The notes under the pieces: model-generated
Told to the model about the DNA's origin: nothing
Database searches by the model: none
Seen by the model: only the letters and a program-made list of their open reading frames with translations
Origin: an uncultured Gammaproteobacteria bacterium
Lineage (GTDB): Bacteria; Patescibacteriota; Patescibacteriia; UBA11705; DATKZF01
Reading direction: 5' to 3'
Assembly (NCBI GenBank): GCA_964411255.1
Contig: CAYPKD010000002.1
Coordinates: 162,141 to 226,140, forward strand
DNA length: 64,000 nucleotides
Shown: one piece after another, positions 1 to 64,000 of the stretch
How the letters are laid out: the number at the start of each line of letters is the position of its first letter
Position numbering within the stretch: the stretch's first letter is position 1
Position numbers and translations under genes: made by a program

Positions 1-79
1 TAAGAGGTATTTGAGATTTTGAATTTTGATTATTGTTATTTATTTGCTATTTGGTGCTTGTTATTTGTTATTTTTTTAT

Positions 80-1357
80 ATGATGAATATCCTTCAAAAA
101 ATACTAGCATTCTTTGCAAGAAGAATACTTAATCGTTACAAGCCAAAGGTAATCGGTATCACTGGCAGTATTGGTAAAACTTCTACTAAAGAAGCAGCTT
201 TTATGGTTTTAAAAGACAAATTTCGAGTGAGAAGAAATGTAAAAAATTATAATAATGAAATTGGCGTTCCAATAACCATTATTGGCACTGAGACCGGAGG
301 TAAATCATTAATAAAATGGTTAAAGGTATTTGTTAAGGCATTAAAACTGTGGCTGATAAAAAATAAAAAATATCCAGAAGTTTTAATTTTAGAAATGGGC
401 GCTGACAAGCCTGGAGATATAAAATATTTGGTTGATATGGTGCCATTAGACATTGGTGTAGTAACCAAGGTCAGTCCGGTTCACATTGAATTTTTTGGCA
501 CCATTGAAGCAATTGCTAAAGAAAAAGGCCAGATAGTGAAAAATTTAAAATCAGATAAAACTGCAATATTAAATTTTGATGATGATAAAGTAAGATCAAT
601 GGAGAATATTACAAAAGCAAAAGTGTTAAGCTATGGCTATTCAGAAGATTGTGAAATGAAAGTGGTTGGAATTGATGTCAAGGTGGAAGAGGAAAAAGTC
701 AGGGGTATGAGCTTTAAGTTATCATATCAAGGCTCAACTATTCCTATGGTTTTGCCAGGAGTCATTGGACGTCATCAGCTATATGCTGCCTTAGGAGGTG
801 CTGCCATTGGTATTGCAATGGGAATGAATATGGTTGATATTGGTCAGGCGTTGAAAAAATATCGGTCACCAAAGGGTAGAATGCGTATTATTGAAGGCTT
901 AGATAATGCTACAGTTATTGATGATAGTTATAATTCATCTCCTGATGCAGCGCACGCAGCAATTCAAGCTGTGAGTAAAATTCCAAGGCGGGGAAGATTG
1001 ATTGCTGCATTTGGAGAAATGCTGGAATTGGGGGAGCTGGCTGTATCTGAACATCAGAAACTTGGTGAAGCAGCAGTTAAGGCAGGTTTTGAAAAAATAT
1101 ATGCAGTGGGTAAACTTGCAAAATATATTCGAAAAGGAGCATCAATGGCTGGTTTAAGTTTGGAAAATATAAAAGTATATGAAAAATCAGAACTGGCTGC
1201 TGAGCAAATAAAAAAAGACCTCAGAGATAGTGATCTTATTTTAGTAAAAGGCTCTCAGGGTCCGCGAATGGAAAAAGTGGCAAAAGCTTTGATGGCTCAT
1301 CCTGAACGGGCTTCGCAGCTTTTGGTCAGGCAGTCAAAGGCGTGGTTGAGGAGATAG
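80..1357 (+). CDS. murF: UDP-N-acetylmuramoyl-tripeptide--D-alanyl-D-alanine ligase (Mur ligase, MurF-like)
   Basis: ORF 26..1357. P-loop GITGSIGKTSTKE and MurF-like motif YNSSPDAAHAAIQAV. In-frame ATG ATG at 80-85 is a more plausible start than 26. The gene may begin in this window. Confidence 0.8.
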   Translation: MMNILQKILAFFARRILNRYKPKVIGITGSIGKTSTKEAAFMVLKDKFRVRRNVKNYNNEIGVPITIIGTETGGKSLIKWLKVFVKALKLWLIKNKKYPEVLILEMGADKPGDIKYLVDMVPLDIGVVTKVSPVHIEFFGTIEAIAKEKGQIVKNLKSDKTAILNFDDDKVRSMENITKAKVLSYGYSEDCEMKVVGIDVKVEEEKVRGMSFKLSYQGSTIPMVLPGVIGRHQLYAALGGAAIGIAMGMNMVDIGQALKKYRSPKGRMRIIEGLDNATVIDDSYNSSPDAAHAAIQAVSKIPRRGRLIAAFGEMLELGELAVSEHQKLGEAAVKAGFEKIYAVGKLAKYIRKGASMAGLSLENIKVYEKSELAAEQIKKDLRDSDLILVKGSQGPRMEKVAKALMAHPERASQLLVRQSKAWLRR

Positions 1358-1390
1358 AAAGGTGAAATCCGAAATCCCCGCTGCTCTGGA

Positions 1391-1417
1391 CGTCATTCCT
1401 GCGAAGGCAGGAATCCG
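1391..1417. repeat. Conserved hairpin repeat copy 1 (CGTCATTCCTGCGAAGGCAGGAATCCG)
   Basis: Perfect 8-bp stem ATTCCTGC/GCAGGAAT with GAAG loop. Lies 35 nt after the murF stop. A second copy at 42761-42787 carries compensatory stem changes. Confidence 0.6.
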
Positions 1418-1481
1418 TTATTAGTATAGTGTAACCCAAATCAGCGGACAAAAATAAAAACTTCTATTTAAAGAAGCTTTT

Positions 1482-2237
1482 TTATTTAATCCCTTTTTTC
1501 CAATACAAACCATCAGGTTTTTGAATGAATTTGTCTTGAAGTTCTTTAGGAATATCTTTCAGATTCTTTGGTATAGGAGAATATGATATTGTTGCCCCCC
1601 TTTCTATAAAAATATCACCATCTATATTAACAATTGACTGAGCAGGTTCTGCTAATAATCTAAAATATTTATCAAGGAAAAAATAAAGTGCACCTGATTT
1701 TCCAATTAAAAAATTGTGTTCTGTGCTAAATAAATTATGAAAACCCTTAGTATCATTTGTTTTATTTGATAGGCTAAATCCAATAATTCTCGGGTCTACT
1801 GTGTTTTTTGCTTTACTAATTCGTACTAAATCACCATTTTTATCAGCTAATGTAATGGATTTTAATGATTCTCTCTTTATGAATTTAGCTTCATCAACCA
1901 TTGAATCAAGTGGTACTTTTAGAGGTTTTCTTTCAAATGCTTTTTTTGCAGCTTTTAATTTTTCTTCTTTGTTCAGTAGCTCCTTACTTGTTTTTCTTCT
2001 ATCCTGGCTCTTTTTCCTTTCCTTTTTCTCTTTTACTTTTAATAGTTCATCTTTATATTGCTGATAATACTCTAAGGCCTTTGCCAATTCACCAGCCTTT
2101 TCCGCAGCCACAGCCTTATCCATAATTTCACCGAGAAATTCCTTTTCTTCTGGAGTTAAGGGAACACGCTTAACCTCACCCCGCCGCGGGCGGGCCATAT
2201 TTAGTTGGGATTCGAGTGATTTGGGTTGTTCTGACAT
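1482..2237 (-). CDS. hypothetical Lys/Glu-rich coiled-coil protein
   Basis: ORF 1482..2297. Start at the internal Met (MSEQPKS) is more plausible because the upstream part is a heptamer-repeat region. No recognisable domain. Confidence 0.5.
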   Translation of the reverse strand: MSEQPKSLESQLNMARPRRGEVKRVPLTPEEKEFLGEIMDKAVAAEKAGELAKALEYYQQYKDELLKVKEKKERKKSQDRRKTSKELLNKEEKLKAAKKAFERKPLKVPLDSMVDEAKFIKRESLKSITLADKNGDLVRISKAKNTVDPRIIGFSLSNKTNDTKGFHNLFSTEHNFLIGKSGALYFFLDKYFRLLAEPAQSIVNIDGDIFIERGATISYSPIPKNLKDIPKELQDKFIQKPDGLYWKKGIK

Positions 2238-2349
2238 ATAGTAGTGAGTAATGGGTAATAAGTAATGAGTAATTCGGATACAGGATTCAGGATACAAGAT
2301 CCAAGACTATGACTTAATTATAACTAAAACTGCAATTATATTCAATTTA

Positions 2350-2378
2350 TTGAAAAATTTATACAATTATGTTACAAT
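2350..2378 (+). promoter_or_regulatory. sigma70-like promoter TTGAAA-17-TACAAT upstream of tRNA-Glu unit
   Basis: -35 TTGAAA at 2350-2355, 17-nt spacer, -10 TACAAT at 2373-2378. Confidence 0.45.
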
Positions 2379-2483
2379 AAAGCAGATTTTTATGCCCTCA
2401 TCGTTCCGCCTTCGCCCTTCGATAAACTCAGGGCTTTGGCGGACAGGCTAGTGGTTAGTAATGATTTCTTCAAAATTTTTGTA

Positions 2484-2559
2484 GCCGCCATCGTCTAGGG
2501 GTTTAGGACGCTGCCCTCTCACGGCAGAAACCGGGGTTCAAATCCCCGTGGCGGTACCA
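2484..2559 (+). tRNA. tRNA-Glu (anticodon CUC), CCA encoded
   Basis: Cloverleaf read by eye. Acceptor GCCGCCA/TGGCGGT (G1-U72). Anticodon stem CTGCC/GGCAG with loop CTCTCAC, giving CUC. T-arm CGGGG-TTCAAAT-CCCCG. Discriminator A followed by CCA. 76 nt. Confidence 0.8.
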
Positions 2560-2754
2560 AAAATTTTGGGGAAATCTTAATACGTTGCCCTCGAACAGCA
2601 GGAAACATGGGTTCGCCTGCCCCGTACCGAACAAGCGAAGCGAGTTCTGGCTCAGGGAGTCCCATTGGGGTCACCAAAAATATTGCTATTTGGGCAATTT
2701 TTTTATTTTATCAAATTTTGCTACAATTAAGGTACATTAAATAAATACATAAAT

Positions 2755-3036
2755 ATGGAAGATCCAAACAAACCAGAACAAAGAAAAAAGAAAGCATATC
2801 TCAATTTTGGCCAGCCTAGCCATGAAGATGAGTATGTTTTGCATTTAGCAGATGATGATATCCCATTTGATTTAGCTGAAAAGATTGAGGAGATTTTAGG
2901 AAAAAATTGGGAAGTTCTGGACAGAGGAACACGAATTGAAATTTGCCATAAGCGAAAGTTTGGTTTGCGAGATGATAAAAAAGTATTTGGCGCAGTTGAA
3001 CAAGCGATTCCAGACAAATATAAATTACATAAATAA
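2755..3036 (+). CDS. hypothetical small acidic protein (93 aa)
   Basis: ORF with charged, non-repetitive composition. No recognisable domain. Confidence 0.45.
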   Translation: MEDPNKPEQRKKKAYLNFGQPSHEDEYVLHLADDDIPFDLAEKIEEILGKNWEVLDRGTRIEICHKRKFGLRDDKKVFGAVEQAIPDKYKLHK

Positions 3037-3042
3037 AAAAGT

Positions 3043-3588
3043 ATGAAAAAATTATTTTTATTAACATTTCTACTGGTTTTAGTTTTAGCTGGCTGCAGCT
3101 GTGAAAAAGCTGAACCTACTGATGGCATTGCTACTGATAAAATGCCAGAATTGTATGATGAATATAAAGATTTTGCCAATACCTGGTAAGGCCAATGGAA
3201 AAATACTACTTTTGGCTCAAGCGGAGCATCAAAAGCAACTGTTATAGTAAATGAAGATGGAACTGCGTCTTTTACTATTGATATTGACGGCATGGTTTTT
3301 GGCATGGTTAATCCAGAGCCAAAGACATTCAAAGGAAATTATAATGACAAAGGCATAGTTTTTGAACAAAACGATGAATTATTTGGTGATGTAACAATTA
3401 ATATTGAAAAAACAGGGGAGTCAGAAGCAACAGTTGATGTAAAGAGTGAAAACATAACAACACCTGGAATTAAATCAATGACTGCCAGTGGAACGCTTGA
3501 TATGGAAAAAGTTCATATGGATTATGAAGTCCAGTTTACTTCTGGCAGTCCGGCAAAAGGCGTATTTGATATGTCAAAGATCGACTAA
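3043..3588 (+). pseudogene. lipoprotein gene interrupted by in-frame TAA (or programmed readthrough/sequencing error)
   Basis: ATG at 3043 encodes MKKLFLLTFLLVLVLAGCS, a signal peptide with lipobox LAGC. The same frame hits TAA at 3187-3189 and then continues open through the listed ORF 3292..3588. Confidence 0.5.
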
Positions 3589-3612
3589 ACTGTTTATTAT
3601 TAAATTAAATAT

Positions 3613-4653
3613 ATGCCAAAAGGCGAACCAATATTTGAACAACAAAAATTACCTGTTGACGTTTCTTATGAACAATTGGAAGCTCGAATTCCAGAAGTAG
3701 CTAAAATGAAAGGATTTGATCAGCGAAGTGACTTTCATACGCTGACTTTGGATGAGCATACAAAGCAGCTGGGCAGGAATTTGGAAAATAATTTAGACAG
3801 CCTGGAAAAATGGCTGAAAGATCAAAAGAAAAAGGAGGATTTAGAAAAATTAGAACAATACAAAGATTTAATTTTATTAGCTGGCAAATTACATGATTTG
3901 GGTAAAGTATCAGAAGAAGGTATGCAGGTTCATCCAAAAGATCCTGAAAAGCGCCAATATGTAGGTCATGAAAAAGAAAGTGAAAAAATTGTGCGTGAAG
4001 TCGTACCAAAGCATTTTAATCTCAAAGAAGAAGAACTTGATTTAGTGGCAAAATTAGCTGGTTTGCATGCATCAGCATTAAATTTGGTTGGAAATTTTCA
4101 ATCAAATAACCAGCCAAAAGGAAAAGGCTTAAAATCTTATGACCAGTTTTTCAAAAAAGCAGAAGCTTTGCCAATGGATGTGAATATTGAAACAAAGATG
4201 AGAATTGTTTTTGCTTTGAATAAATCAGATAAAGGCGCAGGCTGGAATGAACAAAGTGATCCTGAGGATCCAAAAGTCAAAACTGTTCAGGATAAGGCTG
4301 AAAAACAGATTAAAACGTTAGAAGAAATGGAAAAAGCTTTACCAGCATTGGTAGCTGCTATTGAAGGAAGGAGAGCAGGTGATCAGAAAGCTGGAATAGT
4401 TTTAGAAAAAGGTGAGTATGTTTATAAAGCGCCTGAGAAAAAAGAAAAGAAAAAAGTTGAGATTCCTCCAGGGTTGAAGAAATTAAGTCCGATTTTACGA
4501 GACAAGGTGCCGGCAGTGGCTGAAGTATATCCTACTTTGCAGGCAAAAAAGGGGAATGAACGGGCTTTGCAGGGCATAATAAATGGTTTGTTGAAAAAGA
4601 AGATCGGTTTGACTGATGAACAAATCGAAGCAGTTTTAAAAACACTAGAATAA
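3613..4653 (+). CDS. HD-domain phosphohydrolase-like protein
   Basis: H...HD pattern (LDEHTKQL ... AGKLHDLGK). Lys-rich C-terminus. Confidence 0.5.
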   Translation: MPKGEPIFEQQKLPVDVSYEQLEARIPEVAKMKGFDQRSDFHTLTLDEHTKQLGRNLENNLDSLEKWLKDQKKKEDLEKLEQYKDLILLAGKLHDLGKVSEEGMQVHPKDPEKRQYVGHEKESEKIVREVVPKHFNLKEEELDLVAKLAGLHASALNLVGNFQSNNQPKGKGLKSYDQFFKKAEALPMDVNIETKMRIVFALNKSDKGAGWNEQSDPEDPKVKTVQDKAEKQIKTLEEMEKALPALVAAIEGRRAGDQKAGIVLEKGEYVYKAPEKKEKKKVEIPPGLKKLSPILRDKVPAVAEVYPTLQAKKGNERALQGIINGLLKKKIGLTDEQIEAVLKTLE

Positions 4654-4658
4654 AAAAA

Positions 4659-4753
4659 GGCCGGCCGCAAAATGCACGCACAGGCAGGCACGCAAAATTT
4701 TGCGTACTTACCAACGATACGAATAATTTATAATCATGCATTTTGCGGCCGGC
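4659..4753. terminator. bidirectional terminator: 16-bp outer stem with nested 16-bp perfect palindrome
   Basis: GGCCGGCCGCAAAATGC (4659-4675) pairs with GCATTTTGCGGCCGGC (4738-4753), flanked by an A-run and a T-run. Inner perfect palindrome ACGCAAAATTTTGCGT at 4690-4705. Lies between convergent genes. Confidence 0.6.
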
Positions 4754-4755
4754 TT

Positions 4756-5463
4756 TTATAATTTTCTCATTTTATAGCAAACAATATTTTCCTTTTGCAA
4801 GTATTGCCCAACAAGTAAGGGATAAAATTTTTCTCCATTAATTTGCGTTAATTTAAAGTCTTGAAGCTGATTAATATCTCCTGAAAATTCATCTTTCATT
4901 AATTTCCCGAACACATAATAAACATTTTTCAATTTTTCAGTTTTTTTGTCTTTATGTTTTTTTGTTTGTTTAATAAATTTTTCAATTATTTTTACGCCTT
5001 TTTCAATCGCTTCATTTCTGTCTCTATCTTTCATTCCAAATTCTAATTCAATGCAGGTTTCTAATACCTCACCCAAAGGGCCTTTGGGATCTGGCCAGAG
5101 CAAAATTGTATCTAAATCAACATATTGGAGCGGAAATTTTTTTGAAAGTTTTTCTCTTGGCACAATAATAAAATCATCTTTTCCAAGTGACGCTTCATGC
5201 AGGTCAATTACATATTCATACTTTTTAGCAATTTTTAGATTTTGTGCTGCTTTTTTTACTTCATAAATATCTGAATCAATTTTTCCTGGATAGATTCGGT
5301 TTAAATTAATATCAATGTATTCTTTTTTTTGTTCAAGCGCTTTTGGATTGGCAATTAATGTATCAAAAAATTTATCTAATCCTTTAGATTTTAATTTTTC
5401 TAAAATTTCAATTCCCAGCGGCTCATTTCCATGAGTAGCTGCAATGATTAATATTTTTTTCAT
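4756..5463 (-). CDS. succinylglutamate desuccinylase/aspartoacylase family (AstE/AspA-like zinc deacylase)
   Basis: N-terminal IIAATHGNEPLG motif (G-x-HGNE). Confidence 0.6.
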   Translation of the reverse strand: MKKILIIAATHGNEPLGIEILEKLKSKGLDKFFDTLIANPKALEQKKEYIDINLNRIYPGKIDSDIYEVKKAAQNLKIAKKYEYVIDLHEASLGKDDFIIVPREKLSKKFPLQYVDLDTILLWPDPKGPLGEVLETCIELEFGMKDRDRNEAIEKGVKIIEKFIKQTKKHKDKKTEKLKNVYYVFGKLMKDEFSGDINQLQDFKLTQINGEKFYPLLVGQYLQKENIVCYKMRKL

Positions 5464-5520
5464 ATATAAATGTGTAAATTTTTCAAAAAAGGGCAGACAT
5501 TGCTGCCCTTTATGGAAAGA

Positions 5521-6435
5521 TTAAATGCCCAGATGTACCTTGATCATATCCAAGGTTAGATGAAGACCGCTTTTTCGTCCAATATCCCTGATCTCCAGAA
5601 CCAATTTGCCGTTTCGTACTCGAAATCTGGTATACCACCAGACTGAACGCAAGAACATTTCTATGTCTTTAACATCAGTTTGAGCAAATGGTTTTGCAGG
5701 ACGACAGATTTGTAGCCCATTGCCATTTTTTTGCATTATAACCTTCATTTGCGACAATCTCGTAATATATTTCTCAAAGCTTACTGGAGCTGGAGCATAT
5801 CTGTCATGTTCATAATTTGCCAAAGAATTTTTGATATAATTTCTCCAAATTCGGAAATTAGCTTCGTGTGGCCAATTCATTTGAGTATATAGGTAATTCA
5901 AGTCTCTAATAAATCCCATCCCTTCTTCAATTGAACACAAATCAAAATTAAACTGTATGCTTGCAATATGTCCCAGTCCAAATAGAGCCGGCCCATCAAC
6001 TTCAACCCAGATCTCATCTCGTTTATCAGGAATCATCAGATTATCATCAAGATGCTCATCCCATGAGACAGGCAGAAGCCTTGCCTGGCACATATGAGCA
6101 GCTTCTTCTATCATTGCAATCAGTATTTGTATGGTTACAAAAAGTCTGGAATCTTCAATATGATATGTGGGCGTATTAAGCTCCAGATTATTGCAGCCGA
6201 GCTCATAGACGAGAATAAATCCGTTTTTGCTCAGCTGTGTTATGTATCCATTTTTTCTTTGATCAACAACCCAGTTAAAATTTCCTGCCAGAATAGTAAG
6301 CATTTTTTGAGAAGTGGATCTATCTATTGGCCTTTGATTTTTATCAACAAAAAGAGTTTCAATCTCAATACCGATTTGTCTGTCCTGGGGTGTACAACAT
6401 TTAGCATTTTCAAAGTGCTGCCGCAATCTTTCCAC
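5521..6435 (-). CDS. carboxylate-amine ligase, glutamate-cysteine ligase family 2 (YbdK-like)
   Basis: N-terminal IGIEIETLFVD resembles the GCS2 LGxExEfxxV motif. Size about 300 aa. Confidence 0.5.
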   Translation of the reverse strand: MERLRQHFENAKCCTPQDRQIGIEIETLFVDKNQRPIDRSTSQKMLTILAGNFNWVVDQRKNGYITQLSKNGFILVYELGCNNLELNTPTYHIEDSRLFVTIQILIAMIEEAAHMCQARLLPVSWDEHLDDNLMIPDKRDEIWVEVDGPALFGLGHIASIQFNFDLCSIEEGMGFIRDLNYLYTQMNWPHEANFRIWRNYIKNSLANYEHDRYAPAPVSFEKYITRLSQMKVIMQKNGNGLQICRPAKPFAQTDVKDIEMFLRSVWWYTRFRVRNGKLVLEIRDIGRKSGLHLTLDMIKVHLGI

Positions 6436-6454
6436 TTTCCCTCCTTTTTGATCT

Positions 6455-6486
6455 CAAAACAAAAACCCCTTCCCTTTGGGAAGGAG
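6455..6486 (-). terminator. rho-independent terminator (minus strand) for gene 6744..7052
   Basis: Minus strand reads CCTTCCC-AAA-GGGAAGG followed by GGTTTTTGTTTT. Confidence 0.5.
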
Positions 6487-6743
6487 CTAAGCTCTATAAA
6501 TAAAGAAAAACTCAATTCTTTCCCAAGGGGTAGAGGTTTTTGTGATGATGTAATTTTATAAATGCTATTTTCATAACAATTACCATTATAGCAAGATTAT
6601 AAAGGATTGTCAAATGCAGGTATACGAAACTACGAATCAATTATGAATTATACGAAAATAAGTTTTTATCGCTATGAATATAGAATTTTTATTTTTAAAA
6701 AACGCCCAAAAGCAATGTAGCTATGAGCGAAAAATTGTGATCT

Positions 6744-7052
6744 TTATTCATTATTTTTTTGCACTTCTTCTTGATGTTCGTATATAGCTTTTTTTGAAGC
6801 ATCTACATGATATCTCCATCCGCCGTAAATTCCTCCAATAATCAACACAATTAACAATATAATTAGTCCTAATAATTTGAAAGACCAGATAAATCCTGAA
6901 TCTGGAGGTTCATAACCCCAGCTTTCTTCTGGTGGAATTTCTCCTTCTCCAAACTCATCTCCTTCTTGATACATATAATTTGGATCTTTCCATTTATCAT
7001 TCCCCATTAATCGCTCCTTTCTGGACTTTCCAGCTTCATGATATTTTATCAT
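6744..7052 (-). CDS. hypothetical small membrane protein (1 TM)
   Basis: ORF with acidic N-terminus and hydrophobic segment LLGLIILLIVLIIGGIYGG. Confidence 0.45.
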   Translation of the reverse strand: MIKYHEAGKSRKERLMGNDKWKDPNYMYQEGDEFGEGEIPPEESWGYEPPDSGFIWSFKLLGLIILLIVLIIGGIYGGWRYHVDASKKAIYEHQEEVQKNNE

Positions 7053-7150
7053 TATTTTTATATTTTGTCAATAAAATTAATATTATTTTGATAAACATTG
7101 CCAAAATGGTAAAAATTGATTAAGATAAGGGCGAAATAGCCAAATTTTTT

Positions 7151-8029
7151 ATGAGTGAAGAAAAAGAGCAAAAAGAAGAAAAAACAGATTCAATCTTAGC
7201 GCAGGCTGAAGCTGATAAAAAGAAAAAGCAAAAAAAACAGGTAAAGTCATCCACTTTTGCCTCTACTTTGGTTATCATTATTATAGTAGCTGCCATAATA
7301 ATTGGTGGAGGATATTATCTGCAAAATAAGGCAGCGAATGAAAATAAAGACCAGGCTGTTGATCAGACAAAAGAAGAAATGCAGGCTCAAATTGACGAAT
7401 TAAATAAAAAAATATCCAATTTGGAAGACAAGGACATAACAAACCAGGAATTGATAGAGCGGGATTTGCCAGAAGCAGCCAAAGTGGTGGCAGACTGTTC
7501 TCAAAATTTTATAAATTCATATCCGGAGTTTGACCCAAAAATTCATTTTTATTTAGAATATAATAACCGGGCATATGCCAGTTATTACCGGCAAGGATAT
7601 AGGCTTCGGGATATATGCAAGTCAAATGAGAAATTTTTAATGTTTTTTGATTCAAAAAAAAGTTATGAAGATGCGGTTAGGCTTCAAAAAGCATCACCTG
7701 AAGTTAGGCTTGTTAGCTCAAGAGCGGTGATTGGATTGTCAGATAAAATGTTTTTTCAAATGAATTATTACCCTGTAAAGATTGAAAATTATAATTTTGA
7801 GCAGGGTAAAGAATCTGCATGTGTTTTTGACCAGTTTTTAAATGATAAAGTCTTATACATTTGCATAAATGTTTTAGAGCAGGGCAATGAATATATTTGG
7901 TATTCATATGATTCAGTAAAAAAATTAAATCAGAAAGTGCGGATTGAATCACCAAATCCTGAAATTGAAAATGAAACATTTGAGCCAGAGCTTTTAACTT
8001 TATTTTCAAAACAAGCTTTTTCTAATTAA
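7151..8029 (+). CDS. hypothetical membrane-anchored coiled-coil protein
   Basis: Lys-rich N-terminus, TM segment TLVIIIIVAAIIIGGG, then a coiled-coil stretch. Confidence 0.5.
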   Translation: MSEEKEQKEEKTDSILAQAEADKKKKQKKQVKSSTFASTLVIIIIVAAIIIGGGYYLQNKAANENKDQAVDQTKEEMQAQIDELNKKISNLEDKDITNQELIERDLPEAAKVVADCSQNFINSYPEFDPKIHFYLEYNNRAYASYYRQGYRLRDICKSNEKFLMFFDSKKSYEDAVRLQKASPEVRLVSSRAVIGLSDKMFFQMNYYPVKIENYNFEQGKESACVFDQFLNDKVLYICINVLEQGNEYIWYSYDSVKKLNQKVRIESPNPEIENETFEPELLTLFSKQAFSN

Positions 8030-8112
8030 ACATAATCATGTGTGGACAAGACGCTGTCAAAAGTGTTTTTTTTGTTTTAAAATATAAGATATGCAAAATA
8101 AGGAGGGGTATA

Positions 8113-8775
8113 ATGCCAATAATAGCTACTTATCATGTTGATGAGATGGAATTTGGGCAAAGAGTCAGATTAATAAAAACAAGTAATTCAATATTTGTTG
8201 AACCTGATGATAATGGCGATTATGAAATCGCTGGTGTATTTCCTGATGAGCGTCAGGTATTTGTTAATAAAATAATGGACGACGCGATTAATTTTGAAGA
8301 ATGGGATGAAAGAGAAACAACTATTCGTGACTTTGATTGGCAGGACGCTGGGCCGACCCGGCATGATATTACAGAAGATGGTTCAAATGAAGAACGCCTG
8401 CAGGCATTAGCTGATGAAGATCCTGGTTTTGAAGATGATCACGAAGTCAGTGGCCTTCATATGATTAAAGCATACTCATTAGATTTTTTACCAAATGAGA
8501 CAAGGGTGCGATTAAGGCTGCTAAAAGGATATAAATTAGCTGTAAAAGATCCTAATGGTGAGTATGTCGTAACAGCGTCTGTTAAAAAAAAGATTAGAGG
8601 CGCAGATGGATATGAAATTGTAGTCACTCCAGAAGCTGAGCATCAGCGGGCATTTGAGCGGAAGATAGGAGAGCGGTATGTCACTGGCAGAAGAAGCGGA
8701 ATATGCGGGCCGAGCAGAGTGGATTTTGTATCGCCAGAACAATTGGCAGAATTTAGGAAAAAAAGGGAAAAGTAA
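8113..8775 (+). CDS. tandem-paralog family protein 1 (unknown function; internal duplicated ~60-aa module with D-x-NGEY-VV)
   Basis: RBS AAGGAGGGG 8 nt upstream of ATG at 8113. Paralogous to 8893, 9861 and 10712. Motifs HDITEDGSNEER and DPNGEYVVTA. Confidence 0.65.
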   Translation: MPIIATYHVDEMEFGQRVRLIKTSNSIFVEPDDNGDYEIAGVFPDERQVFVNKIMDDAINFEEWDERETTIRDFDWQDAGPTRHDITEDGSNEERLQALADEDPGFEDDHEVSGLHMIKAYSLDFLPNETRVRLRLLKGYKLAVKDPNGEYVVTASVKKKIRGADGYEIVVTPEAEHQRAFERKIGERYVTGRRSGICGPSRVDFVSPEQLAEFRKKREK

Positions 8776-8790
8776 TTTTTTCAAACAAAA

Positions 8791-8814
8791 ACCTTCAGCA
8801 TCTGAAGGTTTTTT
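8791..8814 (+). terminator. conserved terminator cassette copy 1 (CAAACAAAAACCTTCAGCAtcTGAAGGTTTTTT)
   Basis: Hairpin CCTTCAG/CTGAAGG plus T-run. A near-identical cassette follows each of the four paralogs. Confidence 0.7.
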
Positions 8815-8835
8815 AAATTGTGTATAAAAAGGTTA

Positions 8836-8864
8836 TTACAATTAATTTAAATTTGTTGTATAAT
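8836..8864 (+). promoter_or_regulatory. promoter TTACAA-17-TATAAT (upstream TG) for paralog 2
   Basis: -35 TTACAA at 8836-8841, -10 TATAAT at 8859-8864. RBS AAGGAGGGAG before the GTG start. Confidence 0.55.
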
Positions 8865-8892
8865 AAAAGTTGGAAATACAAAGGAGGGAGAA

Positions 8893-9561
8893 GTGAAAAT
8901 ACAAGCATCATATTTAGATTCTAGGATCACTCATGGAATAAAAGTAAGATTAGACAAAGTTGACAATCAAGCGTTTGCTATTCCAGACGAGAATGGCCAG
9001 TATGTGGTCACTGCTGTGTATGAAGAAGATTTTGTCGTATTTGTTGATGAAATAGAAAGATTTAAAGATGTCTGGGGTGAAGACACTGAAGTCTCTATTA
9101 CCAATATAGATAATGATAGTACGGTTCCTGGTAATGATTGGGAAAAGAATCCTATTACTCAGCATGAAATTACAAATAATGGTCATGAAGAACGTGCTAG
9201 GATGCAAAATTTAGATGATGAACAAGATATTGATGAAAATTCAGAAAGAGTTAGTGGATTATTTTTAGCAGTGATGACTTTAGAATTTATACCAGAAAAA
9301 GCTAGAGTTAATATTCAGACATTTAACAATCAGCAGATTGCCTTGCCTGCAGATGATGGCGAGTATGTGGTTTATTCAAACCTAAAGAATGGTCGAGGAA
9401 TATTGGTTGCTCCATATAAAGATGAGAAAAGAATAAAAGAAAGGCAATTGGCTAATCGTTATCTTTTGGGAAGGCCTTGTGGAGCTGGCAGACAAAGTAA
9501 AGCTGATTTTATTTCATCTGAGCAATTAAATCGATTGAGAGATTTGAAAAAAGATAAATGA
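8893..9561 (+). CDS. tandem-paralog family protein 2
   Basis: GTG start after RBS AAGGAGGGAGAA. Motifs HEITNNGHEER and DDGEYVV. C-terminus parallels paralog 1 (RY..GR..G..R.DF.S.EQL). Confidence 0.65.
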   Translation: MKIQASYLDSRITHGIKVRLDKVDNQAFAIPDENGQYVVTAVYEEDFVVFVDEIERFKDVWGEDTEVSITNIDNDSTVPGNDWEKNPITQHEITNNGHEERARMQNLDDEQDIDENSERVSGLFLAVMTLEFIPEKARVNIQTFNNQQIALPADDGEYVVYSNLKNGRGILVAPYKDEKRIKERQLANRYLLGRPCGAGRQSKADFISSEQLNRLRDLKKDK

Positions 9562-9593
9562 TGCAAAACAGAAATAAAATTCAAACAAAAACA

Positions 9594-9620
9594 AAAACCT
9601 TCAGCACTTGGAGGTTTTTT
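9594..9620 (+). terminator. conserved terminator cassette copy 2
   Basis: ATTCAAACAAAAACAAAAACCTTCAGCACTTGGAGGTTTTTT. Confidence 0.65.
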
Positions 9621-9860
9621 AAAAAGCAAAAATCAAAAAGCTTGCCCTGAGCTATGTCGAAGGGTAAAAACTGTGGAGTCGCTTGGCGACCTTTTTTTAT
9701 TCAAACAGCTAAACCCCTAACCCAAACTCAAATTTGCTACAAGTTACATGATATAAGTCGTATGATAAACTGTTGACGAAATGTGGAATAAATTCGCTTA
9801 TTCAATTTATTATTTTATTGTATAATTAAAATTAGGAAATAAAAAAAGGAGAGGGCAGAG

Positions 9861-10502
9861 ATGAAAAAGACAAGAAAGCTTTTTTTGTGTTCATCGAAAA
9901 TTAAAATTCTACCAGGACAAATAGTAAAAGATGAGAATGGCTTTGCTATACCCATCGAAACTTCTAATTTTAAATCACTTAATGAAAACGATATGTATAG
10001 AGTGGTTGGTTATGACGGTGATTGTTCAGTAAAAGTTGTCTCAGTTGACGAAGAGGCCGATTGCTCGACACATAATCCGTGGTGTCATGAAGATACCAAT
10101 CCGCCAGTTCGCCAGCGTATAACTAAAGATCCGGATGAATTAAGGTTTATAAGAGATGAATTAAGAGAAAAACGTCAACCTCATGTTGAGACAAAAACAT
10201 ATTCCGCTCTTATTAAAGGCAATGTAAATGTAATCGAAGGCGATAGGGTCAACATAATTGACTTTGAAGGCATTAATGGAATTGTTATCGCTGTATTAGA
10301 TGCTCTGGGCGTTTATGAAGTGATAGAAGTTGTTCAACATATTAACAAGCCGCTAATTGCCAGGCTTGTAAAAATTCAAAAGTGGAATAAAGCGCAAAGA
10401 GGCGGTCAGTATCCTGATCAGCAAGATTTAAGGGTATCAGATACTTCTTGGGTTGATGATTTCTCAAATATCAAATTTGTCCTAGAAGAAAATGATGATT
10501 AA
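9861..10502 (+). CDS. tandem-paralog family protein 3 (diverged)
   Basis: Upstream TTGTATAAT -10 and RBS AAGGAGAGGG. Shares the ITKDPDE motif and the V-N-V-I-x-GD-x-V module with paralog 4. Confidence 0.6.
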   Translation: MKKTRKLFLCSSKIKILPGQIVKDENGFAIPIETSNFKSLNENDMYRVVGYDGDCSVKVVSVDEEADCSTHNPWCHEDTNPPVRQRITKDPDELRFIRDELREKRQPHVETKTYSALIKGNVNVIEGDRVNIIDFEGINGIVIAVLDALGVYEVIEVVQHINKPLIARLVKIQKWNKAQRGGQYPDQQDLRVSDTSWVDDFSNIKFVLEENDD

Positions 10503-10530
10503 AACAAAAACACAAATTCAAACAAAAACA

Positions 10531-10558
10531 AAAAATCTTCAGCAACTGGAGATTTTTT
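10531..10558 (+). terminator. conserved terminator cassette copy 3
   Basis: ATTCAAACAAAAACAAAAAATCTTCAGCAACTGGAGATTTTTTT. Confidence 0.65.
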
Positions 10559-10711
10559 TAATAGATTAAAGATCTCCGCCAAAGGCGGACGATTTTTTTT
10601 ATTATGTATTATATGGTACAAGCTATGAGCTCTCGTGTATCGTTTGGTTATCAAAATAATTTTTTTATTGTATAATATAAGAGTTGAAAACAAAAAAATA
10701 GGAGGGAGATC

Positions 10712-11260
10712 ATGCTAACAAAATTAAGATTTTGTAATGCAAAATTACAAATAGGCGTAGGAGATAAGGTAATAGACAGAGAGGGCTTAGCATTTCCTGT
10801 TTTGTCTGATTCGACTGAAGATAGCTTAGATGTATTAGAGGTTGTTGAAGTAAATCAAGAAAAACTGGAAGTTTTGACAAGGCCATTTACAAATTTAAAT
10901 GAAGATGCATGGGCTGAAATTTCTGGATCATATGAGATAAAAACAGATCCGGGAAATAATATTACAAAAGATCCAGCGATAGAGACAAAAGGTCATGAAG
11001 AATTTGAAGTATTGATGGCTGTAATTGATGGTGAAGTAAATGTAATCCAAGGTGATCCAGTAAGAATTGTCGGTTATCGAGCACAAGCCGGAATTGTTGA
11101 TGTGGTGCCACATCCTGAAGGAGAGTATGTTATTATTGAAATTATTGCTGAGATGTCTGTACCGCGAAAAGGCTTGTGGGTGCAAATTGAACCAGATTAT
11201 GATGATGACAATGATAATGATTTTGCAGAAAAAGTAAAAGTCAAAATTTATAATGCATGA
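10712..11260 (+). CDS. tandem-paralog family protein 4 (diverged)
   Basis: Upstream TTGTATAAT and RBS AGGAGGGAGA. Motifs NNITKDPAIETKGHEE and PEGEYVIIE. Confidence 0.6.
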   Translation: MLTKLRFCNAKLQIGVGDKVIDREGLAFPVLSDSTEDSLDVLEVVEVNQEKLEVLTRPFTNLNEDAWAEISGSYEIKTDPGNNITKDPAIETKGHEEFEVLMAVIDGEVNVIQGDPVRIVGYRAQAGIVDVVPHPEGEYVIIEIIAEMSVPRKGLWVQIEPDYDDDNDNDFAEKVKVKIYNA

Positions 11261-11280
11261 AAATTCAAACAAAAACAAAA

Positions 11281-11306
11281 ACCTTCAGCACTGGAGGTTT
11301 TTTTAA
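11281..11306 (+). terminator. conserved terminator cassette copy 4
   Basis: ATTCAAACAAAAACAAAAACCTTCAGCACTGGAGGTTTTTTT. Confidence 0.65.
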
Positions 11307-11417
11307 AATCAAAAAGCAAAAAGCAAAAAGTAAAAAAAATAAAAAATTTGGAGTTTTTATTTGATTTTTTTTATAAAAAGAGATAATATGTCAATAATTA
11401 AGAAATAAGGGAATTTT

Positions 11418-11573
11418 ATGGAAGAACAATTTGAAAGTCTGGAAATTAGAACGCCTTTAGACAGGGAAAATGACTTATTAAAGCATTTTGAAGGTGATCG
11501 AAAAACTGTTGCTGATACATTTAGATCAGCCAGTGATTTTTTATATAACAAATACAAAGAAAACAAACAATAA
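11418..11573 (+). CDS. hypothetical small protein (51 aa)
   Basis: ATG 8-10 nt after AAGGGAA. Encodes MEEQFESLEIRTPLDRENDLLKHFEGDRKTVADTFRSASDFLYNKYKENKQ. Its stop is 2 nt before the next ORF. Preferred over the low-complexity antisense ORF 11357..11566. Confidence 0.35.
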   Translation: MEEQFESLEIRTPLDRENDLLKHFEGDRKTVADTFRSASDFLYNKYKENKQ

Positions 11574-11575
11574 TT

Positions 11576-11854
11576 ATGGAATTGGCTCCAAAAGTTAAAA
11601 AATTAATTGATGAGTCAGATACTGATCAGCAAACAAAAGATTTAATGAATGAATTTTTCAAGTCAATCAGCGATGAGACTCATTATGTAAAAATAATTGA
11701 TCTGTTTGAAAGATTCCCAAGCCTTTTTGACAATTTTGTGGCTTGCTTTACTTTAAAGAAAGCATATTTTGAAAAAGGCGGAACTGAAAATGAATGGAAT
11801 GATATTTTAGCAAAGGAAGAAGATGCGCTGAATCAATTGAAAGTACAGGAATAA
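11576..11854 (+). CDS. hypothetical small acidic protein (92 aa)
   Basis: ORF apparently translationally coupled to the preceding small ORF. Confidence 0.45.
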   Translation: MELAPKVKKLIDESDTDQQTKDLMNEFFKSISDETHYVKIIDLFERFPSLFDNFVACFTLKKAYFEKGGTENEWNDILAKEEDALNQLKVQE

Positions 11855-11952
11855 TTTAGAATGTAGGCAGGAAGAAGTTTAATATAAGGGCATTATGCTC
11901 TTTTTTTGATATATATTTTATGTTTTATTATGGAGTTATCCACAGGGGATAT

Positions 11953-11980
11953 TGACTGTTCGTTTTTTGTTCGGTATAAT
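11953..11980 (+). promoter_or_regulatory. sigma70 promoter TTGACT-16-TATAAT of the lexA transcription unit
   Basis: TTGACT at 11953-11958 and TATAAT at 11975-11980. Confidence 0.6.
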
Positions 11981-12007
11981 GCCAATGAGAGTGTTCGGTA
12001 TTTGTTC
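11958..12007 (+). promoter_or_regulatory. two GTTC-N7-GTTC direct repeats (candidate LexA/SOS boxes)
   Basis: GTTCgttttttGTTC at 11958-11972 lies inside the promoter spacer. GTTCggtatttGTTC at 11993-12007 lies just downstream of the -10. The GTTC-N7-GTTC direct repeat is the described alphaproteobacterial-type SOS box. Confidence 0.4.
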
Positions 12008-12012
12008 GTAAT

Positions 12013-12478
12013 AAGCGAGATAAGCAAGACGAGCAAGAAAGCGAGACAAGTAATCCTTTAATATGGAAAATAAAAAAGAAATAAAAAGTTTTAAAGATAT
12101 TATTGTTTGGCAAAAAGCTCATCAATTGGTTCTGGAAATATATAAGATAACCAAGAATTTCCCAAGCGAAGAGCGATTTTGTTTGGTCAGTCAGATGAGA
12201 AGAGCGGTCATATCAGTAACTGCTAATATTGTTGAAGGTTTTGCCAGGAAAAAGATTTTAGAAAGTTTAAATTTTTATAATATTTCAAATGCTTCTTTAG
12301 AGGAATTAAAATATTTTATATTAATTTGTTATGATATTAATCTAATAACTAAAAATACTTATAGCAAACTATTTGAAATGAGCAAAGAGACAGGAAGGAC
12401 TTTACATGGTTGGATACAAAGTCAAAAAGTTAATGCCAACTTGTCTTGCTCGTTTCACTAGTCTTGCTTGTCTCGCTT
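12013..12478 (+). mobile_element. inverted-repeat-flanked cassette carrying a four-helix-bundle gene (MITE-like, putative)
   Basis: Left inverted repeat AAGCGAGATAAGCAAGACGAGCAAGAAAGCGAGACAAGT at 12013-12051. Right inverted repeat ACTTGTCTTGCTCGTTTCACTAGTCTTGCTTGTCTCGCTT at 12439-12478, which encodes the last 7 codons and the stop. The same repeat family recurs at 13307-13327 and as an apparently empty pair at 34994-35083. Confidence 0.35.
12063..12461 (+). CDS. four-helix-bundle protein (TIGR02436-like; 23S rRNA intervening-sequence protein family)
   Basis: WQKAHQLVLEIYKITKNFPSEERFCLVSQMRRAVISVTANIVEGFAR is typical of the family. Confidence 0.7.
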   Translation: MENKKEIKSFKDIIVWQKAHQLVLEIYKITKNFPSEERFCLVSQMRRAVISVTANIVEGFARKKILESLNFYNISNASLEELKYFILICYDINLITKNTYSKLFEMSKETGRTLHGWIQSQKVNANLSCSFH

Positions 12479-12485
12479 TAACCAT

Positions 12486-13091
12486 ATGGGAGAGCTTACA
12501 AAAAAACAATCAGAAATTTTACGCTTTATAAGTGATTATGTAAAAGAATATGATTATGCGCCAAGCTATCGGGAGATAGGGGATAATTTTAAGATTTCAT
12601 CTCCAGCTACCATTCATCAGCATATTCAAACATTAAAATCCAAAGGATTTTTAGATGTTGATGCGCAAAAAGCCAGATCTATTGAATTGACCAATAAAGT
12701 AATCAAGATGGGCAGAAGCATTGAATTGCCTTTAGTTGGTATGATTACTGCTGGACAGCCGATTGAAGCAATTGAACAAAATGAAACAATGGCCGTGCCT
12801 GCTGATTTAGTCAGAGATGAGAATTCATACATCTTAAAAGTAAAAGGAGAATCAATGATTGAAGAAGGTATTTTTAACGGTGATTTTGTGATTATTGAAA
12901 GAAACAATTATCCTCAGAATGGAGACGTAGTTGTCGCTTTATTAAATAATGCGTATGTCACTTTGAAAAAGTTTTATCGGGAAGCGACCCGCATTCGGCT
13001 GCAGCCTGCCAATTCATCTATGAAACCTATTTATTGCAAAGACGTGGCTATCAGAGGAATTGTAAAAGCTATTATTCGTAAATTTGTTTAA
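12486..13091 (+). CDS. lexA: LexA repressor (S24 peptidase)
   Basis: N-terminal wHTH, Ala-Gly cleavage site (ITAGQP), and catalytic Ser/Lys context VKGESM ... TLKKF. Alternative start at 12468 lies inside the repeat. Confidence 0.8.
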   Translation: MGELTKKQSEILRFISDYVKEYDYAPSYREIGDNFKISSPATIHQHIQTLKSKGFLDVDAQKARSIELTNKVIKMGRSIELPLVGMITAGQPIEAIEQNETMAVPADLVRDENSYILKVKGESMIEEGIFNGDFVIIERNNYPQNGDVVVALLNNAYVTLKKFYREATRIRLQPANSSMKPIYCKDVAIRGIVKAIIRKFV

Positions 13092-13338
13092 TACATAACA
13101 AGCATGGGCAGAAGAATGGGGAGGAGTAAATTAATTCATTTTAATTTCTCCCTCTCCTTGTTCTTCTGTTAACCCCAGCTTTTCTCAACCTTATGTCAAA
13201 AAGAAAAATAAAATCAATTTATCGGAAGGCTGTTGGATTTTGGAGAGATTTGACTATCAATGTTTAATTAGAGTAAGGCATGTAAAACAAGTGTGATATA
13301 TATATGGCGACTTGTCTTGCTTGTCGCATTATTTATTT

Positions 13339-13587
13339 ATGCATGAAGTAATAAATCAACCAATTGAAGTAATTGCTGCTTTTACGAGAAGTAAAATGAT
13401 TCCGTTATTTTTTAAATGGAAAAATCGTCGCTATAAAGTTAGGAAAATTAATCTTGTCCATTCAGTTCGAGAGGGCAGGAATAAAATATACTTTTTTTCA
13501 GTATCAGATGCAGTTAATTTTTTTAAGATTTGCTTTGATACTGAGAAAGGGACTTGGAAATTATTAGAACTATATTATGAAGGTTAA
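13339..13587 (+). CDS. hypothetical small protein upstream of Y-family polymerase (position analogous to YolD/UmuD-like accessory)
   Basis: ORF 13312..13587. ATG at 13339 (MHEVINQ) is the more plausible start because the upstream part is a repeat copy. The YolD analogy rests on position only. Confidence 0.35.
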   Translation: MHEVINQPIEVIAAFTRSKMIPLFFKWKNRRYKVRKINLVHSVREGRNKIYFFSVSDAVNFFKICFDTEKGTWKLLELYYEG

Positions 13588-13684
13588 AACAAAAATTTTT
13601 AAATCAAACGTTCACTTTTGGGCTGAGTTGCATGGTAAAGACTATATTTTTGATTTCGATACTGAAACATACATCCCCGCTTAG

Positions 13685-13708
13685 TTATATATAACCGGTT
13701 ATATATAA
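13685..13708. promoter_or_regulatory. 24-bp perfect palindrome TTATATATAACCGGTTATATATAA upstream of dinB
   Basis: Perfect dyad about 70 bp upstream of the dinB start. Candidate operator. Confidence 0.35.
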
Positions 13709-13776
13709 AATGTGAGACACGAAAGGCGAAAGGATTAATTTATATTTTTCCTTTCGCTTTTCTATTTTCTAATATT

Positions 13777-14985
13777 ATGAAAATAATTCTTCATATAGAC
13801 ATGAATTCGTATTTTGCTTCAGTTGAGCAGCAGGCCAATCCTTTTTTGCGTGGTAAGCCAATTGTGGTCAGCGGAAAAGAAGATTCCCGGACCGTTATTG
13901 TGGCTGCTTCGATCGAAGCTAAAAAATTTGGAATAAAAACAGCAATGAATGTTTTTGAAGCAAAAAAACTTTGCCCAAATTTATATTTTGTTCAGCCAGA
14001 TCCGCAAAAATACGCTCAGGTAACCAATTCTTTTTTTGAAATATTTAAAAGGTATAGCAGTGAGGTTGAGCTTTTTAGTATTGACGAGGCTTTTTTAGAT
14101 TTAACAAAATATGTAAAAAATTTTAATCAGGCACATATTGTTGCAAAAAAAATTAAGGAACAAATTAAAAATGAAATAGGAGAGAGGATTACTTGTTCTG
14201 TGGGCATTTCATTTAATCGTATTTTAGCAAAATTAGCTGCTAATATGAAAAAACCTGATGGTCTGGTGGTGATTGAAGAGAAAGATAAGTTAAAAGTGTT
14301 AGATTCAATAAAACCAAATGATTTATGCGGATTGGGCCCTCGTCTGGCAAAGAGGCTTAATAATTTAGGATTGGATACTTTAAGGAAAATCAGACAAGCA
14401 AATAAGCAAATAATGCTGGATGAATTTGGCCCGTATTGGGCTCCGAGATTGCAAAAAATGGCAGCTGGAGAATTAGATGAAACAATCACTCCGTATTATA
14501 AAGAAGAGCAGCTAAAGTCAGCAGGTGCTTCTTATACCTTGCCTCAAAATACTTATGATAAAAATTATCTTTATCAAATATTAATTCAGCTGGTTGAAAA
14601 AGTATGCCGTCGGCTGAGGAAAAATAATTTGAGCGCAAAAACAACCGCATATTTTTTGAGATTTGAGGATTTTACTCATTGGGGAGAAAGAAAAACCTGG
14701 ACTAATTATTTATATGATGAGGTAAATTTTTTTGAATGGGCAAAATCGCAAATTGAAAGATTAATTTTTCCCAAGGCTGTCAGATTAATTGGCTTTAGAG
14801 CAGGAAATGTGATTGAAAGTAATAATCAAATGCCTTTATTTATAAAAGAAAGGAAAAAATTTTTATTAATAAAATCCTTGGATAAAATCAATGATATTTA
14901 TGGTGAACGTACCATTTTTAGCGCAGCCATGCTGGATGTGCCCAAATTAAAAAGGCGCGCAGGAGGATTTAAATTTGAAATCTAA
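13777..14985 (+). CDS. dinB: DNA polymerase IV (Y-family, DinB/UmuC-like)
   Basis: N-terminus ILHIDMNSYFASVEQ and the palm motifs are typical of Y-family polymerases. Confidence 0.85.
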   Translation: MKIILHIDMNSYFASVEQQANPFLRGKPIVVSGKEDSRTVIVAASIEAKKFGIKTAMNVFEAKKLCPNLYFVQPDPQKYAQVTNSFFEIFKRYSSEVELFSIDEAFLDLTKYVKNFNQAHIVAKKIKEQIKNEIGERITCSVGISFNRILAKLAANMKKPDGLVVIEEKDKLKVLDSIKPNDLCGLGPRLAKRLNNLGLDTLRKIRQANKQIMLDEFGPYWAPRLQKMAAGELDETITPYYKEEQLKSAGASYTLPQNTYDKNYLYQILIQLVEKVCRRLRKNNLSAKTTAYFLRFEDFTHWGERKTWTNYLYDEVNFFEWAKSQIERLIFPKAVRLIGFRAGNVIESNNQMPLFIKERKKFLLIKSLDKINDIYGERTIFSAAMLDVPKLKRRAGGFKFEI

Positions 14986-14993
14986 AAAAGTAA

Positions 14994-15024
14994 AAGCCCG
15001 CATTGTGAAGCTACGGGCTTTGTC
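14994..15024 (+). terminator. terminator after dinB
   Basis: AAGCCCG-cattgtgaagcta-CGGGCTT followed by TGTCTTAT. Confidence 0.5.
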
Positions 15025-15587
15025 TTATGGGAGTAGGGTAAAGACCCTGAATTAGTGTCTCCGATAAGTGTTTGGACCAGGGTCGATTTGATTAGGTGTG
15101 ATAATGAGATGGGAAGGGATGTAGTTGAAATGACAGATGGATTGGTTGTGAAATTTGCTTTTCGAAGTTGAAGTATTAAAGTGAGCTGGACAGAAATTCC
15201 AAAAGCAAATGTAAGCGGGTGATTTATTGATTCGACCTGAGGTCTTTGACTTTATTTGAAAGAACAGATGTGCTGCTTGAAAGATTTATAAGGCCGGGTT
15301 TTGGTGGCTGTTTCTAGAGAGAAACGTTAAATTGCCACTTGGTCATTTGTTCTGTTTTTATTGAAGATCACAGAGCAAAGTATCCATTCGGTTTCTTGGT
15401 AGGCATTACTATTTAGCGTGCCCCCCTTAACCGTGTCAGGCCTTCATGTCTTTGTTTTAATTAGTTAGGCATTTTCAGCCAGCTAATTTGATTTAAGCTG
15501 CACACTACTTTATATCATATTTTTTTAAAAAAGTCAATACCTTTTAATGATTTTTCGCTATTTTTAGCTATTTTTTTCAAAACAAAA

Positions 15588-15612
15588 AGGATCCAAATTT
15601 GATAAGGATCCT
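15588..15612 (-). terminator. terminator (minus strand) for 15611..15868
   Basis: AGGATCC/GGATCCT hairpin overlapping the stop. The minus strand is followed by TTTTGTTTTG. Confidence 0.55.
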
Positions 15613-15868
15613 ATACAGCTATTTTGAGCTGTTCTCCTTCAGGAGTTAATTCATGAAAAGTGGTTTCCAGAATATCCTTAATTGTTCTGCGAATAGCAGT
15701 TGGATACTTTGGATCTTCAAGCATTTCCCGAATGACAGGAATTGCTAGTCCGCCCAGCTTTTTGATTTTAACCAGGCGTCTACTAATTTCACGATTTGGT
15801 CCAATTCCTGCCTGCCGCCAGGCAAGAATGGTTTCTAAAAGATCTTTTGCTTTTTGTGAATTAGTCAC
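15611..15868 (-). CDS. hypothetical small protein (85 aa)
   Basis: ORF downstream of the GGDEF gene on the same strand. Confidence 0.45.
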   Translation of the reverse strand: MTNSQKAKDLLETILAWRQAGIGPNREISRRLVKIKKLGGLAIPVIREMLEDPKYPTAIRRTIKDILETTFHELTPEGEQLKIAV

Positions 15869-15897
15869 TGTTTGCCTCCTTGTTTTGTTTGTTTATA

Positions 15898-16641
15898 TTA
15901 TTGGTTATTTGAAATTTCGCTGCACAGTACAACGCGGTTTTTTCCAGCATCTTTTGCGATATATACGCAGACATCAGATTTATCAATAATGTCATCAATT
16001 GAGCTTTCAGTATTAATTCCAATGTTCCAATTGCCTGAAATAGAGCCTCCAATAGAAGCTGTTATCGGGCCTTGGATGTGATGTCCCATTTGATGAACTC
16101 GTTCAACAACCTGCGCCTGAATGGTTTTTCTGAGACGATTACAAATACTTTTTAAATCAGCAGGATTTATTTTTTCAAAAAGAATAAGAAATTCTTCACC
16201 GCCCCAACGGCAGATAAGATCAAGTAGATGAGTGGCCTTTTTTAGCGTTTGTGCAAATGCCACAATAACTGCATCACCTACTAAATGTCCATATGTATCA
16301 TTAATTATTTTGAAATCATCAATATCAATCATTAATATGGCATTGACTGTTGGGATATTTATCCCTCTTTCAATTGCTGCTTCACGGTCTTTCTCTTTAT
16401 CAACTAATTCAGCCAGTTTTTTCCTGGTATATCGTCTGTTATATAAGCCGGTTAATGGGTCATGGGCTGATAGGAGAAGTAAATGTTTGAGAATATGATT
16501 TTCCATTTCATCTGATGGAACATCTTTTAAAGATATTTCTTCCTGAGTAACAATTCTTTCTTCACCTGTTTCTGCTGTTTCTTTTAGAATTAGGATTATA
16601 CTATCTTTTGTTATTATTCGTTCCAGCTTTTCTTTTATCAA
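15898..16641 (-). CDS. GGDEF-domain diguanylate cyclase (GGEEF active-site variant)
   Basis: LTGLYNRRY, DIDDFKIINDTYGHLVGD and RWGGEEF motifs. Confidence 0.8.
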   Translation of the reverse strand: MIKEKLERIITKDSIILILKETAETGEERIVTQEEISLKDVPSDEMENHILKHLLLLSAHDPLTGLYNRRYTRKKLAELVDKEKDREAAIERGINIPTVNAILMIDIDDFKIINDTYGHLVGDAVIVAFAQTLKKATHLLDLICRWGGEEFLILFEKINPADLKSICNRLRKTIQAQVVERVHQMGHHIQGPITASIGGSISGNWNIGINTESSIDDIIDKSDVCVYIAKDAGKNRVVLCSEISNNQ

Positions 16642-16776
16642 TTTTATCTCCTGTTTTAAGGTTCAATATTTACCTCCTTACATTATAACCATAGCTTTAA
16701 ATGAGCTTTTTGTCAAGCTGAACTTTTATAAAAAATATGGTAAAATATAATTAATAATTAATAAATTACACAATCT

Positions 16777-17259
16777 ATGAAAAATTTTTGGAAAGCTCTT
16801 TTAGCAGTTGTTATCATGATCGTAATTGCCATGATTATTAACACTGTAATAGCTCAATTTACAATGAGTTATTATCAGGATCCAGCATATTTTAGTGTTT
16901 GGTCAAAACTAATGATGCCAGCTGAAGGTCCACCGCCAGCCAGTTTTTTCTGGTATTCAGCGCTTTTTCAATTAATTGCAGCTGCGTTCTTTGTTTTAGT
17001 GTATTATTTTGTGGGTAGTGCAGTTCCTGGAAGAAAAGCTGGTAGAGGAGTAATGTATGGAATTTTTGTTTTCTTAATTGGCAGTTTACCAGGATTTCTA
17101 TCATTGTTTTTATTAATCAATCTACCATTTGGCATTGTTTTATGGTGGCTGTTATCAGGCTTGATTATAAGCGTATTAGCAGGTTTATTTACAGCATTAC
17201 TGGTTAAGCCAAAGCATGAAGTAAAGATTATAAAAACAACTGAAGTAGAGGTTAAATAA
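16777..17259 (+). CDS. hypothetical integral membrane protein
   Basis: About 4 predicted TM segments. No recognisable domain. Confidence 0.5.
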   Translation: MKNFWKALLAVVIMIVIAMIINTVIAQFTMSYYQDPAYFSVWSKLMMPAEGPPPASFFWYSALFQLIAAAFFVLVYYFVGSAVPGRKAGRGVMYGIFVFLIGSLPGFLSLFLLINLPFGIVLWWLLSGLIISVLAGLFTALLVKPKHEVKIIKTTEVEVK

Positions 17260-17357
17260 TTTATTATACAATATTTACGAAGTAAAATCAATGTAATAAT
17301 TGACACATCTTTGCGTTTAATATATAATAAAATACTAATTAATAAGGCGCTAAATTT

Positions 17358-18035
17358 ATGCAAGAAAACAATCAAAACATGCCAGAAGATAAACAAGAAG
17401 AGTTAAAAGAAGAAAATATGGAAAAAAGCGATTCAAGCTCAAAAGCATTGGTTATTTCTTTAGTTGTAATAATCATAATTATGCTAGCTGGTGGCGGATA
17501 TTTATACTATCATTTAAGCTCAAAGATTACTGATTTAGAAACAGATTTAGATAATAAAGAGCAGAAAGTTGAAAAACAGGTTGATGATCAAAAAGACGAA
17601 GATAAGATTGAAGTAAAAGATGAAGAAGTAAAAGAACCAGAAAAAGACGAGGAAGATGAGCCAAAGGAAGAGACTGTCGAAACTAAGGAGATTAAATATT
17701 ACAATGCAGATTATGGATTTGGATTTACTTTGCCTGCAACATGGAAAGGTTATAGAGTAAAAGAGGAAGATACAAGCTGGGGAGACTTTAAAGCTAAATC
17801 ATTATATTTTGGTTTTGAAGAGCAGGAAAGTTTATTTGCAGTTTCAATATTTACCAAAGAACAATGGGATAAACTTCAAGATTCACCTGATGCTCGGCAA
17901 GTAAGTAAGCTAGGTGAAAATTCAAAGTATGTTTTTTCCTGGTCTCATTCTCAGTATTTAGAAAATGATGAAATGGAAAAAAGAGCAAGCGAAATTCAGG
18001 ACATAATTAAAACTTTTTATACAGATGCTAAATAA
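17358..18035 (+). CDS. hypothetical membrane-anchored acidic protein
   Basis: TM segment LVISLVVIIIIMLAGGG followed by a Glu/Lys/Asp-rich linker and a C-terminal domain. Confidence 0.5.
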   Translation: MQENNQNMPEDKQEELKEENMEKSDSSSKALVISLVVIIIIMLAGGGYLYYHLSSKITDLETDLDNKEQKVEKQVDDQKDEDKIEVKDEEVKEPEKDEEDEPKEETVETKEIKYYNADYGFGFTLPATWKGYRVKEEDTSWGDFKAKSLYFGFEEQESLFAVSIFTKEQWDKLQDSPDARQVSKLGENSKYVFSWSHSQYLENDEMEKRASEIQDIIKTFYTDAK

Positions 18036-18042
18036 GATTTTA

Positions 18043-18075
18043 TAAAGAAATCCTCGCATAAAGCGGGGATTTTTT
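18043..18075 (+). terminator. rho-independent terminator
   Basis: AATCCTCGC-ATAAA-GCGGGGATT plus TTTTTTGTT. Confidence 0.55.
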
Positions 18076-18146
18076 GTTACGCAAAAAAGCAAAAGATAAA
18101 TAAAAATATTTTCAAACGCAAAAATCAAACTGCTTCATGTTATATG

Positions 18147-18174
18147 TTACAAGCTATATGATTTATGATATAAT
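18147..18174 (+). promoter_or_regulatory. promoter TTACAA-16-TATAAT for hydrogenase operon
   Basis: TTACAA at 18147-18152 and TATAAT at 18169-18174, about 10 nt before the ATG at 18184. Confidence 0.5.
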
Positions 18175-18183
18175 AAGATAGAT

Positions 18184-19155
18184 ATGAACAAACAAAAACT
18201 AATGAAACTTTTGGGAAAATTAATGGAAGAAAATGTTTTATTTGGACCGACCAAAGAGGAAGAGATCGTAATCAGACAAATCAGAGATTTAAAACAAATT
18301 GACTGGAGTTTTCAGATCCCAAAGCAAAGCTTTAAGCATTTATTGCTTCCGGCAAGGGAAAGATTGCTTGAACAAAAAGGTGCTCAACTAAAGGAGGTTT
18401 TTGATATTAAATCTCAGGTTATTTTTGGCGTAAATATTTTAGATTTGCAGGCATTAACGTATTTAGAAACAATTTTTAGCGAAGATCCATATTTTCAAAA
18501 ACGAAAAGCAAAAACTATTGTAATTGGCTATAGTTCTGGGATTCCTGAAGATTATAGAAAATATAAAATATTTCATGAAAAGTATCGTGAAGATAAGCTT
18601 GAACACATGATGTTTGATATTTTTATAGAAGAGCAAAAGAATAAAAATTTAAAAGTATTTTCTGGTTCAGAAAAAGGGCAAAAGGTTTTAGATAAAAATG
18701 GCATTAAAGACTATGTAAATATTGAATATGCTGGTCCGATTAGAGAGGAAGGTCCAGATCCGGATTTCGTTTTAAAAAATAAACAAGCAATTGAAAAAGT
18801 AACAGCCAAATCAAAAGTTTTTAAAGACATTGGCAATATATGTATAGCCTGTGGCAAGTGCTCATTAGCATGTCCTTTATGCTTTTGTTTTGAGCATGAA
18901 GATGTAAAAGACGGGGATAAAATAACTAGAGAGAGAAGATGGTCAACCTGCTTTTTCCCTGAATTTACAAAGATTACCGGCGGAGAAAATGATATGAAAG
19001 ATGCAGCACAAAAACTTTATTATTGGTATTATCATAAATTTGTGCGAATGACAGATGAATATAAGTTCCCAGGTTGCGTCAGCTGTATGAGATGTTATAA
19101 AGTGTGTCCGGCTGGAATTAATATTGCTAAGAACTTAAAAAACTTAAAAACATGA
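18184..19155 (+). CDS. hydB: [NiFe] hydrogenase group 3b-like beta subunit (4Fe-4S ferredoxin-type)
   Basis: CIACGKCSLACPLCFC and CVSCMRCYKVCPAG Fe-S motifs. Overlaps the next gene by 4 nt (ATGA). Confidence 0.6.
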   Translation: MNKQKLMKLLGKLMEENVLFGPTKEEEIVIRQIRDLKQIDWSFQIPKQSFKHLLLPARERLLEQKGAQLKEVFDIKSQVIFGVNILDLQALTYLETIFSEDPYFQKRKAKTIVIGYSSGIPEDYRKYKIFHEKYREDKLEHMMFDIFIEEQKNKNLKVFSGSEKGQKVLDKNGIKDYVNIEYAGPIREEGPDPDFVLKNKQAIEKVTAKSKVFKDIGNICIACGKCSLACPLCFCFEHEDVKDGDKITRERRWSTCFFPEFTKITGGENDMKDAAQKLYYWYYHKFVRMTDEYKFPGCVSCMRCYKVCPAGINIAKNLKNLKT

Positions 19156-19958
19156 GGAATCCATATAAAGTAGACAAAGCAAAGATTATAAAAAAAGAAA
19201 AGCAAAATGATATTACATATTTGTTTCGTTTGAAATTATCATCTGTTTTGCAGAAAAATTTTGAATTTCTTCCAGGTCAATTTATGCAGGTGGGATTAAT
19301 GGGATTTCGTGAAGCACCAATTAGTATCAGCTCAGATCCAAAAGATTCAAAAAAATATATTGAGCTAACAATTCGCGGAGTTGGCAGGATAACCAATAAA
19401 CTTATTAGTTTAAAAACTGGAGATGAAATGCTTATCCGCGGTCCATTTGGCAATGGATTTCCAGAAGTAAAAGACAAGAATTTAATTTTAATTGGCGGTG
19501 GATGCGGCTTTGTACCTTTGCGATCTGTGATTGAAGCTTATGGAAATGATAAAAAGATTAAAATGCAAATACTGATTGGCTGCAAAGATAAAAATACATT
19601 ATTTTTCAAAAAAAGTTTTAACCAATGGAAAAAAAAGCATGATTTTAATTTAATTTTAGAAAAAGGTAAGTTGCCTGGTTTTGCAAAAAAATCTGGTTTT
19701 GTCACTGATTTGCTGGATCAGCCTTTGCTTGAAAATTCATTGATTTTTATAGTAGGACCTCCAGTTATGTATAAACATGTGGTCCAAATACTTTTACAGA
19801 AAAAAATAAAACCAGAGGATATTTATTTAAGTTTAGAAAAAAGAATGTATTGCGGCCAAGGAGTATGTCAGCATTGCGCTATTGGTACAAAATATATTTG
19901 CAAAGATGGCCCGGTATTTTCTTATAGAGAGCTAAACAATATGTTATATAGTTTATAG
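19152..19958 (+). CDS. hydG: [NiFe] hydrogenase group 3b-like gamma subunit (FAD/NAD-binding oxidoreductase with 2Fe-2S)
   Basis: RGPFGNGF and LIGGGCGFVP motifs. C-terminal CGQGVCQHCA cluster. Confidence 0.65.
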   Translation: MRNPYKVDKAKIIKKEKQNDITYLFRLKLSSVLQKNFEFLPGQFMQVGLMGFREAPISISSDPKDSKKYIELTIRGVGRITNKLISLKTGDEMLIRGPFGNGFPEVKDKNLILIGGGCGFVPLRSVIEAYGNDKKIKMQILIGCKDKNTLFFKKSFNQWKKKHDFNLILEKGKLPGFAKKSGFVTDLLDQPLLENSLIFIVGPPVMYKHVVQILLQKKIKPEDIYLSLEKRMYCGQGVCQHCAIGTKYICKDGPVFSYRELNNMLYSL

Positions 19959-20000
19959 ACGCTACATGATTTTACAGATTTGCTACAAGATATTACAGAT

Positions 20001-20438
20001 ATGACAAAATACATTTATGAGAATTTAACGTATGATTTGATTGGTATATTTTATGAAGTTTATAATTGCTTGGGTCATGGTTATAAAGAAAGAACATATT
20101 GTAATGCAATCATGAAACTTTTACGGAAAAATAATTTGGATTTTGCATATCAATTTAAAGTGCCGGTAAAGATAAGAGATGAAATAGTATGTAAAAGGTA
20201 TTTAGACTTTTTAATAGATGATAAAGTGATAGTTGAGATTAAAGTAGGTAATAAAAGCTCAGGAAGAGATTTTAAGCAAATAAAAGAATATTTAAATTTA
20301 TCTGGATATAAACTTGGACTTTTAGTATTATTTCGAGATAAAGATGTTAAAATATATCGTATTGCCAATTTATACAAAACTGAGATCCGTATCATCTGTA
20401 GCAGATCTGTGGATCTCGTAGTAACATTATGCAAGTAG
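20001..20438 (+). CDS. GxxExxY protein (PD-(D/E)xK-like, TIGR04256-type small cassette protein)
   Basis: GYKERTY (G-x-x-E-x-x-Y) and DFLIDDKVIVEIK. Hairpin-rich flanks. Inserted between hydrogenase genes. Confidence 0.55.
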   Translation: MTKYIYENLTYDLIGIFYEVYNCLGHGYKERTYCNAIMKLLRKNNLDFAYQFKVPVKIRDEIVCKRYLDFLIDDKVIVEIKVGNKSSGRDFKQIKEYLNLSGYKLGLLVLFRDKDVKIYRIANLYKTEIRIICSRSVDLVVTLCK

Positions 20439-20956
20439 TTCACGAAGAAACACAAAAATTTAGTTTAATGATGGGCTTATTAGTTTTAGGTTCAATGGTT
20501 ATTATTGGCGCATATTTAGTCATTCAATGGCAAAAAGGAGTATTATCAGAACTTTCCACCTGGCCGTATATATTTTTAGGATTGATTTTGATTTTAGATA
20601 TATTTTTTATTGCAAATTTTTATCAATTGAAAATTATTTTAACAAATGATCGTTTAATATTTGGATTTGGAATTCTGCGAAGAAAAATAAAACTTTCAGA
20701 TATCAAAGAGATAACCTTAGAAAAATTTGATTTTCAGCGCTATATGGGTTATGGAGTGAGAACAGGAAGAGATAAATCAATTGGCTATGTGGCAAGAAAT
20801 TCCGATGGTATTCGGTTAAAAGTGGCAAATCAAAAAGACTTTTTTATTACCTCTGATGATGCGTCCAGATTAAAATCCATGATTGAATCACAATTAGGCG
20901 GATCAAAATCATATGAAAAAGAACCAAATATTGGAATCAGCTTTGAAGCTGAATGA
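20429..20956 (+). CDS. membrane protein with bacterial PH-like (DUF304-like) domain
   Basis: Two TM segments followed by LTNDRLIFGFGILRRKIKLSDIKEI. The start may instead be the internal Met at 20468. Confidence 0.45.
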   Translation: MQVVHEETQKFSLMMGLLVLGSMVIIGAYLVIQWQKGVLSELSTWPYIFLGLILILDIFFIANFYQLKIILTNDRLIFGFGILRRKIKLSDIKEITLEKFDFQRYMGYGVRTGRDKSIGYVARNSDGIRLKVANQKDFFITSDDASRLKSMIESQLGGSKSYEKEPNIGISFEAE

Positions 20957-20959
20957 TTT

Positions 20960-21703
20960 ATGAGTAAAAAGAAATTACAAGTAGGAATTTTATCAATGAC
21001 ATCTTGCGAGGGATGCTGCTTTGCTTTACTAGATGCAACGGAAAAGTATTTAGAATTGTTTAAAGAAGTTGATTTTTCTTTTTTTCGATTATGGAAGCCA
21101 GAAGAAAATATAGCATTGAAAAAATTTGATATTTGTTTTGTAGAGGGTAGTCCAATTACTAAGCATAATATTGAGCAGCTAAAAACAGCCAGGCAAAACA
21201 GCAAAATTTTAGCCAGCTTTGGAACATGTGCGCATTTGGGCGGTATTTATCATTTGAAAAATTATTATAATAAGGACGAAATTATAAAAGAAGTATATAC
21301 AGAAACAAAAGGCATTGATAATCCATATGTATATCCAGCAAGTCATTATGTGAAAATAGATTTTGATGTACCAGCATGTCCAATTGATGCTAAAGAATTT
21401 TTTAGGATGATTAATGAAATAATTATTGGACGCTTGCCAAAAATTCCACAGCATACTGTATGTTATGATTGCCAGAAAAATGGATATCAGTGCGTTTTGC
21501 AAAAAGGCGAAATTTGTTTAGGTCCAATTACCCAAACTGGCTGCAATGCGATTTGCTTGAAAAGTAAACAGGGCTGCTGGGGTTGCAGGGGATTGATAAA
21601 AGATGCAGAAGTTGAGAACCTTACAAAATTATTGAAAAAGAAACATACGACAAAGGAAATTAAAGACGCTCTGGAAATTTTTGGGATTAGGGATTTTATT
21701 TAA
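20960..21703 (+). CDS. hydD: [NiFe] hydrogenase small (delta) subunit
   Basis: N-terminal Cys motif SMTSCEGCC, later GTCAHLGG and ACPIDAKEFF. Confidence 0.7.
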   Translation: MSKKKLQVGILSMTSCEGCCFALLDATEKYLELFKEVDFSFFRLWKPEENIALKKFDICFVEGSPITKHNIEQLKTARQNSKILASFGTCAHLGGIYHLKNYYNKDEIIKEVYTETKGIDNPYVYPASHYVKIDFDVPACPIDAKEFFRMINEIIIGRLPKIPQHTVCYDCQKNGYQCVLQKGEICLGPITQTGCNAICLKSKQGCWGCRGLIKDAEVENLTKLLKKKHTTKEIKDALEIFGIRDFI

Positions 21704-23139
21704 AATAAAACGACTGGAAACCTGTTAGAATCCAGCCGTGATATTTAAGGCGTGCCCCAAGTACAAGGATTTGGAGGCCCAGCCTTACTTTCCGGCCAAG
21801 GAAAGAGGCCAAAAAAGTACTTGGAGCACATAGATGCCCAAGGCGCAGAAAGTTTTATAACCAGGAATTCTATCAGAATTCTGATGGTTGTTGACCTGGT
21901 ATAATCAAACCGCACCTTGGGACAATGCTGCTGTATGCAGCAAATTAAGTTTATTAAAAATTTGTATTTCAGTCAAGTATTTAAAAATTAAAGACTGAGC
22001 ACTCGTTGAGACTCAGTCTTTATAGTTGTTTAGGAGGTAATCTGAAGAATATTGTTGAACCCATTTCCTCAGACTGCGATGCATAATTAAAATTAATAAG
22101 TGAGCCTACATATTAGCTTTATTTGCCACATTACCTATGCATTAACAAAATTGGCAAAGCTAGCTTAGGCCTCGTAGCTTCAGAGTGGTTCTGAAGCCGA
22201 ACCTGACCCTCCTCGATCAGTTCAGATTCTACATTTTTACTTTCCATGTTGAAAGTGCTGGGTTCAGAGCATGTAGATTATCATAATAATATAGCATAGT
22301 TTTTAAATAAAGTCAATAGATTAAATTTATACAAAATTAAAAGCTGAAAGTATGACTTTCAGCAAGTAAATAAGAAGGGGGAAGAGGTTGCACAGAAAAG
22401 AGATTTTGCCCACTTTTCTGTACTATGTTTCATAGATTCCGGGTAAAAATTTGTGAAGACCAGCAAAGATCAGCAAAACATTACAGACATTTTATTGCGG
22501 CCACTACTTAAACCCTGGGCGGCATTAAAAGGTTTTGTAGCTATACTGAAATGCTGAGCTAACCCTCTAAAATTAGCTCCTTCCTGTGTTCATCTGGGCA
22601 TGAGTAATAGAAAACAGGATCATATATATTTTATCATAATGTGATAAAAATGTCAAGTATTAGTTTTTTAAAAAAGAAAGACTGAGAACTCATGGAGTCT
22701 CAGTCTGTCAACGTTTTTGGAGGTGTTCAGAAAAATTGTGAGCCCTGGTCTTCTGAACGAGGTTTTTAATTAATTTAAAATTAATTATAGTTGAGCTATT
22801 ACTGCACCTTCCTGACCCTTCATATAAAAAATTTTTTTTACGCATGATTCATTTATAGATCACACGCACGAGAAAGGGGTGGGGCAGGCAGATGCAAAGC
22901 TCGTAGCTGTTTCTGCAGAACTGCTGCAGATTCAGCCTGCTGGTCCTCCAAACCAGCTGATCCATTCTCCTTTGGATGTCCAAATTTAGAGGCACCCAGG
23001 GCTCAAGGAGATTATCATGGATCATGTTACATATATAGTATAGCATATATTTCAATAAAAGTCAATATGTATTATAAAAAATTAGCTAATTTTAGCTAAA
23101 ATTTACAAAAAATATTATTGCTTAGATATTAAATAAAAT
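21704..23139. repeat. 1.4-kb ORF-free, hairpin-dense region of diverged tandem repeats inside the hydrogenase operon
   Basis: Two homologous units of about 680 bp begin GTCAAGTATT (21972 and 22653). Each carries a conserved stem AGACTGAG(A)/(T)CTCAGTCT (21990-22022 and 22678-22709) whose loops differ. Further hairpins at 21757/21817, 22183-22203 and 22342-22365. GC-rich islands. Confidence 0.6.
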
Positions 23140-24402
23140 ATGAAAACAATAAAAATAAACCATATTGCTAAAACTGAAGGTCACATGAGTTTTATAGGCT
23201 CATTGCTTGAGGGTGATATTGCAAAAGCCAAACTGGAAACTGAAGAAGGTGCTAGACTGTTTGAAGGCATGGTCATTGGCCGGCCATATTATCAAATGCC
23301 AGTAATTGTAGCCAGAATCTGCGGTGTTTGCCCGATTGTTCACAATTTAGCTTCGGTTAAAGCAATAGAAAATGCTTTTAATGTCAAAGTGAGTAAAGAA
23401 GTTATTTTACTTCGAAAAATATTGGAATTTGTTCAGATAATTCATAGCCATACTTTGCACATGTTCTTTTTGTCTTTTCCTGATTTGGTTGGAGTTTCAA
23501 ATAATACAGATATTGTAAAAAAATATCCAAAGCAGTCGAAGATTGCATTGGAAGTCAGGGATTGGGCTGTGCAAATGGCAAAGCTTATTGGCGGCAGAAC
23601 TGTGCATCCGATCAATAGTGTAGTCGGTGGATTTAATGTTTTGCCAGATGAAGAAAAGCTAGCTTTATATTTAAAACAAATTCCAAAACAGGTAAAGCTA
23701 TCGGTTAAACTTTTTGACTTTTTAAAAAATCATAAAATTCCAAAGTTTTCAAACCCTTCAAATTATTTGGCTTTAAAAACGAAAAATGAATATGCTATTT
23801 ATGATGGCAAAGTATATTTTTTGGATAATAAAAAAACACAGGATTCAAAAATGTTTTATTCAGACGTCGCTGAAGAAAGCTTGCCATATCAGACAGTGAA
23901 ACGTGCTTATCATTTTGATCAGCCAATGATGTGCGGCGCTTTGGCCAGAATAAATTGTAATTGTAATCAATTAAATAAAGTGGCAAAGAAAAACTGGAAA
24001 GAACTTAGAGTGAAAATGCCAGATTATAATCCATTTCATAATATTTTAGCTCAAGCAGTAGAAGTTATACATTGCTATGAAGAATGTGATAAATTAATTT
24101 CTCAATATATGAGAATCAAAGATAAAAATATACAAGCTAAATATAAAGTAAAAGAGGGAAGAGGGATTGGAGTGATTGAAGCGCCGCGGGGTCTTTTGTT
24201 TCATGAATATAAATTTGATAAGCAAGGATTAATGAAGGAATGCAATATTTTAACGCCAACATCCTTGTTTATTGCTAATTTAGAAAAAGATTTAGAACAA
24301 TATTTACCAACATTAAACAATTTAACAGATGAGAAAAGAGATTTAATGATAAAAACATTGATCAGGGCGTATGACCCTTGTGTTTCCTGCGCCACTCATT
24401 AG
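23140..24402 (+). CDS. hydA: [NiFe] hydrogenase large (alpha) subunit
   Basis: N-terminal RICGVCPIVH (RxCGxCxxxH). C-terminal DPCVSCATH is the very end of the protein, so there is no C-terminal extension. Confidence 0.85.
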   Translation: MKTIKINHIAKTEGHMSFIGSLLEGDIAKAKLETEEGARLFEGMVIGRPYYQMPVIVARICGVCPIVHNLASVKAIENAFNVKVSKEVILLRKILEFVQIIHSHTLHMFFLSFPDLVGVSNNTDIVKKYPKQSKIALEVRDWAVQMAKLIGGRTVHPINSVVGGFNVLPDEEKLALYLKQIPKQVKLSVKLFDFLKNHKIPKFSNPSNYLALKTKNEYAIYDGKVYFLDNKKTQDSKMFYSDVAEESLPYQTVKRAYHFDQPMMCGALARINCNCNQLNKVAKKNWKELRVKMPDYNPFHNILAQAVEVIHCYEECDKLISQYMRIKDKNIQAKYKVKEGRGIGVIEAPRGLLFHEYKFDKQGLMKECNILTPTSLFIANLEKDLEQYLPTLNNLTDEKRDLMIKTLIRAYDPCVSCATH

Positions 24403-24408
24403 TAAAAT

Positions 24409-24669
24409 ATGCACGATCTTCATTTAGCAGATAAAATTCATAAGCTAGTTCTTGAAAAGGCAAAAGAAAACAATTGCCAAAAGGTAAGTGAGATTGTGGT
24501 TGAACTGGGTTTTATTAAAGAGCACGGCGAGGATATTTTGCCTGAAAATTTAAAATATAATTTAGAATTATTAAATAAAAAAACAATTGCTGAGAATGCT
24601 AAAATTCAAATTAAAAAAGTTGACGGAAAAGAAAATTATTGGAGTCTTCGGGAGATTAGAGCAGAGTAA
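24409..24669 (+). CDS. HypA-like hydrogenase maturation factor, N-terminal domain only (no zinc finger)
   Basis: Begins MHDLHLADKIHKLVLEKAKENNCQKVSEIVVELG, like the HypA N-terminus (MHE.S/L...). The C-terminal CxxC pairs are absent. Confidence 0.35.
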   Translation: MHDLHLADKIHKLVLEKAKENNCQKVSEIVVELGFIKEHGEDILPENLKYNLELLNKKTIAENAKIQIKKVDGKENYWSLREIRAE

Positions 24670-24692
24670 AGAAATTTGTTATAATTATATAT

Positions 24693-25904
24693 ATGAATAC
24701 AAAAATACCATCCGTAGATAAAATTTCTGATTTTAACGGACGAATAGTTTTAGTTCGGGTTGATTTTAATGTGCCAATTGAAAAGGGCAGAGTGACTGAA
24801 AATTTTCGGTTAAAGGCAGCTTTGCCAACTATAAAACATATTGCAAAAAATAATGGCCGAGTAATTTTAATCAGTCACCTGGGCAGGCCTGGCGGCAGGT
24901 ATAATAGAAAATTTTCTTTGCAGCCTGTGTATTTGGAATTAAGAAAATTACTGACAAATTATAAATTAGAGTTTTGGCATGAGAAAATTAAAAACATTAC
25001 GAAAAAGCAGCTGAGTTCAATTGAAGTTGGTGATATTATTTTATTGGAAAATTTAAGATTTTATGAGGGAGAAGATAAAAACCATGTCAGCTTTGGAAAA
25101 AAACTCGGGTCATTAGCCGATTTTTATATAAACGAAGCTTTTTCTTTCTCACATCGAAAGGCTGCGTCAATTGATAGTGTACCAAATTTTTTACCATCAT
25201 ATGTTGGATTTAAATTTATTGAAGAGATTGAATATTTAAGTAAGCTAATAAAACCGAAAAAGCCGGCAGTTGGAATTTTAGGAGGCATAAAAGTAGAGAC
25301 CAAACTGCCATTAATGGAAAAGTTGTTGCCAATTTATGATAAAATTCTAGTTGGTGGTGTGGCGGCCAATGTGTTTTTTGCTTCTCAGGGTTATGAGGTC
25401 GGCAGTTCATTGCTTGATCATGGACATCTTGAAGAATCAAAGGAGTTGCTCAAAAAATTTGAAAAGAAAATTGTTCTGCCAAAAGATGTGATAATAAGCG
25501 GGGATATTGATTCAATAAACATTACCAGAAGCATTAATAAGGATAAAGATATTGTTTATAGAAAAAATCAAATGATTTTAGATATTGGCCCAAAAACCAT
25601 AAAGCTTTTTTCAAAATATATAAATAAAGCAAATACGATTGTCTGGAATGGCCCAATGGGAAAGATGGAAGATATCAGATTTAGAAAAGGAACATCTGAG
25701 TTGGCAAAGCTCATTGCCAAAAGATCCAAAGGAAAAGCATTTGGCGCAGTCGGCGGAGGAGAAACTATTGACGCTCTCAGTCGTATAAATATGTTGAAGG
25801 ATATGGATTTTGTTTCCACTGGCGGCGGAGCAATGCTGGATTATTTAACTGATCCGAAAAAGTTTGCCGGATTAGCTGCTATTTTGAGAAAGAAAAAAAG
25901 ATAA
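24693..25904 (+). CDS. pgk: phosphoglycerate kinase
   Basis: RVDFNVPIE, ISHLGRPGG and the C-terminal glycine-rich motifs. Confidence 0.9.
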   Translation: MNTKIPSVDKISDFNGRIVLVRVDFNVPIEKGRVTENFRLKAALPTIKHIAKNNGRVILISHLGRPGGRYNRKFSLQPVYLELRKLLTNYKLEFWHEKIKNITKKQLSSIEVGDIILLENLRFYEGEDKNHVSFGKKLGSLADFYINEAFSFSHRKAASIDSVPNFLPSYVGFKFIEEIEYLSKLIKPKKPAVGILGGIKVETKLPLMEKLLPIYDKILVGGVAANVFFASQGYEVGSSLLDHGHLEESKELLKKFEKKIVLPKDVIISGDIDSINITRSINKDKDIVYRKNQMILDIGPKTIKLFSKYINKANTIVWNGPMGKMEDIRFRKGTSELAKLIAKRSKGKAFGAVGGGETIDALSRINMLKDMDFVSTGGGAMLDYLTDPKKFAGLAAILRKKKR

Positions 25905-25925
25905 ATACTAATAAAAATTAAATTT

Positions 25926-26708
25926 ATGAAAGATTCATTATGGCCATCATGGTCTGAAAACAAATTATTTACAATCTTAGTTTCACTTTTATTAATCGTA
26001 CTGATAGGTTTTGTAGGATTTGGCGTAGCATTTAAAGTTAAATCATTTGACTACATTGGAGTTTCTCCGGAAAAACCAAACACAATTCAGGTTACAGGGA
26101 TTGGTAAGGTTGTAGCTGTACCTGATATTGCAAAAGTAACCTTAGGCACTGAAGCAACTGAAAAAGACGTAGCAACAGCGCAGAACAAAGTAACAAAAGA
26201 CATTAATAAATTGATTGAAGAACTTAAAGATGAGTTTGATATTGATGAAAAAGATATCAAGACGGTGAATTATAATATTCATCAGGATTATGACTGGGAT
26301 AACGGTAAGAAAGTTTTAAGAGGATATCGGGTGTCACAAAATGTTGAAGTGAAAATAAGAGAAACTGATAAAGCTGGCCAGGTAGTAGCGCTGGCTGGTG
26401 AAATTGGATTGAAAACCGTCAGTGGCCTGCAATTTACAATTGATGATCCTGAAGAATATAAACAAGATGCTAGAGAGCAGGCAATGGAAAATGCAAAGGA
26501 AAAAGCTGAGGAGTTGGCAGATATTGCCGGAGTAAAATTAGGCAAGATTGTTTCATTTTCCGAAGGTCAGGCAGCGCCTGAAGTAATGTATTCCAGGGCA
26601 TTTGCAGATGAGGCAATTGGTTTTGGAGGAGAAATGGAAGTGCCGGAAATTGAAGTTGGGTCTCAGGAAATCCAGGTGATTGCTACTGTAGAATACGAAA
26701 TATTGTGA
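25926..26708 (+). CDS. SIMPL-domain (DUF541/YggE-like) periplasmic protein
   Basis: N-terminal TM anchor. Repeat-like segments typical of SIMPL. Confidence 0.5.
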   Translation: MKDSLWPSWSENKLFTILVSLLLIVLIGFVGFGVAFKVKSFDYIGVSPEKPNTIQVTGIGKVVAVPDIAKVTLGTEATEKDVATAQNKVTKDINKLIEELKDEFDIDEKDIKTVNYNIHQDYDWDNGKKVLRGYRVSQNVEVKIRETDKAGQVVALAGEIGLKTVSGLQFTIDDPEEYKQDAREQAMENAKEKAEELADIAGVKLGKIVSFSEGQAAPEVMYSRAFADEAIGFGGEMEVPEIEVGSQEIQVIATVEYEIL

Positions 26709-26758
26709 TTAAAAATAAAATGATTTTGATTTGATTACAAATAATTACAAATATTTTT

Positions 26759-27994
26759 ATGAAAATAAAGCAAATCAAAGCTCGGGAGATTTTAGATTCT
26801 CGGGGAAACCCGACTGTTGAAGCAATAGTAATGTTGTCGAATGGCATTAAAGCCACTGCCTCAGTGCCTTCGGGCGCATCAACTGGCAAGCATGAAGCTT
26901 TAGAATTAAGGGATGGCGGAAAAAGATATGGGGGAAAAGGCGTTATGCGTGCTGTTCGAAACATTGAAAAAGTTATTGCACCAAAATTAAAAGGAATGAA
27001 TGTGATTGAGCAAGAAAAGCTTGACTGGACAATGATTGATCTGGACAATACTGCAAATAAAAAAAAGCTTGGTGCCAATGCAATTTTGGGCGTTTCTTTA
27101 GCTTGCGCCAGGGTAGCTGCGCTAGCTCAGAAAAAACCATTGTATCGCTATCTAAACCAGGCATTTAAGTTTGAAAAAATTTCAAAAATGCCATATGCAA
27201 CCATGAATATTCTAAATGGCGGCAGGCATGCAGATAATGGTTTATCTATCCAAGAGTTCATGATTATTCCAAAAACAAAAAGATTTTCAGAAAGAGTACG
27301 GGCCGGCGCTGAAATTTTTCATGCTTTAAAAAAGATATTAAAAATAAAAAAATTAATTGCCTTAGTAGGGGATGAAGGTGGATATGCTCCAAGAGTTCGT
27401 AATAATGAAGAGGCAATAAAATTAATTATTCATGCAGTAAGAAAAGCTGGCTATAAGCCCGGATTGAATGTTAATTTGGGAATGGATTTGGCAGCTTCAG
27501 AATTTTACAGAGGAAAAAAATATCATCTAGAAAGTAAAGGGATTGGTGCAGATTCAATGATTAAAATTTTAGATTCCTGGATTAAAAAGTATCCCTTTGA
27601 ATTAATGGAAGATCCGCTAAATGAAGATGACTGGGAAAATTGGGCAAAGATTACTGGGTTTTTAGGAAAAAAAGTATCTTTGGTTGGCGATGATTTATTT
27701 GTTACAAATTTTGACCGACTGGATCATGGTATTAACGTTGGTGTTGCAAATTCAATATTAATTAAGCTAAATCAAATCGGTTCAGTAACTGAAACAATGA
27801 ATACAATCAAGCTGGCAAAAGCATATAAATATAAAGTAATCGTTTCTCACCGGTCAGGCGAAACTACTGATGATTTTATTTCTGATTTATCCGTAGCTGT
27901 TCAGGCAAATTATATAAAGACCGGATCTTTGTCTCGCGGTGAACGGGTTTGTAAATATAATCGATTGATGGAAATTGAACAGGAAATTTTATAA
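26759..27994 (+). CDS. eno: enolase
   Basis: MKIKQIKAREILDSRGNPTVEA N-terminus and the SHRSGETEDTFIADL-like motif. Confidence 0.9.
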   Translation: MKIKQIKAREILDSRGNPTVEAIVMLSNGIKATASVPSGASTGKHEALELRDGGKRYGGKGVMRAVRNIEKVIAPKLKGMNVIEQEKLDWTMIDLDNTANKKKLGANAILGVSLACARVAALAQKKPLYRYLNQAFKFEKISKMPYATMNILNGGRHADNGLSIQEFMIIPKTKRFSERVRAGAEIFHALKKILKIKKLIALVGDEGGYAPRVRNNEEAIKLIIHAVRKAGYKPGLNVNLGMDLAASEFYRGKKYHLESKGIGADSMIKILDSWIKKYPFELMEDPLNEDDWENWAKITGFLGKKVSLVGDDLFVTNFDRLDHGINVGVANSILIKLNQIGSVTETMNTIKLAKAYKYKVIVSHRSGETTDDFISDLSVAVQANYIKTGSLSRGERVCKYNRLMEIEQEIL

Positions 27995-27996
27995 AT

Positions 27997-29541
27997 ATGT
28001 CCACTAAGAAAAATTTACCATTAATACTTTTAATCCTTGACGGCTGGGGCATTGCTCCCAAAAATAAAGGCAATGCAATAGAATTGGCTAAAAAGCCAAA
28101 TTTTGATTTTTTATTAAAAAAATATTCACATACCAGCTTATTTGCTCATGGCAGGCATGTGGGATTACCAGAAAATCAGGTAGGAAATTCAGAAGCAGGG
28201 CATTTAAATATTGGCGCTGGGCGTGTAGTAAAGCAGGATTCTGTTATTATATCAAAAGCGATTAAGGATGGGACATTTTATAAAAATACTGCTATCTTAG
28301 AACTGATAAAGCATGTAAATAAAAATAAATCAGATTTGCATCTGATGGGCTTAATATCACTTCATAATAGCCCTCACATGAGTTTGGAGCATTTATATGC
28401 TTTAACAAAAATGGCATGTAAACAATGTAAAAATATATATTTGCATCTTTTTACTGACGGACGTGACTCACCGCAATTTGCTGCTGCAGATATTTTAAGA
28501 CAGGTTCAGAAAAAATTACCTGAAAAAGTAAAAATTGTTTCTTTGGTTGGAAGATTTTATGCTATGGATAGAAATAAAAGATGGCAGAGAACCCAAACAG
28601 CTTATGAGCTTTTAATCAGCGGCAAAGGAGAAGTGTTCGAAGATTTTGATAAAGCAGTTTTGCATTCATATAACAAAGAATTAACCGATGAATTTTTGGA
28701 GCCGAGCTTAATTGTACCAAAAGGGAAAAAGCCTGTTTTAATAAAGGACAATGACGGTATTGTGTTTTTTAATTTACGATCTGACCGGGCCAGGCAATTA
28801 ACAAAATGTTTTGTCCAAAAAGATTTTAATAAAATAAATCCAAAGTCATTTAAGAGAAAAAAGAAATTAAAAAATTTAGCTTTTGTCGCATTGACTGATT
28901 TTGGCCCTGATTTAAATAATATTTTAACCGCCTATCCGAGCGTAACAGAAAAAAATACGATGCCAATTCTTTTACAGAATTTAAGGCAGGTGTATATTTC
29001 AGAAACCGAGAAGTATGCCCATGTGACATACTTTATCAATGGCGGTTCTGACAAGCCGGTTAATGGAGAAGATAGAATAAATATAGCTTCTCCTAATGTA
29101 AGAAGCTATGATTTAAAGCCTGAAATGAGTGCTTATAAGATCACTGATAAAATACTGGATTTATTATCAAAGAAAAGCTATGATTATTATGTGGTAAATT
29201 TAGCTAACCCAGATATGGTCGGTCATACAGGCAATCTTGAAGCTGGGATAAAGGCGATTGAGGCTACTGATAAATGTATTGGAGCAATTTATAAAAAGTT
29301 TTTAGCAGCTAAAGGCACTTGTATTATCACAGCTGATCATGGTAATGCAGAAAAAATGCTTGATTTAAAGACTGGTGAAAAATTTACTGAACACACAGTA
29401 AATAAAGTACCGTTTATTTTTGTTAATAGTAAAAATGTTAAATTGCGGTCTAATGGGCGTTTATCTCATATAATGTCAACAGTGCTTGATGTGATAAATC
29501 AAAAAAATCATAAAATTAGATCAAAGTCATTAATAAACTAG
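27997..29541 (+). CDS. gpmI: 2,3-bisphosphoglycerate-independent phosphoglycerate mutase (copy 1)
   Basis: LILDGWGIA and GNSEAGHLNIGAGR. 514 aa. Confidence 0.8.
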   Translation: MSTKKNLPLILLILDGWGIAPKNKGNAIELAKKPNFDFLLKKYSHTSLFAHGRHVGLPENQVGNSEAGHLNIGAGRVVKQDSVIISKAIKDGTFYKNTAILELIKHVNKNKSDLHLMGLISLHNSPHMSLEHLYALTKMACKQCKNIYLHLFTDGRDSPQFAAADILRQVQKKLPEKVKIVSLVGRFYAMDRNKRWQRTQTAYELLISGKGEVFEDFDKAVLHSYNKELTDEFLEPSLIVPKGKKPVLIKDNDGIVFFNLRSDRARQLTKCFVQKDFNKINPKSFKRKKKLKNLAFVALTDFGPDLNNILTAYPSVTEKNTMPILLQNLRQVYISETEKYAHVTYFINGGSDKPVNGEDRINIASPNVRSYDLKPEMSAYKITDKILDLLSKKSYDYYVVNLANPDMVGHTGNLEAGIKAIEATDKCIGAIYKKFLAAKGTCIITADHGNAEKMLDLKTGEKFTEHTVNKVPFIFVNSKNVKLRSNGRLSHIMSTVLDVINQKNHKIRSKSLIN

Positions 29542-29543
29542 TT

Positions 29544-31130
29544 ATGGCTCAACAAGTACCAAAACCTTTAACCCTTATTGTTTTAGACGGCTGGGGAGTG
29601 GCTCCTCCATCTGATGGCAATGCCATTTCATTGGCTAACACTCCAAATATTGACCGGTTTATCGCTAATTATCCGGCAATGACAATTTTAACTTCAGGTG
29701 AATCTGTTGGATTATCTGAAAATGAACCGGGTAATTCAGAGGTTGGACATCTAACAATGGGTATAGGCAGGGTTTTCTATCAAAATTTGCCCAGAGTGAA
29801 CCGTGCAATAAAGAACGGAGATTTTTTTAATAATCAGGCTTTTTTTAAAGCGGTAAATCATGTAAAAGTGAACAAATCTAAACTGCATTTGATAGGGATT
29901 TTAAGCGATGGAAATATTCAAGGGTCAATAGATCATTTATACGCCTTGCTTGAATTGGCCAGACAACAAAAGGTAAGCGAGGTATACATTCATGTTATTT
30001 TGGACGGACTTGACTCTTTAGAAAGTGGTGGAAAAGATTTTATAAATGATTTGGAAAAAAAGATTCATGAAACAGGAGTTGGTGAAATCGCATCAATATC
30101 AGGCAGATTTTTTGCATTAGATAGAGACGGTCATTGGGACAGAACCCAAAAAGCTTTTTATGCAATTGTACACGGACAGGCAGATGAATTTTATGATAAT
30201 CCGGCTGAAGCGATTGAATCTTCTTATAAAAAACAGATTTTTGATCAGGGGTTTCGGCCAGTTGTTATTACCAAAGGCGGTAAGCCAAAAACTACAGTTA
30301 CTGAAAAAGACGCTATAATTTTTTATAATATAAAAGGCGACCGTGCCAGTCAGCTTACAAAATCCTTTGTGCTGGATGAATTTTTAAAATTTGAAAGAGG
30401 ACCTAAAATTGCAAATTTGGTTTTTGTCACTATGACTCAATATGAAAAAGATTTACCAGTGGATGTTGCTTTCCCAAAGCAAATTGTTAAGACTTCATTA
30501 ACAAAAGCAATTAGCGATAACGGCCTTAAGCAGCTTTACATCGCTGAAACTGAAAAATATGCCCATGTTACTTTTTTCTTAAGTGGTAATACTGAGGAGC
30601 CGTTTATTGGCGAGGATAGAGTGGTAATACCGTCTCCTCAGATTGATTCTTATGTGCAAAAGCCAGAAATGAGCGCATTGGAAATTAGTAAACGGCTTGA
30701 AAAGGAAATTCTAAGGGAAGTATATGATTTTATTGTGTGCAATTTAGCCAATGCTGACATGCTTGGCCATACAGGGGATATTGAAGCGACGAAAAAGGCT
30801 ATTGAAACAGTGGATAAAGTAATTGGCACTATTGTGAATTTGGTTTTATCAAAGGATGGTGCGGTAGTATTGGTCGGTGACCATGGTAATGCTGAGGAAA
30901 TGAGAGATTTACAAACAGGAGAAATAAATAAAGAGCATACAAAAAATCCAGTTCCCTTTATAATTATTGGCAAAGAGTGGGAAGGAAAAAACATAGGAGT
31001 ATCTGAAAGCATTGGAAATGACTTAAGCTTGATAAAACCGGTTGGAATTTTAGCAGATGTAGCGCCAACAATATTGAAAATTTTAAATTTACCCGTTCCA
31101 GAGGAAATGACAGGTAAATCATTGATTTAA
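29544..31130 (+). CDS. 2,3-bisphosphoglycerate-independent phosphoglycerate mutase paralog (copy 2)
   Basis: LIVLDGWGVAP and GNSEVGHLTMGIGR. 528 aa. A tandem paralog of the preceding gene. Confidence 0.75.
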   Translation: MAQQVPKPLTLIVLDGWGVAPPSDGNAISLANTPNIDRFIANYPAMTILTSGESVGLSENEPGNSEVGHLTMGIGRVFYQNLPRVNRAIKNGDFFNNQAFFKAVNHVKVNKSKLHLIGILSDGNIQGSIDHLYALLELARQQKVSEVYIHVILDGLDSLESGGKDFINDLEKKIHETGVGEIASISGRFFALDRDGHWDRTQKAFYAIVHGQADEFYDNPAEAIESSYKKQIFDQGFRPVVITKGGKPKTTVTEKDAIIFYNIKGDRASQLTKSFVLDEFLKFERGPKIANLVFVTMTQYEKDLPVDVAFPKQIVKTSLTKAISDNGLKQLYIAETEKYAHVTFFLSGNTEEPFIGEDRVVIPSPQIDSYVQKPEMSALEISKRLEKEILREVYDFIVCNLANADMLGHTGDIEATKKAIETVDKVIGTIVNLVLSKDGAVVLVGDHGNAEEMRDLQTGEINKEHTKNPVPFIIIGKEWEGKNIGVSESIGNDLSLIKPVGILADVAPTILKILNLPVPEEMTGKSLI

Positions 31131-31137
31131 ATATTTT

Positions 31138-31992
31138 ATGCCAGAATTACCAGAAGTTGAAATTTTAAAACGCGACCTTCAAAAAGTTCTGCCTGGTAAA
31201 ATGATTGAAAAGGTAAAAATTATAGATTTTGCAAAAAAGATAGAACCTAAAAATTTAAGCAGTAAATTAAAAGGCAAAAAAATAAAAAAAGTCTGGCGTA
31301 GGCAAAAAATGATAATTTTTGATTTAGATGATAATAATTATTTAGTCACGCATTTGAAAATGACTGGCCAGTATGTGTTTGCGCCCAAAACAGGCAAGCT
31401 AATATTTGGCGGGCATGGGGTGCCTGGAGTTGAAAAAGTTCCAAATAAATTCACTCATGCTATTTTTTATTTAAAAAATGATGGCATACTTTATTTTAGC
31501 GATTTGAGAAAATTCGGCTGGATTAAACTGATAGATAGAAAAGATTTGGAACAAGTTTTTGAAAAATTTGGAATAGAACCATTAACAGGCGAATTTACTT
31601 TGAAGTATTTCAGATCGCTTCTTGCAAAATATCCGAAAAAGCACATTAAATTAATTCTATTAGATCAGTCCAAAATTGCCGGACTTGGAAATATTTATGC
31701 AGCTGAGATTTTATTTGCCTCAAAAGTGAGACCAGACCGTGCAGCTGGAATGTTAAGTGATAAAGAAGCAAAATCTATTTTTAATAATATAAAAAGAATC
31801 CTTGCGGATTCAATAAAAAATAGAAGTACTGCAGAAAACACTTATCCAAATTCAAAAAAAGTTGGAGGATATACAAAAAAGCTGAAAGTTTACAGAAGAG
31901 AAGGGGAAAAGTGTATGCGATGCAATGCAGAGCTTAAAAGAATGAAAAACGGGGGCAGGAGTACAGTTTATTGTCCAATTTGCCAAAAGTAA
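31138..31992 (+). CDS. mutM: formamidopyrimidine-DNA glycosylase
   Basis: MPELPEVE N-terminus. C-terminal zinc finger CMRCNAELKRMKNGGRSTVYCPICQ. Confidence 0.9.
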   Translation: MPELPEVEILKRDLQKVLPGKMIEKVKIIDFAKKIEPKNLSSKLKGKKIKKVWRRQKMIIFDLDDNNYLVTHLKMTGQYVFAPKTGKLIFGGHGVPGVEKVPNKFTHAIFYLKNDGILYFSDLRKFGWIKLIDRKDLEQVFEKFGIEPLTGEFTLKYFRSLLAKYPKKHIKLILLDQSKIAGLGNIYAAEILFASKVRPDRAAGMLSDKEAKSIFNNIKRILADSIKNRSTAENTYPNSKKVGGYTKKLKVYRREGEKCMRCNAELKRMKNGGRSTVYCPICQK

Positions 31993-32424
31993 TTATAAGG
32001 TTTTTATAAAAAAATAAATTAATGGAATGACAATTCCAATTAATGCGCCAATAAAAGCTTCAAGCGGAGTATGACCAAGTCTGGTAGATAAGCTTTTAAA
32101 CTCGGCCTTTTTAGAATCTGGCATCTGATGGACCATTTCATTTAAAACTTTTGCATGTTTGCCTAACGTTCTTCTAAATCCAATAGCATCGCGGATTGTT
32201 AGGATAGCAAATATTAGAGCAATAGAAAAAGCAACAGAAGTCCAGCCTTCGTAATATCCGGCAACAATTGCTAAAGATGTAACAAATGCTGTATGAGATG
32301 ACGGCATACCACCATAACTGTTGATTTCACCCCAAGAAAATTTACCTTTTGCAGCACTTACGATTAATTTAATAATTTGGCATAAAATGCCAGCAATGAT
32401 AGGTAATAAAATAATTTGAATCAT
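31993..32424 (-). CDS. divergent PAP2 / acid phosphatase-vanadium haloperoxidase-related membrane protein (YuiD-like)
   Basis: GGMPSSHTA motif. 143-aa polytopic protein. Confidence 0.55.
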   Translation of the reverse strand: MIQIILLPIIAGILCQIIKLIVSAAKGKFSWGEINSYGGMPSSHTAFVTSLAIVAGYYEGWTSVAFSIALIFAILTIRDAIGFRRTLGKHAKVLNEMVHQMPDSKKAEFKSLSTRLGHTPLEAFIGALIGIVIPLIYFFIKTL

Positions 32425-32560
32425 ATAACAGGGTCATTAGTCATTGGGCCTAGCTGCCAGTATTGTCATTTGGTCTAAAGTCATAAGTTTAAGTTTACCA
32501 ATTACCAAAGACTAAAAACCAAACTGGCTGCTGATCCTAACGACCTAAGACCATTTAATT

Positions 32561-33370
32561 ATGTATTTGATTTCATTAATACTAGGTATTATACAAGGTA
32601 TAACTGAGTTTTTACCAATTTCAAGCTCTGGGCACTTAATCGTGTTCAGAGAAATTTTGAATTTTGAAATTTCCGATAGTTTAAGTTTTGATATTGCAGT
32701 TCATTTTGGAACATTGCTGGCGGTTATTGTTTTCTTTTATAAGGACGTAGTTCGACTTATTAAAGCCTGGTTTACTAGTTTTACAAATTTGAAAAAGATG
32801 AATTCTGACCAAAAAGTTGCTTGGCAGGTAATTTTAGGAACAATCCCGGCAGCAATTATCGGTGCCTTGTTCAGTGAATGGATTGATAATTATATTAGAA
32901 ATACGCTTGTAGTTATTATAACATTAATTGCTGGTGGAATTCTATTTTTGATTATAGAAAGATTTTATAAAGCAAAACTGGACATGAAAGATTTGAATTG
33001 GAAAACCGCATTTACCATTGGTATTGCTCAGGCAATTGCTTTGATCCCAGGAGTATCAAGATCAGGTATTACCATTATAACAGGAATGGGATTTAAATTA
33101 CATAGGACAGAAGCGGCACGGTTTAGTTTTCTTTTAGGCATACCAGCTATTCTGGGCGCTACAGTTTGGGGAGTTATAAAATTGGATTATTCTGTGATGG
33201 AAAATAGCGACTGGATTATATTCGCAATTGGAATAATAAGTTCAGCTATAGTAGGATTTTTTGCAATTAAATTTTTATTTGCTATACTGAAAAAATATAG
33301 TATGAGGCCATTTGCCTATTATAGGTTTGTATTGGCAATTGTTTTAATAATTTATTTATTTTTGAAATAA
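32561..33370 (+). CDS. uppP: undecaprenyl-diphosphatase
   Basis: GITEFLPISSSGHL N-terminal motif. 269-aa polytopic protein. Confidence 0.85.
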   Translation: MYLISLILGIIQGITEFLPISSSGHLIVFREILNFEISDSLSFDIAVHFGTLLAVIVFFYKDVVRLIKAWFTSFTNLKKMNSDQKVAWQVILGTIPAAIIGALFSEWIDNYIRNTLVVIITLIAGGILFLIIERFYKAKLDMKDLNWKTAFTIGIAQAIALIPGVSRSGITIITGMGFKLHRTEAARFSFLLGIPAILGATVWGVIKLDYSVMENSDWIIFAIGIISSAIVGFFAIKFLFAILKKYSMRPFAYYRFVLAIVLIIYLFLK

Positions 33371-33396
33371 AAAATCCCAGAATATTATCCTGAGAA

Positions 33397-33834
33397 TTAT
33401 GTGGATTTTACTGAAAACTGTGGAAGACTAGAGAGCTTTTGAATAATCCATTTACCAATACGGTATAGCACGATGCCAACTATGAACGGGGAGTGAATCA
33501 CAAATTTCCATGTATTTGCTAGAATCTTGATTGGCCAAAAGAGGATCAATAGTACTGAGTAAGTACCTCTATTTAATGATTCAACGGGGGGTGAGGGAAC
33601 ATCCTCATCATATTCGTGGCAAATATATTTTCCTTCTTTATGATTCATGTAATGGCCCGGGAAGAGAAAATATCCATACCAAACAGGTTTTAGTAATATT
33701 TCATAGCAGTCTTTTTCTACTTTTGAGCCATGCCATACTTTGATACTATATTTGAGAAGAAATCGGCCAATTTGATAATATACTGTTGCAGCACCAATAA
33801 TTACAAGTATGATTTCAATGAAAGATCTTTCCAC
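33397..33834 (-). CDS. tandem-paralog membrane protein C (diverged)
   Basis: Related to 33938..34360 and 34465..34923 (IGYL/IGRFL ... WH ... WP(I/M)K(I/V)L). Confidence 0.5.
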   Translation of the reverse strand: MERSFIEIILVIIGAATVYYQIGRFLLKYSIKVWHGSKVEKDCYEILLKPVWYGYFLFPGHYMNHKEGKYICHEYDEDVPSPPVESLNRGTYSVLLILFWPIKILANTWKFVIHSPFIVGIVLYRIGKWIIQKLSSLPQFSVKST

Positions 33835-33919
33835 TTTTGCCTCCTTGCTGGGGGTGGGGGAAGAAACATTTCAATATATTACTTAAAAAAATAATTTTTG
33901 TCAAGAAATAAAAAATCCC

Positions 33920-33945
33920 TGGTTTTGAACCAAGGGATTATGCAG
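33920..33945 (-). terminator. terminator module AATCCCTGGTTTTGAACCAAGGGATT (copy 1)
   Basis: Palindromic hairpin. The minus strand is followed by TTTTTATTTCTTGACAAAAATT. An identical module lies at 34441-34466. Confidence 0.6.
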
Positions 33946-34360
33946 AGTTTATTCTGAAGATTTTTCTTATCGGCAGAGTAAAAAGCTTTCCAATTTGAAT
34001 TATCAATAAAGCAACACCGTAAATGATAGCTATGGGAAGGCCAATACCTATCAGACCAGATGTATTAAACAATACCTTTATTGGCCACGAAAGCATCATC
34101 GCTCGTTTGTATTGTCTTTCATTCATTAGATCTATTGGCACACCAGGAGCAATAGCAATTGAGAATGATATTGGAAATATTAGATAAACATACCAATATT
34201 TTGTAATTTTGCGTTTATAATCAGAGTTGTTAATATTCTTATTGCTGATGACATTATGCCAGGTTTTCCAGCTGATATGCGCAAACAGGTAGCCTATATT
34301 GCAATAAATGAAAAGACTTATAAATATTACCAATACCCAAGTCATAGTTGATAGTTCCAT
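33938..34360 (-). CDS. tandem-paralog membrane protein B
   Basis: About 60% identical to 34465..34923 (CNIGYLFAHISWKTWHN). Confidence 0.55.
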   Translation of the reverse strand: MELSTMTWVLVIFISLFIYCNIGYLFAHISWKTWHNVISNKNINNSDYKRKITKYWYVYLIFPISFSIAIAPGVPIDLMNERQYKRAMMLSWPIKVLFNTSGLIGIGLPIAIIYGVALLIIQIGKLFTLPIRKIFRINSA

Positions 34361-34440
34361 TTATAACCCCCTAATTGTTGTTGTGAAAGGACTAATTATT
34401 ATACTTTACAGGTAATACGAATTTTTGTCAAGAAATAAAA

Positions 34441-34466
34441 AATCCCTGGTTTTGAACCAAGGGATT
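34441..34466 (-). terminator. terminator module AATCCCTGGTTTTGAACCAAGGGATT (copy 2)
   Basis: Identical to copy 1. Overlaps the stop of 34465..34923. Confidence 0.6.
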
Positions 34467-34923
34467 ATACTGAATTAATTTTGAATAATTTCTTTACAGG
34501 TAGAGTGAAAAGTTTTCCGATTTGGATTGCGAGTAACCCAATGACATAGCCAATAGCTATAGGAATTCCTAATAACCATATTATAGTCCCAATATTTTGA
34601 CAAATGATTATTGTTAATGAAAGAATATTATATATTATTTTCATTGGCCACAAGAACATCATCATTCGCTTGTATTGTTTTTCTTTCATTCCATCTATTG
34701 GCACTTCTTCACCACCGCATTCATAGAATGACATAGGGAATATCAGATAAGCATACCAATATTTCGTGATTTTGCGCTTATTATTAAAGTAGTTAATCTT
34801 CTTGTTGAGGATGATATTGTGCCAGGTTTTCCAGCTAATATGAGCGAGTAGATAGCCAATGTTGCAATAAACAAATACGATGCATATAATTATTAATGTC
34901 CAAGCACTTGCAGATATTTCCAT
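34465..34923 (-). CDS. tandem-paralog membrane protein A
   Basis: CNIGYLLAHISWKTWHN. 3-4 TM segments. Confidence 0.55.
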   Translation of the reverse strand: MEISASAWTLIIICIVFVYCNIGYLLAHISWKTWHNIILNKKINYFNNKRKITKYWYAYLIFPMSFYECGGEEVPIDGMKEKQYKRMMMFLWPMKIIYNILSLTIIICQNIGTIIWLLGIPIAIGYVIGLLAIQIGKLFTLPVKKLFKINSV

Positions 34924-34993
34924 GTTTACCTCCTGCGCTACGGATATGACGAGTGAATTAGATCTTACAAATAATAATAATTTTTGTCAATGT

Positions 34994-35083
34994 GATAAGC
35001 AAGACAAACGAGACAAGTGAAATATGTAAAAGAATTGGAGACTTGTCTTGCTCGTCTTGCTCGTTTAACTTGTCTTGCTTATA
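34994..35083. repeat. apparently empty inverted-repeat pair of the AGCAAGACAAGT / ACTTGTCTTGCT cassette family (MITE-like)
   Basis: Left GATAAGCAAGACAAACGAGACAAGTGA and right GACTTGTCTTGCTCGTCTTGCTCGTTTAACTTGTCTTGCTTAT are separated by only 20 bp. Lies immediately upstream of the manC-like start. Confidence 0.5.
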
Positions 35084-35089
35084 AATAAT

Positions 35090-36172
35090 ATGAAAATAAT
35101 CATCATGGCTGGCGGAGGAGGAACCAGACTTTGGCCGCAAAGCAGAGAATCAAAACCAAAGCAATTTTCCAAAATTATTGGAGATAAAACATTATTTGAA
35201 CAAACATTGGACAGGTTCAAGGATTTTGATATTAAAGACGTTTATATTGCCTTGGGCAGAAAGCATTTGGAAGCGGCAAAAACTTTAGCTCCTCAAATCC
35301 CTGATGAAAATTATATTATTGAACCATGCAAAAGAGATACTGGTCCTGCAATGGCTTATGTCTGCTTGAATTTATTAGAAAAATACGGAGATGAGACCAT
35401 TGCATTTATTCCATCTGATCATTTTATTGGTGATAATGATAAGTTCATGCAAACAATTAGCGTGGCTGATAAATTAATTCAAAATACTGGAAAGCTTTTA
35501 GACATTTCTGTTGCCCCAAACTTTCCAAGCACGGTTTTGGGTTATACAAAAATTGGCGAAAAGTATTTACAGGAAAATGGAACTGAAATATATAAATTTT
35601 TAAGCCATACTGAAAAGCCAGATTTTGAAACTGCAAAAAAATATTTGGAAGATGGCAGCTATCTGTGGCATGCCAGCTATTACATGTGGACACCACGCAA
35701 ATTCATTGAAGCCTTTGAAAAATACGCGCCGCAGATTTTAGATCATGTGAAAAGAATTATCGATGCTAATAAAAATAATGATGACAAAACAATAGAAGAT
35801 ACGTGTGATGTTATGGAAAGTATTTCAATCGACTATGCTGTAACAGAAAAAATAAATTCTGAAGATGTATTAATAATAAAAGCGAACTTCACCTGGAGTG
35901 ATATTGGGGCTTTTGATGTTTTGTATGATGCACAAAAAAGCAAAACAGATGAAGAGAAGAATTTAATACAGGCAAATTGGGTGGGAATAGATTGTTCTGG
36001 ATGTTTGATTAAAGGCGCAGCTGATAAAATGATCGCTACCATTGGAATTGATGATATTGTAATAGTTGATACGGAAAATGCATTGTTGGTTTGCAAAAAA
36101 GGGAGTGCTCAGGAGATAAAAAAGATCATAAATAAATTAAAAGAAGACGAAACCAAAAAGAAATTTCTATGA
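35090..36172 (+). CDS. mannose-1-phosphate guanylyltransferase-like nucleotidyltransferase
   Basis: IIIMAGGGGTRLWPQSRESKPKQF (G-x-G-T-R-L). ORF 35075..36172; the ATG at 35090 is more plausible. Confidence 0.7.
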   Translation: MKIIIMAGGGGTRLWPQSRESKPKQFSKIIGDKTLFEQTLDRFKDFDIKDVYIALGRKHLEAAKTLAPQIPDENYIIEPCKRDTGPAMAYVCLNLLEKYGDETIAFIPSDHFIGDNDKFMQTISVADKLIQNTGKLLDISVAPNFPSTVLGYTKIGEKYLQENGTEIYKFLSHTEKPDFETAKKYLEDGSYLWHASYYMWTPRKFIEAFEKYAPQILDHVKRIIDANKNNDDKTIEDTCDVMESISIDYAVTEKINSEDVLIIKANFTWSDIGAFDVLYDAQKSKTDEEKNLIQANWVGIDCSGCLIKGAADKMIATIGIDDIVIVDTENALLVCKKGSAQEIKKIINKLKEDETKKKFL

Positions 36173-37173
36173 AAAAACTATTTTACATTTTGATAATAGT
36201 ATTAATCATTATCGCAGTCTTTGTATATTTGAAGTGGAACAATCTCAATTCACAATTACTGATTGATGAAAAGACATCGTTTAAGATAGAAAGTGGAACA
36301 AATGCTGAAACGATTGTAAATAATTTAGCAGCACAAAATATTATAAAGGATAAAACCGCATTGATTTGGTATATTAAATTCAAGAAGGTAGGCGATGATT
36401 TTATTGCCGGAACCTATTGGCTTGAGCCAGCGCACACCTCTATAGATCTAATCGATGTGCTTAGTGGCCAAGGAGAGGTTGTCGGAAAGATAACAATAAT
36501 TGAAGGCTGGGATCAAATGCAAATTGCTGCAGAATTAACTGAACAAAATATTGTATCAGGCATGTTATTTCTTGATGAAGTTGAAAAAGGAGATTGGAGA
36601 GCTGAAAGTAAATGGACTATTTGGGATGGAAAACCCGTTGAATCAGATTTAGAAGGATATTTATATCCAGATACATATTTTTTTGATCCAGAAGATGGGG
36701 CAAAGGGAGTTATTGAAAAAATGTTAACTAATTTTAATAAAAAATTAACAAAGGATTTAAGAAATGAGATTAAAAGCCAGGGTAAAACAGTTTATGAAGT
36801 ATTAACTCTGGCATCAATTGTTGAAAAGGAAATGTATGGAGAAGAAGATAGAAGAATGGTTGCTGATGTTTTTCTGAAAAGATTAGAAGATGGCATTGCT
36901 TTACAATCTGATGCAACAATTAATTATATTACAAAAAAGGGGACAACCAGGCCAAGCTATGCTGATTTGGAAATCCAGGATCCATATAATACATACAGAA
37001 GTAAAGGTCTGCCGCCTGGCCCGATTTGCAATCCAAGTATTGAATCGATTAAAGCTGTAATTTATCCCAAATCAAATGATTACTATTATTTTCTAAATAC
37101 AGAGGATGGAACAATTATCTACAGCAAAACATTTGAAGAGCACGTGGTAAACAAACATAAGTACCTAAAATAA
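36169..37173 (+). CDS. mltG: endolytic murein transglycosylase MltG (YceG family)
   Basis: N-terminal TM, YceG-like core and GLPPGPICNPS motif. Overlaps the previous gene by 4 nt. Confidence 0.75.
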   Translation: MKKLFYILIIVLIIIAVFVYLKWNNLNSQLLIDEKTSFKIESGTNAETIVNNLAAQNIIKDKTALIWYIKFKKVGDDFIAGTYWLEPAHTSIDLIDVLSGQGEVVGKITIIEGWDQMQIAAELTEQNIVSGMLFLDEVEKGDWRAESKWTIWDGKPVESDLEGYLYPDTYFFDPEDGAKGVIEKMLTNFNKKLTKDLRNEIKSQGKTVYEVLTLASIVEKEMYGEEDRRMVADVFLKRLEDGIALQSDATINYITKKGTTRPSYADLEIQDPYNTYRSKGLPPGPICNPSIESIKAVIYPKSNDYYYFLNTEDGTIIYSKTFEEHVVNKHKYLK

Positions 37174-37216
37174 GATTTTTATAAAAAGAAAAAAGGCCAT
37201 AATGAATGGTCTTTTT

Positions 37217-37522
37217 TTAATGAATTTTATCTGGCCAAAGATGATGGCCATTGACTACAATTTGACCTTCTTCCAGATTTAATTGCAGATAACCCCATTT
37301 TGGATGATTCCAGACTAATTTTCTTATCTTAATATTTTTACCGGTTTTTACTTCTTCATAATGTGAGCAAAAGAAAAATCCTGAGTCGCGTGATGCTAAA
37401 CTAAATAAGAATGTTAAAAAGTTTATTTTCATCCCGCAGTTTTCTTCCTTCTTGCATCCTTTACAAAGTATTTGTGCAAATTCTTCCTGCTCTTTTGTTC
37501 TTTTTCCCATTTTTTCCTCCAT
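37217..37522 (-). CDS. hypothetical Cys-rich small protein
   Basis: CKGCKKEENCG cluster. Driven by a consensus divergent promoter. Confidence 0.4.
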   Translation of the reverse strand: MEEKMGKRTKEQEEFAQILCKGCKKEENCGMKINFLTFLFSLASRDSGFFFCSHYEEVKTGKNIKIRKLVWNHPKWGYLQLNLEEGQIVVNGHHLWPDKIH

Positions 37523-37529
37523 TGATTCA

Positions 37530-37615
37530 ATTTATTATAATCTTTAATAAAAATTTTGTCAATTAATATAAATATGACAAGTTGACAAATTAATATATAA
37601 CTGATAAAATATAAT
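37530..37615. promoter_or_regulatory. divergent consensus promoters (both TTGACA-17-TATAAT-like) with TTGTCA/TGACAA inverted repeats
   Basis: Plus strand: TTGACA-aattaatatataactga-TAAAAT before the ATG at 37622. Minus strand: TTGACA-aaatttttattaaagat-TATAAT before the start at 37522. Confidence 0.5.
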
Positions 37616-37621
37616 GTTCAA

Positions 37622-39808
37622 ATGTACCTTGACACCAAGGAGGGTCAGATGACAAAAGACACCCAAAAAGTAGAAGAAATTATGCCTGGCTGCAAAGTTA
37701 TTCATACTTCAGCAGGCGAAATTATGGTGGGCTGTCCATCTGAAATTTTAAAGGTTTTTGCCAGACAAAACAGGCAAGTGCCTCAAGCAATTGTATTGCC
37801 AACTCATTTTTTTAGTTATGGAATTGTTCAGGCAGCACTTGAATTTGTGCTGTATAATTTTCTGTTTATTCAGGGAAGATTTTTCAAAGGTGAGAAGCTG
37901 ACTGTTTTTGGAACTGAAAAGCAAATTAATAGAATGACTGGACTTTTGCATCTGACTTTGAATGGGCCAAGTCGGTCAACGATGGAGAACTGGGGAATCC
38001 CTAAAGATCAAATTGATTTAGTAGAAAAGTTTTCAGATCATTTTCGTCTTAAGGATAAAAGCGGAAAGCCCTTGGCAATTTGCGAATTGATTAATTTTAG
38101 GAAGTTTAAATATGGTCATCCAGAGCTTCGGTTTGAACGGATTAATATTTCTATCAAAGATCAAAATGTTTTTAAGTTTGAGGATCAGTATACGGAAACT
38201 TTTGTTGATATAAATATTAAGGAAGCTCAAAGGCCGCAGATTCCTATCCCTGTACCACGCGAATTGCCTCCGCGAGCAGTGCTTGGAGCAACAGCTTTGA
38301 GTAAATGCACAACAGGTTTTGACCATACAGGATATACTTCTGGAGTTATTCTTTGGATCAATGGTATGGGTGTTTCTGTGGATGGCGTAGCCTGGATGAA
38401 AGAGCATTTGAGAAGCTTTGGCATAAATACAACTGAAATAAAAGCGCATATTGTCACTCATATACATGATGACCATAGCAATATTTTTGATTTAATTGTT
38501 AACGGAAAAGTTTTTAACCTGATTTCAGATAAATTGGGTTATCATTGTTTGGTTTCAAAAGCAGCTCTTCTCCTGGATATGCCCGAAGAGGAAATTAAGA
38601 AAATGATCCAGTTAATTGAGGTTATACCTGGCCAGCCGCTTCATTGGCATGGCGCAACTTTTGAATTTTGGCCAGTTGCTCATCCGATTCCAACAATGGG
38701 ATTTAGGGTAACGGTAGCTGGAAAATCAATCGTTTATTCAGCTGATACGATTTGGGGATCAAAGCTGAATAAATTATTCGATTCAGGCGTGATACCAAAG
38801 GATGTTTGTGAAAGAATTCAGGATGTGCCAATGCTGGGTTCAGAGCTGACATTCCATGACGCTGGCGGCGGAATGATTCACCCTGATTTGAAAGAATTGG
38901 CAGACCTGCCAGAACAGATTAGGCGCCACATCGTTCCAACACATATGGAACAAGTGCCTGACGAGCTGAGAGATAAGTTTGATCCGATCGAACCTGGTCA
39001 AAGCTGGGAATTGATCGGTCAAAGGACTTGGGATGTTAGTGATTTCATGAGAGTTTCACATGCGCCAATTCTTTCCAGTATTAGCGAAGAATGGATGCAT
39101 GTTGTGATTTCTCAGGGAAGAACCAAAGAGTATCCTGCCAACTATACTTTGCTTCAGGAAGGCAAGTTCGGTAAAAGCTTTTACCTTTTAATCGGCGGAA
39201 CTGTCAAAGTGTTATATAATAACGAGCGTGTGGCAACTCTCTCCACTGGAGATTTCTTTGGCGAAATTTCTTTAATGTACGATATTCCATGTACAGCTTC
39301 GATTGTGACAAAAAGTCCGATCAAAGTGCTTGAGCTGCCACAGGATATTTTTATGGAAATGGTTTCCTGTACGGGCTTGATGAAAAAGCTGGAGAAAATT
39401 CATCAGATTCGTCCTGTCCTGATTCAGTTGGCAACAATCAAGGATCTGCCTGCTCCGGTTCAGAATAGGCTTGTTGAAGCGACAAATCTTACACAGGTTA
39501 AAGCTGGTGAGGTGATTATCAAGCAGGGAGATGCTGGAGATCGGTTTTACGGAATCGTTTCTGGCAAAGCAGATGTTTTTTCCCAGGCTGATCCAAAATC
39601 ACCAAAGCGGCACATTGCTACATTGTATAGAAATCAGTGCTTTGGAGAAATGGCGCTGATAGGTAATGGAGTAAGAACAGCAGATGTTGTCGCTCAAACC
39701 GACATGGAACTGTTTTCCTTAACCAAAGAAGATTTTGTCAGAATTATTGGGCAGACTCCAATGTTCTTTTACGCAATAGGTATTTTGGCTCAAAGTAGAG
39801 CCAGATAA
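37622..39808 (+). CDS. metallo-beta-lactamase-fold protein fused to two cyclic-nucleotide-binding (CAP_ED) domains
   Basis: MBL motif HIVTHIHDDH (HxHxDH). Two cNMP-binding signatures FGEISLMYDIPCTASIVT and FGEMALIGNGVRTADVVA. N-terminal ~250 aa of unknown function. Confidence 0.65.
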   Translation: MYLDTKEGQMTKDTQKVEEIMPGCKVIHTSAGEIMVGCPSEILKVFARQNRQVPQAIVLPTHFFSYGIVQAALEFVLYNFLFIQGRFFKGEKLTVFGTEKQINRMTGLLHLTLNGPSRSTMENWGIPKDQIDLVEKFSDHFRLKDKSGKPLAICELINFRKFKYGHPELRFERINISIKDQNVFKFEDQYTETFVDINIKEAQRPQIPIPVPRELPPRAVLGATALSKCTTGFDHTGYTSGVILWINGMGVSVDGVAWMKEHLRSFGINTTEIKAHIVTHIHDDHSNIFDLIVNGKVFNLISDKLGYHCLVSKAALLLDMPEEEIKKMIQLIEVIPGQPLHWHGATFEFWPVAHPIPTMGFRVTVAGKSIVYSADTIWGSKLNKLFDSGVIPKDVCERIQDVPMLGSELTFHDAGGGMIHPDLKELADLPEQIRRHIVPTHMEQVPDELRDKFDPIEPGQSWELIGQRTWDVSDFMRVSHAPILSSISEEWMHVVISQGRTKEYPANYTLLQEGKFGKSFYLLIGGTVKVLYNNERVATLSTGDFFGEISLMYDIPCTASIVTKSPIKVLELPQDIFMEMVSCTGLMKKLEKIHQIRPVLIQLATIKDLPAPVQNRLVEATNLTQVKAGEVIIKQGDAGDRFYGIVSGKADVFSQADPKSPKRHIATLYRNQCFGEMALIGNGVRTADVVAQTDMELFSLTKEDFVRIIGQTPMFFYAIGILAQSRAR

Positions 39809-39811
39809 TAA

Positions 39812-39840
39812 AACTCAACAAAATGTGTTGAGTTTTTTTA
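39812..39840 (+). terminator. rho-independent terminator
   Basis: AACTCAACA-aaatg-TGTTGAGTT plus TTTTTT. Confidence 0.65.
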
Positions 39841-39842
39841 AT

Positions 39843-40934
39843 CTATGGCTTAACAATCATAGTACAAAGATAGCCGTCATGGACTTTATCAGTGCCAGGT
39901 GTAACTTTTAATTGAATATCTAGAATTTGATGAACCAGATCCATTACTGCAATATCACTGGCAGCATATGGACAATAGTCATCAGGCTGTCTGAGGTCTC
40001 CCAGATGAAGAAAAGCTCTTGAAGCGCAGCCTCCTCGGCATTGTTCTCCAAATCTGCAATCTTTACATAGATCTGGATATCTGTCTCGAATTTGGCTAAA
40101 GAGGACAGAAGTGTAAATTTCATCAAGTGTTTTTTCTGCAATTGATCCGGCAGCCCATTTTTCACCTTTTAAATAAACACATGGAGTAACACTGAGGTCA
40201 GTTTGAATCCGGCATGAAAGTCTGCCGCAAGAACAGCCAGCAACCGGATTTTTTTCAGCGTTGCCAAGGATATTGGCAATTAAGGGATCAGAAATTGATT
40301 CAAAAGTAATACCTTGTTCTGCTAGTAGCTTGATAATTTGCCAAAAGCGATAAGGAGTAAGCTGAAGTTTTGATTTACCACGGCCAGTTTTTCTAAACCA
40401 GTTTGTTCGCCAGGAAGCCTGATGCTTGTCAGCTAATTCTAAAAATTCCTTAATATCATCATCTGAAGTCTGACTGGTCACACAAGTAACGATTGATGCT
40501 TCAATCCCAAGCTCCTTGCAAATCTTTAAGCTTCTTTCCACCCAGTCCCAAGCGCGAGGATGCTGACGAAAGTCATTGTGCCGTTCAGGGTCTGGAAAAT
40601 CAATTGAAATATCAATATCATGGAAAATTCTCTTAACCTCAGCTGGATCCATCATTATTGCTGTTGCCCCATTGGTCGTAACTGCCTGCTTGACGTTGGG
40701 ATAATTTCGAGCAATATATCTGGCCAGCTCTACTGCATTTGGATTAAAAATAAATTCACCCGTTCCATAATTAATATCAGTGATTGTCGGGCAGATTTTG
40801 TCGGCAATAGCGGCCAGCTCGGTAAATGTGTGCTCTTCAGCGCGTGATGAACTGGCGCCATAACAATGTTTGCAGTGCATATTGCAAACGCCAAATCCCC
40901 AGCCTATGCTTTTTAGCGGGACAGGATTGCTCAT
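39843..40934 (-). CDS. radical SAM protein with C-terminal SPASM-type Cys-rich domain
   Basis: CNMHCKHC (CxxxCxxC) near the N-terminus. C-terminal CSCGRLSC...C...CKDCRFGEQCRGGC. Confidence 0.75.
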   Translation of the reverse strand: MSNPVPLKSIGWGFGVCNMHCKHCYGASSSRAEEHTFTELAAIADKICPTITDINYGTGEFIFNPNAVELARYIARNYPNVKQAVTTNGATAIMMDPAEVKRIFHDIDISIDFPDPERHNDFRQHPRAWDWVERSLKICKELGIEASIVTCVTSQTSDDDIKEFLELADKHQASWRTNWFRKTGRGKSKLQLTPYRFWQIIKLLAEQGITFESISDPLIANILGNAEKNPVAGCSCGRLSCRIQTDLSVTPCVYLKGEKWAAGSIAEKTLDEIYTSVLFSQIRDRYPDLCKDCRFGEQCRGGCASRAFLHLGDLRQPDDYCPYAASDIAVMDLVHQILDIQLKVTPGTDKVHDGYLCTMIVKP

Positions 40935-41016
40935 TGTTTTCCTCCTCTGTGAATGAACAAGTCAATAGTGAAGATATTTTATAAAATGGCCTCTGCTATT
41001 GCTTTGTTCTGGATTA

Positions 41017-42012
41017 TTATTTATATTTTTTAATTTGAAATTTTCTGCATGGGCAGACAAATTTGTAAGCTTTACTTTTTATCAAGTCATTGAAATTATA
41101 ATTAACACAGCCGGAGTATTTATAAAAAAGTTCCTGAATATGATTTTTAAAATATCTGTTTGAAATCTTTCTGCGGTTTGGCCAAAATGTTTTTAATGGC
41201 AAATATTTTAAATTTCCCAAAGGCTTATTATAGGTGGCCATGATAGAGCATGGGAATGCATCGCCATTTGGAAAAATTTGAAGAAAACTGATATTTTTTG
41301 CCAAGCAATCAACATTACACTCAATATGACTTTCTATGATTGGAGCTTCAAGCGTTATTTTGATTTTATCGTTATATTTCCCCAAATTATTTCTACAGAT
41401 CTGCAACCACTTTTTTGGATCAGCAACATGTTCTGTTTTATTTGCGCCCCGGCCGACAGGACTGAAAAAGCAAAATCGTATTTCATGAACCCCGAGGTCA
41501 ATTGCCTGCTTTACTACGTATTCAATGTCATAAAGATTATAGTCAAAAATAACTGTATTGATTTTTGTAAACAATCCTATCTTAACGCTGTTTTTTATTG
41601 TTTTGATTATTCGATGATAAACAGCGATTGTTTCTGGCCTGGTTTGCTTGAATGATTTATAATTTGGCCCGTCTAAACTGACTGATATTCCTTTTAAACC
41701 AGCCTGTTTTAATTTCCACAATTTTTCTTCAGTTAGCAAGCTGCCATTGGTTACGAGTTTGGTTCGCAGGTTTAACTTGTTTGCATAACTGATGATTTTA
41801 TCAATATCTTTATGAAGCATAGGCTCACCGCCAGTTAAATCTACTTTTATGCCTCCTAGGCTTTTAAAATCCTTTAGTATTTTTTTTGCCAAAGAAAGAT
41901 CCATGTCCTCGAGATTTGACTTTCCTGAATCAAAACCACAATGAATGCAATTAAAATTGCATCTGTTTGTAACATTTAAGTCGATTTGGATTTGATTTTC
42001 CATATAGGTCAT
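41017..42012 (-). CDS. radical SAM protein with C-terminal auxiliary Cys cluster
   Basis: RCNFNCIHCG (CxxxCxxC). C-terminal HIECNVDC...C...CVNY...CPC. Confidence 0.75.
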   Translation of the reverse strand: MTYMENQIQIDLNVTNRCNFNCIHCGFDSGKSNLEDMDLSLAKKILKDFKSLGGIKVDLTGGEPMLHKDIDKIISYANKLNLRTKLVTNGSLLTEEKLWKLKQAGLKGISVSLDGPNYKSFKQTRPETIAVYHRIIKTIKNSVKIGLFTKINTVIFDYNLYDIEYVVKQAIDLGVHEIRFCFFSPVGRGANKTEHVADPKKWLQICRNNLGKYNDKIKITLEAPIIESHIECNVDCLAKNISFLQIFPNGDAFPCSIMATYNKPLGNLKYLPLKTFWPNRRKISNRYFKNHIQELFYKYSGCVNYNFNDLIKSKAYKFVCPCRKFQIKKYK

Positions 42013-42111
42013 ACTATTTTAAGCTTAAAATGTAGATTTTGTCAAGCTTTGTTTTTTGATAAAAATTAGGAAATCTATTATAATTAAATCATGTTAATTA
42101 AATAAGAATTT

Positions 42112-42690
42112 ATGTTAAACAAAACTTTTTGGAATAAAATTAAAAAGGAACACGCAGAGTATGCCAGTGGCCGCTCAAATATAATCCATCATTCAAACAT
42201 TGCTTTAAGTAGTGCAAAAAAAGCAATATTTGCTTTGCATCGGGATAATGTAAAAGAGGCGGCGGCAAAGCTCAATGAGAGTAAAAAAGAATTAACAGAT
42301 TTAGAAAAGAAATTTGGGAAAAATTCAAGGTTTAGGTGTGAAGGCTCATGGAAGGCTGCAGCTGAAGAATTTGTTGAGGCAGCGCTTTATTTTGAATATA
42401 GAAAAACCGGCAAAGTAGGGGAGATTAAAGGAGTAAGCCTGCAGTTTGATGGGTACATCGGCGGTCTGTCTGATTTTTCTGGAGAACTGGTTCGCTGGGC
42501 TGTGCTTTTAGTAAACAAAGGTGATTATTCGAAAATGTTTGAAATTCAAAAAACAATAAATGAAGTTATCCAGATTTTGCTAGACACAAATTTAACTGGA
42601 CCTTTGCGACAAAAATTTGATCATGCAAAAAGAAATCAGCAGCGGATTGAACAGATGATATATGATCTTAAAATCAGGAAACTTATTTAG
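42112..42690 (+). CDS. translin-family protein (bacterial homolog)
   Basis: C-terminal half GELVRWAVLLVNKGDYSKMFEIQKTINEVIQILLDTNLTG...IYDLKIRK aligns by eye with eukaryotic translin GELSRLAVNSVTAGDYSRPLHISTFINELDSGFRLLNL...VYDLSIRG. Confidence 0.5.
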   Translation: MLNKTFWNKIKKEHAEYASGRSNIIHHSNIALSSAKKAIFALHRDNVKEAAAKLNESKKELTDLEKKFGKNSRFRCEGSWKAAAEEFVEAALYFEYRKTGKVGEIKGVSLQFDGYIGGLSDFSGELVRWAVLLVNKGDYSKMFEIQKTINEVIQILLDTNLTGPLRQKFDHAKRNQQRIEQMIYDLKIRKLI

Positions 42691-42760
42691 AGGGCATAAT
42701 AAGAGGCATCAGATGTGATGGAAGGGCTGGAAACTGGTATAACTCTACCACTGTCCTGTC

Positions 42761-42787
42761 CGTCATTCCCGCGGAGGCGGGAATCCA
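42761..42787. repeat. Conserved hairpin repeat copy 2 (CGTCATTCCCGCGGAGGCGGGAATCCA)
   Basis: Stem ATTCCCGC/GCGGGAAT. Relative to copy 1 both arms have changed (T to C and A to G) in a compensatory way. The flanks CTGYYCTG..CGTCATTCC and GGAATCCRYTTA are also conserved. Confidence 0.6.
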
Positions 42788-42801
42788 CTTAGTAGTCCTG
42801 A

Positions 42802-43176
42802 ATGAATAAAAGCAGTGATTATGACTTTATGAAACACTCCAACCGAGATGATTTTGAAAAAATACACGCAGAGCAGGCTCAGCCTGTTCAGGTAAAACAA
42901 AAAACCAGCATAGTATCAAGGCTAAAAGCTGGCTGTTGTTTGGTTTTAATTGCCGGACTAATCGCTGGCGGATTTTATTTATATAAATTTTATCAGGATG
43001 TAAAAGCCCAGATTGATATTGAAATAAATGAGAATAAGGAGCTTTATGATGAGACAAAGGATACGATTGACAAGGCAAATGAAAATTATAATGATATAAA
43101 TTCAGCAATTGATCATGGTAAGGATTTGATTGATGATGCAAAAGAAATTAAAGATAATATTGATGATTTAAAATAA
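42802..43176 (+). CDS. hypothetical membrane-anchored coiled-coil protein
   Basis: TM segment CCLVLIAGLIAGGFYL followed by a coiled-coil stretch. Confidence 0.45.
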   Translation: MNKSSDYDFMKHSNRDDFEKIHAEQAQPVQVKQKTSIVSRLKAGCCLVLIAGLIAGGFYLYKFYQDVKAQIDIEINENKELYDETKDTIDKANENYNDINSAIDHGKDLIDDAKEIKDNIDDLK

Positions 43177-43241
43177 ATTTTAATCTAGTTACCGTGGAAC
43201 TCCAGTTTCGCGGTTTGTTTTGGATTTAAAAAGAACGTTTG

Positions 43242-43604
43242 TTAAACGTTCTTATCATAGAAGGAAGAATCATTATTTTTGTTATTTGGAGTAATCATAC
43301 TTCGTCTAATTATATTTTGTCTTGTATGCCATTGGGCGCATATTATCCATAAGACAAAAGTAAGGCCGCCAAAACATGATCCTAGATATGAAAAAATTTC
43401 ATTTTTATCATCAAGATAATACAGTGTGACAAAAAGAATAGTCACAGCGCTTGCAATAACAGCAAGCAAGAGAATTACTCTTTTAAAGGATCGTATTTTT
43501 TGATAAAAAGCTCGAAGATCATAATATGTTTGTATATTATTAATTGGGTATGGGAGCTTCTTCATTATAATTCCCCTTGTTTGCGGTAAATTGTATTTTA
43601 TCAC
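43242..43604 (-). CDS. hypothetical membrane protein
   Basis: Two predicted TM segments. The start may be the internal Met (MKKLPYP). Confidence 0.4.
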   Translation of the reverse strand: MIKYNLPQTRGIIMKKLPYPINNIQTYYDLRAFYQKIRSFKRVILLLAVIASAVTILFVTLYYLDDKNEIFSYLGSCFGGLTFVLWIICAQWHTRQNIIRRSMITPNNKNNDSSFYDKNV

Positions 43605-43720
43605 TTTATTAAAGGTTTGTCAAGAACGAAAGTATGTTTATTAAGCACTCATTTATATTATTATATAACAAACTAAAGTTTGTCATTTCTGGCATGGTAT
43701 TTGTATTGACAATCTTTAGA

Positions 43721-44569
43721 TTATTTCATTAAGCGCTTACTGCCCAGAATATAATATTTTTTATTTATTTCAAAACCTAAATATTTCCGTTTTAATCGTT
43801 TGGCTACAACACAAGTGGTGCCAGAACCTAAGAATGGATCAAAAACTAAATCGTTTTCATTTGATGAAGCTAAAATAATTCGTTCAATTAATTTTTCAGG
43901 TTTTTGAGTCGGATGCTCAGTGTTTTCCGGCATTGACCAAAAAGGCACAGTTAAATCTGTCCAAATGTTTGACGGATGAGTCATGCGGAATTTCTGTCCA
44001 TCTTTTTCCACCCAATCTTTTGGCCTGCCAGAGGAATCTTTATAAGGAGCTATAACCTCCTTTTTTATTTTGACTTGATCTAAATTGAAAGTATAATCCT
44101 TGGATTTGGTGGCAAACCAGATGTCTTCCATATTATTTTTCCAATTTTTCTTTGAACCTCTGCCTTTTTCACGCTTCCAGGTAATTCTGTTTTGTGCTAC
44201 AAAATATTGTTCTAATAAATTTTGAATCATACCAGAATTTGGCCAATCAATGCAAATATAAATAGAGCCAGTCGGTTTTAATATTCTAAAACATTCCTTA
44301 ATCCAGGAATCATTCCAATTTTCAAATTCCCTTTTTGACAAATTTACAGTGCCATCGCCAAAGTTTTTTCGGTTATTATAAGGAGGATCAGTTAAAATTA
44401 GGTCAATTGAATCATCTGGAATGAGTTTTATTGATTTCAGACAGTCAGTTAGATAAATATTATTTTCAATCTCTGTGATATTTTTAATTTGTTTTGGGAA
44501 TTCTAAAAAAGTGAAATTTTTAATTTCCTCATCAGTAACGGTAATAGTTTTATTTCGATTTGATTTCAT
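43721..44569 (-). CDS. DNA methyltransferase, beta-class (DPPY; N6-adenine or N4-cytosine)
   Basis: Motif IV LILTDPPYN precedes motif I FDPFLGSGTT. No adjacent restriction endonuclease candidate. Confidence 0.75.
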   Translation of the reverse strand: MKSNRNKTITVTDEEIKNFTFLEFPKQIKNITEIENNIYLTDCLKSIKLIPDDSIDLILTDPPYNNRKNFGDGTVNLSKREFENWNDSWIKECFRILKPTGSIYICIDWPNSGMIQNLLEQYFVAQNRITWKREKGRGSKKNWKNNMEDIWFATKSKDYTFNLDQVKIKKEVIAPYKDSSGRPKDWVEKDGQKFRMTHPSNIWTDLTVPFWSMPENTEHPTQKPEKLIERIILASSNENDLVFDPFLGSGTTCVVAKRLKRKYLGFEINKKYYILGSKRLMK

Positions 44570-44704
44570 TAAAATTACAAATATGCGTGTATATAGAAAT
44601 ATTACAGATAATTACAAATAATTACAAATTTTTACTGTTGACTAAATTATAATTATTTGATAAATTACAAAGTTCATTGACAATGCTTTGAAAGGAGGCT
44701 GAAA

Positions 44705-47182
44705 GTGCAATCCTCATCCAGAGTAATGGGAATTTTACTGATTATATTTAAAATTGCAAAACCAATAATAACTAAGTTGTGGAAAGTAATGCTAACTCTC
44801 GGGAAAACAGCCAAAGGAGTCGGCGCAACAAAAGCAGGACTTGGAGTGACTTCATTTGGAGTTTATTCGTTAATTTTCACCTGGGAATTTGCTGTTTGCA
44901 TTTTAGTTTTAATTGGCATTCATGAAATGGGCCATGTTTGGGCAATGAAGCGGTTTGGCATGCCAACCAAGGGATTTTACTTTATTCCATTTTTCGGTGG
45001 TGCTGCAGTGCCTGAAACTTCTTTTCCAACAGCCTACTCAGAAGGTTACATTGCTTTGATGGGTCCGATCTGGGGATTGTTTACCAGTTTTGGAACCTAT
45101 TTGATTTACATTGCAACTTCAAATCCTGTGTTTGAAGTGGCAGCCTGCTGGATGGCTTTTGTTAACTTGATCAATCTATTGCCGATTTATCCGTTTGACG
45201 GCGGCAGAGTATTGCATTCTTTTACCTATTCATATCCAATGACTCGTTCAGAAAAAATCATGATGGCCATATTTAGTTCAGCAGCAATTGCATTTTGTGT
45301 AGTAAATGGATATTGGTTGTTCGCTTTTTTTGGAGTGGTAGGATTTTTTGAGCTTGCTTCTGATTATAATAAATTTCATAGAATGAAAAAAAATCAGATT
45401 GAAATAGAAACTGGCGAAATTGAAGACATAATAAGGTATTTAAAAAGACTTTTAGGATTAAATGATTTTGCTGATATCAGCGAGATTCCTCAGGCAATTG
45501 ATAATATGAAAGAGTCTAAAGATTGGCAGGAATTTGAACAACTGAAAGGCCTAAGAGAGCAGTTTTCAACCTGGTATCAGGACTGGCAAGAAGTTTGGCA
45601 GGAAATGTTAAATGATATCGGGTGTCATGATAAGCTATATCAGAAGTTAACTGTGTGTTTGATTGATAAAGATCCAGTTAGCCTGATGAGAAAAATTATA
45701 GAGAAAGGTCAAAAGAGAATAAAAATCTTAGGAGATAGTTATGTGGTTAGTGCGACAGATATTTATGATATTGAACATAGTCATCAAGAAAAACTGTGTG
45801 ATATAGACGGTGATTTTTGGCAGAGCATAGCAGAGCTATGCGATCAGTTTAAGCGAATTTACAATCAGGCAGAACAAAATTTGAAAAGTCTTTATCCAAA
45901 GATGTCACAGTTTTTTAAAGCTGCTGAAGTAAACTCAAAGCAAAGGTTCGCTGGTTTTCCATATAAAGATAGTTGGTCTAATTTTGAAGTTATTATCGCT
46001 TATCTAAATTCTGATTCTGAGCGTATATTAATTCCTAAAGATACAAAAATACACGAACAAGACTTAGCCTGGTATCGACCAATAAGACAATACCATCTTG
46101 ATCAGATAAAGGAAATAAATGAAGTATATTTTACTTTTTTGATATTTGAGCCAGAAGAACTTGATAAAATTATCACTAGGTATAATGCTATTATAGCTAA
46201 TAATGAACAAGACAAGCCTGTTTTAAATATAATAGGTACAAAAATTAAGAAAATGATAGGAGATTCTGTTAAATTGCTTGGACTGAAAAAAAATGCAAAG
46301 ATAGGCGATATTTTCATCACAATTGACAATATGAAAAAGCAAGAAAAATGGAGAGAATTTGAAGAGATCAGGAAAATACGAAAGGATTTTTCATCCTGGT
46401 ATAAAAAGTGGAAAAAGTTTTGGAAACAAATGAAAAAGAATTTTGATTGCGGGATAAACAACGAATTTATTATTTGTATGCTGGAGGATGAGCCGGTTAA
46501 GCTGATTAAGCAAGTTTTGGATGATGGGAAAAGGGTAGTAAAAATATTAGATGCAGAATTTGGGATTGAAATTCATGGATATGGATTAGAAAGAGCAAAA
46601 GAAATGGAATGGGATAAGTATCATATCCCTGATAATTATTGGCAAAGGCTGGAAATTTTATGCAGCAAATTTAAAGAGATGTATGATCAGATGGAGTCTC
46701 AATTGAGCACTCTTTATCCAAAGATGAAAGATTTGTTCACCAAGCATGGAATAGAAAATAATATGAAGTTTAATGACTTCCCATCAAAAGATCCTTGGTA
46801 TAATTTTGAAGCGGTAATTTTGTACTTGGCTTCATCAAAATATCATCGTTTAATACCTCCGACGACAAGGATACATTTAGATGGTTGTGAAAGAAAGATA
46901 GAGCAACATAATATGCAACATGATGAATATAGTTTTGCACATCTAGATACAATAAACGAGACATTTTTCGCTTCATTATTTATAGCGCCCAGAGTACTTG
47001 ATAAATTAAAAGATAAATACGCTGTTATTGCAGATAATAGTGAAATCAGATTATCATTTAAGCAAAAAGCGATCGTGTTTGGAGGATATGTAATTTTATT
47101 AATTGTATTGTTCACTTTAATGTATGTGACCGGGGGTAGTGATGCTGCCCGAGGAGCTGTTTCGTTCTTTAAAGAATTTTAA
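44705..47182 (+). CDS. M50-family (site-2-protease-like) zinc metalloprotease fused to a tandemly duplicated ~270-aa domain and C-terminal TM
   Basis: HEMGHV (HExxH) and NLLPIYPFDGGRV (LDG motif). Two internal repeats (AIDNMKESKDWQEF.../TIDNMKKQEKWREF... through ...LYPKM...). The start may be the internal Met at 44726. Confidence 0.6.
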   Translation: MQSSSRVMGILLIIFKIAKPIITKLWKVMLTLGKTAKGVGATKAGLGVTSFGVYSLIFTWEFAVCILVLIGIHEMGHVWAMKRFGMPTKGFYFIPFFGGAAVPETSFPTAYSEGYIALMGPIWGLFTSFGTYLIYIATSNPVFEVAACWMAFVNLINLLPIYPFDGGRVLHSFTYSYPMTRSEKIMMAIFSSAAIAFCVVNGYWLFAFFGVVGFFELASDYNKFHRMKKNQIEIETGEIEDIIRYLKRLLGLNDFADISEIPQAIDNMKESKDWQEFEQLKGLREQFSTWYQDWQEVWQEMLNDIGCHDKLYQKLTVCLIDKDPVSLMRKIIEKGQKRIKILGDSYVVSATDIYDIEHSHQEKLCDIDGDFWQSIAELCDQFKRIYNQAEQNLKSLYPKMSQFFKAAEVNSKQRFAGFPYKDSWSNFEVIIAYLNSDSERILIPKDTKIHEQDLAWYRPIRQYHLDQIKEINEVYFTFLIFEPEELDKIITRYNAIIANNEQDKPVLNIIGTKIKKMIGDSVKLLGLKKNAKIGDIFITIDNMKKQEKWREFEEIRKIRKDFSSWYKKWKKFWKQMKKNFDCGINNEFIICMLEDEPVKLIKQVLDDGKRVVKILDAEFGIEIHGYGLERAKEMEWDKYHIPDNYWQRLEILCSKFKEMYDQMESQLSTLYPKMKDLFTKHGIENNMKFNDFPSKDPWYNFEAVILYLASSKYHRLIPPTTRIHLDGCERKIEQHNMQHDEYSFAHLDTINETFFASLFIAPRVLDKLKDKYAVIADNSEIRLSFKQKAIVFGGYVILLIVLFTLMYVTGGSDAARGAVSFFKEF

Positions 47183-47246
47183 GCAGATACCAATGTATCT
47201 GTTTTTTTAATTGAAAAAAGCTTAAATTTTGTTATAATACACTCAT

Positions 47247-47921
47247 ATGAAATCAGGAAATTTATATATTGTGGCTACGCCAATTGGTAATTTGAAAGAT
47301 ATTACTTTTCGGGCTATTGAAACTTTCAAACAAGTTGATTTAATTGTCTGCGAAGATACTCGGCAGACCAGAAAGCTTTTGGATCATTATAAAATTAAAA
47401 AGCAGGTTTTAAGTTTTCATCAGCATTCAAATGAGAAAAAACTTCAAAGCCTGATTGATAAACTGAAAAAAGGGCAGGGCATAGCTTATGTGAGTGATGC
47501 TGGCACTCCAAATGTTTCTGATCCAGGTGGTAAATTGGTTGAATTGGCATTTAATGAAGGAATAAAAACTATTCCCATTCCAGGACCTTCAGCTTTGACA
47601 ACACTAATCAGCGTCAGCGGTATTCCAATGGATGAGTTTTGCTTTTTAGGATTTATTCCCCATAAAAAAGGCAGGCAGAAATTTTTAAAAAAAATACAGG
47701 AATCAAAAGTCCCAGTTGTGTTTTTTGAATCAAAGCACCGTATAAAAAAGACATTAGTAGCATTAAGTGATTTAATTCCTGAGAGAAATATTATTATTGG
47801 CAGGGAATTGACAAAGATGTTTGAAACAATTTATAAAGGAAATGTAAAAACAATAAATACTGAATTTGAAAGTACTGGAAATTTAAAAGGTGAATTTGTA
47901 ATTATTATAAACAACAAGTAA
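47247..47921 (+). CDS. rsmI: 16S rRNA (cytidine1402-2'-O)-methyltransferase
   Basis: LYIVATPIGNLKDITFRAIETFKQVDLIVCEDTRQTRKLL. Confidence 0.85.
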   Translation: MKSGNLYIVATPIGNLKDITFRAIETFKQVDLIVCEDTRQTRKLLDHYKIKKQVLSFHQHSNEKKLQSLIDKLKKGQGIAYVSDAGTPNVSDPGGKLVELAFNEGIKTIPIPGPSALTTLISVSGIPMDEFCFLGFIPHKKGRQKFLKKIQESKVPVVFFESKHRIKKTLVALSDLIPERNIIIGRELTKMFETIYKGNVKTINTEFESTGNLKGEFVIIINNK

Positions 47922-47936
47922 TTTTTTAAAAGAGAG

Positions 47937-48153
47937 AAGCCCTAGACGAGGTCTAGGGCTTCAGAAAGTGAATGCGCCGCTTCTTGCAAGAGAAGGAGGG
48001 GGAAACCCCTGGCTGACAAGACTCTCAAAACGTGAGCATAATATCAATTTTTGGCTCAGCTTGGGGGTCTTGCAATTGGGGCTTCATCCACTTCCATTTT
48101 TATCATAAGCTAATTATTCATAATTGTCAAGTATTAAGGTAAATTAGGAAAAT
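47937..48153 (+). ncRNA. structured GC-rich leader upstream of metG (candidate cis-regulatory RNA; T-box not confirmed)
   Basis: 12-bp perfect hairpin GAAGCCCTAGAC-GAG-GTCTAGGGCTTC at 47937-47963, then CTTCT/AGAAG, GGGG-AAA-CCCC, GCTGA/TCAGC and TGAGC/GCTCA helices. AGAGAG lies upstream and an ATG triplet sits in a possible loop. Confidence 0.25.
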
Positions 48154-49695
48154 ATGAAGAAATTTTATATAACAACACCAATTTATTATGTAAATGACCA
48201 GCCTCATATTGGTCATGCGTACACTACAGCAATTTCTGACAGCTTAGCCAGATATTATCGCCTCAAGCTGGGTGCGGATAATGTTTGGTTTTTAACCGGA
48301 ACAGATGAGCATGGAGCAAAGGTAGAACAGGCAGCAAATAAAAATCAACAAAAACCCCAGGAATTTTGTAATCAGGTTTCTGCGAAATTTCAAATATCTT
48401 GGGATAGTTTGAACGTTTCCAATAATGATTTTCTGCGAACGACAGAAAAAAGGCATGAGGATTCTGTGAAAAATATTTTACTAAAGCTAAAAGATTTGAA
48501 AACACCAAAAGGAAATGACATTTTTTTTGAAAAGGATTATGAAGGCTTATATTGTGTTGGCTGTGAAGCATATGTAAAAGAAGATGATCTGGTTGACGGA
48601 CTATGTCCAGATCATATGAAAAAGCCAGAATTGGTCAAGGAGAAAAACTGGTTTTTCAGACTTTCAGATTATGAAGATATTTTGAAAGAACAGATAGAGA
48701 AAAATATATTAATGGTCGAGCCAAAAAAAAGACAAAATGAAGTTCTTGGTTTGCTTGATCAAGGTCTGGAAGATATTGCTATTAGTCGAACAAAAGTAGA
48801 ATGGGGAATCAGAGTGCCATGGGATGAAAAACAAACCGTTTATGTTTGGGTTGAAGCTTTAATGAATTATATAACCTCACTTGGGTATTTATCAGATGAT
48901 GAGAAAAAATTAGATAAATTTTGGCCAGCTGATTTACAGGTAATTGGAAAAGATATATTAAAATTTCATGCAGTAATATGGCCAGCATTGCTTATAACCC
49001 TGGGCTTAAAAATACCAGATAAAATATTTGCTCACGGTTATTTCACTATTGATGGAAAAAAAATGAGTAAAACCTTGGGTAATGCTATTGATCCTAATGA
49101 TTTGATTGATAAATTTGGATCAGAAGGCGCCAGATATCTGATTATGTCACAGTTTCCATTTGGGGAAGATGGAGATATCAAAGCAGATTTATTTGAGGAA
49201 AAATTTAATGCAGATCTGGCAAATGGAATTGGAAATCTAGTCAGCAGGATTTTAAGCATGAATGAAAAGTATTTTGATAATGTTATTCCAGAAGCATCAC
49301 AAAATGAGGATATATTTAAAATCAAAAAGGTTTGGAAAAGTTTTACGTCAAAATTTGAGCAATTGAAGATCTTTGAGGCAATTAAAGATATTAATGCCTT
49401 AACTCAAAAAATTGATAAATATATTGCAGATAATAAGCCTTGGGATCTGGCGAAAGATAAAGGTAATGAAAAGAAATTATCTCAAATCGTTTATAATCTT
49501 TGTGAAGGGACTAGACATTTGGCTTGGATGATTTATCCAATACTTCCTGAAACTTCTATGAAAATATTTAAAAAATTAAATCTTCAAAAAGAATTGCAGG
49601 AAATAAAGTTTGAAAAAGCTCAAAAGTGGGGCTTGCTTAAGTCTGGGACAAAAATTGAAAAAGGCGAAGCTTTGTTTCCTCGTATTGAAAAATAA
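48154..49695 (+). CDS. metG: methionyl-tRNA synthetase
   Basis: HIGH motif (PHIGHAYTT) and KMSKT motif. Confidence 0.9.
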   Translation: MKKFYITTPIYYVNDQPHIGHAYTTAISDSLARYYRLKLGADNVWFLTGTDEHGAKVEQAANKNQQKPQEFCNQVSAKFQISWDSLNVSNNDFLRTTEKRHEDSVKNILLKLKDLKTPKGNDIFFEKDYEGLYCVGCEAYVKEDDLVDGLCPDHMKKPELVKEKNWFFRLSDYEDILKEQIEKNILMVEPKKRQNEVLGLLDQGLEDIAISRTKVEWGIRVPWDEKQTVYVWVEALMNYITSLGYLSDDEKKLDKFWPADLQVIGKDILKFHAVIWPALLITLGLKIPDKIFAHGYFTIDGKKMSKTLGNAIDPNDLIDKFGSEGARYLIMSQFPFGEDGDIKADLFEEKFNADLANGIGNLVSRILSMNEKYFDNVIPEASQNEDIFKIKKVWKSFTSKFEQLKIFEAIKDINALTQKIDKYIADNKPWDLAKDKGNEKKLSQIVYNLCEGTRHLAWMIYPILPETSMKIFKKLNLQKELQEIKFEKAQKWGLLKSGTKIEKGEALFPRIEK

Positions 49696-49740
49696 CTTCA
49701 TAACTTCATAACTTTTTAACATCATAACAAAAATAAACAT

Positions 49741-50235
49741 ATGATTTTAGACTTAATTTTAATTGCCCTATTAGTATGTTTTGTCATTGGCGGCTATAAA
49801 AAAGGCCTAATCAAAAGTTTAGGTTCTTTATTAGGTTTTATTTTAACTATTTTATTAGTGAGCTGGTTTTATCCCTGGCTGATGACTAAAGCAGATACTT
49901 TTTGGGGGAAGGTTATTGTATTTGTTATTGCCCTGATTATTATTTCTGCATTAATTAGTTTAGCTATCTGGATAGTTGAAAAAATATTTAAAATTTTTTC
50001 ATTTATCCCTGGCTCAAAGATTTTGAATAAATTTTTAGGAGCTGGCATTGGTTTGATCAGTGGGCTTTTAATGACCTCATTTTTGGTTTGGATGATCATA
50101 AAGCTGTCGGTTATCAGTCCTTGGCTTATAAATCAGATTGACAGCTCATACTTGGTGGGGCCAATGTTGGCCATTGCTTACATTTGGATTCCAATAGTGC
50201 CAAAGGTTTATCGGGAAGTAAAAAATAATTTATGA
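49741..50235 (+). CDS. cvpA: CvpA-family membrane protein
   Basis: Four TM segments. N-terminus MILDLILIALLVCFVIGGYKKGL. Confidence 0.55.
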   Translation: MILDLILIALLVCFVIGGYKKGLIKSLGSLLGFILTILLVSWFYPWLMTKADTFWGKVIVFVIALIIISALISLAIWIVEKIFKIFSFIPGSKILNKFLGAGIGLISGLLMTSFLVWMIIKLSVISPWLINQIDSSYLVGPMLAIAYIWIPIVPKVYREVKNNL

Positions 50236-51080
50236 TAGTTGATACACATTGTCATTTGAATTTTCAGGCATTTGATAAGGATAGAGATGAGGTATTGGAA
50301 AGAGCTGATAAAAGTGGTGTTGCTATGATTGTTGTTGGGGCAAATTTTAAATCAAGCATGAAAGCTGTGGAAATTGCCAATCAAAATAAAAACGTATTTT
50401 CTTCAATCGGTTTGCACCCGACCCATTTAATAGAACAGATGTTTGAAGAAGAGGGAAGTAAAATCAGGAGCAAGGCTGAAAAATTTGATTTTAGCGCTTA
50501 TGAAGAGTTGGCGTTAAATACTGACGTAAAGGCGATCGGAGAGTGCGGTATTGATTATTATCATATAAATCCTGATGTGCCAATAGAAGAACAAAAAGAT
50601 TTGCAAAAAAAAGTAATGCTTGAGCATATTGATTTGGCCAGTAAGCAAAATCTTCCATTAATATTGCATTGCCGGGATGGAAAAGGATTTTCAAAAGAAG
50701 CATACAATGATTTATTGGAAATAATTATAGAGAGTAAAAAAAAGGTACATGGCGTGCTTCATTGTTTTTCTTCAGACTGGGAAACAGCGGAAAAATTTTT
50801 GGATTTGGGCTTTTATTTGGGTTTTACCGGAATAATAACCTATACCCAATCGTTGGATATGCTTGATGTAGTGAGGAGAACACCTAAAGATAAAATTTTA
50901 TCAGAAACTGATTGCCCATATCTAACTCCAATCCCATACCAAGGCAAGAGAAATGAGCCAATTTATGTTGAATATGTGATTAAAAAAATCGCTGATATTA
51001 GGGAGATTGATTATAAAACTGCTGCCAAACTTACTTTAAGAAATGCCAAGAGGTTGTTTAATCTGGAGATTGGGAATTGA
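50232..51080 (+). CDS. tatD: TatD-family metal-dependent hydrolase
   Basis: MIVDTHCHLNF N-terminus and GECGIDY. Confidence 0.85.
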   Translation: MIVDTHCHLNFQAFDKDRDEVLERADKSGVAMIVVGANFKSSMKAVEIANQNKNVFSSIGLHPTHLIEQMFEEEGSKIRSKAEKFDFSAYEELALNTDVKAIGECGIDYYHINPDVPIEEQKDLQKKVMLEHIDLASKQNLPLILHCRDGKGFSKEAYNDLLEIIIESKKKVHGVLHCFSSDWETAEKFLDLGFYLGFTGIITYTQSLDMLDVVRRTPKDKILSETDCPYLTPIPYQGKRNEPIYVEYVIKKIADIREIDYKTAAKLTLRNAKRLFNLEIGN

Positions 51081-51147
51081 ATGAGTTGATTTATTCACTT
51101 GACCAAAGTTTATTATTTCGCTAAAATATAGATGCTTTTATCACTAA

Positions 51148-51456
51148 TTGTGGATAAAATTTATTTTTTTAAAAAACAATCGAATGGAAAAAACAAAAAA
51201 ACAAAAACCATGGGTTAGCTCTCTGAGCCTAGCGTTTCAATTGGGCTATACTATTGCAATTCCATTAGTAGTATTAGCTTTATTGGGCAGATTTTTAGAT
51301 AAAAAGTTTGATACGTCTCCATGGCTACTTTTAGCTGGAATATTGCTTTCTTTAATGATCACCAGCTGGATGATTTATATAAAAATTTCAAAAATAATAG
51401 CAGATTTAGGTAAGTGTGAAAAAAAAGTAGACAAGTTGAAAGAGGGGGAAAAATAG
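51148..51456 (+). CDS. ATP synthase protein I / AtpZ-like small membrane protein
   Basis: Two TM helices directly upstream of atpB. The start may be the internal Met at 51184. Confidence 0.45.
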   Translation: MWIKFIFLKNNRMEKTKKQKPWVSSLSLAFQLGYTIAIPLVVLALLGRFLDKKFDTSPWLLLAGILLSLMITSWMIYIKISKIIADLGKCEKKVDKLKEGEK

Positions 51457-51537
51457 GTCTACGAATCTACAAATTGTCTACTAAAACTATAAATAATAGA
51501 TTTTGTAGGATTTGTATGAGATTCATAATTTAGTAGT

Positions 51538-52284
51538 ATGGAAATTTCTCTAGCCGCTGAACCAATTTTTCATATAGGAGGATTTGAAGTGACTAATTCA
51601 TTATTAACCGCCTGGATTGTGGTGGCTTTTTTAGTTATTGTGTCAATTGCTTTGAAAAAGAAAATAAAGAAAGTGCCTAAAGGACTCCAAAATTTTGTCG
51701 AAGCAATGTTTGAAAGTTTTTTGAAAATTATGGATAGCGTATCTGGCAGTCGAAAACAGAGTATTAAATTTTTTCCAATAGTAGTAACCATATTTTTATT
51801 TGTAATTTTTAACAATTGGATTGGTCTGATCCCGGGTGTCGGCACTATTGGCTTTAATGAAGTCCATAATGGCCATGAGGTTTTTGTGCCTCTTTTCCGA
51901 GCAGGCAGCGCCGATTTGAATTTCACCCTGGCAGTGGCGATAATTGCAGTAGCCTCGACTCATTTCTTTGGTATTGTGGCTCTTGGTTTTGCAAAGCACA
52001 TGAAAAAATTTATAGATTTGAAAAAATTATACAAGGATCCAGTAATGTTTTTTGTTGGCATTTTAGAAATTATCGGAGAAATCGCAAAAACCGTGTCATT
52101 TTCTTTTCGTTTATTTGGAAACATATTTGCCGGAGAAGTTTTGTTAACTGTAGTTGCAATACTAGTACCGTATGTAGCGCCATTGCCATTTTTGTTTTTA
52201 GAAGTTTTTGTTGGTTTGATTCAGGCAGCTGTTTTTGCCATGCTAACTTTGGTGTTTTTAAGTTTGCAGACGTCAGAACATTAA
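51538..52284 (+). CDS. atpB: ATP synthase F0 subunit a
   Basis: LFGNIFAGEVLL motif containing the essential Arg region. Polytopic. Confidence 0.85.
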   Translation: MEISLAAEPIFHIGGFEVTNSLLTAWIVVAFLVIVSIALKKKIKKVPKGLQNFVEAMFESFLKIMDSVSGSRKQSIKFFPIVVTIFLFVIFNNWIGLIPGVGTIGFNEVHNGHEVFVPLFRAGSADLNFTLAVAIIAVASTHFFGIVALGFAKHMKKFIDLKKLYKDPVMFFVGILEIIGEIAKTVSFSFRLFGNIFAGEVLLTVVAILVPYVAPLPFLFLEVFVGLIQAAVFAMLTLVFLSLQTSEH

Positions 52285-52503
52285 ATCTTACAATCGGTAA
52301 TTAATAATTGGTAATTTGGAAATAGCAATCCTGCATACAAATTACAAGTTATTAATTACTAATCAAGGATAACATCCGACTCTAAACAATAAAAAAAATA
52401 AGTCGAGAAAAAGTTATCCTTAGTTGCGAATTTACAAATTTTATACAACATTTATATTATTTTGTATGTAATCTTGTAATTTCGTAACCTAAATTCGTAA
52501 TAT

Positions 52504-52731
52504 ATGGAATTAGAAGCTGTAAAATCAATTGCTGCTGGATTGGCAATCGCTGTTGGCGGTTTTGGCCCAGCTTTAGCAATTGGCAAAATCGGAGAAAAGG
52601 CATTGGATTCAATCGGTAGAAATCCAGAATCAGCATCAAAGATCCAAGCTCCAATGATTATTGGGATAGCTTTTGCTGAAGCGGTAGCTATTTATGCATT
52701 GGTAATCGCATTGATTGTAAAATTCGTCTAG
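52504..52731 (+). CDS. atpE: ATP synthase F0 subunit c
   Basis: GLAIAVGGFGPALAIGKIG ... IGIAFAEAVAIYALVIALI. 75 aa. Confidence 0.9.
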   Translation: MELEAVKSIAAGLAIAVGGFGPALAIGKIGEKALDSIGRNPESASKIQAPMIIGIAFAEAVAIYALVIALIVKFV

Positions 52732-53320
52732 ATGGCGCTAGAAGGCGAAATATGGCGTAAGAAGTGAGAAAAGAGATAGAAGGCGAAGCCAAATATTGAA
52801 AACTTCTTACGCCCCTTACGTATTTTAGTCGTTTAACCTAAATAAGAACGAATATGTCAAAGGAGGCAAAAAGTGGTGTTAGACATAAGAATATGATTGT
52901 CTGGCAAATGGCAGACAAGTTGGATAAATATATTCAAAAAGTAATTTTAAAGAAAATACCACGATATGAATATAAGATAAGGACACAAATTGATAGTGCT
53001 TCAGATTCAATAAGTGCAAATTTTGTTGAAGGATATTATAGTGGATCACTCAATGAATATATACGATTTTGTAAGTATAGTAGAAGGTCTATTGGAGAAC
53101 TGCATGATAGAGTGGAAAGAACACTAAGAAAAGAATATATAGCTCAAGATGAATTTAATAAATTTGAGGATATCTCAATAAAAACCGGATTTCTTTTTGA
53201 TAGATTACTTAATTCACTTAATAACAAAAAGGAAAGAGAGGAAAAATAGTTGGTAGCGTTTTCTTTGCCTTATATCACCTCTAGCGCCCTCTTACGTCCT
53301 CTTTCGCCTTATAAAAAAAT
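52732..53320 (+). mobile_element. second four-helix-bundle cassette with flanking inverted repeats, inserted between atpE and atpF
   Basis: Left flank contains GGCGCTAGA, AAGGCGAAA and the 12-bp stem GGCGTAAGAAGT/ACTTCTTACGCC. Right flank contains the complementary TCTAGCGCC, CTTACGTCC and CTTTCGCC. Confidence 0.35.
52854..53249 (+). CDS. four-helix-bundle protein (TIGR02436-like), second copy
   Basis: MIVWQMADKL...SISANFVEGYYSGSLNEYIRFCKYSRRSIGELHDRVE matches the family pattern (W-Q-x-A, A-N-I-V-E-G, G-E-L). Confidence 0.65.
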   Translation: MSKEAKSGVRHKNMIVWQMADKLDKYIQKVILKKIPRYEYKIRTQIDSASDSISANFVEGYYSGSLNEYIRFCKYSRRSIGELHDRVERTLRKEYIAQDEFNKFEDISIKTGFLFDRLLNSLNNKKEREEK

Positions 53321-53830
53321 ATGGAAGAATTATTTCATAAGCTTGGCATTAATTGGAAGCTTTTAATTGCTCAGGCAATAAATTTCACCATTGTTTTAAT
53401 TGTACTTCACCGATTTGTCTATAAACCTTTGCTTAAGATGCTGAAGGACAGACAAAAAAAGATTGACCAGAGTTTAAAAGATGCGGAAAAGGTTGAAGAA
53501 AATTTGAAAAAATCAAAAATTGAAAGGGAAAACCAGGTTGCCCTAGGAAGAAAAGAAGCTGAAAAGATAATCGAAAGTACAAATAAAACAGCAGACGAAA
53601 TTAAAAAACAAAAGGTAAGTGAAGCAAAGGATGAATCAGCGGCTGTTATAAAAGAGGCAAAAGAAAAGATTCAAATGGAAAGGGGCCAAATGATAGAAGA
53701 TGTTAAGGCTGAGTTGGGAGAATTAGTTCTTTTAGCATCGAAAAAAGTGACCAAGGATTCGGTTGATAAAGCTACTCACCAAAAGTTGATTGATGAAGCT
53801 ATTATTGATTTGCGAAAAGCAAAGATTTAA
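53321..53830 (+). CDS. atpF: ATP synthase F0 subunit b
   Basis: N-terminal TM helix followed by a long charged coiled coil. Confidence 0.8.
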   Translation: MEELFHKLGINWKLLIAQAINFTIVLIVLHRFVYKPLLKMLKDRQKKIDQSLKDAEKVEENLKKSKIERENQVALGRKEAEKIIESTNKTADEIKKQKVSEAKDESAAVIKEAKEKIQMERGQMIEDVKAELGELVLLASKKVTKDSVDKATHQKLIDEAIIDLRKAKI

Positions 53831-53849
53831 AGCCATAAGTAAATTTAGT

Positions 53850-54389
53850 ATGCCAATCAGAAATATAAAACATTATTCAAAGGCATTATTGGATCTTGGC
53901 AGGCAATATGATATTTTAGATGAAATATTAGCAGACATAGAAGATGTTGCGGAAAAGCTAAATGCCAATCTTGATTTAAAAAAATATTTGCTCGACCCAC
54001 AGATCAAAATGTCAAAGAAAAAGCAAGCACTAAAGGCTGTGTTTCAGGATTTTATTTCTGAGAAAACGTATAATTTTTTATTTATTTTAATTAAAGACAA
54101 AACAATAGCATATCTGGACCAAATAATCGGAGACGTTCATAAGAAAAGAAAAGATGAAGAAGATGTGCTAGAGGCCATTGTAGAGTCTGTTGTACCTGTA
54201 GAAAGTAAGGAAGAGGATATTATAAAAAAGACATTGGCTGAAAAAACGAATAAAAGAATTTTAATAAAGAATCTAATTGAACCAAAATTGATTGGCGGTC
54301 TGAAAATTACTATTGGAGATATGGTGATAGACAGTTCCGTTCAGGGAAAATTAGACAGATTGAGAAATATAATAAGAAAATTAAATTAA
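53850..54389 (+). CDS. atpH: ATP synthase F1 delta subunit (OSCP)
   Basis: ORF 53790..54389. The ATG at 53850 (MPIRNIKHYSKALLDLG) lies just after the atpF stop. C-terminal LIGGLKITIGDMVIDSSVQGKL. Confidence 0.75.
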   Translation: MPIRNIKHYSKALLDLGRQYDILDEILADIEDVAEKLNANLDLKKYLLDPQIKMSKKKQALKAVFQDFISEKTYNFLFILIKDKTIAYLDQIIGDVHKKRKDEEDVLEAIVESVVPVESKEEDIIKKTLAEKTNKRILIKNLIEPKLIGGLKITIGDMVIDSSVQGKLDRLRNIIRKLN

Positions 54390-54398
54390 TAGAAATAT

Positions 54399-55946
54399 AT
54401 GCCTAAAGAAAAAACAAAAGACCACATTGTAGAACTCCTAAAAAAGCAAATCGAAGGATTCGAGGAGGAATTAGCTGTCGAAAAAGTCGGTAAAGTAATT
54501 GAAGTCGGAGATGGTATTGCTAAAATCACGGGGCTGTCTGATGTTATGGCCTCAGAAATGCTTGACTTTGGAAATAATATTTTTGGCGTTGCCCTGAATT
54601 TAGAAGAGGACACTGTGGGTGCTATGATTTTAGGTGAATATTTTGGCATAAAAGAAGGAGATACTGTGCGAAGTACTGGAAAAATTTTATCTATTCCTGT
54701 CTCAGAAAAAATAGTCGGCCGGGTTATAAATCCGTTAGGCCAAACTATCGATGGAAAAACTCCAATACAGACGGATGAGTATTATCCGATAGAAAAAATA
54801 GCTCCAGGTGTTATTGCCAGAGAATCAGTCCGTCAGCCAGTCCAAACAGGAATAAAAGCTATAGACTCAATGATTCCAATCGGACGGGGCCAGCGTGAAT
54901 TGATTATTGGCGACCGCCAGACTGGCAAAAGTGCAATTGCCATAGATACTATAATAAATCAAAAAGGACTGGACATGATTTGCATTTATGTGGCGATTGG
55001 CCAGAAAGAGTCAAAGATTGCAAGACTTAAGGCAAAATTAGAAGAAGTGGGTGCTATGGAATATACCACTATAGTGCTTGCCGGTGCATCAGATCCATCA
55101 TCATTATCATTCTTGTCTCCCTATGCAGGTTGCGCTATTGGCGAATATTTTATGGATCAGGGAAAAGATGTTTTAATTATTTACGATGATTTGTCAAAAC
55201 ATGCTGTCTCATATCGTGAAATTTCTTTATTGTTGCGCAGACCCCCAGGCAGAGAAGCTTATCCTGGAGATATCTTTTATCTTCATTCAAGGCTGCTTGA
55301 AAGGTCAGCAAAATTGAATAAAGATCATGGCGGAGGTTCTTTGACTGCATTGCCGGTTATTGAAACTCAGGCAGGTGATGTTTCCGCTTATATTCCAACG
55401 AATGTGATTTCCATTACAGACGGTCAAATATATTTAGAATCAGATTTGTTTTATCAAGGTGTTCGTCCAGCGCTTAATGTCGGTTTATCAGTGTCCCGTG
55501 TCGGTTCAGCCGCACAGATTAAGGCAATGAAAAAAGTGGCTGGAAAGTTACGATTGGATTTAGCTCAGTACAGAGAATTAGCCGCTTTCGCCCAGTTTGC
55601 TTCTGAATTAGATGAAGAAACGAGAAAACAACTTGAAAGAGGTGAGCGAATTACTGAAATTTTAAAACAAGGACAATATGAACCTATGCTGGTGGAACAT
55701 CAGGTTGCTATTTTATACTCAGCAGTTAACGGATATTTGGATGATGTTGAAACGAAAAAGATAAAAGATTTTGAAATGGGTTATCATAAATATCTGGAAA
55801 ATGCTGGTAAAGCAGTTTTGGATAATATTAAAAAACAGAAGGATTTAACAGAAGATATTGAAAAAGAATTAGAAAGATTAATTAATGAATATAAGGGTAC
55901 AGTGCCGGAAATGCTAGTAAAGAAAGAAGATCAAGTAGAAGAATAA
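54399..55946 (+). CDS. atpA: ATP synthase F1 alpha subunit
   Basis: Walker A GDRQTGKS. Typical alpha-subunit motifs. Confidence 0.9.
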
Positions 55947-55972
55947 GTTCATAACGTTATAATGTAAATATT

Positions 55973-56926
55973 ATGCAAGCCGGAGCAAGAGAAATACGCA
56001 GGCGAATAAAGTCTGTTAAAAATACAAAAAAAATTACCAAAGCAATGGAAATGGTCGCAGCTGCTAAAATGAGAAAAGCTGTTGATGGTGTTTTGGCTAC
56101 ACGTGATTATTCTAATTTAGCATGGGAAATGCTTTTAAGTATTTCAGAAAGAACTGATACGTCAAAACACGCTTTATTATACCAAAGAGAAGATGTGAAA
56201 AAAGTGGCAATCATTTTAATCAGTTCAAATCGTGGGCTTTGCGGTGGATTCAATAATCAGATTTTTCAGAAGGTAGTAGAGTCAATAAAGAAGCATGAAA
56301 ATATTGATCATGAGCTTATCACTCTAGGTGACCGGGGAAGAGACGCGCTTATTCGTAATAAATATGAGATCACAGCTGATTTTCCAAAAGAAGATGTGAT
56401 CTTGTCTTCTGCGGAAATTGCCCCAATAGCTCATATGATAATTAACAATTATGTTAATAATGAATATGATAAAATTTTGATTGGCTATACAGATTATGCT
56501 TCATCAATGAGTCAAATCCCTAGAGTAAAACAAATATTACCTATAACTACTCAAGATGAATATTTAGGTGCAGTGGGTAAAAGTAAGGGAATTCATATGA
56601 CACCTGAGTTTGCGAAAGCAAAGCAGGAAAAGCACTTAACCAAAGGAGAATTCAAATTCGAATATTTATTTGAGCCGAATATTAAAAAAGCATTGGATGA
56701 ATTATTACCACGATTGATTGAAATACAGATCTATCAGGCTGTGTTGGAATCAAATGCGTCAGAGCATAGCGCGCGTATGATGGCTATGCGTCAGGCATCA
56801 GATGCGGCAGGTGAAATGATTAACGATCTGACCTTGGCTTACAACCAGGCCAGGCAAGCTGCCATTACAAAAGAAATTATTGAAATTTCATCTGGAAAAG
56901 CAGCATTAGAACAAAATAAAGTATAA
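55973..56926 (+). CDS. atpG: ATP synthase F1 gamma subunit
   Basis: N-terminus IRRRIKSVKNTKKITKAMEMVAAAKMRKA. C-terminal helix. Confidence 0.85.
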   Translation: MQAGAREIRRRIKSVKNTKKITKAMEMVAAAKMRKAVDGVLATRDYSNLAWEMLLSISERTDTSKHALLYQREDVKKVAIILISSNRGLCGGFNNQIFQKVVESIKKHENIDHELITLGDRGRDALIRNKYEITADFPKEDVILSSAEIAPIAHMIINNYVNNEYDKILIGYTDYASSMSQIPRVKQILPITTQDEYLGAVGKSKGIHMTPEFAKAKQEKHLTKGEFKFEYLFEPNIKKALDELLPRLIEIQIYQAVLESNASEHSARMMAMRQASDAAGEMINDLTLAYNQARQAAITKEIIEISSGKAALEQNKV

Positions 56927-56933
56927 ATTCACA

Positions 56934-58381
<1,448 letters not shown>

Positions 58382-58423
58382 CAATAAATTTTTACAGTAT
58401 CAATTAATATAATTTATAAACAT

Positions 58424-59173
58424 ATGAAAAAATTATTAATTGCATTTGTATTAATAAGTGTATTGGCTGCTTGCTCAGCCGCTGATGTTACTGATTATAA
58501 TAATAAATCAAGCATAGATATTGATGAGCAGGACAGTCAGCCGCAAGGCATTGACCTTAATCTAAATAATTATGTTCAGGAAACTGAACAGCCAAGTCAA
58601 AATGTACCAGTTCAGGGTGAGAAGAAAACTCAGGTTGGACCGGAAAATATTTATGACCCGGATACGTTTGATGATTTGATAAGCCAATATGACCAGGCAA
58701 GGATAAAGACAAACGCCGGTTATATCCAGATTTCTTTTTATAATGAAGATGCTCCAAAAACAATTAACAATTTCATGAATTTGGCTAAGCGGGGGTTTTA
58801 TAACGGTACTACTTTCCATAGAGTAATAAAAGATTTTATGATTCAGGGCGGTGACCCAAATAGCAAAGATGAGAACTGGACAGATGACGGACAGGGTGGC
58901 CCTGGCTACAAGTTTGACGATGAAATTAATGACAGAAAATTAGTAAAAGGAAGCGTGGCTATGGCTAATTCAGGCCCAAACACCAATGGATCTCAATTCT
59001 TTATATTAACAGCTGATGAAACACCCTGGCTTGATGGTAAACATACAAATTTTGGAGAAGTAGTAGGTGGTATGAATACAGTTTTATTGATTGCAGCTGT
59101 TGAAACAAATGCAAGCGACCATCCAATGCAGGATGTTATTGTTCAGAGTATTGAATTGATTAAATCAGAATAA
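58424..59173 (+). CDS. cyclophilin-type peptidyl-prolyl cis-trans isomerase, lipoprotein
   Basis: Lipobox VLAACS. FHRVIKDFMIQGGDP and ANSGPNTNGSQFFI. Confidence 0.85.
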   Translation: MKKLLIAFVLISVLAACSAADVTDYNNKSSIDIDEQDSQPQGIDLNLNNYVQETEQPSQNVPVQGEKKTQVGPENIYDPDTFDDLISQYDQARIKTNAGYIQISFYNEDAPKTINNFMNLAKRGFYNGTTFHRVIKDFMIQGGDPNSKDENWTDDGQGGPGYKFDDEINDRKLVKGSVAMANSGPNTNGSQFFILTADETPWLDGKHTNFGEVVGGMNTVLLIAAVETNASDHPMQDVIVQSIELIKSE

Positions 59174-59195
59174 ATAAAAATACGAAATTCAAAAT

Positions 59196-59666
59196 TTGGC
59201 TTTTATGGCAGAAAAAAAAGATAATTTAATAAATTTTAAAATAGCCACACCTGAGCGTGTGGTTTTTAAGGATGAGGTAGAACAAATCACTTTACCGACA
59301 AAAATGGGTGAAATAACAGTATTGCCAAATCATATACCTTTGATATCAGTATTGGTTCCAGGGGAGATAATTGTGAAAAAGCAAAATGTAGTAAAAACAA
59401 TGTCAGTTTCTGGTGGATTTATCGAAGTGCAGGCAGAAAAGGTGGTGGTTTTGGCAGACACAGCTGAGAAAGCAGAAGAAATTGACATTAAGCGAGCAGA
59501 AGAAGCAAAAGAAAGAGCTGCAAAAGCAATGACTGAAAAGAAAATGGATGCGGTGGAATTTGCTTCATTAGCAGCGCAGATTGAAAAGGAAATGGCTAGG
59601 ATTAGAGTAGGAAGGAAATATAAAAGAATAGACCAGGTTGGCAGAACGCCTAAATATAAAGAATAA
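59196..59666 (+). CDS. atpC: ATP synthase F1 epsilon subunit
   Basis: Beta-sandwich N-terminus FKIATPERVVF..., ...GGFIEVQ. C-terminal helical hairpin. Confidence 0.8.
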   Translation: MAFMAEKKDNLINFKIATPERVVFKDEVEQITLPTKMGEITVLPNHIPLISVLVPGEIIVKKQNVVKTMSVSGGFIEVQAEKVVVLADTAEKAEEIDIKRAEEAKERAAKAMTEKKMDAVEFASLAAQIEKEMARIRVGRKYKRIDQVGRTPKYKE

Positions 59667-59790
59667 CAAAATATAATTATCGATTGTCAAATTTACAAAA
59701 AATTTTCAATGATCAATTTCCGAATATTGATAATTGTACATTGTAAGTTTTTAAAAATTGAAAATTTGCAAATTGATAAATTTTATTAGT

Positions 59791-60204
59791 ATGTCACACA
59801 CATGTAAAGCCCTTCTGGTCACCTGTATGGATTTCCGTTTTCATAAAGATATTGCTAACTTTGCAAAAGAACAGGATCTTGAAGGCCAATATGATTTATA
59901 TTCAATTGCTGGAACACAGAAAACTTTTTTAGATGAAGCGACGCATGCCACAGCAATTAAACAAGTTGAATTGTCTCAAAAACTTCATCAAATGACAGAT
60001 GTTTATTTAATTGCCCACTGGGATTGTGGCGCTTATGGCGGAAGTAAAGCATTTGAATCAGATCAATCGCAGCGAAATAAATATCTTGAAGATTTACAGC
60101 AAGCAAAGAAAATAATTGAAGAACATTTTAATGGCATTAAAGTCCATAAGTATTTAGCTATTTTAGATGAAGAGGAAAATATACGTTTTGAAAAAATTGA
60201 TTAA
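59791..60204 (+). CDS. beta-class carbonic anhydrase-like small protein
   Basis: CMDFRF (like CxDSR) and HWDCGAYGG (like HxxCG). ORF 59758..60204; start at MSHTCK. Confidence 0.4.
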   Translation: MSHTCKALLVTCMDFRFHKDIANFAKEQDLEGQYDLYSIAGTQKTFLDEATHATAIKQVELSQKLHQMTDVYLIAHWDCGAYGGSKAFESDQSQRNKYLEDLQQAKKIIEEHFNGIKVHKYLAILDEEENIRFEKID

Positions 60205-60247
60205 ACACTCGGAAACACTGGAAATCACAGTGTTTTTTGATAGGTTA

Positions 60248-60276
60248 TTGACAATGAAAAGAGGCAATGCTATATT
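60248..60276 (+). promoter_or_regulatory. sigma70 promoter TTGACA-17-TATATT
   Basis: TTGACA at 60248-60253 and TATATT at 60271-60276. Preceded by the terminator hairpin AAACACTG-gaaatca-CAGTGTTT plus TTTT. RBS AGGGAGGGAGA before the ATG at 60321. Confidence 0.55.
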
Positions 60277-60320
60277 ATTATTTGGGATAAATCCCGCTGC
60301 TTGCACAGGGAGGGAGACAA

Positions 60321-62231
60321 ATGCTAGAAGATCGCGTTGTTGGTGTAGTTGAATATATTGATAAGCTTATTAAAACCTTGAGAAGGTATATTTATGTGTA
60401 TTCAGAAATTGAACAAGCATATAGAAAAGAGTTTAAAAGAGATATGTATTCTGGCAAGCAAAGTTCTTTGAAAGACAAAATATTCCAAGCTAGGGAAAAA
60501 TTAGATAAACTGGGAAAAGAGTTGGATAGTAATAAATTTAATATGGTCAATGGTATTATTTCTCTTAAAGACGCAGTAGAAAATTTTATTTCTCATATTG
60601 AAGGAATTATTGAATATAATCCGATAAAACTTTTGGTAAAGGCTTTTCCGGAAATTAAAGAAAATGAAAATGTATGGAATATAGTGGCTACGATTACTGA
60701 AAAGCATGATTCTGAACATTGGGAAAAGTATGCCAGATTTTATAAGGCGCGTCTATATAAAGGTTTCTATACCAGCTATATGGATGAACAGCAAAATACA
60801 ATTAAGTTTAATCAAAAGCAATTGGCATTTGTAATGGCAATATTAAATAAAATTGATGGCATTATAGATATTTTTATTCATATTTACTGTAGCCCAGAAA
60901 ATGAAGGAAAAATTTCCCATAATCAAAACTGGATAAAAAAACAATTGTGTCAGAGCAGAGAAGAAATTAAACTCATTAAAGATGAAATGCTGCATAGTAA
61001 TTTTCTGACTGCAGATGATACAATTATTAGAATAATAAGTTTGCTTCATTTTTTTTCCGATACTTTCACTCCTCTTCAAGTATATAAAAATAGTGAAGAT
61101 ATTCCAGCGCAGCTGATTTCAATGAACAATGATTTGGAACGTATTGGGCAAGTAATGATTAAATTTCAAAAAAAAGTAAAGGAACAGCAGGAACTGGATG
61201 AATTATTTGGTTCAGGGATCGCTGTATCAATTGCTGCTCAGGATGATTCATCTGTTACAGAATTGCCAGCTGGAGAAAGTAAAACTGAATTAGCAATGAT
61301 TGTTGCACCTGTACATCTTGATAAAACTTATGATTCTGGGCAAAAGGCTATAGCCGTTTGCAATAAGCCTGGTCTTGAAGATATACCTCAAGAAGAAGCT
61401 TTGGAAATTCTTGGAGAAAAATATCAAAGCGAAGAAAAAGGCTGGAACCCGCTTGTCTGGCTGACGCGGCCCCAGGTTCTGAAACGATTGTTTGGCTGGC
61501 CATTTATTTTGGCATTTCTGGTTGCTATTTTCTGGTGCATTTACTATCTATATGAGTCAGTCATGCCGAAAACCGGCAGTGTAATTTTGCTGGGAACTAA
61601 ATATAAATCATCTGTTGACGCATTTTGTTTTGCTGGGAATGAAAGTGCGCTTTGTTCAGGAGTTATCCTGCCATTCAGTGTTTCCAGGTTTTGGGACGTG
61701 ATTTTTGTATTTGTTTTGCTAAGCGCATATTTTCTGACGCAAATTCTGGTAGTAATAAATGCAATTAAGAAAAAGGCAGGAGATATCTCAGCCCACTATT
61801 TCTTTATGAGAGGAGGATTTTGGTTTATTGTAACATTATCCGTATTAATGATCTTCATCATGCACATTTATTTTGGTAGAGGTATAATAATTGGTTGGAG
61901 TAATAACGTTTGCCTTTACTGTTTGCTATTATCATTGTTTTATAGCTTGATACAATATCAGGATAATGAATGGCCAAGCAGCTTTTATCTTGGAGTGGTT
62001 TTTGCAGGGTCCTTAGTTGTGGGTATATTTGATGGCGCAATATCTGGAATATTCACCATAATTCTGGCAAGCATTGCTGTTGCGTTTGGATTCTTGCTTG
62101 GCTCGATGATGATGGCAATTTGGAATTCAATAATTCATGTTTTTAGAAAAAAGAAGAATAAACCACAACAAGTTAGAGCGTTAGTTGTGATTGATAAAAA
62201 AAAGGATTTGATCGTAAAATCAATCGTCTAG
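60321..62231 (+). CDS. hypothetical large protein with C-terminal polytopic membrane domain
   Basis: About 370-aa soluble N-terminal region, then 6 or more TM helices. Confidence 0.55.
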   Translation: MLEDRVVGVVEYIDKLIKTLRRYIYVYSEIEQAYRKEFKRDMYSGKQSSLKDKIFQAREKLDKLGKELDSNKFNMVNGIISLKDAVENFISHIEGIIEYNPIKLLVKAFPEIKENENVWNIVATITEKHDSEHWEKYARFYKARLYKGFYTSYMDEQQNTIKFNQKQLAFVMAILNKIDGIIDIFIHIYCSPENEGKISHNQNWIKKQLCQSREEIKLIKDEMLHSNFLTADDTIIRIISLLHFFSDTFTPLQVYKNSEDIPAQLISMNNDLERIGQVMIKFQKKVKEQQELDELFGSGIAVSIAAQDDSSVTELPAGESKTELAMIVAPVHLDKTYDSGQKAIAVCNKPGLEDIPQEEALEILGEKYQSEEKGWNPLVWLTRPQVLKRLFGWPFILAFLVAIFWCIYYLYESVMPKTGSVILLGTKYKSSVDAFCFAGNESALCSGVILPFSVSRFWDVIFVFVLLSAYFLTQILVVINAIKKKAGDISAHYFFMRGGFWFIVTLSVLMIFIMHIYFGRGIIIGWSNNVCLYCLLLSLFYSLIQYQDNEWPSSFYLGVVFAGSLVVGIFDGAISGIFTIILASIAVAFGFLLGSMMMAIWNSIIHVFRKKKNKPQQVRALVVIDKKKDLIVKSIV

Positions 62232-62310
62232 GTAAACACACCAGGCGGTTTTTTTTATGACAACTAAAAAACAGCATCAATATGATGCAGCTTTTGTGTG
62301 TTGAAAAGAT

Positions 62311-63504
62311 TTATTTTTTCTCACGTGCTTCTATTAATGCTTCTAAAATATTCCTTGTTGCCTTGTGTGATATTAAATGAAGATTTTCCTTTGCAAATTT
62401 AATACCTTCCTGCCCGTAATTTTTTACTGCATGATTAAGTATTCTGTACAGATTTTCATATTTCTTTAGATATTGAATTTTTTTCATAGCAAGCTGGAAG
62501 TATTTCTCATTTTCAAATATTGCATCTATAACAAGGCTTCTTGGCATTCCTGGCACTAATGCTTCCCATTTTTCGAGAAGTTTTTCAAATGCCTTTGGAT
62601 CTTCTTTTGCTTTTGTGATTATTTCGTATTGCAGATAATCTCGAGGAAGTAAATCAATATTTTCTGCTGCAAAATTTAGGGTATCGGTTTGTTTTGCAGC
62701 GTGTAAAATAATTCCACGAATGTATTCTTCTTTTTTAAAGTCTCTAATTCTTTCATTGGCAAAGTCTCGGCCTTCCTTCCCACCTCTTGTCAGCGCTGCT
62801 TCAAGAACCATGAAACGTAGACTTCCATCTCTGATATCATCATAGCGCTCCATTGCTTTTTTAAGTCCAGCATCATTTTTGAGCGCATCATAACAACAAT
62901 AATATTGATTCGGAAAATTATCTTTTGCCTCTGATATTTGCCCGACATTATCCATAACAAATTCTGCGCCAACATCTAGACCCTTGCTTGATAATGCGCG
63001 GATAATTGCCTCTCTATCATTTTGATTCTGAATATCATCAAAGTGTTTTACAGCAAAGTCTATATTTTTTTTAGATCCGCTCTGTGCTGCAGCTGCCAGA
63101 AGTTTTCCTTTGGCATAATCATCATCAATCTCATAAAAATCATCTATTGCTTGTTTTAATTTTTCACCAGACAAATTTGAAACGATTTGGACAAGTATTT
63201 CTGTTTTTATAAATTCATTTTCTTCTGTTTCATAAATCTGCCGCAGCATTTTTATTGATTTTACGCTTTCATGAGCAGCCAAGGGGTTAATAATATCTGC
63301 CTTGGCATAAGTAGTTAATTCATTAAAGTGATCAATTATAAATTCATAAGCGGTTTTTTCTTCTTTTTGCGCCAAAGCCATTAGGATTTCTTGTCTAGCA
63401 TATTCATCTTGTTCTTGATCAAAAAGACTAATAAGTTCGTTTGCAGTTTTTGGGGAAAGAGGTTGTTCCTTTGGCTGGGTAGGTTCTTCTTTTAGTTCTG
63501 GCAT
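62311..63504 (-). CDS. hypothetical alpha-helical repeat (HEAT/ARM-like) protein
   Basis: Repetitive helical composition. No catalytic motif recognised. Confidence 0.45.
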   Translation of the reverse strand: MPELKEEPTQPKEQPLSPKTANELISLFDQEQDEYARQEILMALAQKEEKTAYEFIIDHFNELTTYAKADIINPLAAHESVKSIKMLRQIYETEENEFIKTEILVQIVSNLSGEKLKQAIDDFYEIDDDYAKGKLLAAAAQSGSKKNIDFAVKHFDDIQNQNDREAIIRALSSKGLDVGAEFVMDNVGQISEAKDNFPNQYYCCYDALKNDAGLKKAMERYDDIRDGSLRFMVLEAALTRGGKEGRDFANERIRDFKKEEYIRGIILHAAKQTDTLNFAAENIDLLPRDYLQYEIITKAKEDPKAFEKLLEKWEALVPGMPRSLVIDAIFENEKYFQLAMKKIQYLKKYENLYRILNHAVKNYGQEGIKFAKENLHLISHKATRNILEALIEAREKK

Positions 63505-63577
63505 AAATTTAATTTTTGTTATTAATATTAATTATATTGTGGCAAAATATTTTTATTTCGTCAATTGCTATTAAAAA

Positions 63578-63610
63578 AACCGCTGAATTTGATCAGCGGT
63601 ATTTTTTTTA
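63578..63610 (-). terminator. terminator (minus strand) for XRE gene
   Basis: Minus strand reads ACCGCTGA-tcaaat-TCAGCGGT followed by TTTTTTT. Confidence 0.6.
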
Positions 63611-63976
63611 TCCAAATGAAATCCAGGAAATTTTTTTAGGATTGATTTTTAGCACTATGCATATTTTGCACAGGGTAAGCATATCTGTTCTAGTATTTGG
63701 ATCTTCTGCATCTTGAATTTGCTTAAGAGTCAGTCCTGTTTTTTCTGCCACTTCATCCTGCGTTATGCCTTTTTTTTCTCTGCGGCGTATAAGAGATACT
63801 GTTGGTTCATTAGGCTCTTTAACAATAATTGCGCTTCCTTTATCAAAAATTTCTTGCATCACGTCCAGTCCAAAGATCGAATAGACATCAAAGGCAGTCA
63901 TTATCAAGCCTTTTGATGCTGGTTTATATAAGGCCAAATGATCCTGGCTTCTGACAAATAGCATAGTAGAAGTCAT
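63608..63976 (-). CDS. XRE-family HTH transcriptional regulator (may extend beyond window)
   Basis: C-terminal HTH_3: KKGITQDEVAEKTGLTLKQIQDAE. Window ends 24 nt past the first Met. Confidence 0.55.
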   Translation of the reverse strand: MTSTMLFVRSQDHLALYKPASKGLIMTAFDVYSIFGLDVMQEIFDKGSAIIVKEPNEPTVSLIRRREKKGITQDEVAEKTGLTLKQIQDAEDPNTRTDMLTLCKICIVLKINPKKISWISFG

Positions 63977-64000
63977 TGCCTTTTCAAGAGCGGTTTTACC

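Follow-up and report, generated by a model that had tools for sequence, protein, structure and literature searches.

Does a [NiFe] hydrogenase operon still work when other DNA separates its subunit genes, its large subunit stops at the last metal-ligand motif and its HypA-like maturation protein lacks a zinc domain? The locus that raises this question lies in a 64-kb window (the whole stretch of DNA analysed) from a Patescibacteria (CPR) bacterium. Our best explanation as a whole, to which we assign a probability of about 0.7, is that the cluster appears from its sequence to be intact and working rather than decaying, and that this 3b-type hydrogenase cluster holds four structured small-RNA (sRNA) genes in a slot between its delta and alpha genes. 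Gene positions in the first-pass annotation were accurate for all hydrogenase genes, the GxxExxY gene, the membrane ORF and the HypA-like ORF. Three independent assemblies (ENA, Logan and JGI) show the same arrangement, with a 100% identical delta–alpha block, ruling out an assembly artefact as its source, and more than 10 loci keep the synteny of the cluster.

All four genes of the heterotetramer have Pfam and NCBIfam matches. The genes for the beta subunit (HydB/ShyB-like, 4Fe-4S; 18184–19155, plus strand; Pfam Fer4_22, 1.4e-24; NCBIfam sulfhyd_HydB and sulfhyd_ShyB best) and the gamma subunit (FAD/NAD(P)-binding, 2Fe-2S; 19152–19958, plus strand; Pfam FAD_binding_6, NAD_binding_1 and DHODB_Fe-S_bind; NCBIfam hydrogenase gamma, ShyC and HydG) are contiguous, as first described, with a 4-nt overlap. 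The delta (small) subunit (20960–21703, plus strand; Oxidored_q6) aligns over its full length with SHI delta of P. furiosus and keeps all Cys-containing motifs visible there. The alpha (large) subunit (23140–24402, plus strand; NiFeSe_Hases) carries RICGVCPIVH and DPCVSCATH, that is, the RxCGxCxxxH and DPCxxCxxH Ni-Fe ligand motifs, the second followed by the stop codon. In the PDB it matches SHI alpha best (4e-59, with the alignment reaching the mature C-terminus), ahead of Mvh (group 3c, 2e-50), Frh (3a, 3e-40) and NAD-reducing enzymes (3d, 4e-39). Among NCBIfam models ShyA (248 bits) exceeds VhuA (167) and FrhA (152), all below equivalog cut-offs and ShyA far short of its 700 bits; homologues are labelled, for example, "sulfhydrogenase subunit alpha" at source. 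On these comparisons, the four subunits are closest to HydABGD/ShyABCD, the Pyrococcus/Thermococcus sulfhydrogenase, and are group-3b-type and NAD(P)-linked, with scores below equivalog cut-offs. This agrees with the class first proposed, since every subunit matches SHI/Shy references best and 3b outscores 3a, 3c and 3d. SHI and SHII of P. furiosus and Hyh of T. kodakarensis (PDB 9e15, 9nez, 5yxy) have four subunits with the same domain content and share the L1/L2 motifs and small-subunit Cys motifs with the present cluster, which, unlike theirs, also has a conserved additional membrane protein and slots of variable content. Enzymes of group 3b have been reported before from CPR bacteria (PMC10811913).

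The longest ORF-free stretch of the window (21704–23139) separates delta from alpha. The first-pass annotation called it a 1.4-kb noncoding repeat block: it is ORF-free, but its recurrent stretches are merely 15–40 nt long, the longest at promoters and terminators, and it is not a repeat. Nor is it a plain noncoding insert, as that description missed four promoter–RNA–terminator units on the opposite strand; the block probably contains four strongly promoted sRNA genes. Unit U1 (type B; 22667–23030, minus strand, as are all four) has a promoter at 23037–23065 (TTGACT-17-TATACT, TG-extended), a P2 hairpin at 22939–22957, CCUCCAAA at 22716–22723 and a terminator at 22676–22709 (fold z = −8.7). 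U2 (type B; 22333–22620) has a promoter at 22628–22656 (TTGACA-17-TAAAAT, TG-extended, 11/12), P2 at 22556–22579, CCUCU at 22383–22387 and a terminator at 22343–22363. U3 (type B; 21980–22281) has a promoter at 22288–22316 (TTGACT-17-TATATT, TG-extended), P2 at 22203–22220, CCUCCU at 22032–22037 and a terminator at 21990–22021; it matches the type B descriptor, with P2 and loop–tail pairing. For U2 and U3 the gain in folding over shuffled sequences is only modest (z = −2.6 and −3.4). U4 (type A; 21700–21941) has a promoter at 21948–21976 (TTGACT-17-TAAACT) and a terminator hairpin at 21711–21738 followed by a T-run (fold z = −8.3), adjoining the delta stop codon.

Promoters and terminators were identified as consensus matches. 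The four sigma-70 promoters match at 9–11 of 12 positions, all with 17-nt spacers and three of them TG-extended; a hairpin and T-run follow each unit, and each promoter lies 35–50 nt past the preceding terminator. Promoter-like sites number 15 against 5.7 expected, and the best four are those on one strand with 17-nt spacers. The unit bodies are structured and 240–360 nt long, and GC content is 0.34–0.40 in the block versus about 0.27–0.35 in most flanking genes. Rfam 15 has no match to the units (the best E value in the block is at least 1.9, far under gathering thresholds), and a scan of the whole window with it returned one tRNA only; types A and B are two RNA families absent from Rfam. Predicted promoter and terminator, lack of a credible ORF and conserved structure, the marks of an independent bacterial sRNA gene, are all seen in the units.

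If transcribed, as we infer, the units would run towards delta, convergent with it and divergent from alpha, and would yield free regulatory RNAs (trans-acting, RNA- or protein-binding) rather than parts of the hydrogenase. Their convergent transcription and terminators would uncouple alpha from the upstream genes, giving at least two transcription units: beta–gamma–(GxxExxY)–membrane protein–delta, and alpha–mini-HypA and onward. Alpha has a candidate promoter of its own (23102–23130, plus strand; TTTACA-17-GATATT, a weak match at 9/12), which would give a near-leaderless mRNA; in the relative L004, TTCGCA-17-TATAAT precedes alpha.

The type B units share a layout of a 5′ hairpin, a P2 hairpin with a (U)GGAGG loop, a variable core, a CCUCC(A/U) element complementary to the P2 loop and situated 47–52 nt from the 3′ end, and the terminator. 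This layout is found in U1, U2, U3, L004B, L051b, L082B and the L053 copies, and nine copies, with five different stem sequences among them, all have a fully paired (6/6) P2 stem. Pairing between loop and tail covaries at two positions among paralogues; U2 forms 5 bp only, whereas the 8-bp complement of U1 was reached in 17/2000 shuffles. Type A (U4) consists of two long hairpins with CCUCCAAAU exposed in the second, whose stem shows compensatory changes in 8/22 pairs; L051a (77% over 142 nt, E 4e-27) and L004A are homologues of U4. A covariance model built from the relatives' units alone recovered full-length U2 as the top match in the window (E 3e-4), and also the 3′ modules of U1 (E 0.003) and U3 (E 0.098).

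Multi-copy regulatory sRNA families whose members have their own promoter and terminator include the streptococcal csRNAs (with CCUCC anti-Shine–Dalgarno elements), Qrr and PrrF. Like them, the present units are paralogous, separately promoted and terminated genes with a conserved C-rich CCUCC element and divergent bodies; unlike them, they are far longer (240–360 nt), highly structured and arranged in tandem inside a hydrogenase cluster, with neither sequence nor Rfam similarity. GGAGG Shine–Dalgarno sequences are confined to about 13 of the window's genes, with complementarity to the units of at most 5 nt, and the type B CCUCC is matched internally by the GGAGG loop over 5–8 bp, so that it may be a structural or gated element rather than a free seed of the csRNA kind. 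Most genes nearby lack a Shine–Dalgarno sequence.

Comparison with L053, a relative whose alpha is 92% identical, indicates purifying selection on the RNA bodies. These are 80–92% identical (U3 80%, U2 92%) and the terminators 91–97%, as against 68% at fourfold sites and 67–80% in promoter spacers. Of 113 predicted pairs in U1, two changed by compensation, five on one side (wobble) and none was broken; none of 79 was broken in U2. The promoter hexamers of U1 and U2 are kept in L053, and the U2 spacer varies. Units also occupy the delta–alpha slot in L053 (at least three), L004, L051, L049 and L083 (two each), L082 (at least one) and L007 (one); copy number ranges from 0 to 4 with the present locus included. 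In the close relative lineage L006/L038 the slot holds a YibE_F gene and no sRNA, which makes the RNAs dispensable for the hydrogenase; a YibE_F gene is also in the slot of L049, and in more distant relatives plus-strand protein genes fill it. On this reading the delta–alpha junction is a permissive and fast-evolving slot, and the RNA families are known from this slot only and from few independent sequences, all within a narrow clade whose alpha is at least about 73% identical.

The units might instead act in cis, with their strong convergent transcription setting the alpha:delta ratio or silencing the upstream genes; being complementary to delta-to-alpha read-through, they would create RNase III substrates and their RNA products would be irrelevant. 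We consider this unlikely, although it is the alternative that survives best. Several features fit: related lineages that carry units have them in the delta–alpha junction and never on the strand of the hydrogenase genes, the U4 terminator directly adjoins the delta stop codon, and alpha has its own candidate promoter. However, action in cis does not need a conserved fold, yet the bodies are conserved beyond neutral sites and their stems compensate; copy number falls to zero in some relatives, with plus-strand protein genes in the slot of L006/L038 and distant relatives; and the predicted terminators are efficient on paper, so that little antisense should reach delta.

It is improbable that a mobile element or decayed protein genes such as YibE_F left the block behind as a remnant, with promoters and terminators arising by chance in AT-rich DNA. 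The slot is highly variable, a YibE_F gene occupies it in L006 and L049, and the ends of U1 and U3 are 82–85% similar, as a remnant might predict. But tblastn of the block found no YibE_F remnant, the block has no terminal inverted repeats or transposase, the excess of promoter-like sites and the uniform strand and spacing of the best four speak against chance, and hexamers are conserved where spacers drift, as are bodies under purifying selection. More improbable still, the units could be minus-strand mRNAs for very small proteins. Minus-strand ORFs of 27–68 aa do exist, and in L004 and L051 a genuine small-protein gene, its promoter and terminator of the same style, lies between alpha and HypA. 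Against this, the longest ORF (68 aa, in U1) has its start within the promoter, its stop codon is lost in L053 and its non-synonymous changes fall exactly where hairpin arms compensate; moreover, no Shine–Dalgarno sequence with a start codon lies past the GGAGG loops, and no ORF is common to paralogous units. Independent sRNA genes remain the reading that we prefer for the block.

The coding genes also bear on whether the cluster works. The hydrogenase subunits have dN of 0.12–0.25 and saturated dS against three relatives (beta dN 0.16 versus L004), and alpha differs from that of L053 by 0.064/0.031/0.273 at codon positions 1/2/3. These values indicate strong purifying selection on all four subunits, with metal ligands retained. 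Alpha ends at the His of DPCxxCxxH, with the stop codon directly after, in 120/120 of its closest homologues; the absence of a C-terminal extension was correctly recognized at the outset, and alpha is therefore no substrate for a maturation endopeptidase. The archaeal alpha precursor, in contrast, has four extra residues (chains of 428 versus 424 aa). Naturally extension-less [NiFe] large subunits that end at the same His are those of the H2 sensors 2b/2d, the CO-dehydrogenase-linked 4c, Ech-type 4e and 4g, and the Hyp machinery still matures them (PMC7294309). These examples fall in groups 2 and 4, whereas the trait here is in a group-3b-like clade, outside the list in that paper.

The HypA-like protein, mini-HypA (86 aa; 24409–24669, plus strand), was likewise rightly described as reduced to the Ni-binding domain without CxxC pairs. 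Its Pfam HypA match (8e-10) covers profile positions 1–69 of 112 and its PDB match to HypA spans residues 1–68 only; the AF2 model (pLDDT 84) has T. kodakarensis HypA as top Foldseek matches, with a predicted Ni-domain fold at TM 0.69 to 5yy0_B and 31–33% identity. An M-H-(D/E) start is common to T. kodakarensis HypA (PDB 3a43; HyhL–HypA complex 5yxy/5yy0) and mini-HypA, and the N-terminus is MHD in 14/14 HypA-like sequences. Known HypA proteins have about 113–139 aa and a zinc-finger domain with two CxxC pairs, whereas the window protein and those of 13/13 relatives examined have 83–86 aa and no CxxC. Because the missing zinc domain has a part in conformational signalling in known systems (PMC12134894), partner docking of mini-HypA may differ from that of known HypA. 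Tail-less alpha (120/120) and mini-HypA (13/13) characterize the whole Patescibacteria clade and are not signs of decay, and they may reflect a streamlined, clade-wide route of nickel insertion without a proteolytic step. Neither hypB–F nor an endopeptidase gene was found among the ORFs of at least 120 aa scanned in the window.

A more ambitious proposal, which we hold to be rather doubtful, joins these traits to the RNAs: types A and B would be undescribed Patescibacteria-specific structured RNAs tied to the 3b hydrogenase, with GGAGG-loop/CCUCC pairing as a switch. They might be redox-, H2- or nickel-responsive riboregulators, or RNA partners setting alpha/delta expression. If so, the RNAs, tail-less alpha and zinc-less mini-HypA would form a distinct minimal CPR system of hydrogenase expression and maturation.

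Least probable of all is that the operon is degrading, a suspicion raised in the first-pass annotation: unrelated DNA between subunit genes, a HypA without its zinc domain and the lack of hypB–F among the scanned ORFs could mark a pseudogenising cluster with three junk inserts and truncated HypA and alpha, but every relative keeps the ORFs intact, dN falls far short of saturated dS, all Cys ligands are kept, the odd traits are fixed across the clade and the window's ATP synthase operon shows the same kind of interruption.

The supposed three unrelated inserts reduce to fewer. The GxxExxY/PD-(D/E)xK_3 gene (20001–20438, plus strand) passes both curated cut-offs, in agreement with its original assignment (PF13366 1.1e-24, 87.5 bits versus 22; TIGR04256 88.3 bits versus 35), and is a clear member of its family (TIGR04256/PDDEXK_3), unusual only by its position inside the cluster. 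It is absent from this position in L004, L006 and L007, and in L014 and L023 the gamma–delta junction holds a 35% identical homologue. The next ORF (20429–20956, plus strand) was annotated as a PH-domain membrane protein; it does encode a two-TM membrane protein, but the bPH assignment is weak (E 0.006, below Pfam cut-offs). Its orthologues occupy the gamma–delta junction of L004, L006, L007, L010, L016, L017 and L018, down to about 52% alpha identity, with dN/dS of 0.27 versus L004. This bPH-like protein is a conserved cluster member and not an insert, and the GxxExxY gene is the sole lineage-specific insert in the cluster. In the ATP synthase operon the interruptions are a 23S_rRNA_IVP gene and a cyclophilin gene, and interrupted operons are thus the norm in this genome.

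The stretch between the delta and alpha hydrogenase genes (21704–23139) appears to be an array of four candidate sRNA genes in two families absent from Rfam 15, a modest novelty. The block is longer than any other ORF-free stretch in the window, has raised GC content (0.34–0.40), contains no credible ORF on either strand, and matches no Rfam family at gathering or permissive thresholds. A promoter scan of the block returned 15 sites against 5.7 expected, and the four best matches, each with a 17-nt spacer, are all minus-strand (−35 from 23065, TTGACT/TATACT; from 22656, TTGACA/TAAAAT; from 22316, TTGACT/TATATT; and from 21976, TTGACT/TAAACT). A stem-loop and T-run follow 240–360 nt downstream of each, so that the four predicted minus-strand units show the anatomy of independent genes: U1 (23030–22667, terminator 22709–22667, fold z = −8.7), U2 (22620–22333, terminator 22363–22333, z = −2.6), U3 (22281–21980, terminator 22021–21980, z = −3.4) and U4 (21941–21700, terminator 21738–21700, z = −8.3). 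The minus-strand RNA is better folded than its complement in 8/11 units examined.

Other accounts of the block fare poorly. No trace of a YibE_F remnant was found. An assembly artefact, which the first-pass annotation had held open for the inserts, is excluded because the block is 100% identical in three independent assemblies (ENA, Logan and JGI); an identical alpha protein is encoded on 11 contigs. Plus-strand small ORFs after GGAGG motifs are neither conserved nor credible. Among minus-strand ORFs, a 68-aa candidate in U1 begins within the promoter; in the related locus L053 its stop codon is gone, and its non-synonymous changes relative to that locus fall exactly at compensating hairpin arms. 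The block had also been described as a repeat block, but it shows only short shared stretches, which rules out tandem repeats, and repeated sequence occurs only at the U1 and U3 promoters and terminators (82–85% identical).

Comparison with close relatives shows that the predicted RNA bodies are under purifying selection and that their predicted structures are maintained by compensatory change. The related loci L053 and L008 (alpha identity 92% at the protein level and 87.7% at the DNA level) hold U1, U2 and part of U3. Between the window and L053, identity is 68% at fourfold-degenerate sites of alpha and 67–80% in promoter spacers and inter-unit DNA, and it reaches 86%, 92% and 80% in the RNA bodies of U1, U2 and U3, respectively, and 91–97% in the terminators. 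The −35/−10 hexamers and the TG of the promoters are kept while the spacers drift. The 113 predicted pairs of U1 show two double compensatory changes, five one-sided wobble changes and no broken pair, and none of the 79 predicted pairs of U2 is broken. In several one-sided changes (G-U to A-U or G-C), only the minus strand keeps the bases paired.

The units fall into two types. Type B comprises U1, U2, U3, the L053 copies and units in three other related loci (L004 7497–7287, L051 496–301 and L082 2398–2191), and runs 5′ to 3′ through a hairpin, a second hairpin (P2) with a (U)GGAGG loop, a variable core, a CCUCC(A/U) element and the terminator. P2 is paired 6/6 in nine copies with five different stem sequences, and its loop and the CCUCC element share 5–8 bp of Watson-Crick complementarity; in copies whose longest Watson-Crick match involves that element, it sits 47–52 nt from the 3′ end. 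In the four best cases the length of the loop-tail match was reached in 17, 49, 103 and 221 of 2000 shuffles, counting Watson-Crick pairs only; with G-U allowed the comparison is uninformative, since a purine loop then matches whatever U-rich tail is present. The pairing covaries at two positions (G-C to A-U in U2, and U-A, A-U, G-U or U-G at the neighboring pair). A type B descriptor matches the window three times, each time within the block, versus 0–1 matches in shuffles. A covariance model built only from three relatives' units recovers full-length U2 as the top window match (E 3e-4) and, with filters off, the 3′ modules of U1 (E 0.003) and U3 (E 0.098).

Type A comprises U4, L051 817–547 and L004 7955–7690, in which AUCUAUGUGCUCC joins two long hairpins and GGCCUCCAAAU lies within the second. 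U4 and the L051 unit (L051a) share 77% identity over 142 nt (E 4e-27), and the stem of the second hairpin shows compensatory changes in 8/22 pairs. In two further loci (L049 2063–2437 and L083 1159–1497), type A occurs as separate 5′ and 3′ units, each with a hairpin and T-run, and three of these four split units have a promoter match (all but L083b). The two-unit and one-unit forms could reflect either fusion or fission of sRNA genes.

Unit order and number vary by lineage: alpha-B-B-B-A-delta in the window, alpha-A-B-delta in L004 and alpha-A5′-A3′-delta in L083, with one shorter unit of another type in L007 and no sRNA unit in the delta-alpha slot of L006 and L038. By nhmmer and structural descriptor, no copies were found outside this slot in the window or in ~50 related loci, and a covariance-model search of the window likewise gave no further copies. 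A pattern scan of viral contigs gave 27 chance-like matches, none confirmed by nhmmer. TIGR arrays, which are arrays of 36-nt repeats (PMC12045711), are unlike the U1–U4 units. With the block, two candidate families of structured sRNAs come from a phylum group in which a brief literature search found no sRNAs of this kind described.

The units would be transcribed and act as free structured RNAs. We favor, with low confidence, a role that depends on the fold (as an RNA that binds a protein or ligand, or as a gated element for pairing), because Shine-Dalgarno (SD) sequences are scarce and complementarity to window SDs is at most 5 nt, versus an internal loop-tail match of up to 7–8 bp; a simple anti-SD seed role of CCUCC is not well supported. 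An SD is absent in 14/14 genes whose upstream sequence was read, several of which have a −10-like box just before the ATG. Within the window, ~13 genes have a strong AAGGAGG SD 5–7 nt before the start (for example 8102, 8883, 10701, 37639, 44694 and 60309 on the plus strand, and 40945, 34933, 33844, 15879 and 6444 on the minus strand). Most other window genes, including all hydrogenase genes, have none, and several of these carry a TATAAT-like box 7–9 nt before the ATG and may produce leaderless mRNAs. RNAduplex searches against 62 translation-start regions returned meaningless long interrupted duplexes with no enrichment of hydrogenase genes.

Whatever the RNA products do, the four predicted strong convergent promoters and terminators would have to separate delta from alpha transcription; alpha has a weak candidate promoter of its own (23102–23130). 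Since some relatives lack the units entirely, hydrogenase function is unlikely to require them. The genome is reduced, yet it gives 1.4 kb to four RNA genes with strong predicted promoters at one rapidly reshuffled locus, which suggests a function.

The surrounding cluster encodes beta (18184–19155, Fer4_22), gamma (19152–19958, FAD/NAD/2Fe-2S domains), a PDDEXK_3/GxxExxY protein (20001–20438), a two-TM ORF (20429–20956, sub-threshold bPH matches), delta (20960–21703, Oxidored_q6), alpha (23140–24402) and an 86-aa HypA-like ORF (24409–24669), in agreement with the coordinates first assigned. Alpha homologues carry Patescibacteria, Parcubacteria, Kuenenbacteria and Falkowbacteria source names, and window GC is ~31%. 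The best NCBIfam families for all four subunits are those of sulfhydrogenase (group 3b, HydABGD/ShyABCD), and structures of Pyrococcus furiosus sulfhydrogenase I and its Thermococcus kodakarensis counterpart Hyh are the top PDB matches for alpha (4e-59) and delta (2e-42), before Mvh, Frh and NAD-reducing enzymes. Because all NCBIfam scores are far under equivalog cut-offs, the original "group-3b-like" is the right wording for the predicted enzyme. Group 3b enzymes have already been described in CPR bacteria (PMC10811913).

Of the three unrelated inserts initially proposed, only the GxxExxY gene is lineage-specific. Three relatives (L004, L006 and L007; alpha 66–73% identical) share synteny from IMS polymerase to Fpg: IMS polymerase, two small membrane proteins, beta, gamma, a ~160-aa protein, delta, alpha, an 86-aa HypA (annotated as 97 aa in L007), PGK, SIMPL, enolase, two iPGM genes and Fpg. 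The two-TM ORF is orthologous to the ~160-aa protein, which is present down to ~52% alpha identity, and has a dN/dS of 0.27; by these comparisons it is a conserved cluster member. The GxxExxY position is occupied by a CBU_0592-family ORF in L004 and L082, and a distant GxxExxY homologue lies at the gamma-delta junction of L014 and L023. The 1.4-kb block occupies a variable slot (54 nt to 1.7 kb), which in more distant relatives holds plus-strand genes for YibE_F, NUDIX, a small membrane protein and two ORFs without family assignment (a large one with an N-terminal hydrophobic segment and one of 340 aa). Interrupted operons are normal in the source genome: the F-type ATP synthase operon (51538–59666) likewise contains a 23S_rRNA_IVP (four-helix-bundle) gene between the A-chain and B-chain genes (52854–53249) and a cyclophilin PPIase gene between beta and epsilon (58424–59173).

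The predicted hydrogenase operon, whose function had been in doubt, is very probably functional. Between the window and L004, L006 and L007, dN is 0.12–0.25 for the four subunits and 0.19–0.28 for HypA, with dS saturated, and alpha divergence from the 92%-identical relative is 0.064/0.031/0.273 at codon positions 1/2/3, pointing to purifying selection on the cluster. The Ni-Fe ligand motifs are kept in alignment with known structures, and in delta no Cys-containing motif visible in the alignment has been lost.

The remaining oddities are correct observations that are ordinary for the clade. Alpha ends at DPCVSCATH-stop, and 120/120 best homologues (45–92% identity) end exactly at DPCxxCxxH, so the missing tail characterizes the clade and is not peculiar to this locus. 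Maturation without an endopeptidase step, as first suggested, is therefore a reasonable and unsurprising reading: in the archaeal archetype only four residues separate the precursor (428 aa) from the mature chain (424 aa), and groups 2b, 2d, 4c, 4e and 4g include well-known large subunits that lack the extension yet still rely on the Hyp machinery (PMC7294309). No hypB–F or endopeptidase gene was seen among scanned ORFs of at least 120 aa within the window. The HypA-like ORF does retain only the Ni-binding domain, without CxxC pairs, matching HypA profiles and T. kodakarensis HypA over residues 1–72 only. It is nonetheless a conserved mini-HypA and not a decayed gene, since 13 relatives (alpha identity down to 44%) encode the same protein (83–86 aa, MHD start, no CxxC). 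Its AlphaFold model (pLDDT 84) is closest to HypA of the HyhL-HypA complex (TM 0.69 over ~70 columns, the Ni domain). Interrupted operons, tail-less large subunits and zinc-less HypA are thus the normal, selected state in this Patescibacteria clade, and metabolic reconstructions should therefore not discount such hydrogenases. The clade offers a natural minimal case of nickel insertion without proteolysis and without the HypA zinc domain.

Several further features were observed. The 3′ end of the GxxExxY gene (20380–20438) crosses an inverted repeat, GAGATCC...GGATCTC, that encloses a CAGATCTG palindrome; the gene overlaps the next gene's start by 10 nt, and its last ~25 codons, outside the Pfam domain, may be read-through of an insertion boundary. 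At the alpha-HypA junction, L004 9347–9637 (−) and L051 2212–2508 (−) encode small proteins of 96 and 98 aa (33% identical, E 5e-14, common FCII motif) that have no Pfam match and are absent from the window; the L004 gene has its own consensus promoter and terminator, and L050 1513–1827, a minus-strand ORF read by eye only, is a possible third example. The second-longest ORF-poor stretch (14986–15659, 674 nt, GC 0.37) has several plus-strand terminator-like hairpins and no Rfam match at gathering threshold. A LexA gene (12468–13091) and a Y-family polymerase gene (13777–14985) are directly preceded by a second 23S_rRNA_IVP/bAvd-like gene (12063–12461). Near-identical terminator-like CCTTCAGCAC-T(T)GGAGGTTTTTT sequences (9598–9625 and 11281–11305) follow ORFs 8893–9561 and 10712–11260, within a run of SD-led ORFs without Pfam matches (7151–11260) that is possibly a paralogous gene set. 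Finally, a pair of adjacent radical-SAM genes (39843–42012, minus strand), of which one has a SPASM domain, adjoins a gene (37622–39808, plus strand) whose 728-aa product combines a metallo-beta-lactamase fold with two cNMP-binding domains, and a Translin-family gene lies at 42112–42690.

Follow-up and report, generated by a model that had tools for sequence, protein, structure and literature searches.

The 1436-nt gap between the small- and large-subunit NiFe-hydrogenase genes (21704-23139) probably consists of four independently transcribed, structured, non-coding sRNA genes that run antisense to the hydrogenase genes. This assessment covers their identity as sRNA genes only, with the mechanism excluded, and their transcription start sites (TSS) and 3' ends are predictions from the sequence. 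The predicted genes are new and lineage-specific; they belong to families without a database match, in a narrow group of ultra-small CPR/Patescibacteria, and the RNAs would act as RNA molecules, i.e. as regulators.

Predicted transcription units of the hydD-hydA gap

The gap is the largest of the window (the whole 64-kb stretch of DNA analyzed), and the earlier claim that it contains no credible ORF was borne out. The GC content of the RNA units is 0.44-0.47, compared to about 0.31 for this AT-rich genome. A misassembly check indicated that the block is genuine, as ENA, Logan, and JGI, which are independent of each other, all have contigs with an identical 3443-nt hydD-block-hydA stretch. According to our in silico analysis, four units lie head to tail on the minus strand in the order D, C, B, A, each running from its higher coordinate (predicted TSS) to its lower one (predicted 3' end).

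20960-21703, plus strand (opposite to the sRNA units): hydD, NiFe-hydrogenase small-subunit gene
21704-21941, minus strand: predicted sRNA A, ~238 nt, second family; P1 (GCUGC…GCAGC), long P2, conserved AUCUAUGUGCUCC, P3 enclosing GCCUCCAAAU
21711-21738, minus strand: predicted terminator hairpin of sRNA A, with a U tract extending into the hydD stop codon
21948-21976, minus strand: predicted promoter of unit A, TTGACT-17 nt-TAAACT, 9/12, includes the first GTCAAGTATT
21980-22281, minus strand: predicted sRNA B, ~302 nt, paralogue of D; P1 hairpin, GAGGAGG-loop hairpin, CUUCAGA hairpin then CUACGAG, UACCUCCUAA
21992-22019, minus strand: predicted terminator hairpin of sRNA B, then a U tract
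22288-22316, minus strand: predicted promoter of unit B, TTGACT-17 nt-TATATT with TG, corresponding to ATATAGCATA…AAAGTCAATA
22333-22621, minus strand: predicted sRNA C, ~289 nt; P1 hairpin with an 18-nt invariant loop, AGAGGG-loop hairpin, CCUCUUCCCCC
22343-22363, minus strand: predicted terminator of sRNA C, then UUUUAAUUUU; detected by terminator scan
22628-22656, minus strand: predicted promoter of unit C, TTGACA-17 nt-TAAAAT with TG, 11/12, includes the second GTCAAGTATT
22667-23030, minus strand: predicted sRNA D, ~364 nt; nested 5' hairpin, UUUGGAGG hairpin, CUGCAG hairpin, C-rich CCCCACCCCUUU segment, ACCUCCAAA
22679-22706, minus strand: predicted terminator hairpin of sRNA D, then a U tract
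23037-23065, minus strand: predicted promoter of unit D, TTGACT-17 nt-TATACT with a TG-extended -10
23078-23093, no strand: 16-bp perfect palindrome AAAATTAGCTAATTTT (self-match), between the unit D promoter and the hydA start
23102-23130, plus strand: promoter-like site for hydA, TTTACA-17 nt-GATATT, 9/12
23140-24402, plus strand (opposite to the sRNA units): hydA, NiFe-hydrogenase large-subunit gene

The four best promoter matches within the block all belong to the minus strand, with a hairpin and U tract 230-360 nt downstream of each. These promoters are close to the sigma-70 consensus, and three of the four are TG-extended, scoring 10-11/12. TG-extended sites scoring at least 10/12 occur 12 times in the 64 kb, three of them in the block; the same promoter type is also found at genuine gene starts in the window, including those of hydB and tRNA-Glu.

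The preliminary description had read the block along the strand of the hydrogenase genes, as two diverged 680-bp units each containing a conserved stem with a divergent loop and a promoter-like end. We found every one of the elements on which it was built: GGAGG occurs at 22033 and 22719, and the block also has the GC-rich islands, the AT-rich tract, and ends of the form ATAGCATA…AAAGTCAATA. Hairpins with the stem AGACTGAG(A)…(T)CTCAGTCT are located at 21992-22019 and 22679-22706, with differing loops, and GTCAAGTATT is at 21972 as described, with the second copy at 22652 instead of 22653. What these elements form has to be read differently. The signals all belong to the minus strand, and the real repeat is a transcription unit of 240-360 nt, present four times and in two families; the supposed 680-bp units resemble each other significantly in two places only, a promoter stretch of 33 nt (82%) and the final ~70 nt with the terminator (76-85%). 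The conserved stem corresponds to a Rho-independent terminator, that of units B and D in the case of the AGACTGAG stem. The promoter-like end is a promoter firing in the opposite direction, ATATAGCATA…AAAGTCAATA being the promoter of units B and D, and GTCAAGTATT the -35 box of units A and C.

Two families of structured RNAs

Units B and D are homologous (nhmmer E 3e-8), and their P1 is kept by compensatory changes (UCUACAU/AUGUAGA vs. UCUCCUU/AAGGAGA). B, C, and D are built alike: the 5' hairpin is followed by RGAGG, a central domain that varies, CCUCY at 49-58 nt before the 3' end, and finally the terminator. In all 7 complete copies, RGAGG is complementary to CCUCY, and the two covary; unit C has the AGAGG:CCUCU version. 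The A family, with homologues in the related loci L011, L012, L009, and L024, is laid out as P1, P2, P3, and terminator.

Folding of the minus strand gave an MFE of -122.4 kcal/mol for D (z -8.7) and of -100.5 for A (z -9.0), compared to z -4.8 for the plus strand of D and -84.7 (z -5.5) for that of A. The z-scores of B and C are -3.4 and -2.7, and those of the homologues range from -4 to -7, except for the truncated L024u2 (-1.3). Because the whole diverged units aligned poorly in MAFFT/RNAalifold, this approach was replaced by module-wise alignments with helices in fixed register. In these alignments, which contain 2-6 sequences and for which some structures were chosen on these very sequences, P2 of the A family is paired in 72 of 72 cells with compensatory changes at 9 of 12 positions, and P3 with the terminator is paired in 88% of cells against about 40% in slid controls, with 7 double changes. 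The terminator stem covaries within this family. Changes of the G-U to A-U type fit minus-strand pairing only. The conserved unpaired loop of C is UAUUACUCAUGCCCAGAU.

Selection on RNA structure

To compare the block with that of a relative, we used L007, whose HydA is 92% identical. Our results showed that all 18 positions of the -35 boxes checked and 15 of 18 of the -10 boxes are retained in L007, and that terminators are 95-97% identical, RNA bodies 80-92%, and spacers 63-77%. The spacers diverge at the neutral rate; third codon positions of hydA differ by 27%. In the promoter of unit D, both hexamers are identical while the spacer between them is 71% identical, and the body of unit C is 92% identical while its flanks are at about 65%. 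Substitutions cluster in unpaired columns and break no pair. In D, the 226 paired columns have 8 changes, each of which keeps the pair and 2 of which are compensatory, whereas the 144 unpaired columns have 41; in C, the 3 changes in paired columns all preserve pairing.

No frame of the units stands out for coding constraint, and no ORF with a Shine-Dalgarno (SD) sequence was detected in them. A small-ORF reading of unit D (a 68-aa ORF, read through in L007) was rejected because of its substitutions: the longest ORF, which lies in D, has 3 synonymous and 21 non-synonymous codon changes. The suggestion of tandem sRNA genes, or expressed structured RNAs, in the preliminary description is thus supported by the promoters, the terminators, purifying selection, covariation, and the absent coding signal. 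Its two other suggestions, a large cis-regulatory element controlling hydA and a mobile-element remnant, are not: every signal is antisense to hydA, and the search of the 64 kb and of 1.08 Mb of related DNA gave no dispersed copy, phages, plasmids, and viral contigs gave no match, and relatives have the units at the same fixed position.

Distribution and database searches

Homologues, with 1-4 units, are restricted to the gap between hydD and hydA in close relatives (HydA at least 66% identical). All are antisense, with the first promoter about 10-110 nt from the hydA start. In distant CPR operons, hydD and hydA overlap by 11 nt or adjoin, and the relative L014 has no unit and a 53-nt gap before hydA. 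Genes inserted near the units differ among relatives (PDDEXK_3, CBU_0592, YibE_F), with no constant protein neighbour. Contigs of relatives frequently break inside the block.

We detected no dispersed copies in the 64-kb window and 1.08 Mb of related loci. Neither the remaining gaps of the window nor the hydD-hydA gaps of distant loci, where these are larger, contain sRNA units of this kind. At the Rfam 15 gathering score, the sole match in the whole window is tRNA-Glu at 2484. An E-value scan of the block gave best E-values of 2-7, far under threshold, and the same scans of L007, L009, L011, and L012 matched no family; the families covered by Rfam 15, of which the units are not members, include RNase P, tmRNA, SRP, 6S, riboswitches, ribozymes, LhrC, RsaE, and CsrB. 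ARAGORN found neither tmRNA nor tRNA in the block. A blastn search of the block against phages and plasmids returned one chance AT-rich match of 57 nt, and the A-type pattern had no match in viral contigs. Its 8 matches in GTDB genomes all come from unrelated taxa of high GC content (Kocuria, Acidimicrobiaceae, Rhodothermales, and others) and are at chance level, so the lineage is not captured there. A second A-type pattern had no match in a metagenome collection; this collection is without these samples, because the pattern does match JGI-derived loci. A literature search on CPR sRNAs found nothing relevant.

Possible mode of action

The array would have arisen in one small clade of Patescibacteria, by insertion into the normally overlapping hydD/hydA junction and subsequent local amplification to the 1-4 units seen in relatives. 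As to how the RNAs work, the mechanism we prefer, tentatively and by analogy, is SD pairing of the LhrC/RsaE kind, which we regard as possible rather than probable. Exposed C/U-rich segments (CCUCC, CCCC, or CCUCU) would pair with GGAGG Shine-Dalgarno sites and repress translation; the RGAGG element within B, C, and D would mask their C-rich segment. Sites of the GGAGG type are found 5' of roughly 15 of the 62 window genes (about a quarter), the RNA strand shows an enrichment of about 4.5-fold for CCUC[CU], and every unit of the window has a C-rich motif, with a predicted P(unpaired) of 0.56-0.71. C-rich SD-targeting sRNAs are a precedent (PMC4132741).

Several observations count against SD pairing. 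The RNAs are bigger and far more structured than typical base-pairing sRNAs, and the A-family copy of L009 is without CCUCC. In the two shortest homologues, L011u2 and L012u2, prediction has the whole CCUCC element paired with GGAGG (P ~1; P(unpaired) ~0), so this element may be a purely structural closing helix and not a seed. Within the 64-kb window, the search gave no convincing target, and target counts for the most conserved single-stranded segments are not above those of shuffled sequence. Uncoupling of hydA from hydBGD would be an almost unavoidable side effect, since the operon is met by four strong promoters firing towards it and hydA seems to have gained a promoter of its own.

The units could also act mainly in cis, in which case their function would be the link to the hydrogenase. 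Convergent promoters and RNAs perfectly complementary to any hydBGD read-through would then insulate or down-regulate hydA relative to hydBGD, by transcriptional interference and/or cleavage of the sense-antisense duplex, a possibility that we consider rather doubtful. It is in line with the antisense orientation of all homologues in the hydD-hydA gap, their first promoter lying so close to the hydA start, an ancestral arrangement of overlapping genes, and the promoter-like site of hydA; in addition, the terminators work in one direction only, which would let plus-strand transcripts read through. However, selection acts beyond the promoters, on RNA secondary structure and minus-strand G-U pairs, L014 does without any unit, and vertical descent with local duplication can account for the conserved position. 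Cis-encoded antisense RNAs and "excludon"-type convergent units have strong promoters against an operon and transcripts complementary to the read-through mRNA. The block is like them in both respects, but overlaps coding sequence by only 1-2 nt of the hydD stop codon and has efficient-looking terminators and its own conserved structure.

It is unlikely, in our estimate, that the RNAs bind protein or are part of ribonucleoproteins, serving as scaffold, sponge, or decoy in the way of 6S, CsrB, or Y RNAs, with conserved folds and invariant loops as binding sites. Their length of 240-360 nt, very stable multi-helix folds (z down to -9), invariant unpaired segments (the 18-nt loop of C and AUCUAUGUGCUCC of A), and hairpin loops with GGA/GGAGG suggest such a role. 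Against it, no Rfam family matches even at E <=10, each RNA has one or two GGA loops, unlike CsrB-type sponges, and no conserved neighbouring protein gene travels with the units.

That the block is what remains of a non-coding element of mobile or selfish, MITE-like nature, or of a gene that has decayed, for example YibE_F, seems very improbable to us. The number and order of units vary among relatives, contig breaks within the block are common there, other genes are inserted into the hydrogenase operon, and a 14-nt inverted repeat is found at both block ends; this repeat is probably due to chance, since it is AT-rich and weakly conserved. But no further copies or phage, plasmid, or viral matches were obtained in the searches described above, and the bodies are under purifying selection. 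A decayed YibE_F gene was rejected, as the block contains no YibE_F remnant and L009 has YibE_F alongside units. It is hardly credible that the block serves hydA as a cis-regulatory leader or processing region on the plus strand: it lies immediately 5' of hydA and its plus strand also beats shuffled sequences, as the reverse complement of any structured RNA would, but the strong promoters and U-tract terminators are all on the minus strand, which folds more stably and alone allows pairs such as those in G-U to A-U changes, and GGAGG, at ~17 nt from possible starts, is too far away to serve as a plus-strand SD. Plus-strand 11-codon ORFs 3' of GGAGG were rejected on this spacing and on lack of conservation of the peptide.

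Comparison with known systems

In Listeria monocytogenes, LhrC1-4 lie in tandem. The block resembles this array, in which homologous sRNA genes with their own promoters and terminators lie head to tail in one intergenic region, and, like the C-rich UCCC-motif sRNAs (LhrC, RsaE/RoxS, RNAIII, FsrA) of low-GC bacteria, it is found in an AT-rich genome. The LhrC/RsaE group has GGAGG-complementary C/U-rich motifs in loops or single-stranded stretches by the terminator (PMC4132741), and the motifs of the block may be placed likewise. In contrast to the ~100 nt and simple two-hairpin fold of LhrC/RsaE, the units have 238-364 nt, 2-3 times more, and multi-domain folds. Neither their sequence nor a covariance model links them to LhrC, RsaE, or any Rfam family, the C-rich element of B, C, and D has an internal complementary partner, unlike in the LhrC group, and the host is a Patescibacterium.

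PrrF1/PrrF2 and OmrA/OmrB are tandem paralogous sRNAs which are short, Hfq-dependent, and proteobacterial, and lie in ordinary intergenic regions. As in these pairs, local duplication would have produced adjacent paralogues with conserved ends and divergent middles; unlike them, the block comprises two families and four units, antisense between two genes that are normally translationally coupled. Large structured ncRNAs such as raiA, ROOL, and OLE were reportedly recognized by the Breaker laboratory as GC-rich islands in AT-rich genomes (the GC-IGR approach). The units are likewise GC-rich, highly structured, conspicuous in an AT-rich genome, and, by prediction, independently transcribed, but they match none of those families in Rfam 15 and have a far narrower phylogenetic range.

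Implications for the hydrogenase locus

CPR/Patescibacteria have genomes of about 1 Mb and, to our knowledge, almost nothing is known about RNA-based regulation in them. The 1.4 kb of predicted, selectively maintained structured RNA genes offers a concrete candidate set for a metatranscriptomic check, and in annotation the "noncoding gap" should be entered as four opposite-strand ncRNA genes. Since it separates two hydrogenase genes which, in CPR relatives further away, overlap or directly adjoin each other, the array marks a lineage-specific rewiring of hydrogenase expression. It is conceivable, though we would not expect it, that the A-type and B/C/D-type RNAs are two undescribed Patescibacteria-specific classes of large structured ncRNAs, with a function tied to the [NiFe] group-3b hydrogenase. 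If so, they could set the ratio of small to large subunit or respond to redox or nickel status, would have replaced the ancestral hydD-hydA translational coupling, and would be the first functional regulatory RNAs defined for CPR bacteria.

Two further elements lie between unit D and hydA. An mRNA initiated at the plus-strand site 23102-23130 would be nearly leaderless. The palindrome AAAATTAGCTAATTTT at 23078-23093, a candidate operator, is nearly identical in L007, where the spacer around it is 77% identical.

Four predicted transcription units between hydD and hydA

The preliminary description placed a gap without a credible ORF between two hydrogenase subunit genes, and our annotation agrees:

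20960-21703, [NiFe]-hydrogenase small-subunit gene, hydD (Pfam Oxidored_q6)
21704-23139, block of 1436 nt, no credible ORF
23140-24402, large-subunit gene, hydA (NiFeSe_Hases)

In length the block far exceeds all other gaps of the 64-kb window, and its GC content reaches 0.44-0.47, against about 0.31 in the surroundings. It is real and not a misassembly, as ENA, Logan and JGI contigs agree at 100% identity over the 3443 nt of hydD, block and hydA. The gene order (hydB-hydG-…-hydD-…-hydA-hypA) is that of a group-3b (sulfhydrogenase-type) hydrogenase, and HydA homologues from Kuenenbacteria, Falkowbacteria and Parcubacteria (53-57% identity) assign the host to the Patescibacteria/CPR.

Other features of this operon were also recorded. 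The last residue of HydA (codon 24400-24402) is the His of the C-terminal DPCxxCxxH motif, so the large subunit has no C-terminal extension for a maturation endopeptidase to cleave; hypA alone is encoded beside it. Two additional genes lie between hydG and hydD (19980-20438 and 20429-20956). One encodes a GxxExxY/PDDEXK_3 protein missing from relatives, the other a 175-aa protein without Pfam match that has a 158-163-aa counterpart in relatives. Because relatives carry other inserts here (CBU_0592, YibE_F), the operon is an insertion hot spot. Three related loci have a minus-strand ORF of 96-98 aa without Pfam match between hydA and hypA (L011 2212-2508, L012 11347-11637, L013 1846-2136), which is absent from the window, where the two genes are 6 nt apart.

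The minus strand carries all four top sigma-70 matches of the block, and 230-360 nt downstream of each lies a GC-containing hairpin followed by a U tract. The block therefore reads as four head-to-tail transcription units, convergent to hydBGD and divergent from hydA.

Predicted units of the block (all minus strand; ends predicted)
Unit D: 23030→22667, 364 nt; promoter 23065-23037, TTGACT-17-TATACT (10/12, TG); terminator hairpin 22706-22679, U tract UUCUUUUUU
Unit C: 22621→22333, 289 nt; promoter 22656-22628, TTGACA-17-TAAAAT (11/12, TG); terminator hairpin 22363-22343, U tract UUUUAAUUUU
Unit B: 22281→21980, 302 nt; promoter 22316-22288, TTGACT-17-TATATT (10/12, TG); terminator hairpin 22019-21992, U tract UUAAUUUUU
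Unit A: 21941→21704, 238 nt; promoter 21976-21948, TTGACT-17-TAAACT (9/12); terminator hairpin 21738-21711, U tract UUUUAUUUU

Only 12 TG-extended sites score at least 10/12 in the 64 kb. Three are in the block; the other nine are correctly oriented upstream of genes or tRNA-Glu, one of them before hydB, and this is a genuine promoter type in this genome. A perfect 12/12 TG-extended promoter (6585-6613, minus) about 150 nt upstream of the start of gene 5521-6435 (minus) implies that this gene has a long 5' leader or that the 308-nt gap 6436-6743 yields another small transcript.

All strings quoted in the preliminary description were found, at most one base off, but its two units of about 680 bp give way to these four minus-strand units of 238-364 nt. 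Its motif GTCAAGTATT corresponds to the -35 box (TTGAC) in units A and C, its promoter-like end ATATAGCATA…AAAGTCAATA to the minus-strand promoter of B and D, and its conserved stem with divergent loop to their terminator; its GGAGG is complementary to a CCUCC element present in the RNAs. Reading the block as a plus-strand leader was rejected, since promoters and terminators are on the minus strand, which also folds better (D, -122.4 kcal/mol, z -8.7, vs -117.1, z -4.8; A, -100.5, z -9.0, vs -84.7, z -5.5).

Conservation of the units

Units B, C and D are also present in the related loci L007/L008 (HydA 92% identical), where the contig stops inside B. As a yardstick of neutral divergence we used hydA third codon positions, 27% of which differ between the window and L007.

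Identity of block elements to L007
-35 hexamers: 18/18
-10 hexamers: 15/18
Terminator hairpins: 95-97%
RNA body C: 92%
RNA body D: 86%
RNA body B: 80%
Inter-unit and promoter spacers: 63-88%

On a consensus fold computed from these same two sequences, substitutions are depleted at paired positions: 8 changes in 226 paired columns vs 41 in 144 unpaired ones for D, 3 in 158 vs 18 in 131 for C, and 4 in 98 vs 49 in 163 for B. No pair is broken in the three units, and all eight paired-column changes of D keep pairing (two compensatory, four of G-U type). By substitution pattern no reading frame stands out, and the longest minus-strand ORF (68 aa, in D) has 3 synonymous and 21 non-synonymous codon changes; the units are therefore non-coding. 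The analysis as a whole shows four predicted sRNA genes whose promoters and terminators are, by their sequence, under selection.

Two structured RNA families

Units B and D are paralogues (nhmmer E 3e-8). They share the promoter, a 5' hairpin with compensatory differences (UCUACAU/AUGUAGA vs UCUCCUU/AAGGAGA), a hairpin that displays GAGGAGG or UUUGGAGG, a further hairpin with CUACGAG after it, an AU-rich stretch, ACCUCC(U/A)AA, and the terminator AGACUGAG. The same layout is found in C and in single units of two more distant relatives (L011, 303-498; L012, 9288-9496). Each of the 7 complete copies of this type has an RGAGG, at 49-85 nt from the 5' end, that can pair over 5-8 bp with a CCUCY situated 49-58 nt before the 3' end. 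This pairing covaries (AGAGG:CCUCU in C vs GGAGG:CCUCC elsewhere), with flanks A…U in B vs UUU…AAA in D, and in the two short homologues the helix is predicted at a probability of about 1 and closes the central multi-helix domain.

Unit A falls into a separate family, with homologues in L011 (HydA 77%), L012 (73%), L024 (78%) and L009 (81%), the last with the RNA split into two units. Its helix P2 is paired in 72/72 cells across six homologues (28-58% in slid controls), with compensatory double changes at 9/12 positions. Helix P3 and the terminator are 88% paired vs about 40% in slid controls, with seven pairs changed on both sides (covariation score 0.31 vs 0.08), and the segment AUC(C)UAUGUGCUCC is nearly invariant. 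Fold z-scores of all homologues are -4 to -7, except for the truncated L024u2 (-1.3). The RNAs thus have a conserved, covarying secondary structure.

Distribution and origin

The hydD-hydA gap is the only place where units occur; they are antisense in every case, and the first promoter is within about 10-110 nt of the hydA start.

Units in the hydD-hydA gap, by HydA identity to the window
Window, 100%: 4
L007, 92%: at least 3
L009, 81%: 2, preceded by an inserted YibE_F gene
L024, 78%: at least 2
L011, 77%: at least 2
L012, 73%: 2
L014, 71%: none; YibE_F, then a 53-nt gap
L015, 66%: 1 short unit, gap of 192 nt

At hydrogenase loci of more distant CPR (40-58%), most hydD-hydA pairs have an 11-nt overlap or are separated by a few bases; a few have gaps of 54-105 nt, and the larger gaps of L030-L032 (276-408 nt) hold no such units. 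Neither nhmmer searches with all units nor a covariance model for the 3' module of A gave further copies in the window and 1.08 Mb of related loci. No unit could be assigned to a known RNA family. Rfam, phages, plasmids and viral contigs gave no match, and pattern scans of genome and metagenome collections gave chance matches or nothing; the families are therefore new to the databases searched and appear confined to one small clade. A mobile element was rejected, given the restriction to this gap and the lack of phage, plasmid or viral matches. We read its origin as insertion into a once-coupled hydD/hydA junction, with local duplication and shuffling afterwards. The assemblies of several relatives (L006-L008, L010, L011, L013, L024) end within or beside the array, which suggests strain-level variation or repeat-induced assembly problems.

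Taken as a real set of new predicted sRNA genes, which is well supported, the block is notable as a large, strongly structured RNA array in a CPR genome that splits an otherwise tightly coupled hydrogenase gene pair. Among known arrangements, tandem multicopy sRNA loci come closest, for example PrrF1/2, OmrA/B or LhrC1-4, whose genes lie in tandem.

Possible function

We infer that the unit products act as RNAs. In this AT-rich genome, each is predicted to expose at least one C/U-rich segment, namely CCUCC (A, B and D), CCUCUUCCCCC (C) and CCCCACCCCUUU (D), with similar segments in the homologues L011A, L015u and L024u1 (P(unpaired) about 0.95-0.99). The RNA strand is enriched about 4.5-fold in CCUC[CU], and roughly a quarter of the window genes have a GGAGG-type SD. 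SD-binding C-rich motifs are a hallmark of LhrC (a multicopy family of this kind), RsaE, RNAIII and FsrA in low-GC bacteria (PMC4132741). For these reasons we tentatively favour a mechanism in which the RNAs would repress translation by targeting SD sites, with the internal RGAGG as a mask; we hold it as possible only, because RGAGG may be a mere structural helix and the RNAs are unusually large.

Independently of SD targeting, four strong promoters in convergent orientation must interfere with read-through that starts at the hydB promoter, and hydA has its own promoter-like site (23102-23130), which would yield an almost leaderless mRNA. The array is therefore likely to uncouple hydA from hydBGD. 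We think it less likely than not that this cis effect is its main function. A protein-binding or RNP role of the RNAs is unlikely.

The interval from the unit D promoter to the hydA start contains a perfect 16-bp palindrome, AAAATTAGCTAATTTT (23078-23093), which overlaps a second one. It is almost unchanged in L007 while the spacer around it has diverged, and a regulator of hydA and/or sRNA D may use it as an operator. Twelve bases of the palindrome (AGCTAATTTTAG) are found again at 22567-22578, inside the RGAGG hairpin of unit C.

Two further gene clusters were recorded. Upstream of the operon, 12063-14985 (L004 1104-4026) encodes a 23S_rRNA_IVP/bAvd-like four-helix bundle, LexA, an 82-aa ORF and a Y-family polymerase (IMS), the last three kept in relatives, and resembles an SOS mutagenesis cassette. 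At 27997-31130, two paralogous genes in tandem encode cofactor-independent phosphoglycerate mutases of 514 and 528 aa; they come after pgk, a SIMPL-domain gene and enolase, and every relative examined has kept the pair.

Follow-up and report, generated by a model that had tools for sequence, protein, structure and literature searches.

The locus occupies positions 37217–42012 of the window, i.e. the whole 64-kb stretch of DNA that was analysed. Four ORFs were found there at the coordinates of the initial annotation, and the genes, protein domains and signals are listed below, with rSAM standing for radical SAM.

37217–37522, minus strand: gene for a 101-aa orphan protein, no family found
37534–37562, minus strand: promoter-like site of the 101-aa gene (TTGACA-17-TATAAT, 12/12 consensus positions), conserved in related locus L084
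37582–37610, plus strand: promoter-like site of the MBL-cNMP gene (TTGACA-17-TAAAAT with TG extension, 11/12), conserved in L084
37622–39808, plus strand: MBL-cNMP gene (728 aa), with Lactamase_B_2 and two cNMP_binding stretches
37649–38284, plus strand: N-terminal domain of MBL-cNMP (about 220 aa), of no known family by domain analysis
38285–39031, plus strand: MBL domain of phosphodiesterase type (HxHxDH, H354, D375, H420/H441)
about 39068–39391, plus strand: first cNMP-binding domain (CNB-A), phosphate-binding Arg absent
about 39434–39781, plus strand: second cNMP-binding domain (CNB-B), canonical (R-T-A)
39810–39836, no strand assigned: hairpin between the convergent MBL-cNMP and rSAM-B genes (11-pair stem, then a T-run)
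39843–40934, minus strand: rSAM-B gene (363 aa), with Radical_SAM and SPASM
40935–41016, minus strand: intercistronic spacer (82 nt) with the rSAM-B ribosome-binding site (RBS) GAGGAGG, without conserved ORF
41017–42012, minus strand: rSAM-A gene (331 aa), with Radical_SAM, first of a two-gene operon
42016–42045, minus strand: promoter-like site of the rSAM-A/rSAM-B operon (TTGACA-18-TAAAAT, 11/12)

Both divergent promoters had been described as TTGACA-17-TATAAT, which holds for the minus-strand site (37562 to 37534) and fails for the plus-strand one, where the -10 box is TAAAAT. Promoter-like sites in the whole 6-kb region numbered 21, with no excess over shuffled sequences (17.5 ± 4.4); the two divergent sites are correctly positioned and conserved in an 87% relative (L084). 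A TTGTCA-N13-TGACAA dyad, also reported before, is present at 37556–37580 with its left arm being the -35 box of the minus-strand promoter, but its right arm reads TGCAAA in the 87% relative, and the dyad was rejected as an operator on account of this lack of conservation. The rSAM-A and rSAM-B genes are arranged as a two-gene operon, for which a separate promoter and a terminator are predicted. The only feature of the spacer between them is the rSAM-B RBS, and in relatives the spacer measures about 50–240 nt or is replaced by a gene resembling thymidylate kinase (Tmk-like). The hairpin at 39810–39836 is flanked by A- and T-runs on both sides, which suggests a bidirectional intrinsic terminator. 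Rfam and tRNA scans of the region gave no match. GC3 is raised in the MBL-cNMP, rSAM-A and rSAM-B genes (0.32–0.36 against 0.269 ± 0.019), and this atypical composition suggests that the three genes were acquired jointly. Genes for an RNase-like protein of the translin family and for a DNA methyltransferase also lie nearby in the window; neither is kept as a neighbour in related loci.

The 101-aa protein had been called Cys-rich; the gene is present, and its product contains only 4 Cys. The protein measures 97–101 aa; translation probably begins four codons inside the ORF, at 37510. L084 encodes a 97-aa protein with 82% identity to it, the dN/dS of the gene is 0.12, and the ORF is, as judged from its conservation, a real gene. 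No family was matched in profile searches, and the protein forms one cluster among 1.84 billion (1.84e9) representatives. The gene is transcribed away from the MBL-cNMP gene and is absent from a 62% relative (L086), with another gene in its place. By gene content, the protein is a lineage-specific orphan neighbour that lies outside the conserved module, and for the same reasons it was rejected as a precursor peptide.

The initial annotation of a neighbouring pair of radical-SAM enzymes, each with a Cys-rich auxiliary domain, was borne out by Pfam and NCBIfam profiles; the further assignment of both to the SPASM type was upheld for rSAM-B and not for rSAM-A. For rSAM-B, Radical_SAM (PF04055) scored 55.8 bits against a cut-off of 29.5, and both SPASM models were passed (PF13186, 31.3 against 21.5; TIGR04085, 37.7 against 27). 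CxxxCxxC is located at residues 17–24 (40863–40886), CX2CX5CX3C at residues 290–303 (40026–40067), and of the seven-Cys SPASM motif C290, C293, C299, C303 and C321 are invariant. An invariant tail, VH..YLCT.I, is found at residues 351–360 (39855–39884); it was considered as a glycyl-radical site and rejected, its Gly not being conserved. For rSAM-A, PF04055 scored 90.3 bits (cut-off 29.5) with CxxxCxxC at residues 18–25 (41938–41961), and SPASM PF13186 remained below its cut-off (18.8 against 21.5). CX2CX5CX3C is absent and only four C-terminal Cys are invariant (C236, C255, C302 and C320), which together with the subthreshold SPASM score indicates that rSAM-A would carry one auxiliary cluster of twitch-like or partial-SPASM type, not a full SPASM domain.

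Neither enzyme could be assigned to an equivalog by Pfam, NCBIfam or PADLOC searches, the cut-offs for MoaA, NirJ, AhbD, anSME, PqqE and viperin all being missed. The refuting case named at the outset, that the pair are housekeeping enzymes such as MoaA (molybdopterin), QueE or PflA, was considered together with the cofactor enzymes NirJ/AhbC/AhbD (heme). It has in its favour that NirJ2, AhbD, MoaA and GeoRSP are the top NCBIfam matches and that MoaA (87 bits) is the best solved relative of rSAM-A, ahead of BlsE (76 bits), with PqqE and viperin also among the nearest. Against this, the TIGRFAM-type search returned best scores of only 98–131 bits for cut-offs of 284–500: 98 and 111 bits for rSAM-A with MoaA TIGR02666 and TIGR02668 (cut-offs 284 and 325), and at best 131.5 (NirJ2) and 118 (AhbD) against 500 for the heme enzymes, so that no NCBIfam cut-off was reached by rSAM-A. 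MoaC or tetrapyrrole genes were not found nearby, and the family is rare and patchy (about 15 Patescibacteria loci among 185,579 species genomes), a poor fit to a housekeeping role, which is therefore considered highly improbable. The viperin model NF038283 scored 79 and 36.5 bits on the pair (cut-off 180). The rSAM-A core matches the PADLOC pVip models (87 bits), and the pVip matches cover only core residues of about 10–162, while both enzymes carry auxiliary Cys domains.

A RiPP or protein-maturase cluster, as initially proposed, would require that the pair cross-link or oxidise a ribosomal peptide or protein, i.e. the 101-aa protein, the adjoining MBL-cNMP protein or a peptide whose gene lies elsewhere. 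It is favoured by the full SPASM domain of rSAM-B and by its AF2 model (pLDDT 93.6), whose best fold match is anSME (TM 0.67–0.69), followed by SuiB and CteB, with SkfB and PqqE also matched. A subclade of related loci (L026–L030) also has additional RiPP-maturase-like radical-SAM genes with N-terminal extensions. CxxxCxxC begins at residue 17/18 in both enzymes, which leaves no room for an RRE domain, and neither an N-terminal wHTH nor an RRE was seen in the rSAM-B model; in favour of a maturase, anSME-type enzymes need no RRE. The remaining evidence points the other way. No PqqD (PF05402) match was obtained in the two enzymes or within ±10 kb, and no leader peptidase, exporter or sulfatase gene was found within ±10 kb. 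The short-ORF search that had been recommended, covering ORFs of at least 12 aa in or near the operon at 12 related loci, yielded nothing conserved, and the genes often overlap in those relatives; the 26-aa antisense ORF of the spacer, where a 15-aa antisense ORF had been put forward earlier as a precursor candidate, has no counterpart in related loci, and the 101-aa orphan is missing at other loci. The score for anSME TIGR03942 was 37.4 bits against 349, and the RiPP-maturase equivalogs (AlbA, StsB, PqqE, MftC, DynA, WgkB and others) gave at best 50–94 bits against 265–850. MBL-cNMP retains all invariant residues in loci without radical-SAM genes and is thus unlikely to be a substrate; as each is widely found without the other, it was rejected as such. 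Since the conserved and fused partners of the pair are moreover nucleotide enzymes (see below), the maturase proposal is judged quite unlikely.

The initial reading of the 728-aa protein as a fusion of an MBL hydrolase with a pair of cNMP-binding domains was confirmed by Pfam (PF00027, 127.9 bits) and by the metal ligands H280, H282, D284, H285, H354, D375 and H420/H441, which are invariant across 32 homologues; the HxHxDH motif reads THIHDDH. The true start is probably the ATG at 37649, because it is preceded by an AAGGAGG RBS, the start of a relative is the same and residues 1–11 have pLDDT below 50. The tandem CNB region matches PKG/PKA regulatory modules. The phosphate-binding cassette (PBC) is FGE...R-T-A in CNB-B and FGE...P-C-T-A in CNB-A, so that its Arg is kept only in CNB-B and has been lost family-wide from CNB-A. 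In profile searches the MBL domain first matched BA1088/YhfI-type proteins and Apyc1 at 2e-10 to 1e-6 (1zkp, 2e-10; 6kns; Apyc1 7u2r/7u2s, about 1e-6). The MBL domain alone scored 14.4 bits with the Apyc1 model PF23023 (cut-off 50), and precomputed PF23023 matches are spread across the MBL-cNMP family. A metagenome scan with the MBL-cNMP alignment retrieved mostly generic CNB proteins and only about 9 true relatives.

Apyc1 is a stand-alone enzyme of about 250 aa. Apyc1/YhfI-type proteins are thus the nearest MBL subfamily by profile, and MBL-cNMP differs in that its MBL domain is fused to sensor domains and falls well below the Apyc1 cut-off. The architecture, with two CNB domains placed after an MBL domain that has its metal ligands, had been called unusual. 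This stands for bacteria, but there is a precedent in the class IIb cNMP-stimulated phosphodiesterases GbpA/GbpB of Dictyostelium, in which an MBL catalytic domain is combined with two activating cNMP-binding domains (PMC11988041). The likeness is one of domain order, taken from the published description; MBL-cNMP is distinguished by its bacterial (CPR) origin, the extra N-terminal domain and the missing PBC Arg of CNB-A. MBL-cNMP is predicted to be a cyclic-nucleotide-gated phosphodiesterase.

The comparison set consisted of 70 loci with an rSAM-B homologue from Patescibacteria, DPANN archaea and gut Clostridia. A second radical-SAM gene was present within 4 kb of the rSAM-B homologue in 63 of these, and a Tmk-like or NUDIX gene in at least 36 (38 counting L010 and L014). 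The partners of the pair, often operonic or fused with it, are a Tmk-like kinase, NUDIX, HD and a pyrophosphatase-like domain. Operons of the order rSAM-A–Tmk-like–rSAM-B have overlapping genes (L010, L013–L018), and the DPANN order is HD–rSAM-B–rSAM-A–Tmk-like. Fusions were found as Tmk-like::rSAM-A-like (L025), NUDIX::rSAM-B (L026), rSAM-B::pyrophosphatase-like (L020) and amidohydrolase::B12-type rSAM (L028). A Woesearchaeota locus further holds CTP synthase, thymidine phosphorylase, amidohydrolase and NUDIX genes, and genes for a methyltransferase and a HelD-like helicase are additional in the gut-Clostridia clade. The kinases are labelled Tmk-like because they scored 48, 53, 65 and 82 bits with the dTMP kinase model TIGR00041, under its cut-off of 83.25; they resemble viperin-associated kinases (VakA). 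By its occurrence in these genomes, the rSAM-A/rSAM-B module is patchily distributed among CPR bacteria, DPANN archaea and some gut Clostridia. Literature searches found no account of this gene combination.

With moderate confidence, the locus is interpreted not as a RiPP cluster but as a conserved unit of three genes in which the radical-SAM pair would alter a nucleotide and MBL-cNMP would act as a cNMP-gated phosphodiesterase. Domain content, conservation, gene linkage and fusions are the observed basis, from which we infer what class of substrate is used, in what order the steps proceed and that the phosphodiesterase is functionally coupled to the pair. The two enzymes would make up a radical module not described before, with a nucleotide as its substrate. 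This substrate class is assigned by guilt by association with the linked and fused nucleotide enzymes and agrees with the nearest solved relatives of rSAM-A, among them MoaA, BlsE and viperin, which act on nucleotides or nucleosides. Observations that speak against a nucleotide substrate are the lack of a Tmk-like gene at the locus itself (Tmk-like, NUDIX and Hsp70-like genes were all absent from the 64-kb window), the protein-modifying anSME and the RiPP maturases SuiB and CteB as closest folds of rSAM-B, and the RiPP-maturase-like genes of the L026–L030 subclade.

The same nucleotide-enzyme neighbours would be expected if the pair modified a nucleic acid (hypermodification of a base or sugar in tRNA, rRNA or DNA) with the kinase and phosphohydrolases supplying the precursor, and the methyltransferase and HelD-like helicase in gut Clostridia, as well as the translin-family and DNA methyltransferase genes near the present locus, agree with it. 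It is nevertheless regarded as unlikely: Pfam detected no nucleic-acid-binding domain (TRAM, THUMP, PUA, HhH) in either enzyme, similarity to MiaB, RlmN and TYW1 was not above noise, and the translin and methyltransferase genes are not retained beside the pair in related loci.

In the preferred mechanism, a nucleotide substrate would be provided by the kinase in phosphorylated, probably pyrimidine form and would be modified by rSAM-A and rSAM-B in two steps through 5'-deoxyadenosyl radical chemistry, with the auxiliary Fe-S clusters serving substrate binding or electron transfer, and a phosphohydrolase would then trim or recycle the product. MBL-cNMP, with its novel N-terminal domain, would have an Apyc1/YhfI-like catalytic domain under the control of the C-terminal tandem CNB, in which only CNB-B has the cyclic-phosphate-binding Arg. 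In this CPR lineage it may replace the HD, NUDIX, PPase or His-phosphatase partner of other lineages, or alternatively couple the radical-SAM pathway to a cNMP signal.

The coupling may also be absent. MBL-cNMP could be a general cAMP/cGMP-signalling phosphodiesterase of CPR whose adjacency is inherited synteny without functional meaning, the chance of which is taken as appreciable though short of even; it concerns the coupling only and is compatible with a nucleotide-acting pair. The MBL-cNMP gene is convergent to the pair and not co-transcribed with it, with separate promoters and a terminator between (predicted), L001, L004, L005 and L102 have it without any radical-SAM gene, and conversely DPANN, Clostridia, L017 and L018 have the pair but no MBL-cNMP gene. 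Against mere synteny, the CPR-type gene is convergent to rSAM-B in about 10 of the 13 CPR loci with enough flank, the adjacency being kept down to 41% (MBL) and 50% (rSAM-B) identity while the outer flanks differ; the raised GC3 is common to all three genes, and other clades hold a different phosphohydrolase in the module. The linkage may trace to one ancestral arrangement.

Among known systems, viperin is a radical-SAM enzyme linked or fused to a nucleoside monophosphate kinase of the thymidylate-kinase superfamily that feeds it NTP (bioRxiv 10.1101/2023.09.13.557418). The present module is like viperin (RSAD2/pVip)–CMPK2 in its link or fusion to a Tmk-superfamily kinase and its patchy, accessory distribution; it differs in comprising a pair of radical-SAM enzymes, each with an auxiliary Fe-S domain that is absent from viperin, and in missing the C-terminal NTP-binding extension. 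OxsB–OxsA of oxetanocin A biosynthesis consists of a radical-SAM enzyme and an HD-domain phosphohydrolase acting on a (deoxy)nucleotide. In DPANN the module begins with an HD gene, and in many versions the radical-SAM partner has a B12 domain, a likeness drawn from gene partners, whereas in the window rSAM-A is MoaA-like without a B12 domain and the phosphohydrolase is MBL, not HD. rSAM-B is like anSME in length, full SPASM, two auxiliary clusters and lack of RRE, and differs in its identity (18–20%), the lack of a sulfatase gene nearby and the extra invariant tail. rSAM-A shares one auxiliary cluster with MoaA and BlsE, whose substrates are a nucleotide or nucleoside, and departs from MoaA in its scores and in having no MoaC partner.

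A more specific proposal, doubtful at present, is that rSAM-A/rSAM-B, with the Tmk-like kinase where present, make a new radical-modified, probably pyrimidine, nucleotide, and that in the Falkowbacteria-like lineage the cNMP-gated Apyc1-like phosphodiesterase senses, degrades or gates the output. If so, the product may act like those of viperin or oxetanocin, as an antiviral or antimetabolite analogue, or the pathway may be an alternative route to an essential nucleotide in ultra-small CPR and DPANN symbionts, and radical nucleotide chemistry would be tied to cyclic-nucleotide signalling.

Tandem SPASM enzymes without a precursor or RRE should not be called RiPP clusters. As ultra-small symbionts, CPR bacteria and DPANN archaea are believed to rely on scavenged nucleotides, and a conserved, horizontally shared two-enzyme radical-SAM module with nucleotide kinases and phosphohydrolases could represent new nucleotide chemistry in them, yielding such an analogue or a shortcut in salvage or biosynthesis. 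A testable gene set is made up of rSAM-A, rSAM-B, the Tmk-like kinase and the HD/NUDIX/PPase/MBL partner, in which the fusion proteins point towards the substrate class. The MBL and tandem-CNB protein, as a putative bacterial counterpart of the cGMP/cAMP-stimulated phosphodiesterases of Dictyostelium with an extra uncharacterised domain, would offer a handle on cyclic-nucleotide signalling in CPR.

The window, CPR (Patescibacteriota) sequence of low GC content (0.34), contains genes identical to ones found on contigs from groundwater and lake metagenomes, and relatives carry Falkowbacteria or Patescibacteria annotation. All four ORFs named in the initial annotation were recovered at the coordinates given there, as follows:

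37217-37522 (-): 101-aa protein, no Pfam/NCBIfam family
37622-39808 (+): 728-aa MBL-cNMP protein, Lactamase_B_2 and two cNMP_binding domains
39843-40934 (-): rSAM-B, 363-aa radical-SAM enzyme, Radical_SAM and SPASM
41017-42012 (-): rSAM-A, 331-aa radical-SAM enzyme, Radical_SAM and SPASM below threshold

A hairpin (39810-39836) lies between the convergent MBL-cNMP and rSAM-B genes. Elsewhere in the window are two tandem cofactor-independent phosphoglycerate-mutase-type genes (27997-31130; Metalloenzyme and iPGM_N; 40% mutual identity), three tandem paralogues for small hydrophobic proteins (33397-34923, -; 145, 140 and 152 aa, of which the last two share 57% identity and match the first at 24-28%), and an orphan N6/N4 DNA methyltransferase gene (43721-44569) adjoining that of an 825-aa Peptidase_M50 (site-2-protease-like) protein with a very long non-protease region (44705-47182).

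Neither rSAM-A nor rSAM-B reached any curated NCBIfam cut-off (180-500 bits for the radical-SAM matches), housekeeping families included, the top scores being 131 bits for NirJ2, 118 for AhbD, 98-111 for MoaA, 106 for GeoRSP, 91 for PqqE, 79 for viperin and 37 for anSME. Among solved structures, MoaA, PqqE and BlsE were the foremost relatives of rSAM-A and viperin ranked lower; the structures closest to rSAM-B were anSME (TM 0.67-0.69), then SuiB and CteB. An invariant C-terminal tail of rSAM-B, V-H-x-x-Y-L-C-T-x-I (residues 351-360; 39855-39884, -), sits past the last canonical SPASM cysteine and, like the invariant Cys151 inside the barrel, is kept across CPR, DPANN and gut Clostridia.

The tandem radical-SAM enzymes had been read as the mark of a RiPP cluster, a reading that did not hold. 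The CxxxCxxC motif starts at residue 17/18 in both enzymes, which therefore have no room for an RRE, and the AF2 model of rSAM-B (pLDDT 93.6, confident) forms a barrel from the very start. Within ±10 kb of the locus neither PqqD nor a leader peptidase or exporter was found, and the 82-nt spacer between rSAM-A and rSAM-B contains only the GAGGAGG site of rSAM-B. The short-ORF search for a precursor peptide, applied to all ORFs of at least 12 aa in and beside the operon at 12 related loci, at most of which the operon genes overlap, yielded nothing conserved. The 101-aa protein is encoded by a real gene: its dN/dS is 0.12, and it is 82% identical to a 97-aa protein of a relative. It was rejected as a RiPP precursor, as only one cluster of it turned up in 1.84 billion representatives, no family membership was found for it, and an arginine-decarboxylase gene takes its place in a 62% relative. 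At L026-L030, one or two extra 520-aa radical-SAM/SPASM proteins with N-terminal extensions and weak ryptide-maturase similarity are encoded about 4 kb upstream of the rSAM-B homologue, together with a 530-aa MBL-like/HEAT protein, a secreted CX5R-phosphatase-loop protein and a third radical-SAM gene; there the module is thus joined with possibly peptide-directed enzymes.

Homologue searches placed the rSAM-A, rSAM-B and MBL-cNMP families on shared contigs. When the rSAM-B alignment was scanned against one genome per species, 74 loci were obtained (about 15 in Patescibacteria, several in DPANN archaea, many in MAGs of gut Clostridia and a few elsewhere), which makes the family rare and its distribution patchy. 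Genomes with the module include GCA_016214755.1, CAVZGV01 and GCA_018675265.1. All ORFs adjoining rSAM-B homologues at 70 loci were clustered for neighbour counts. A second radical-SAM gene, either rSAM-A or a 518-aa B12-domain (TIGR03960-like) type, lay within 4 kb in 63 of them, and a thymidylate-kinase-like (Tmk-like) or NUDIX gene was present at at least 36 loci (38 counting L010 and L014). In the nearest CPR relatives the genes run rSAM-A–Tmk-like–rSAM-B, stop codons overlapping start codons; in Pacearchaeota-type DPANN they run HD–rSAM-B–rSAM-A–Tmk-like and overlap as well. A divergent double-HTH AsnC/Lrp-type regulator precedes the latter operon in L091/L093 (5213-6270). CTP synthase, thymidine phosphorylase, amidohydrolase and NUDIX genes are also present in the Woesearchaeota cluster. 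The link between radical-SAM and nucleotide enzymes is made explicit by four fusions:

L025: Tmk-like protein fused to an rSAM-A-like enzyme
L026: NUDIX fused to rSAM-B (separate genes in L027 and L030)
L020: rSAM-B fused to an inorganic-pyrophosphatase-like protein (the latter stand-alone in L021)
L028: amidohydrolase fused to a B12-type radical-SAM enzyme

The Tmk-like kinases of the related loci score below the dTMP-kinase equivalog cut-off and resemble viperin-associated kinases; at the window locus the kinase gene is missing. In the gut Clostridia MAGs (L039-L083, around position 10001), a distant rSAM-B relative (29-31%) lies in a larger conserved island with a B12-domain radical-SAM enzyme, up to three P-loop nucleotide-kinase-like proteins, a histidine phosphatase, a methyltransferase, an ExExK (CYTH-like)-motif protein and a HelD-like helicase.

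From the neighbours, fusions, kinase likeness and solved relatives, we infer that the radical-SAM pair would serve a putative small-molecule pathway acting on a phosphorylated nucleotide. The logic would parallel that of OxsB–OxsA and of viperin–CMPK2, the latter a comparison for the combination of radical-SAM enzyme and kinase (bioRxiv 10.1101/2023.09.13.557418).

The 728-aa protein does combine, as first described, an MBL hydrolase with two cNMP-binding domains. H280, H282, D284, H285, H354, D375 and H420/H441 are kept in 32 homologues, and the predicted hydrolase should therefore be active. With the MBL-part profile, BA1088/YhfI-type and Apyc1 structures ranked top (2e-10 to 1e-6), followed by RNase Z, CPSF and lactonases; the window protein by itself scored far under the Apyc1 Pfam threshold. 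In the C-terminal half, two CNB domains form a PKA-R/PKG-like tandem, in which the phosphate-binding Arg is replaced family-wide by Cys or Thr in the first domain (CNB-A) and kept, as R-[TN]-A, in the second (CNB-B). The N-terminal part of about 220 aa (residues 10-221; 37649-38284) is conserved with a confident fold (pLDDT > 90), and no Pfam or PDB sequence match was found for it, even with the family profile. Dictyostelium GbpA and GbpB, cNMP-stimulated phosphodiesterases, share its domain order, with two CNBs after the MBL (PMC11988041). Because of this order, the kept ligands, the Apyc1/YhfI-type profile and the tandem CNB, the protein is best read as a putative cNMP-gated cNMP phosphodiesterase. 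The second-messenger-gated hydrolase proposed initially is unusual in bacteria, but has a precedent in GbpA/GbpB.

The divergent promoters of the initial annotation are real as sequence, although only the minus-strand one is TTGACA-17-TATAAT (12/12), the plus-strand one being TTGACA-17-TAAAAT with a TG extension (11/12). The pair is kept in an 87% relative; the dyad TTGTCA-N13-TGACAA is present in the window, but its right arm is not kept in that relative. A second divergent pair (42016-42084) has the radical-SAM operon on one side and, on the other, the gene for a translin-family protein (42112-42690; PF01997, 80 bits), here in a CPR bacterium, with its own near-consensus promoter and raised GC3 (0.311); in L018 a translin homologue is also present, about 10 kb from the radical-SAM pair.

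Linkage was counted among CPR-type MBL-cNMP homologues with enough flank. In the window lineage and in L084/L095, L086, L010-L014, L016 and L096 the gene follows rSAM-B directly, in convergent orientation, whereas in L001, L004 and L102 it is not beside it; outer flanks vary among these loci, and radical-SAM linkage was never seen in a distant MBL-cNMP clade (28-30%). GC3 is raised in all three genes, MBL-cNMP, rSAM-A and rSAM-B, of the window (0.355, 0.321 and 0.316 vs 0.269 ± 0.019 for 25 other genes), which suggests joint acquisition. In other clades the module has a different phosphohydrolase (HD, NUDIX, PPase-like or His-phosphatase), and the MBL enzyme could plausibly fill this slot in the window lineage, under cNMP control; alternatively, the linkage may be inherited synteny. 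Functional coupling is put at roughly even chances.

No paper on this gene combination was found in literature searches. The locus belongs to a so far undescribed, nucleotide-associated module of two radical-SAM enzymes that is common to CPR, DPANN and gut Clostridia; in the window lineage a GbpA/B-like phosphodiesterase accompanies it.
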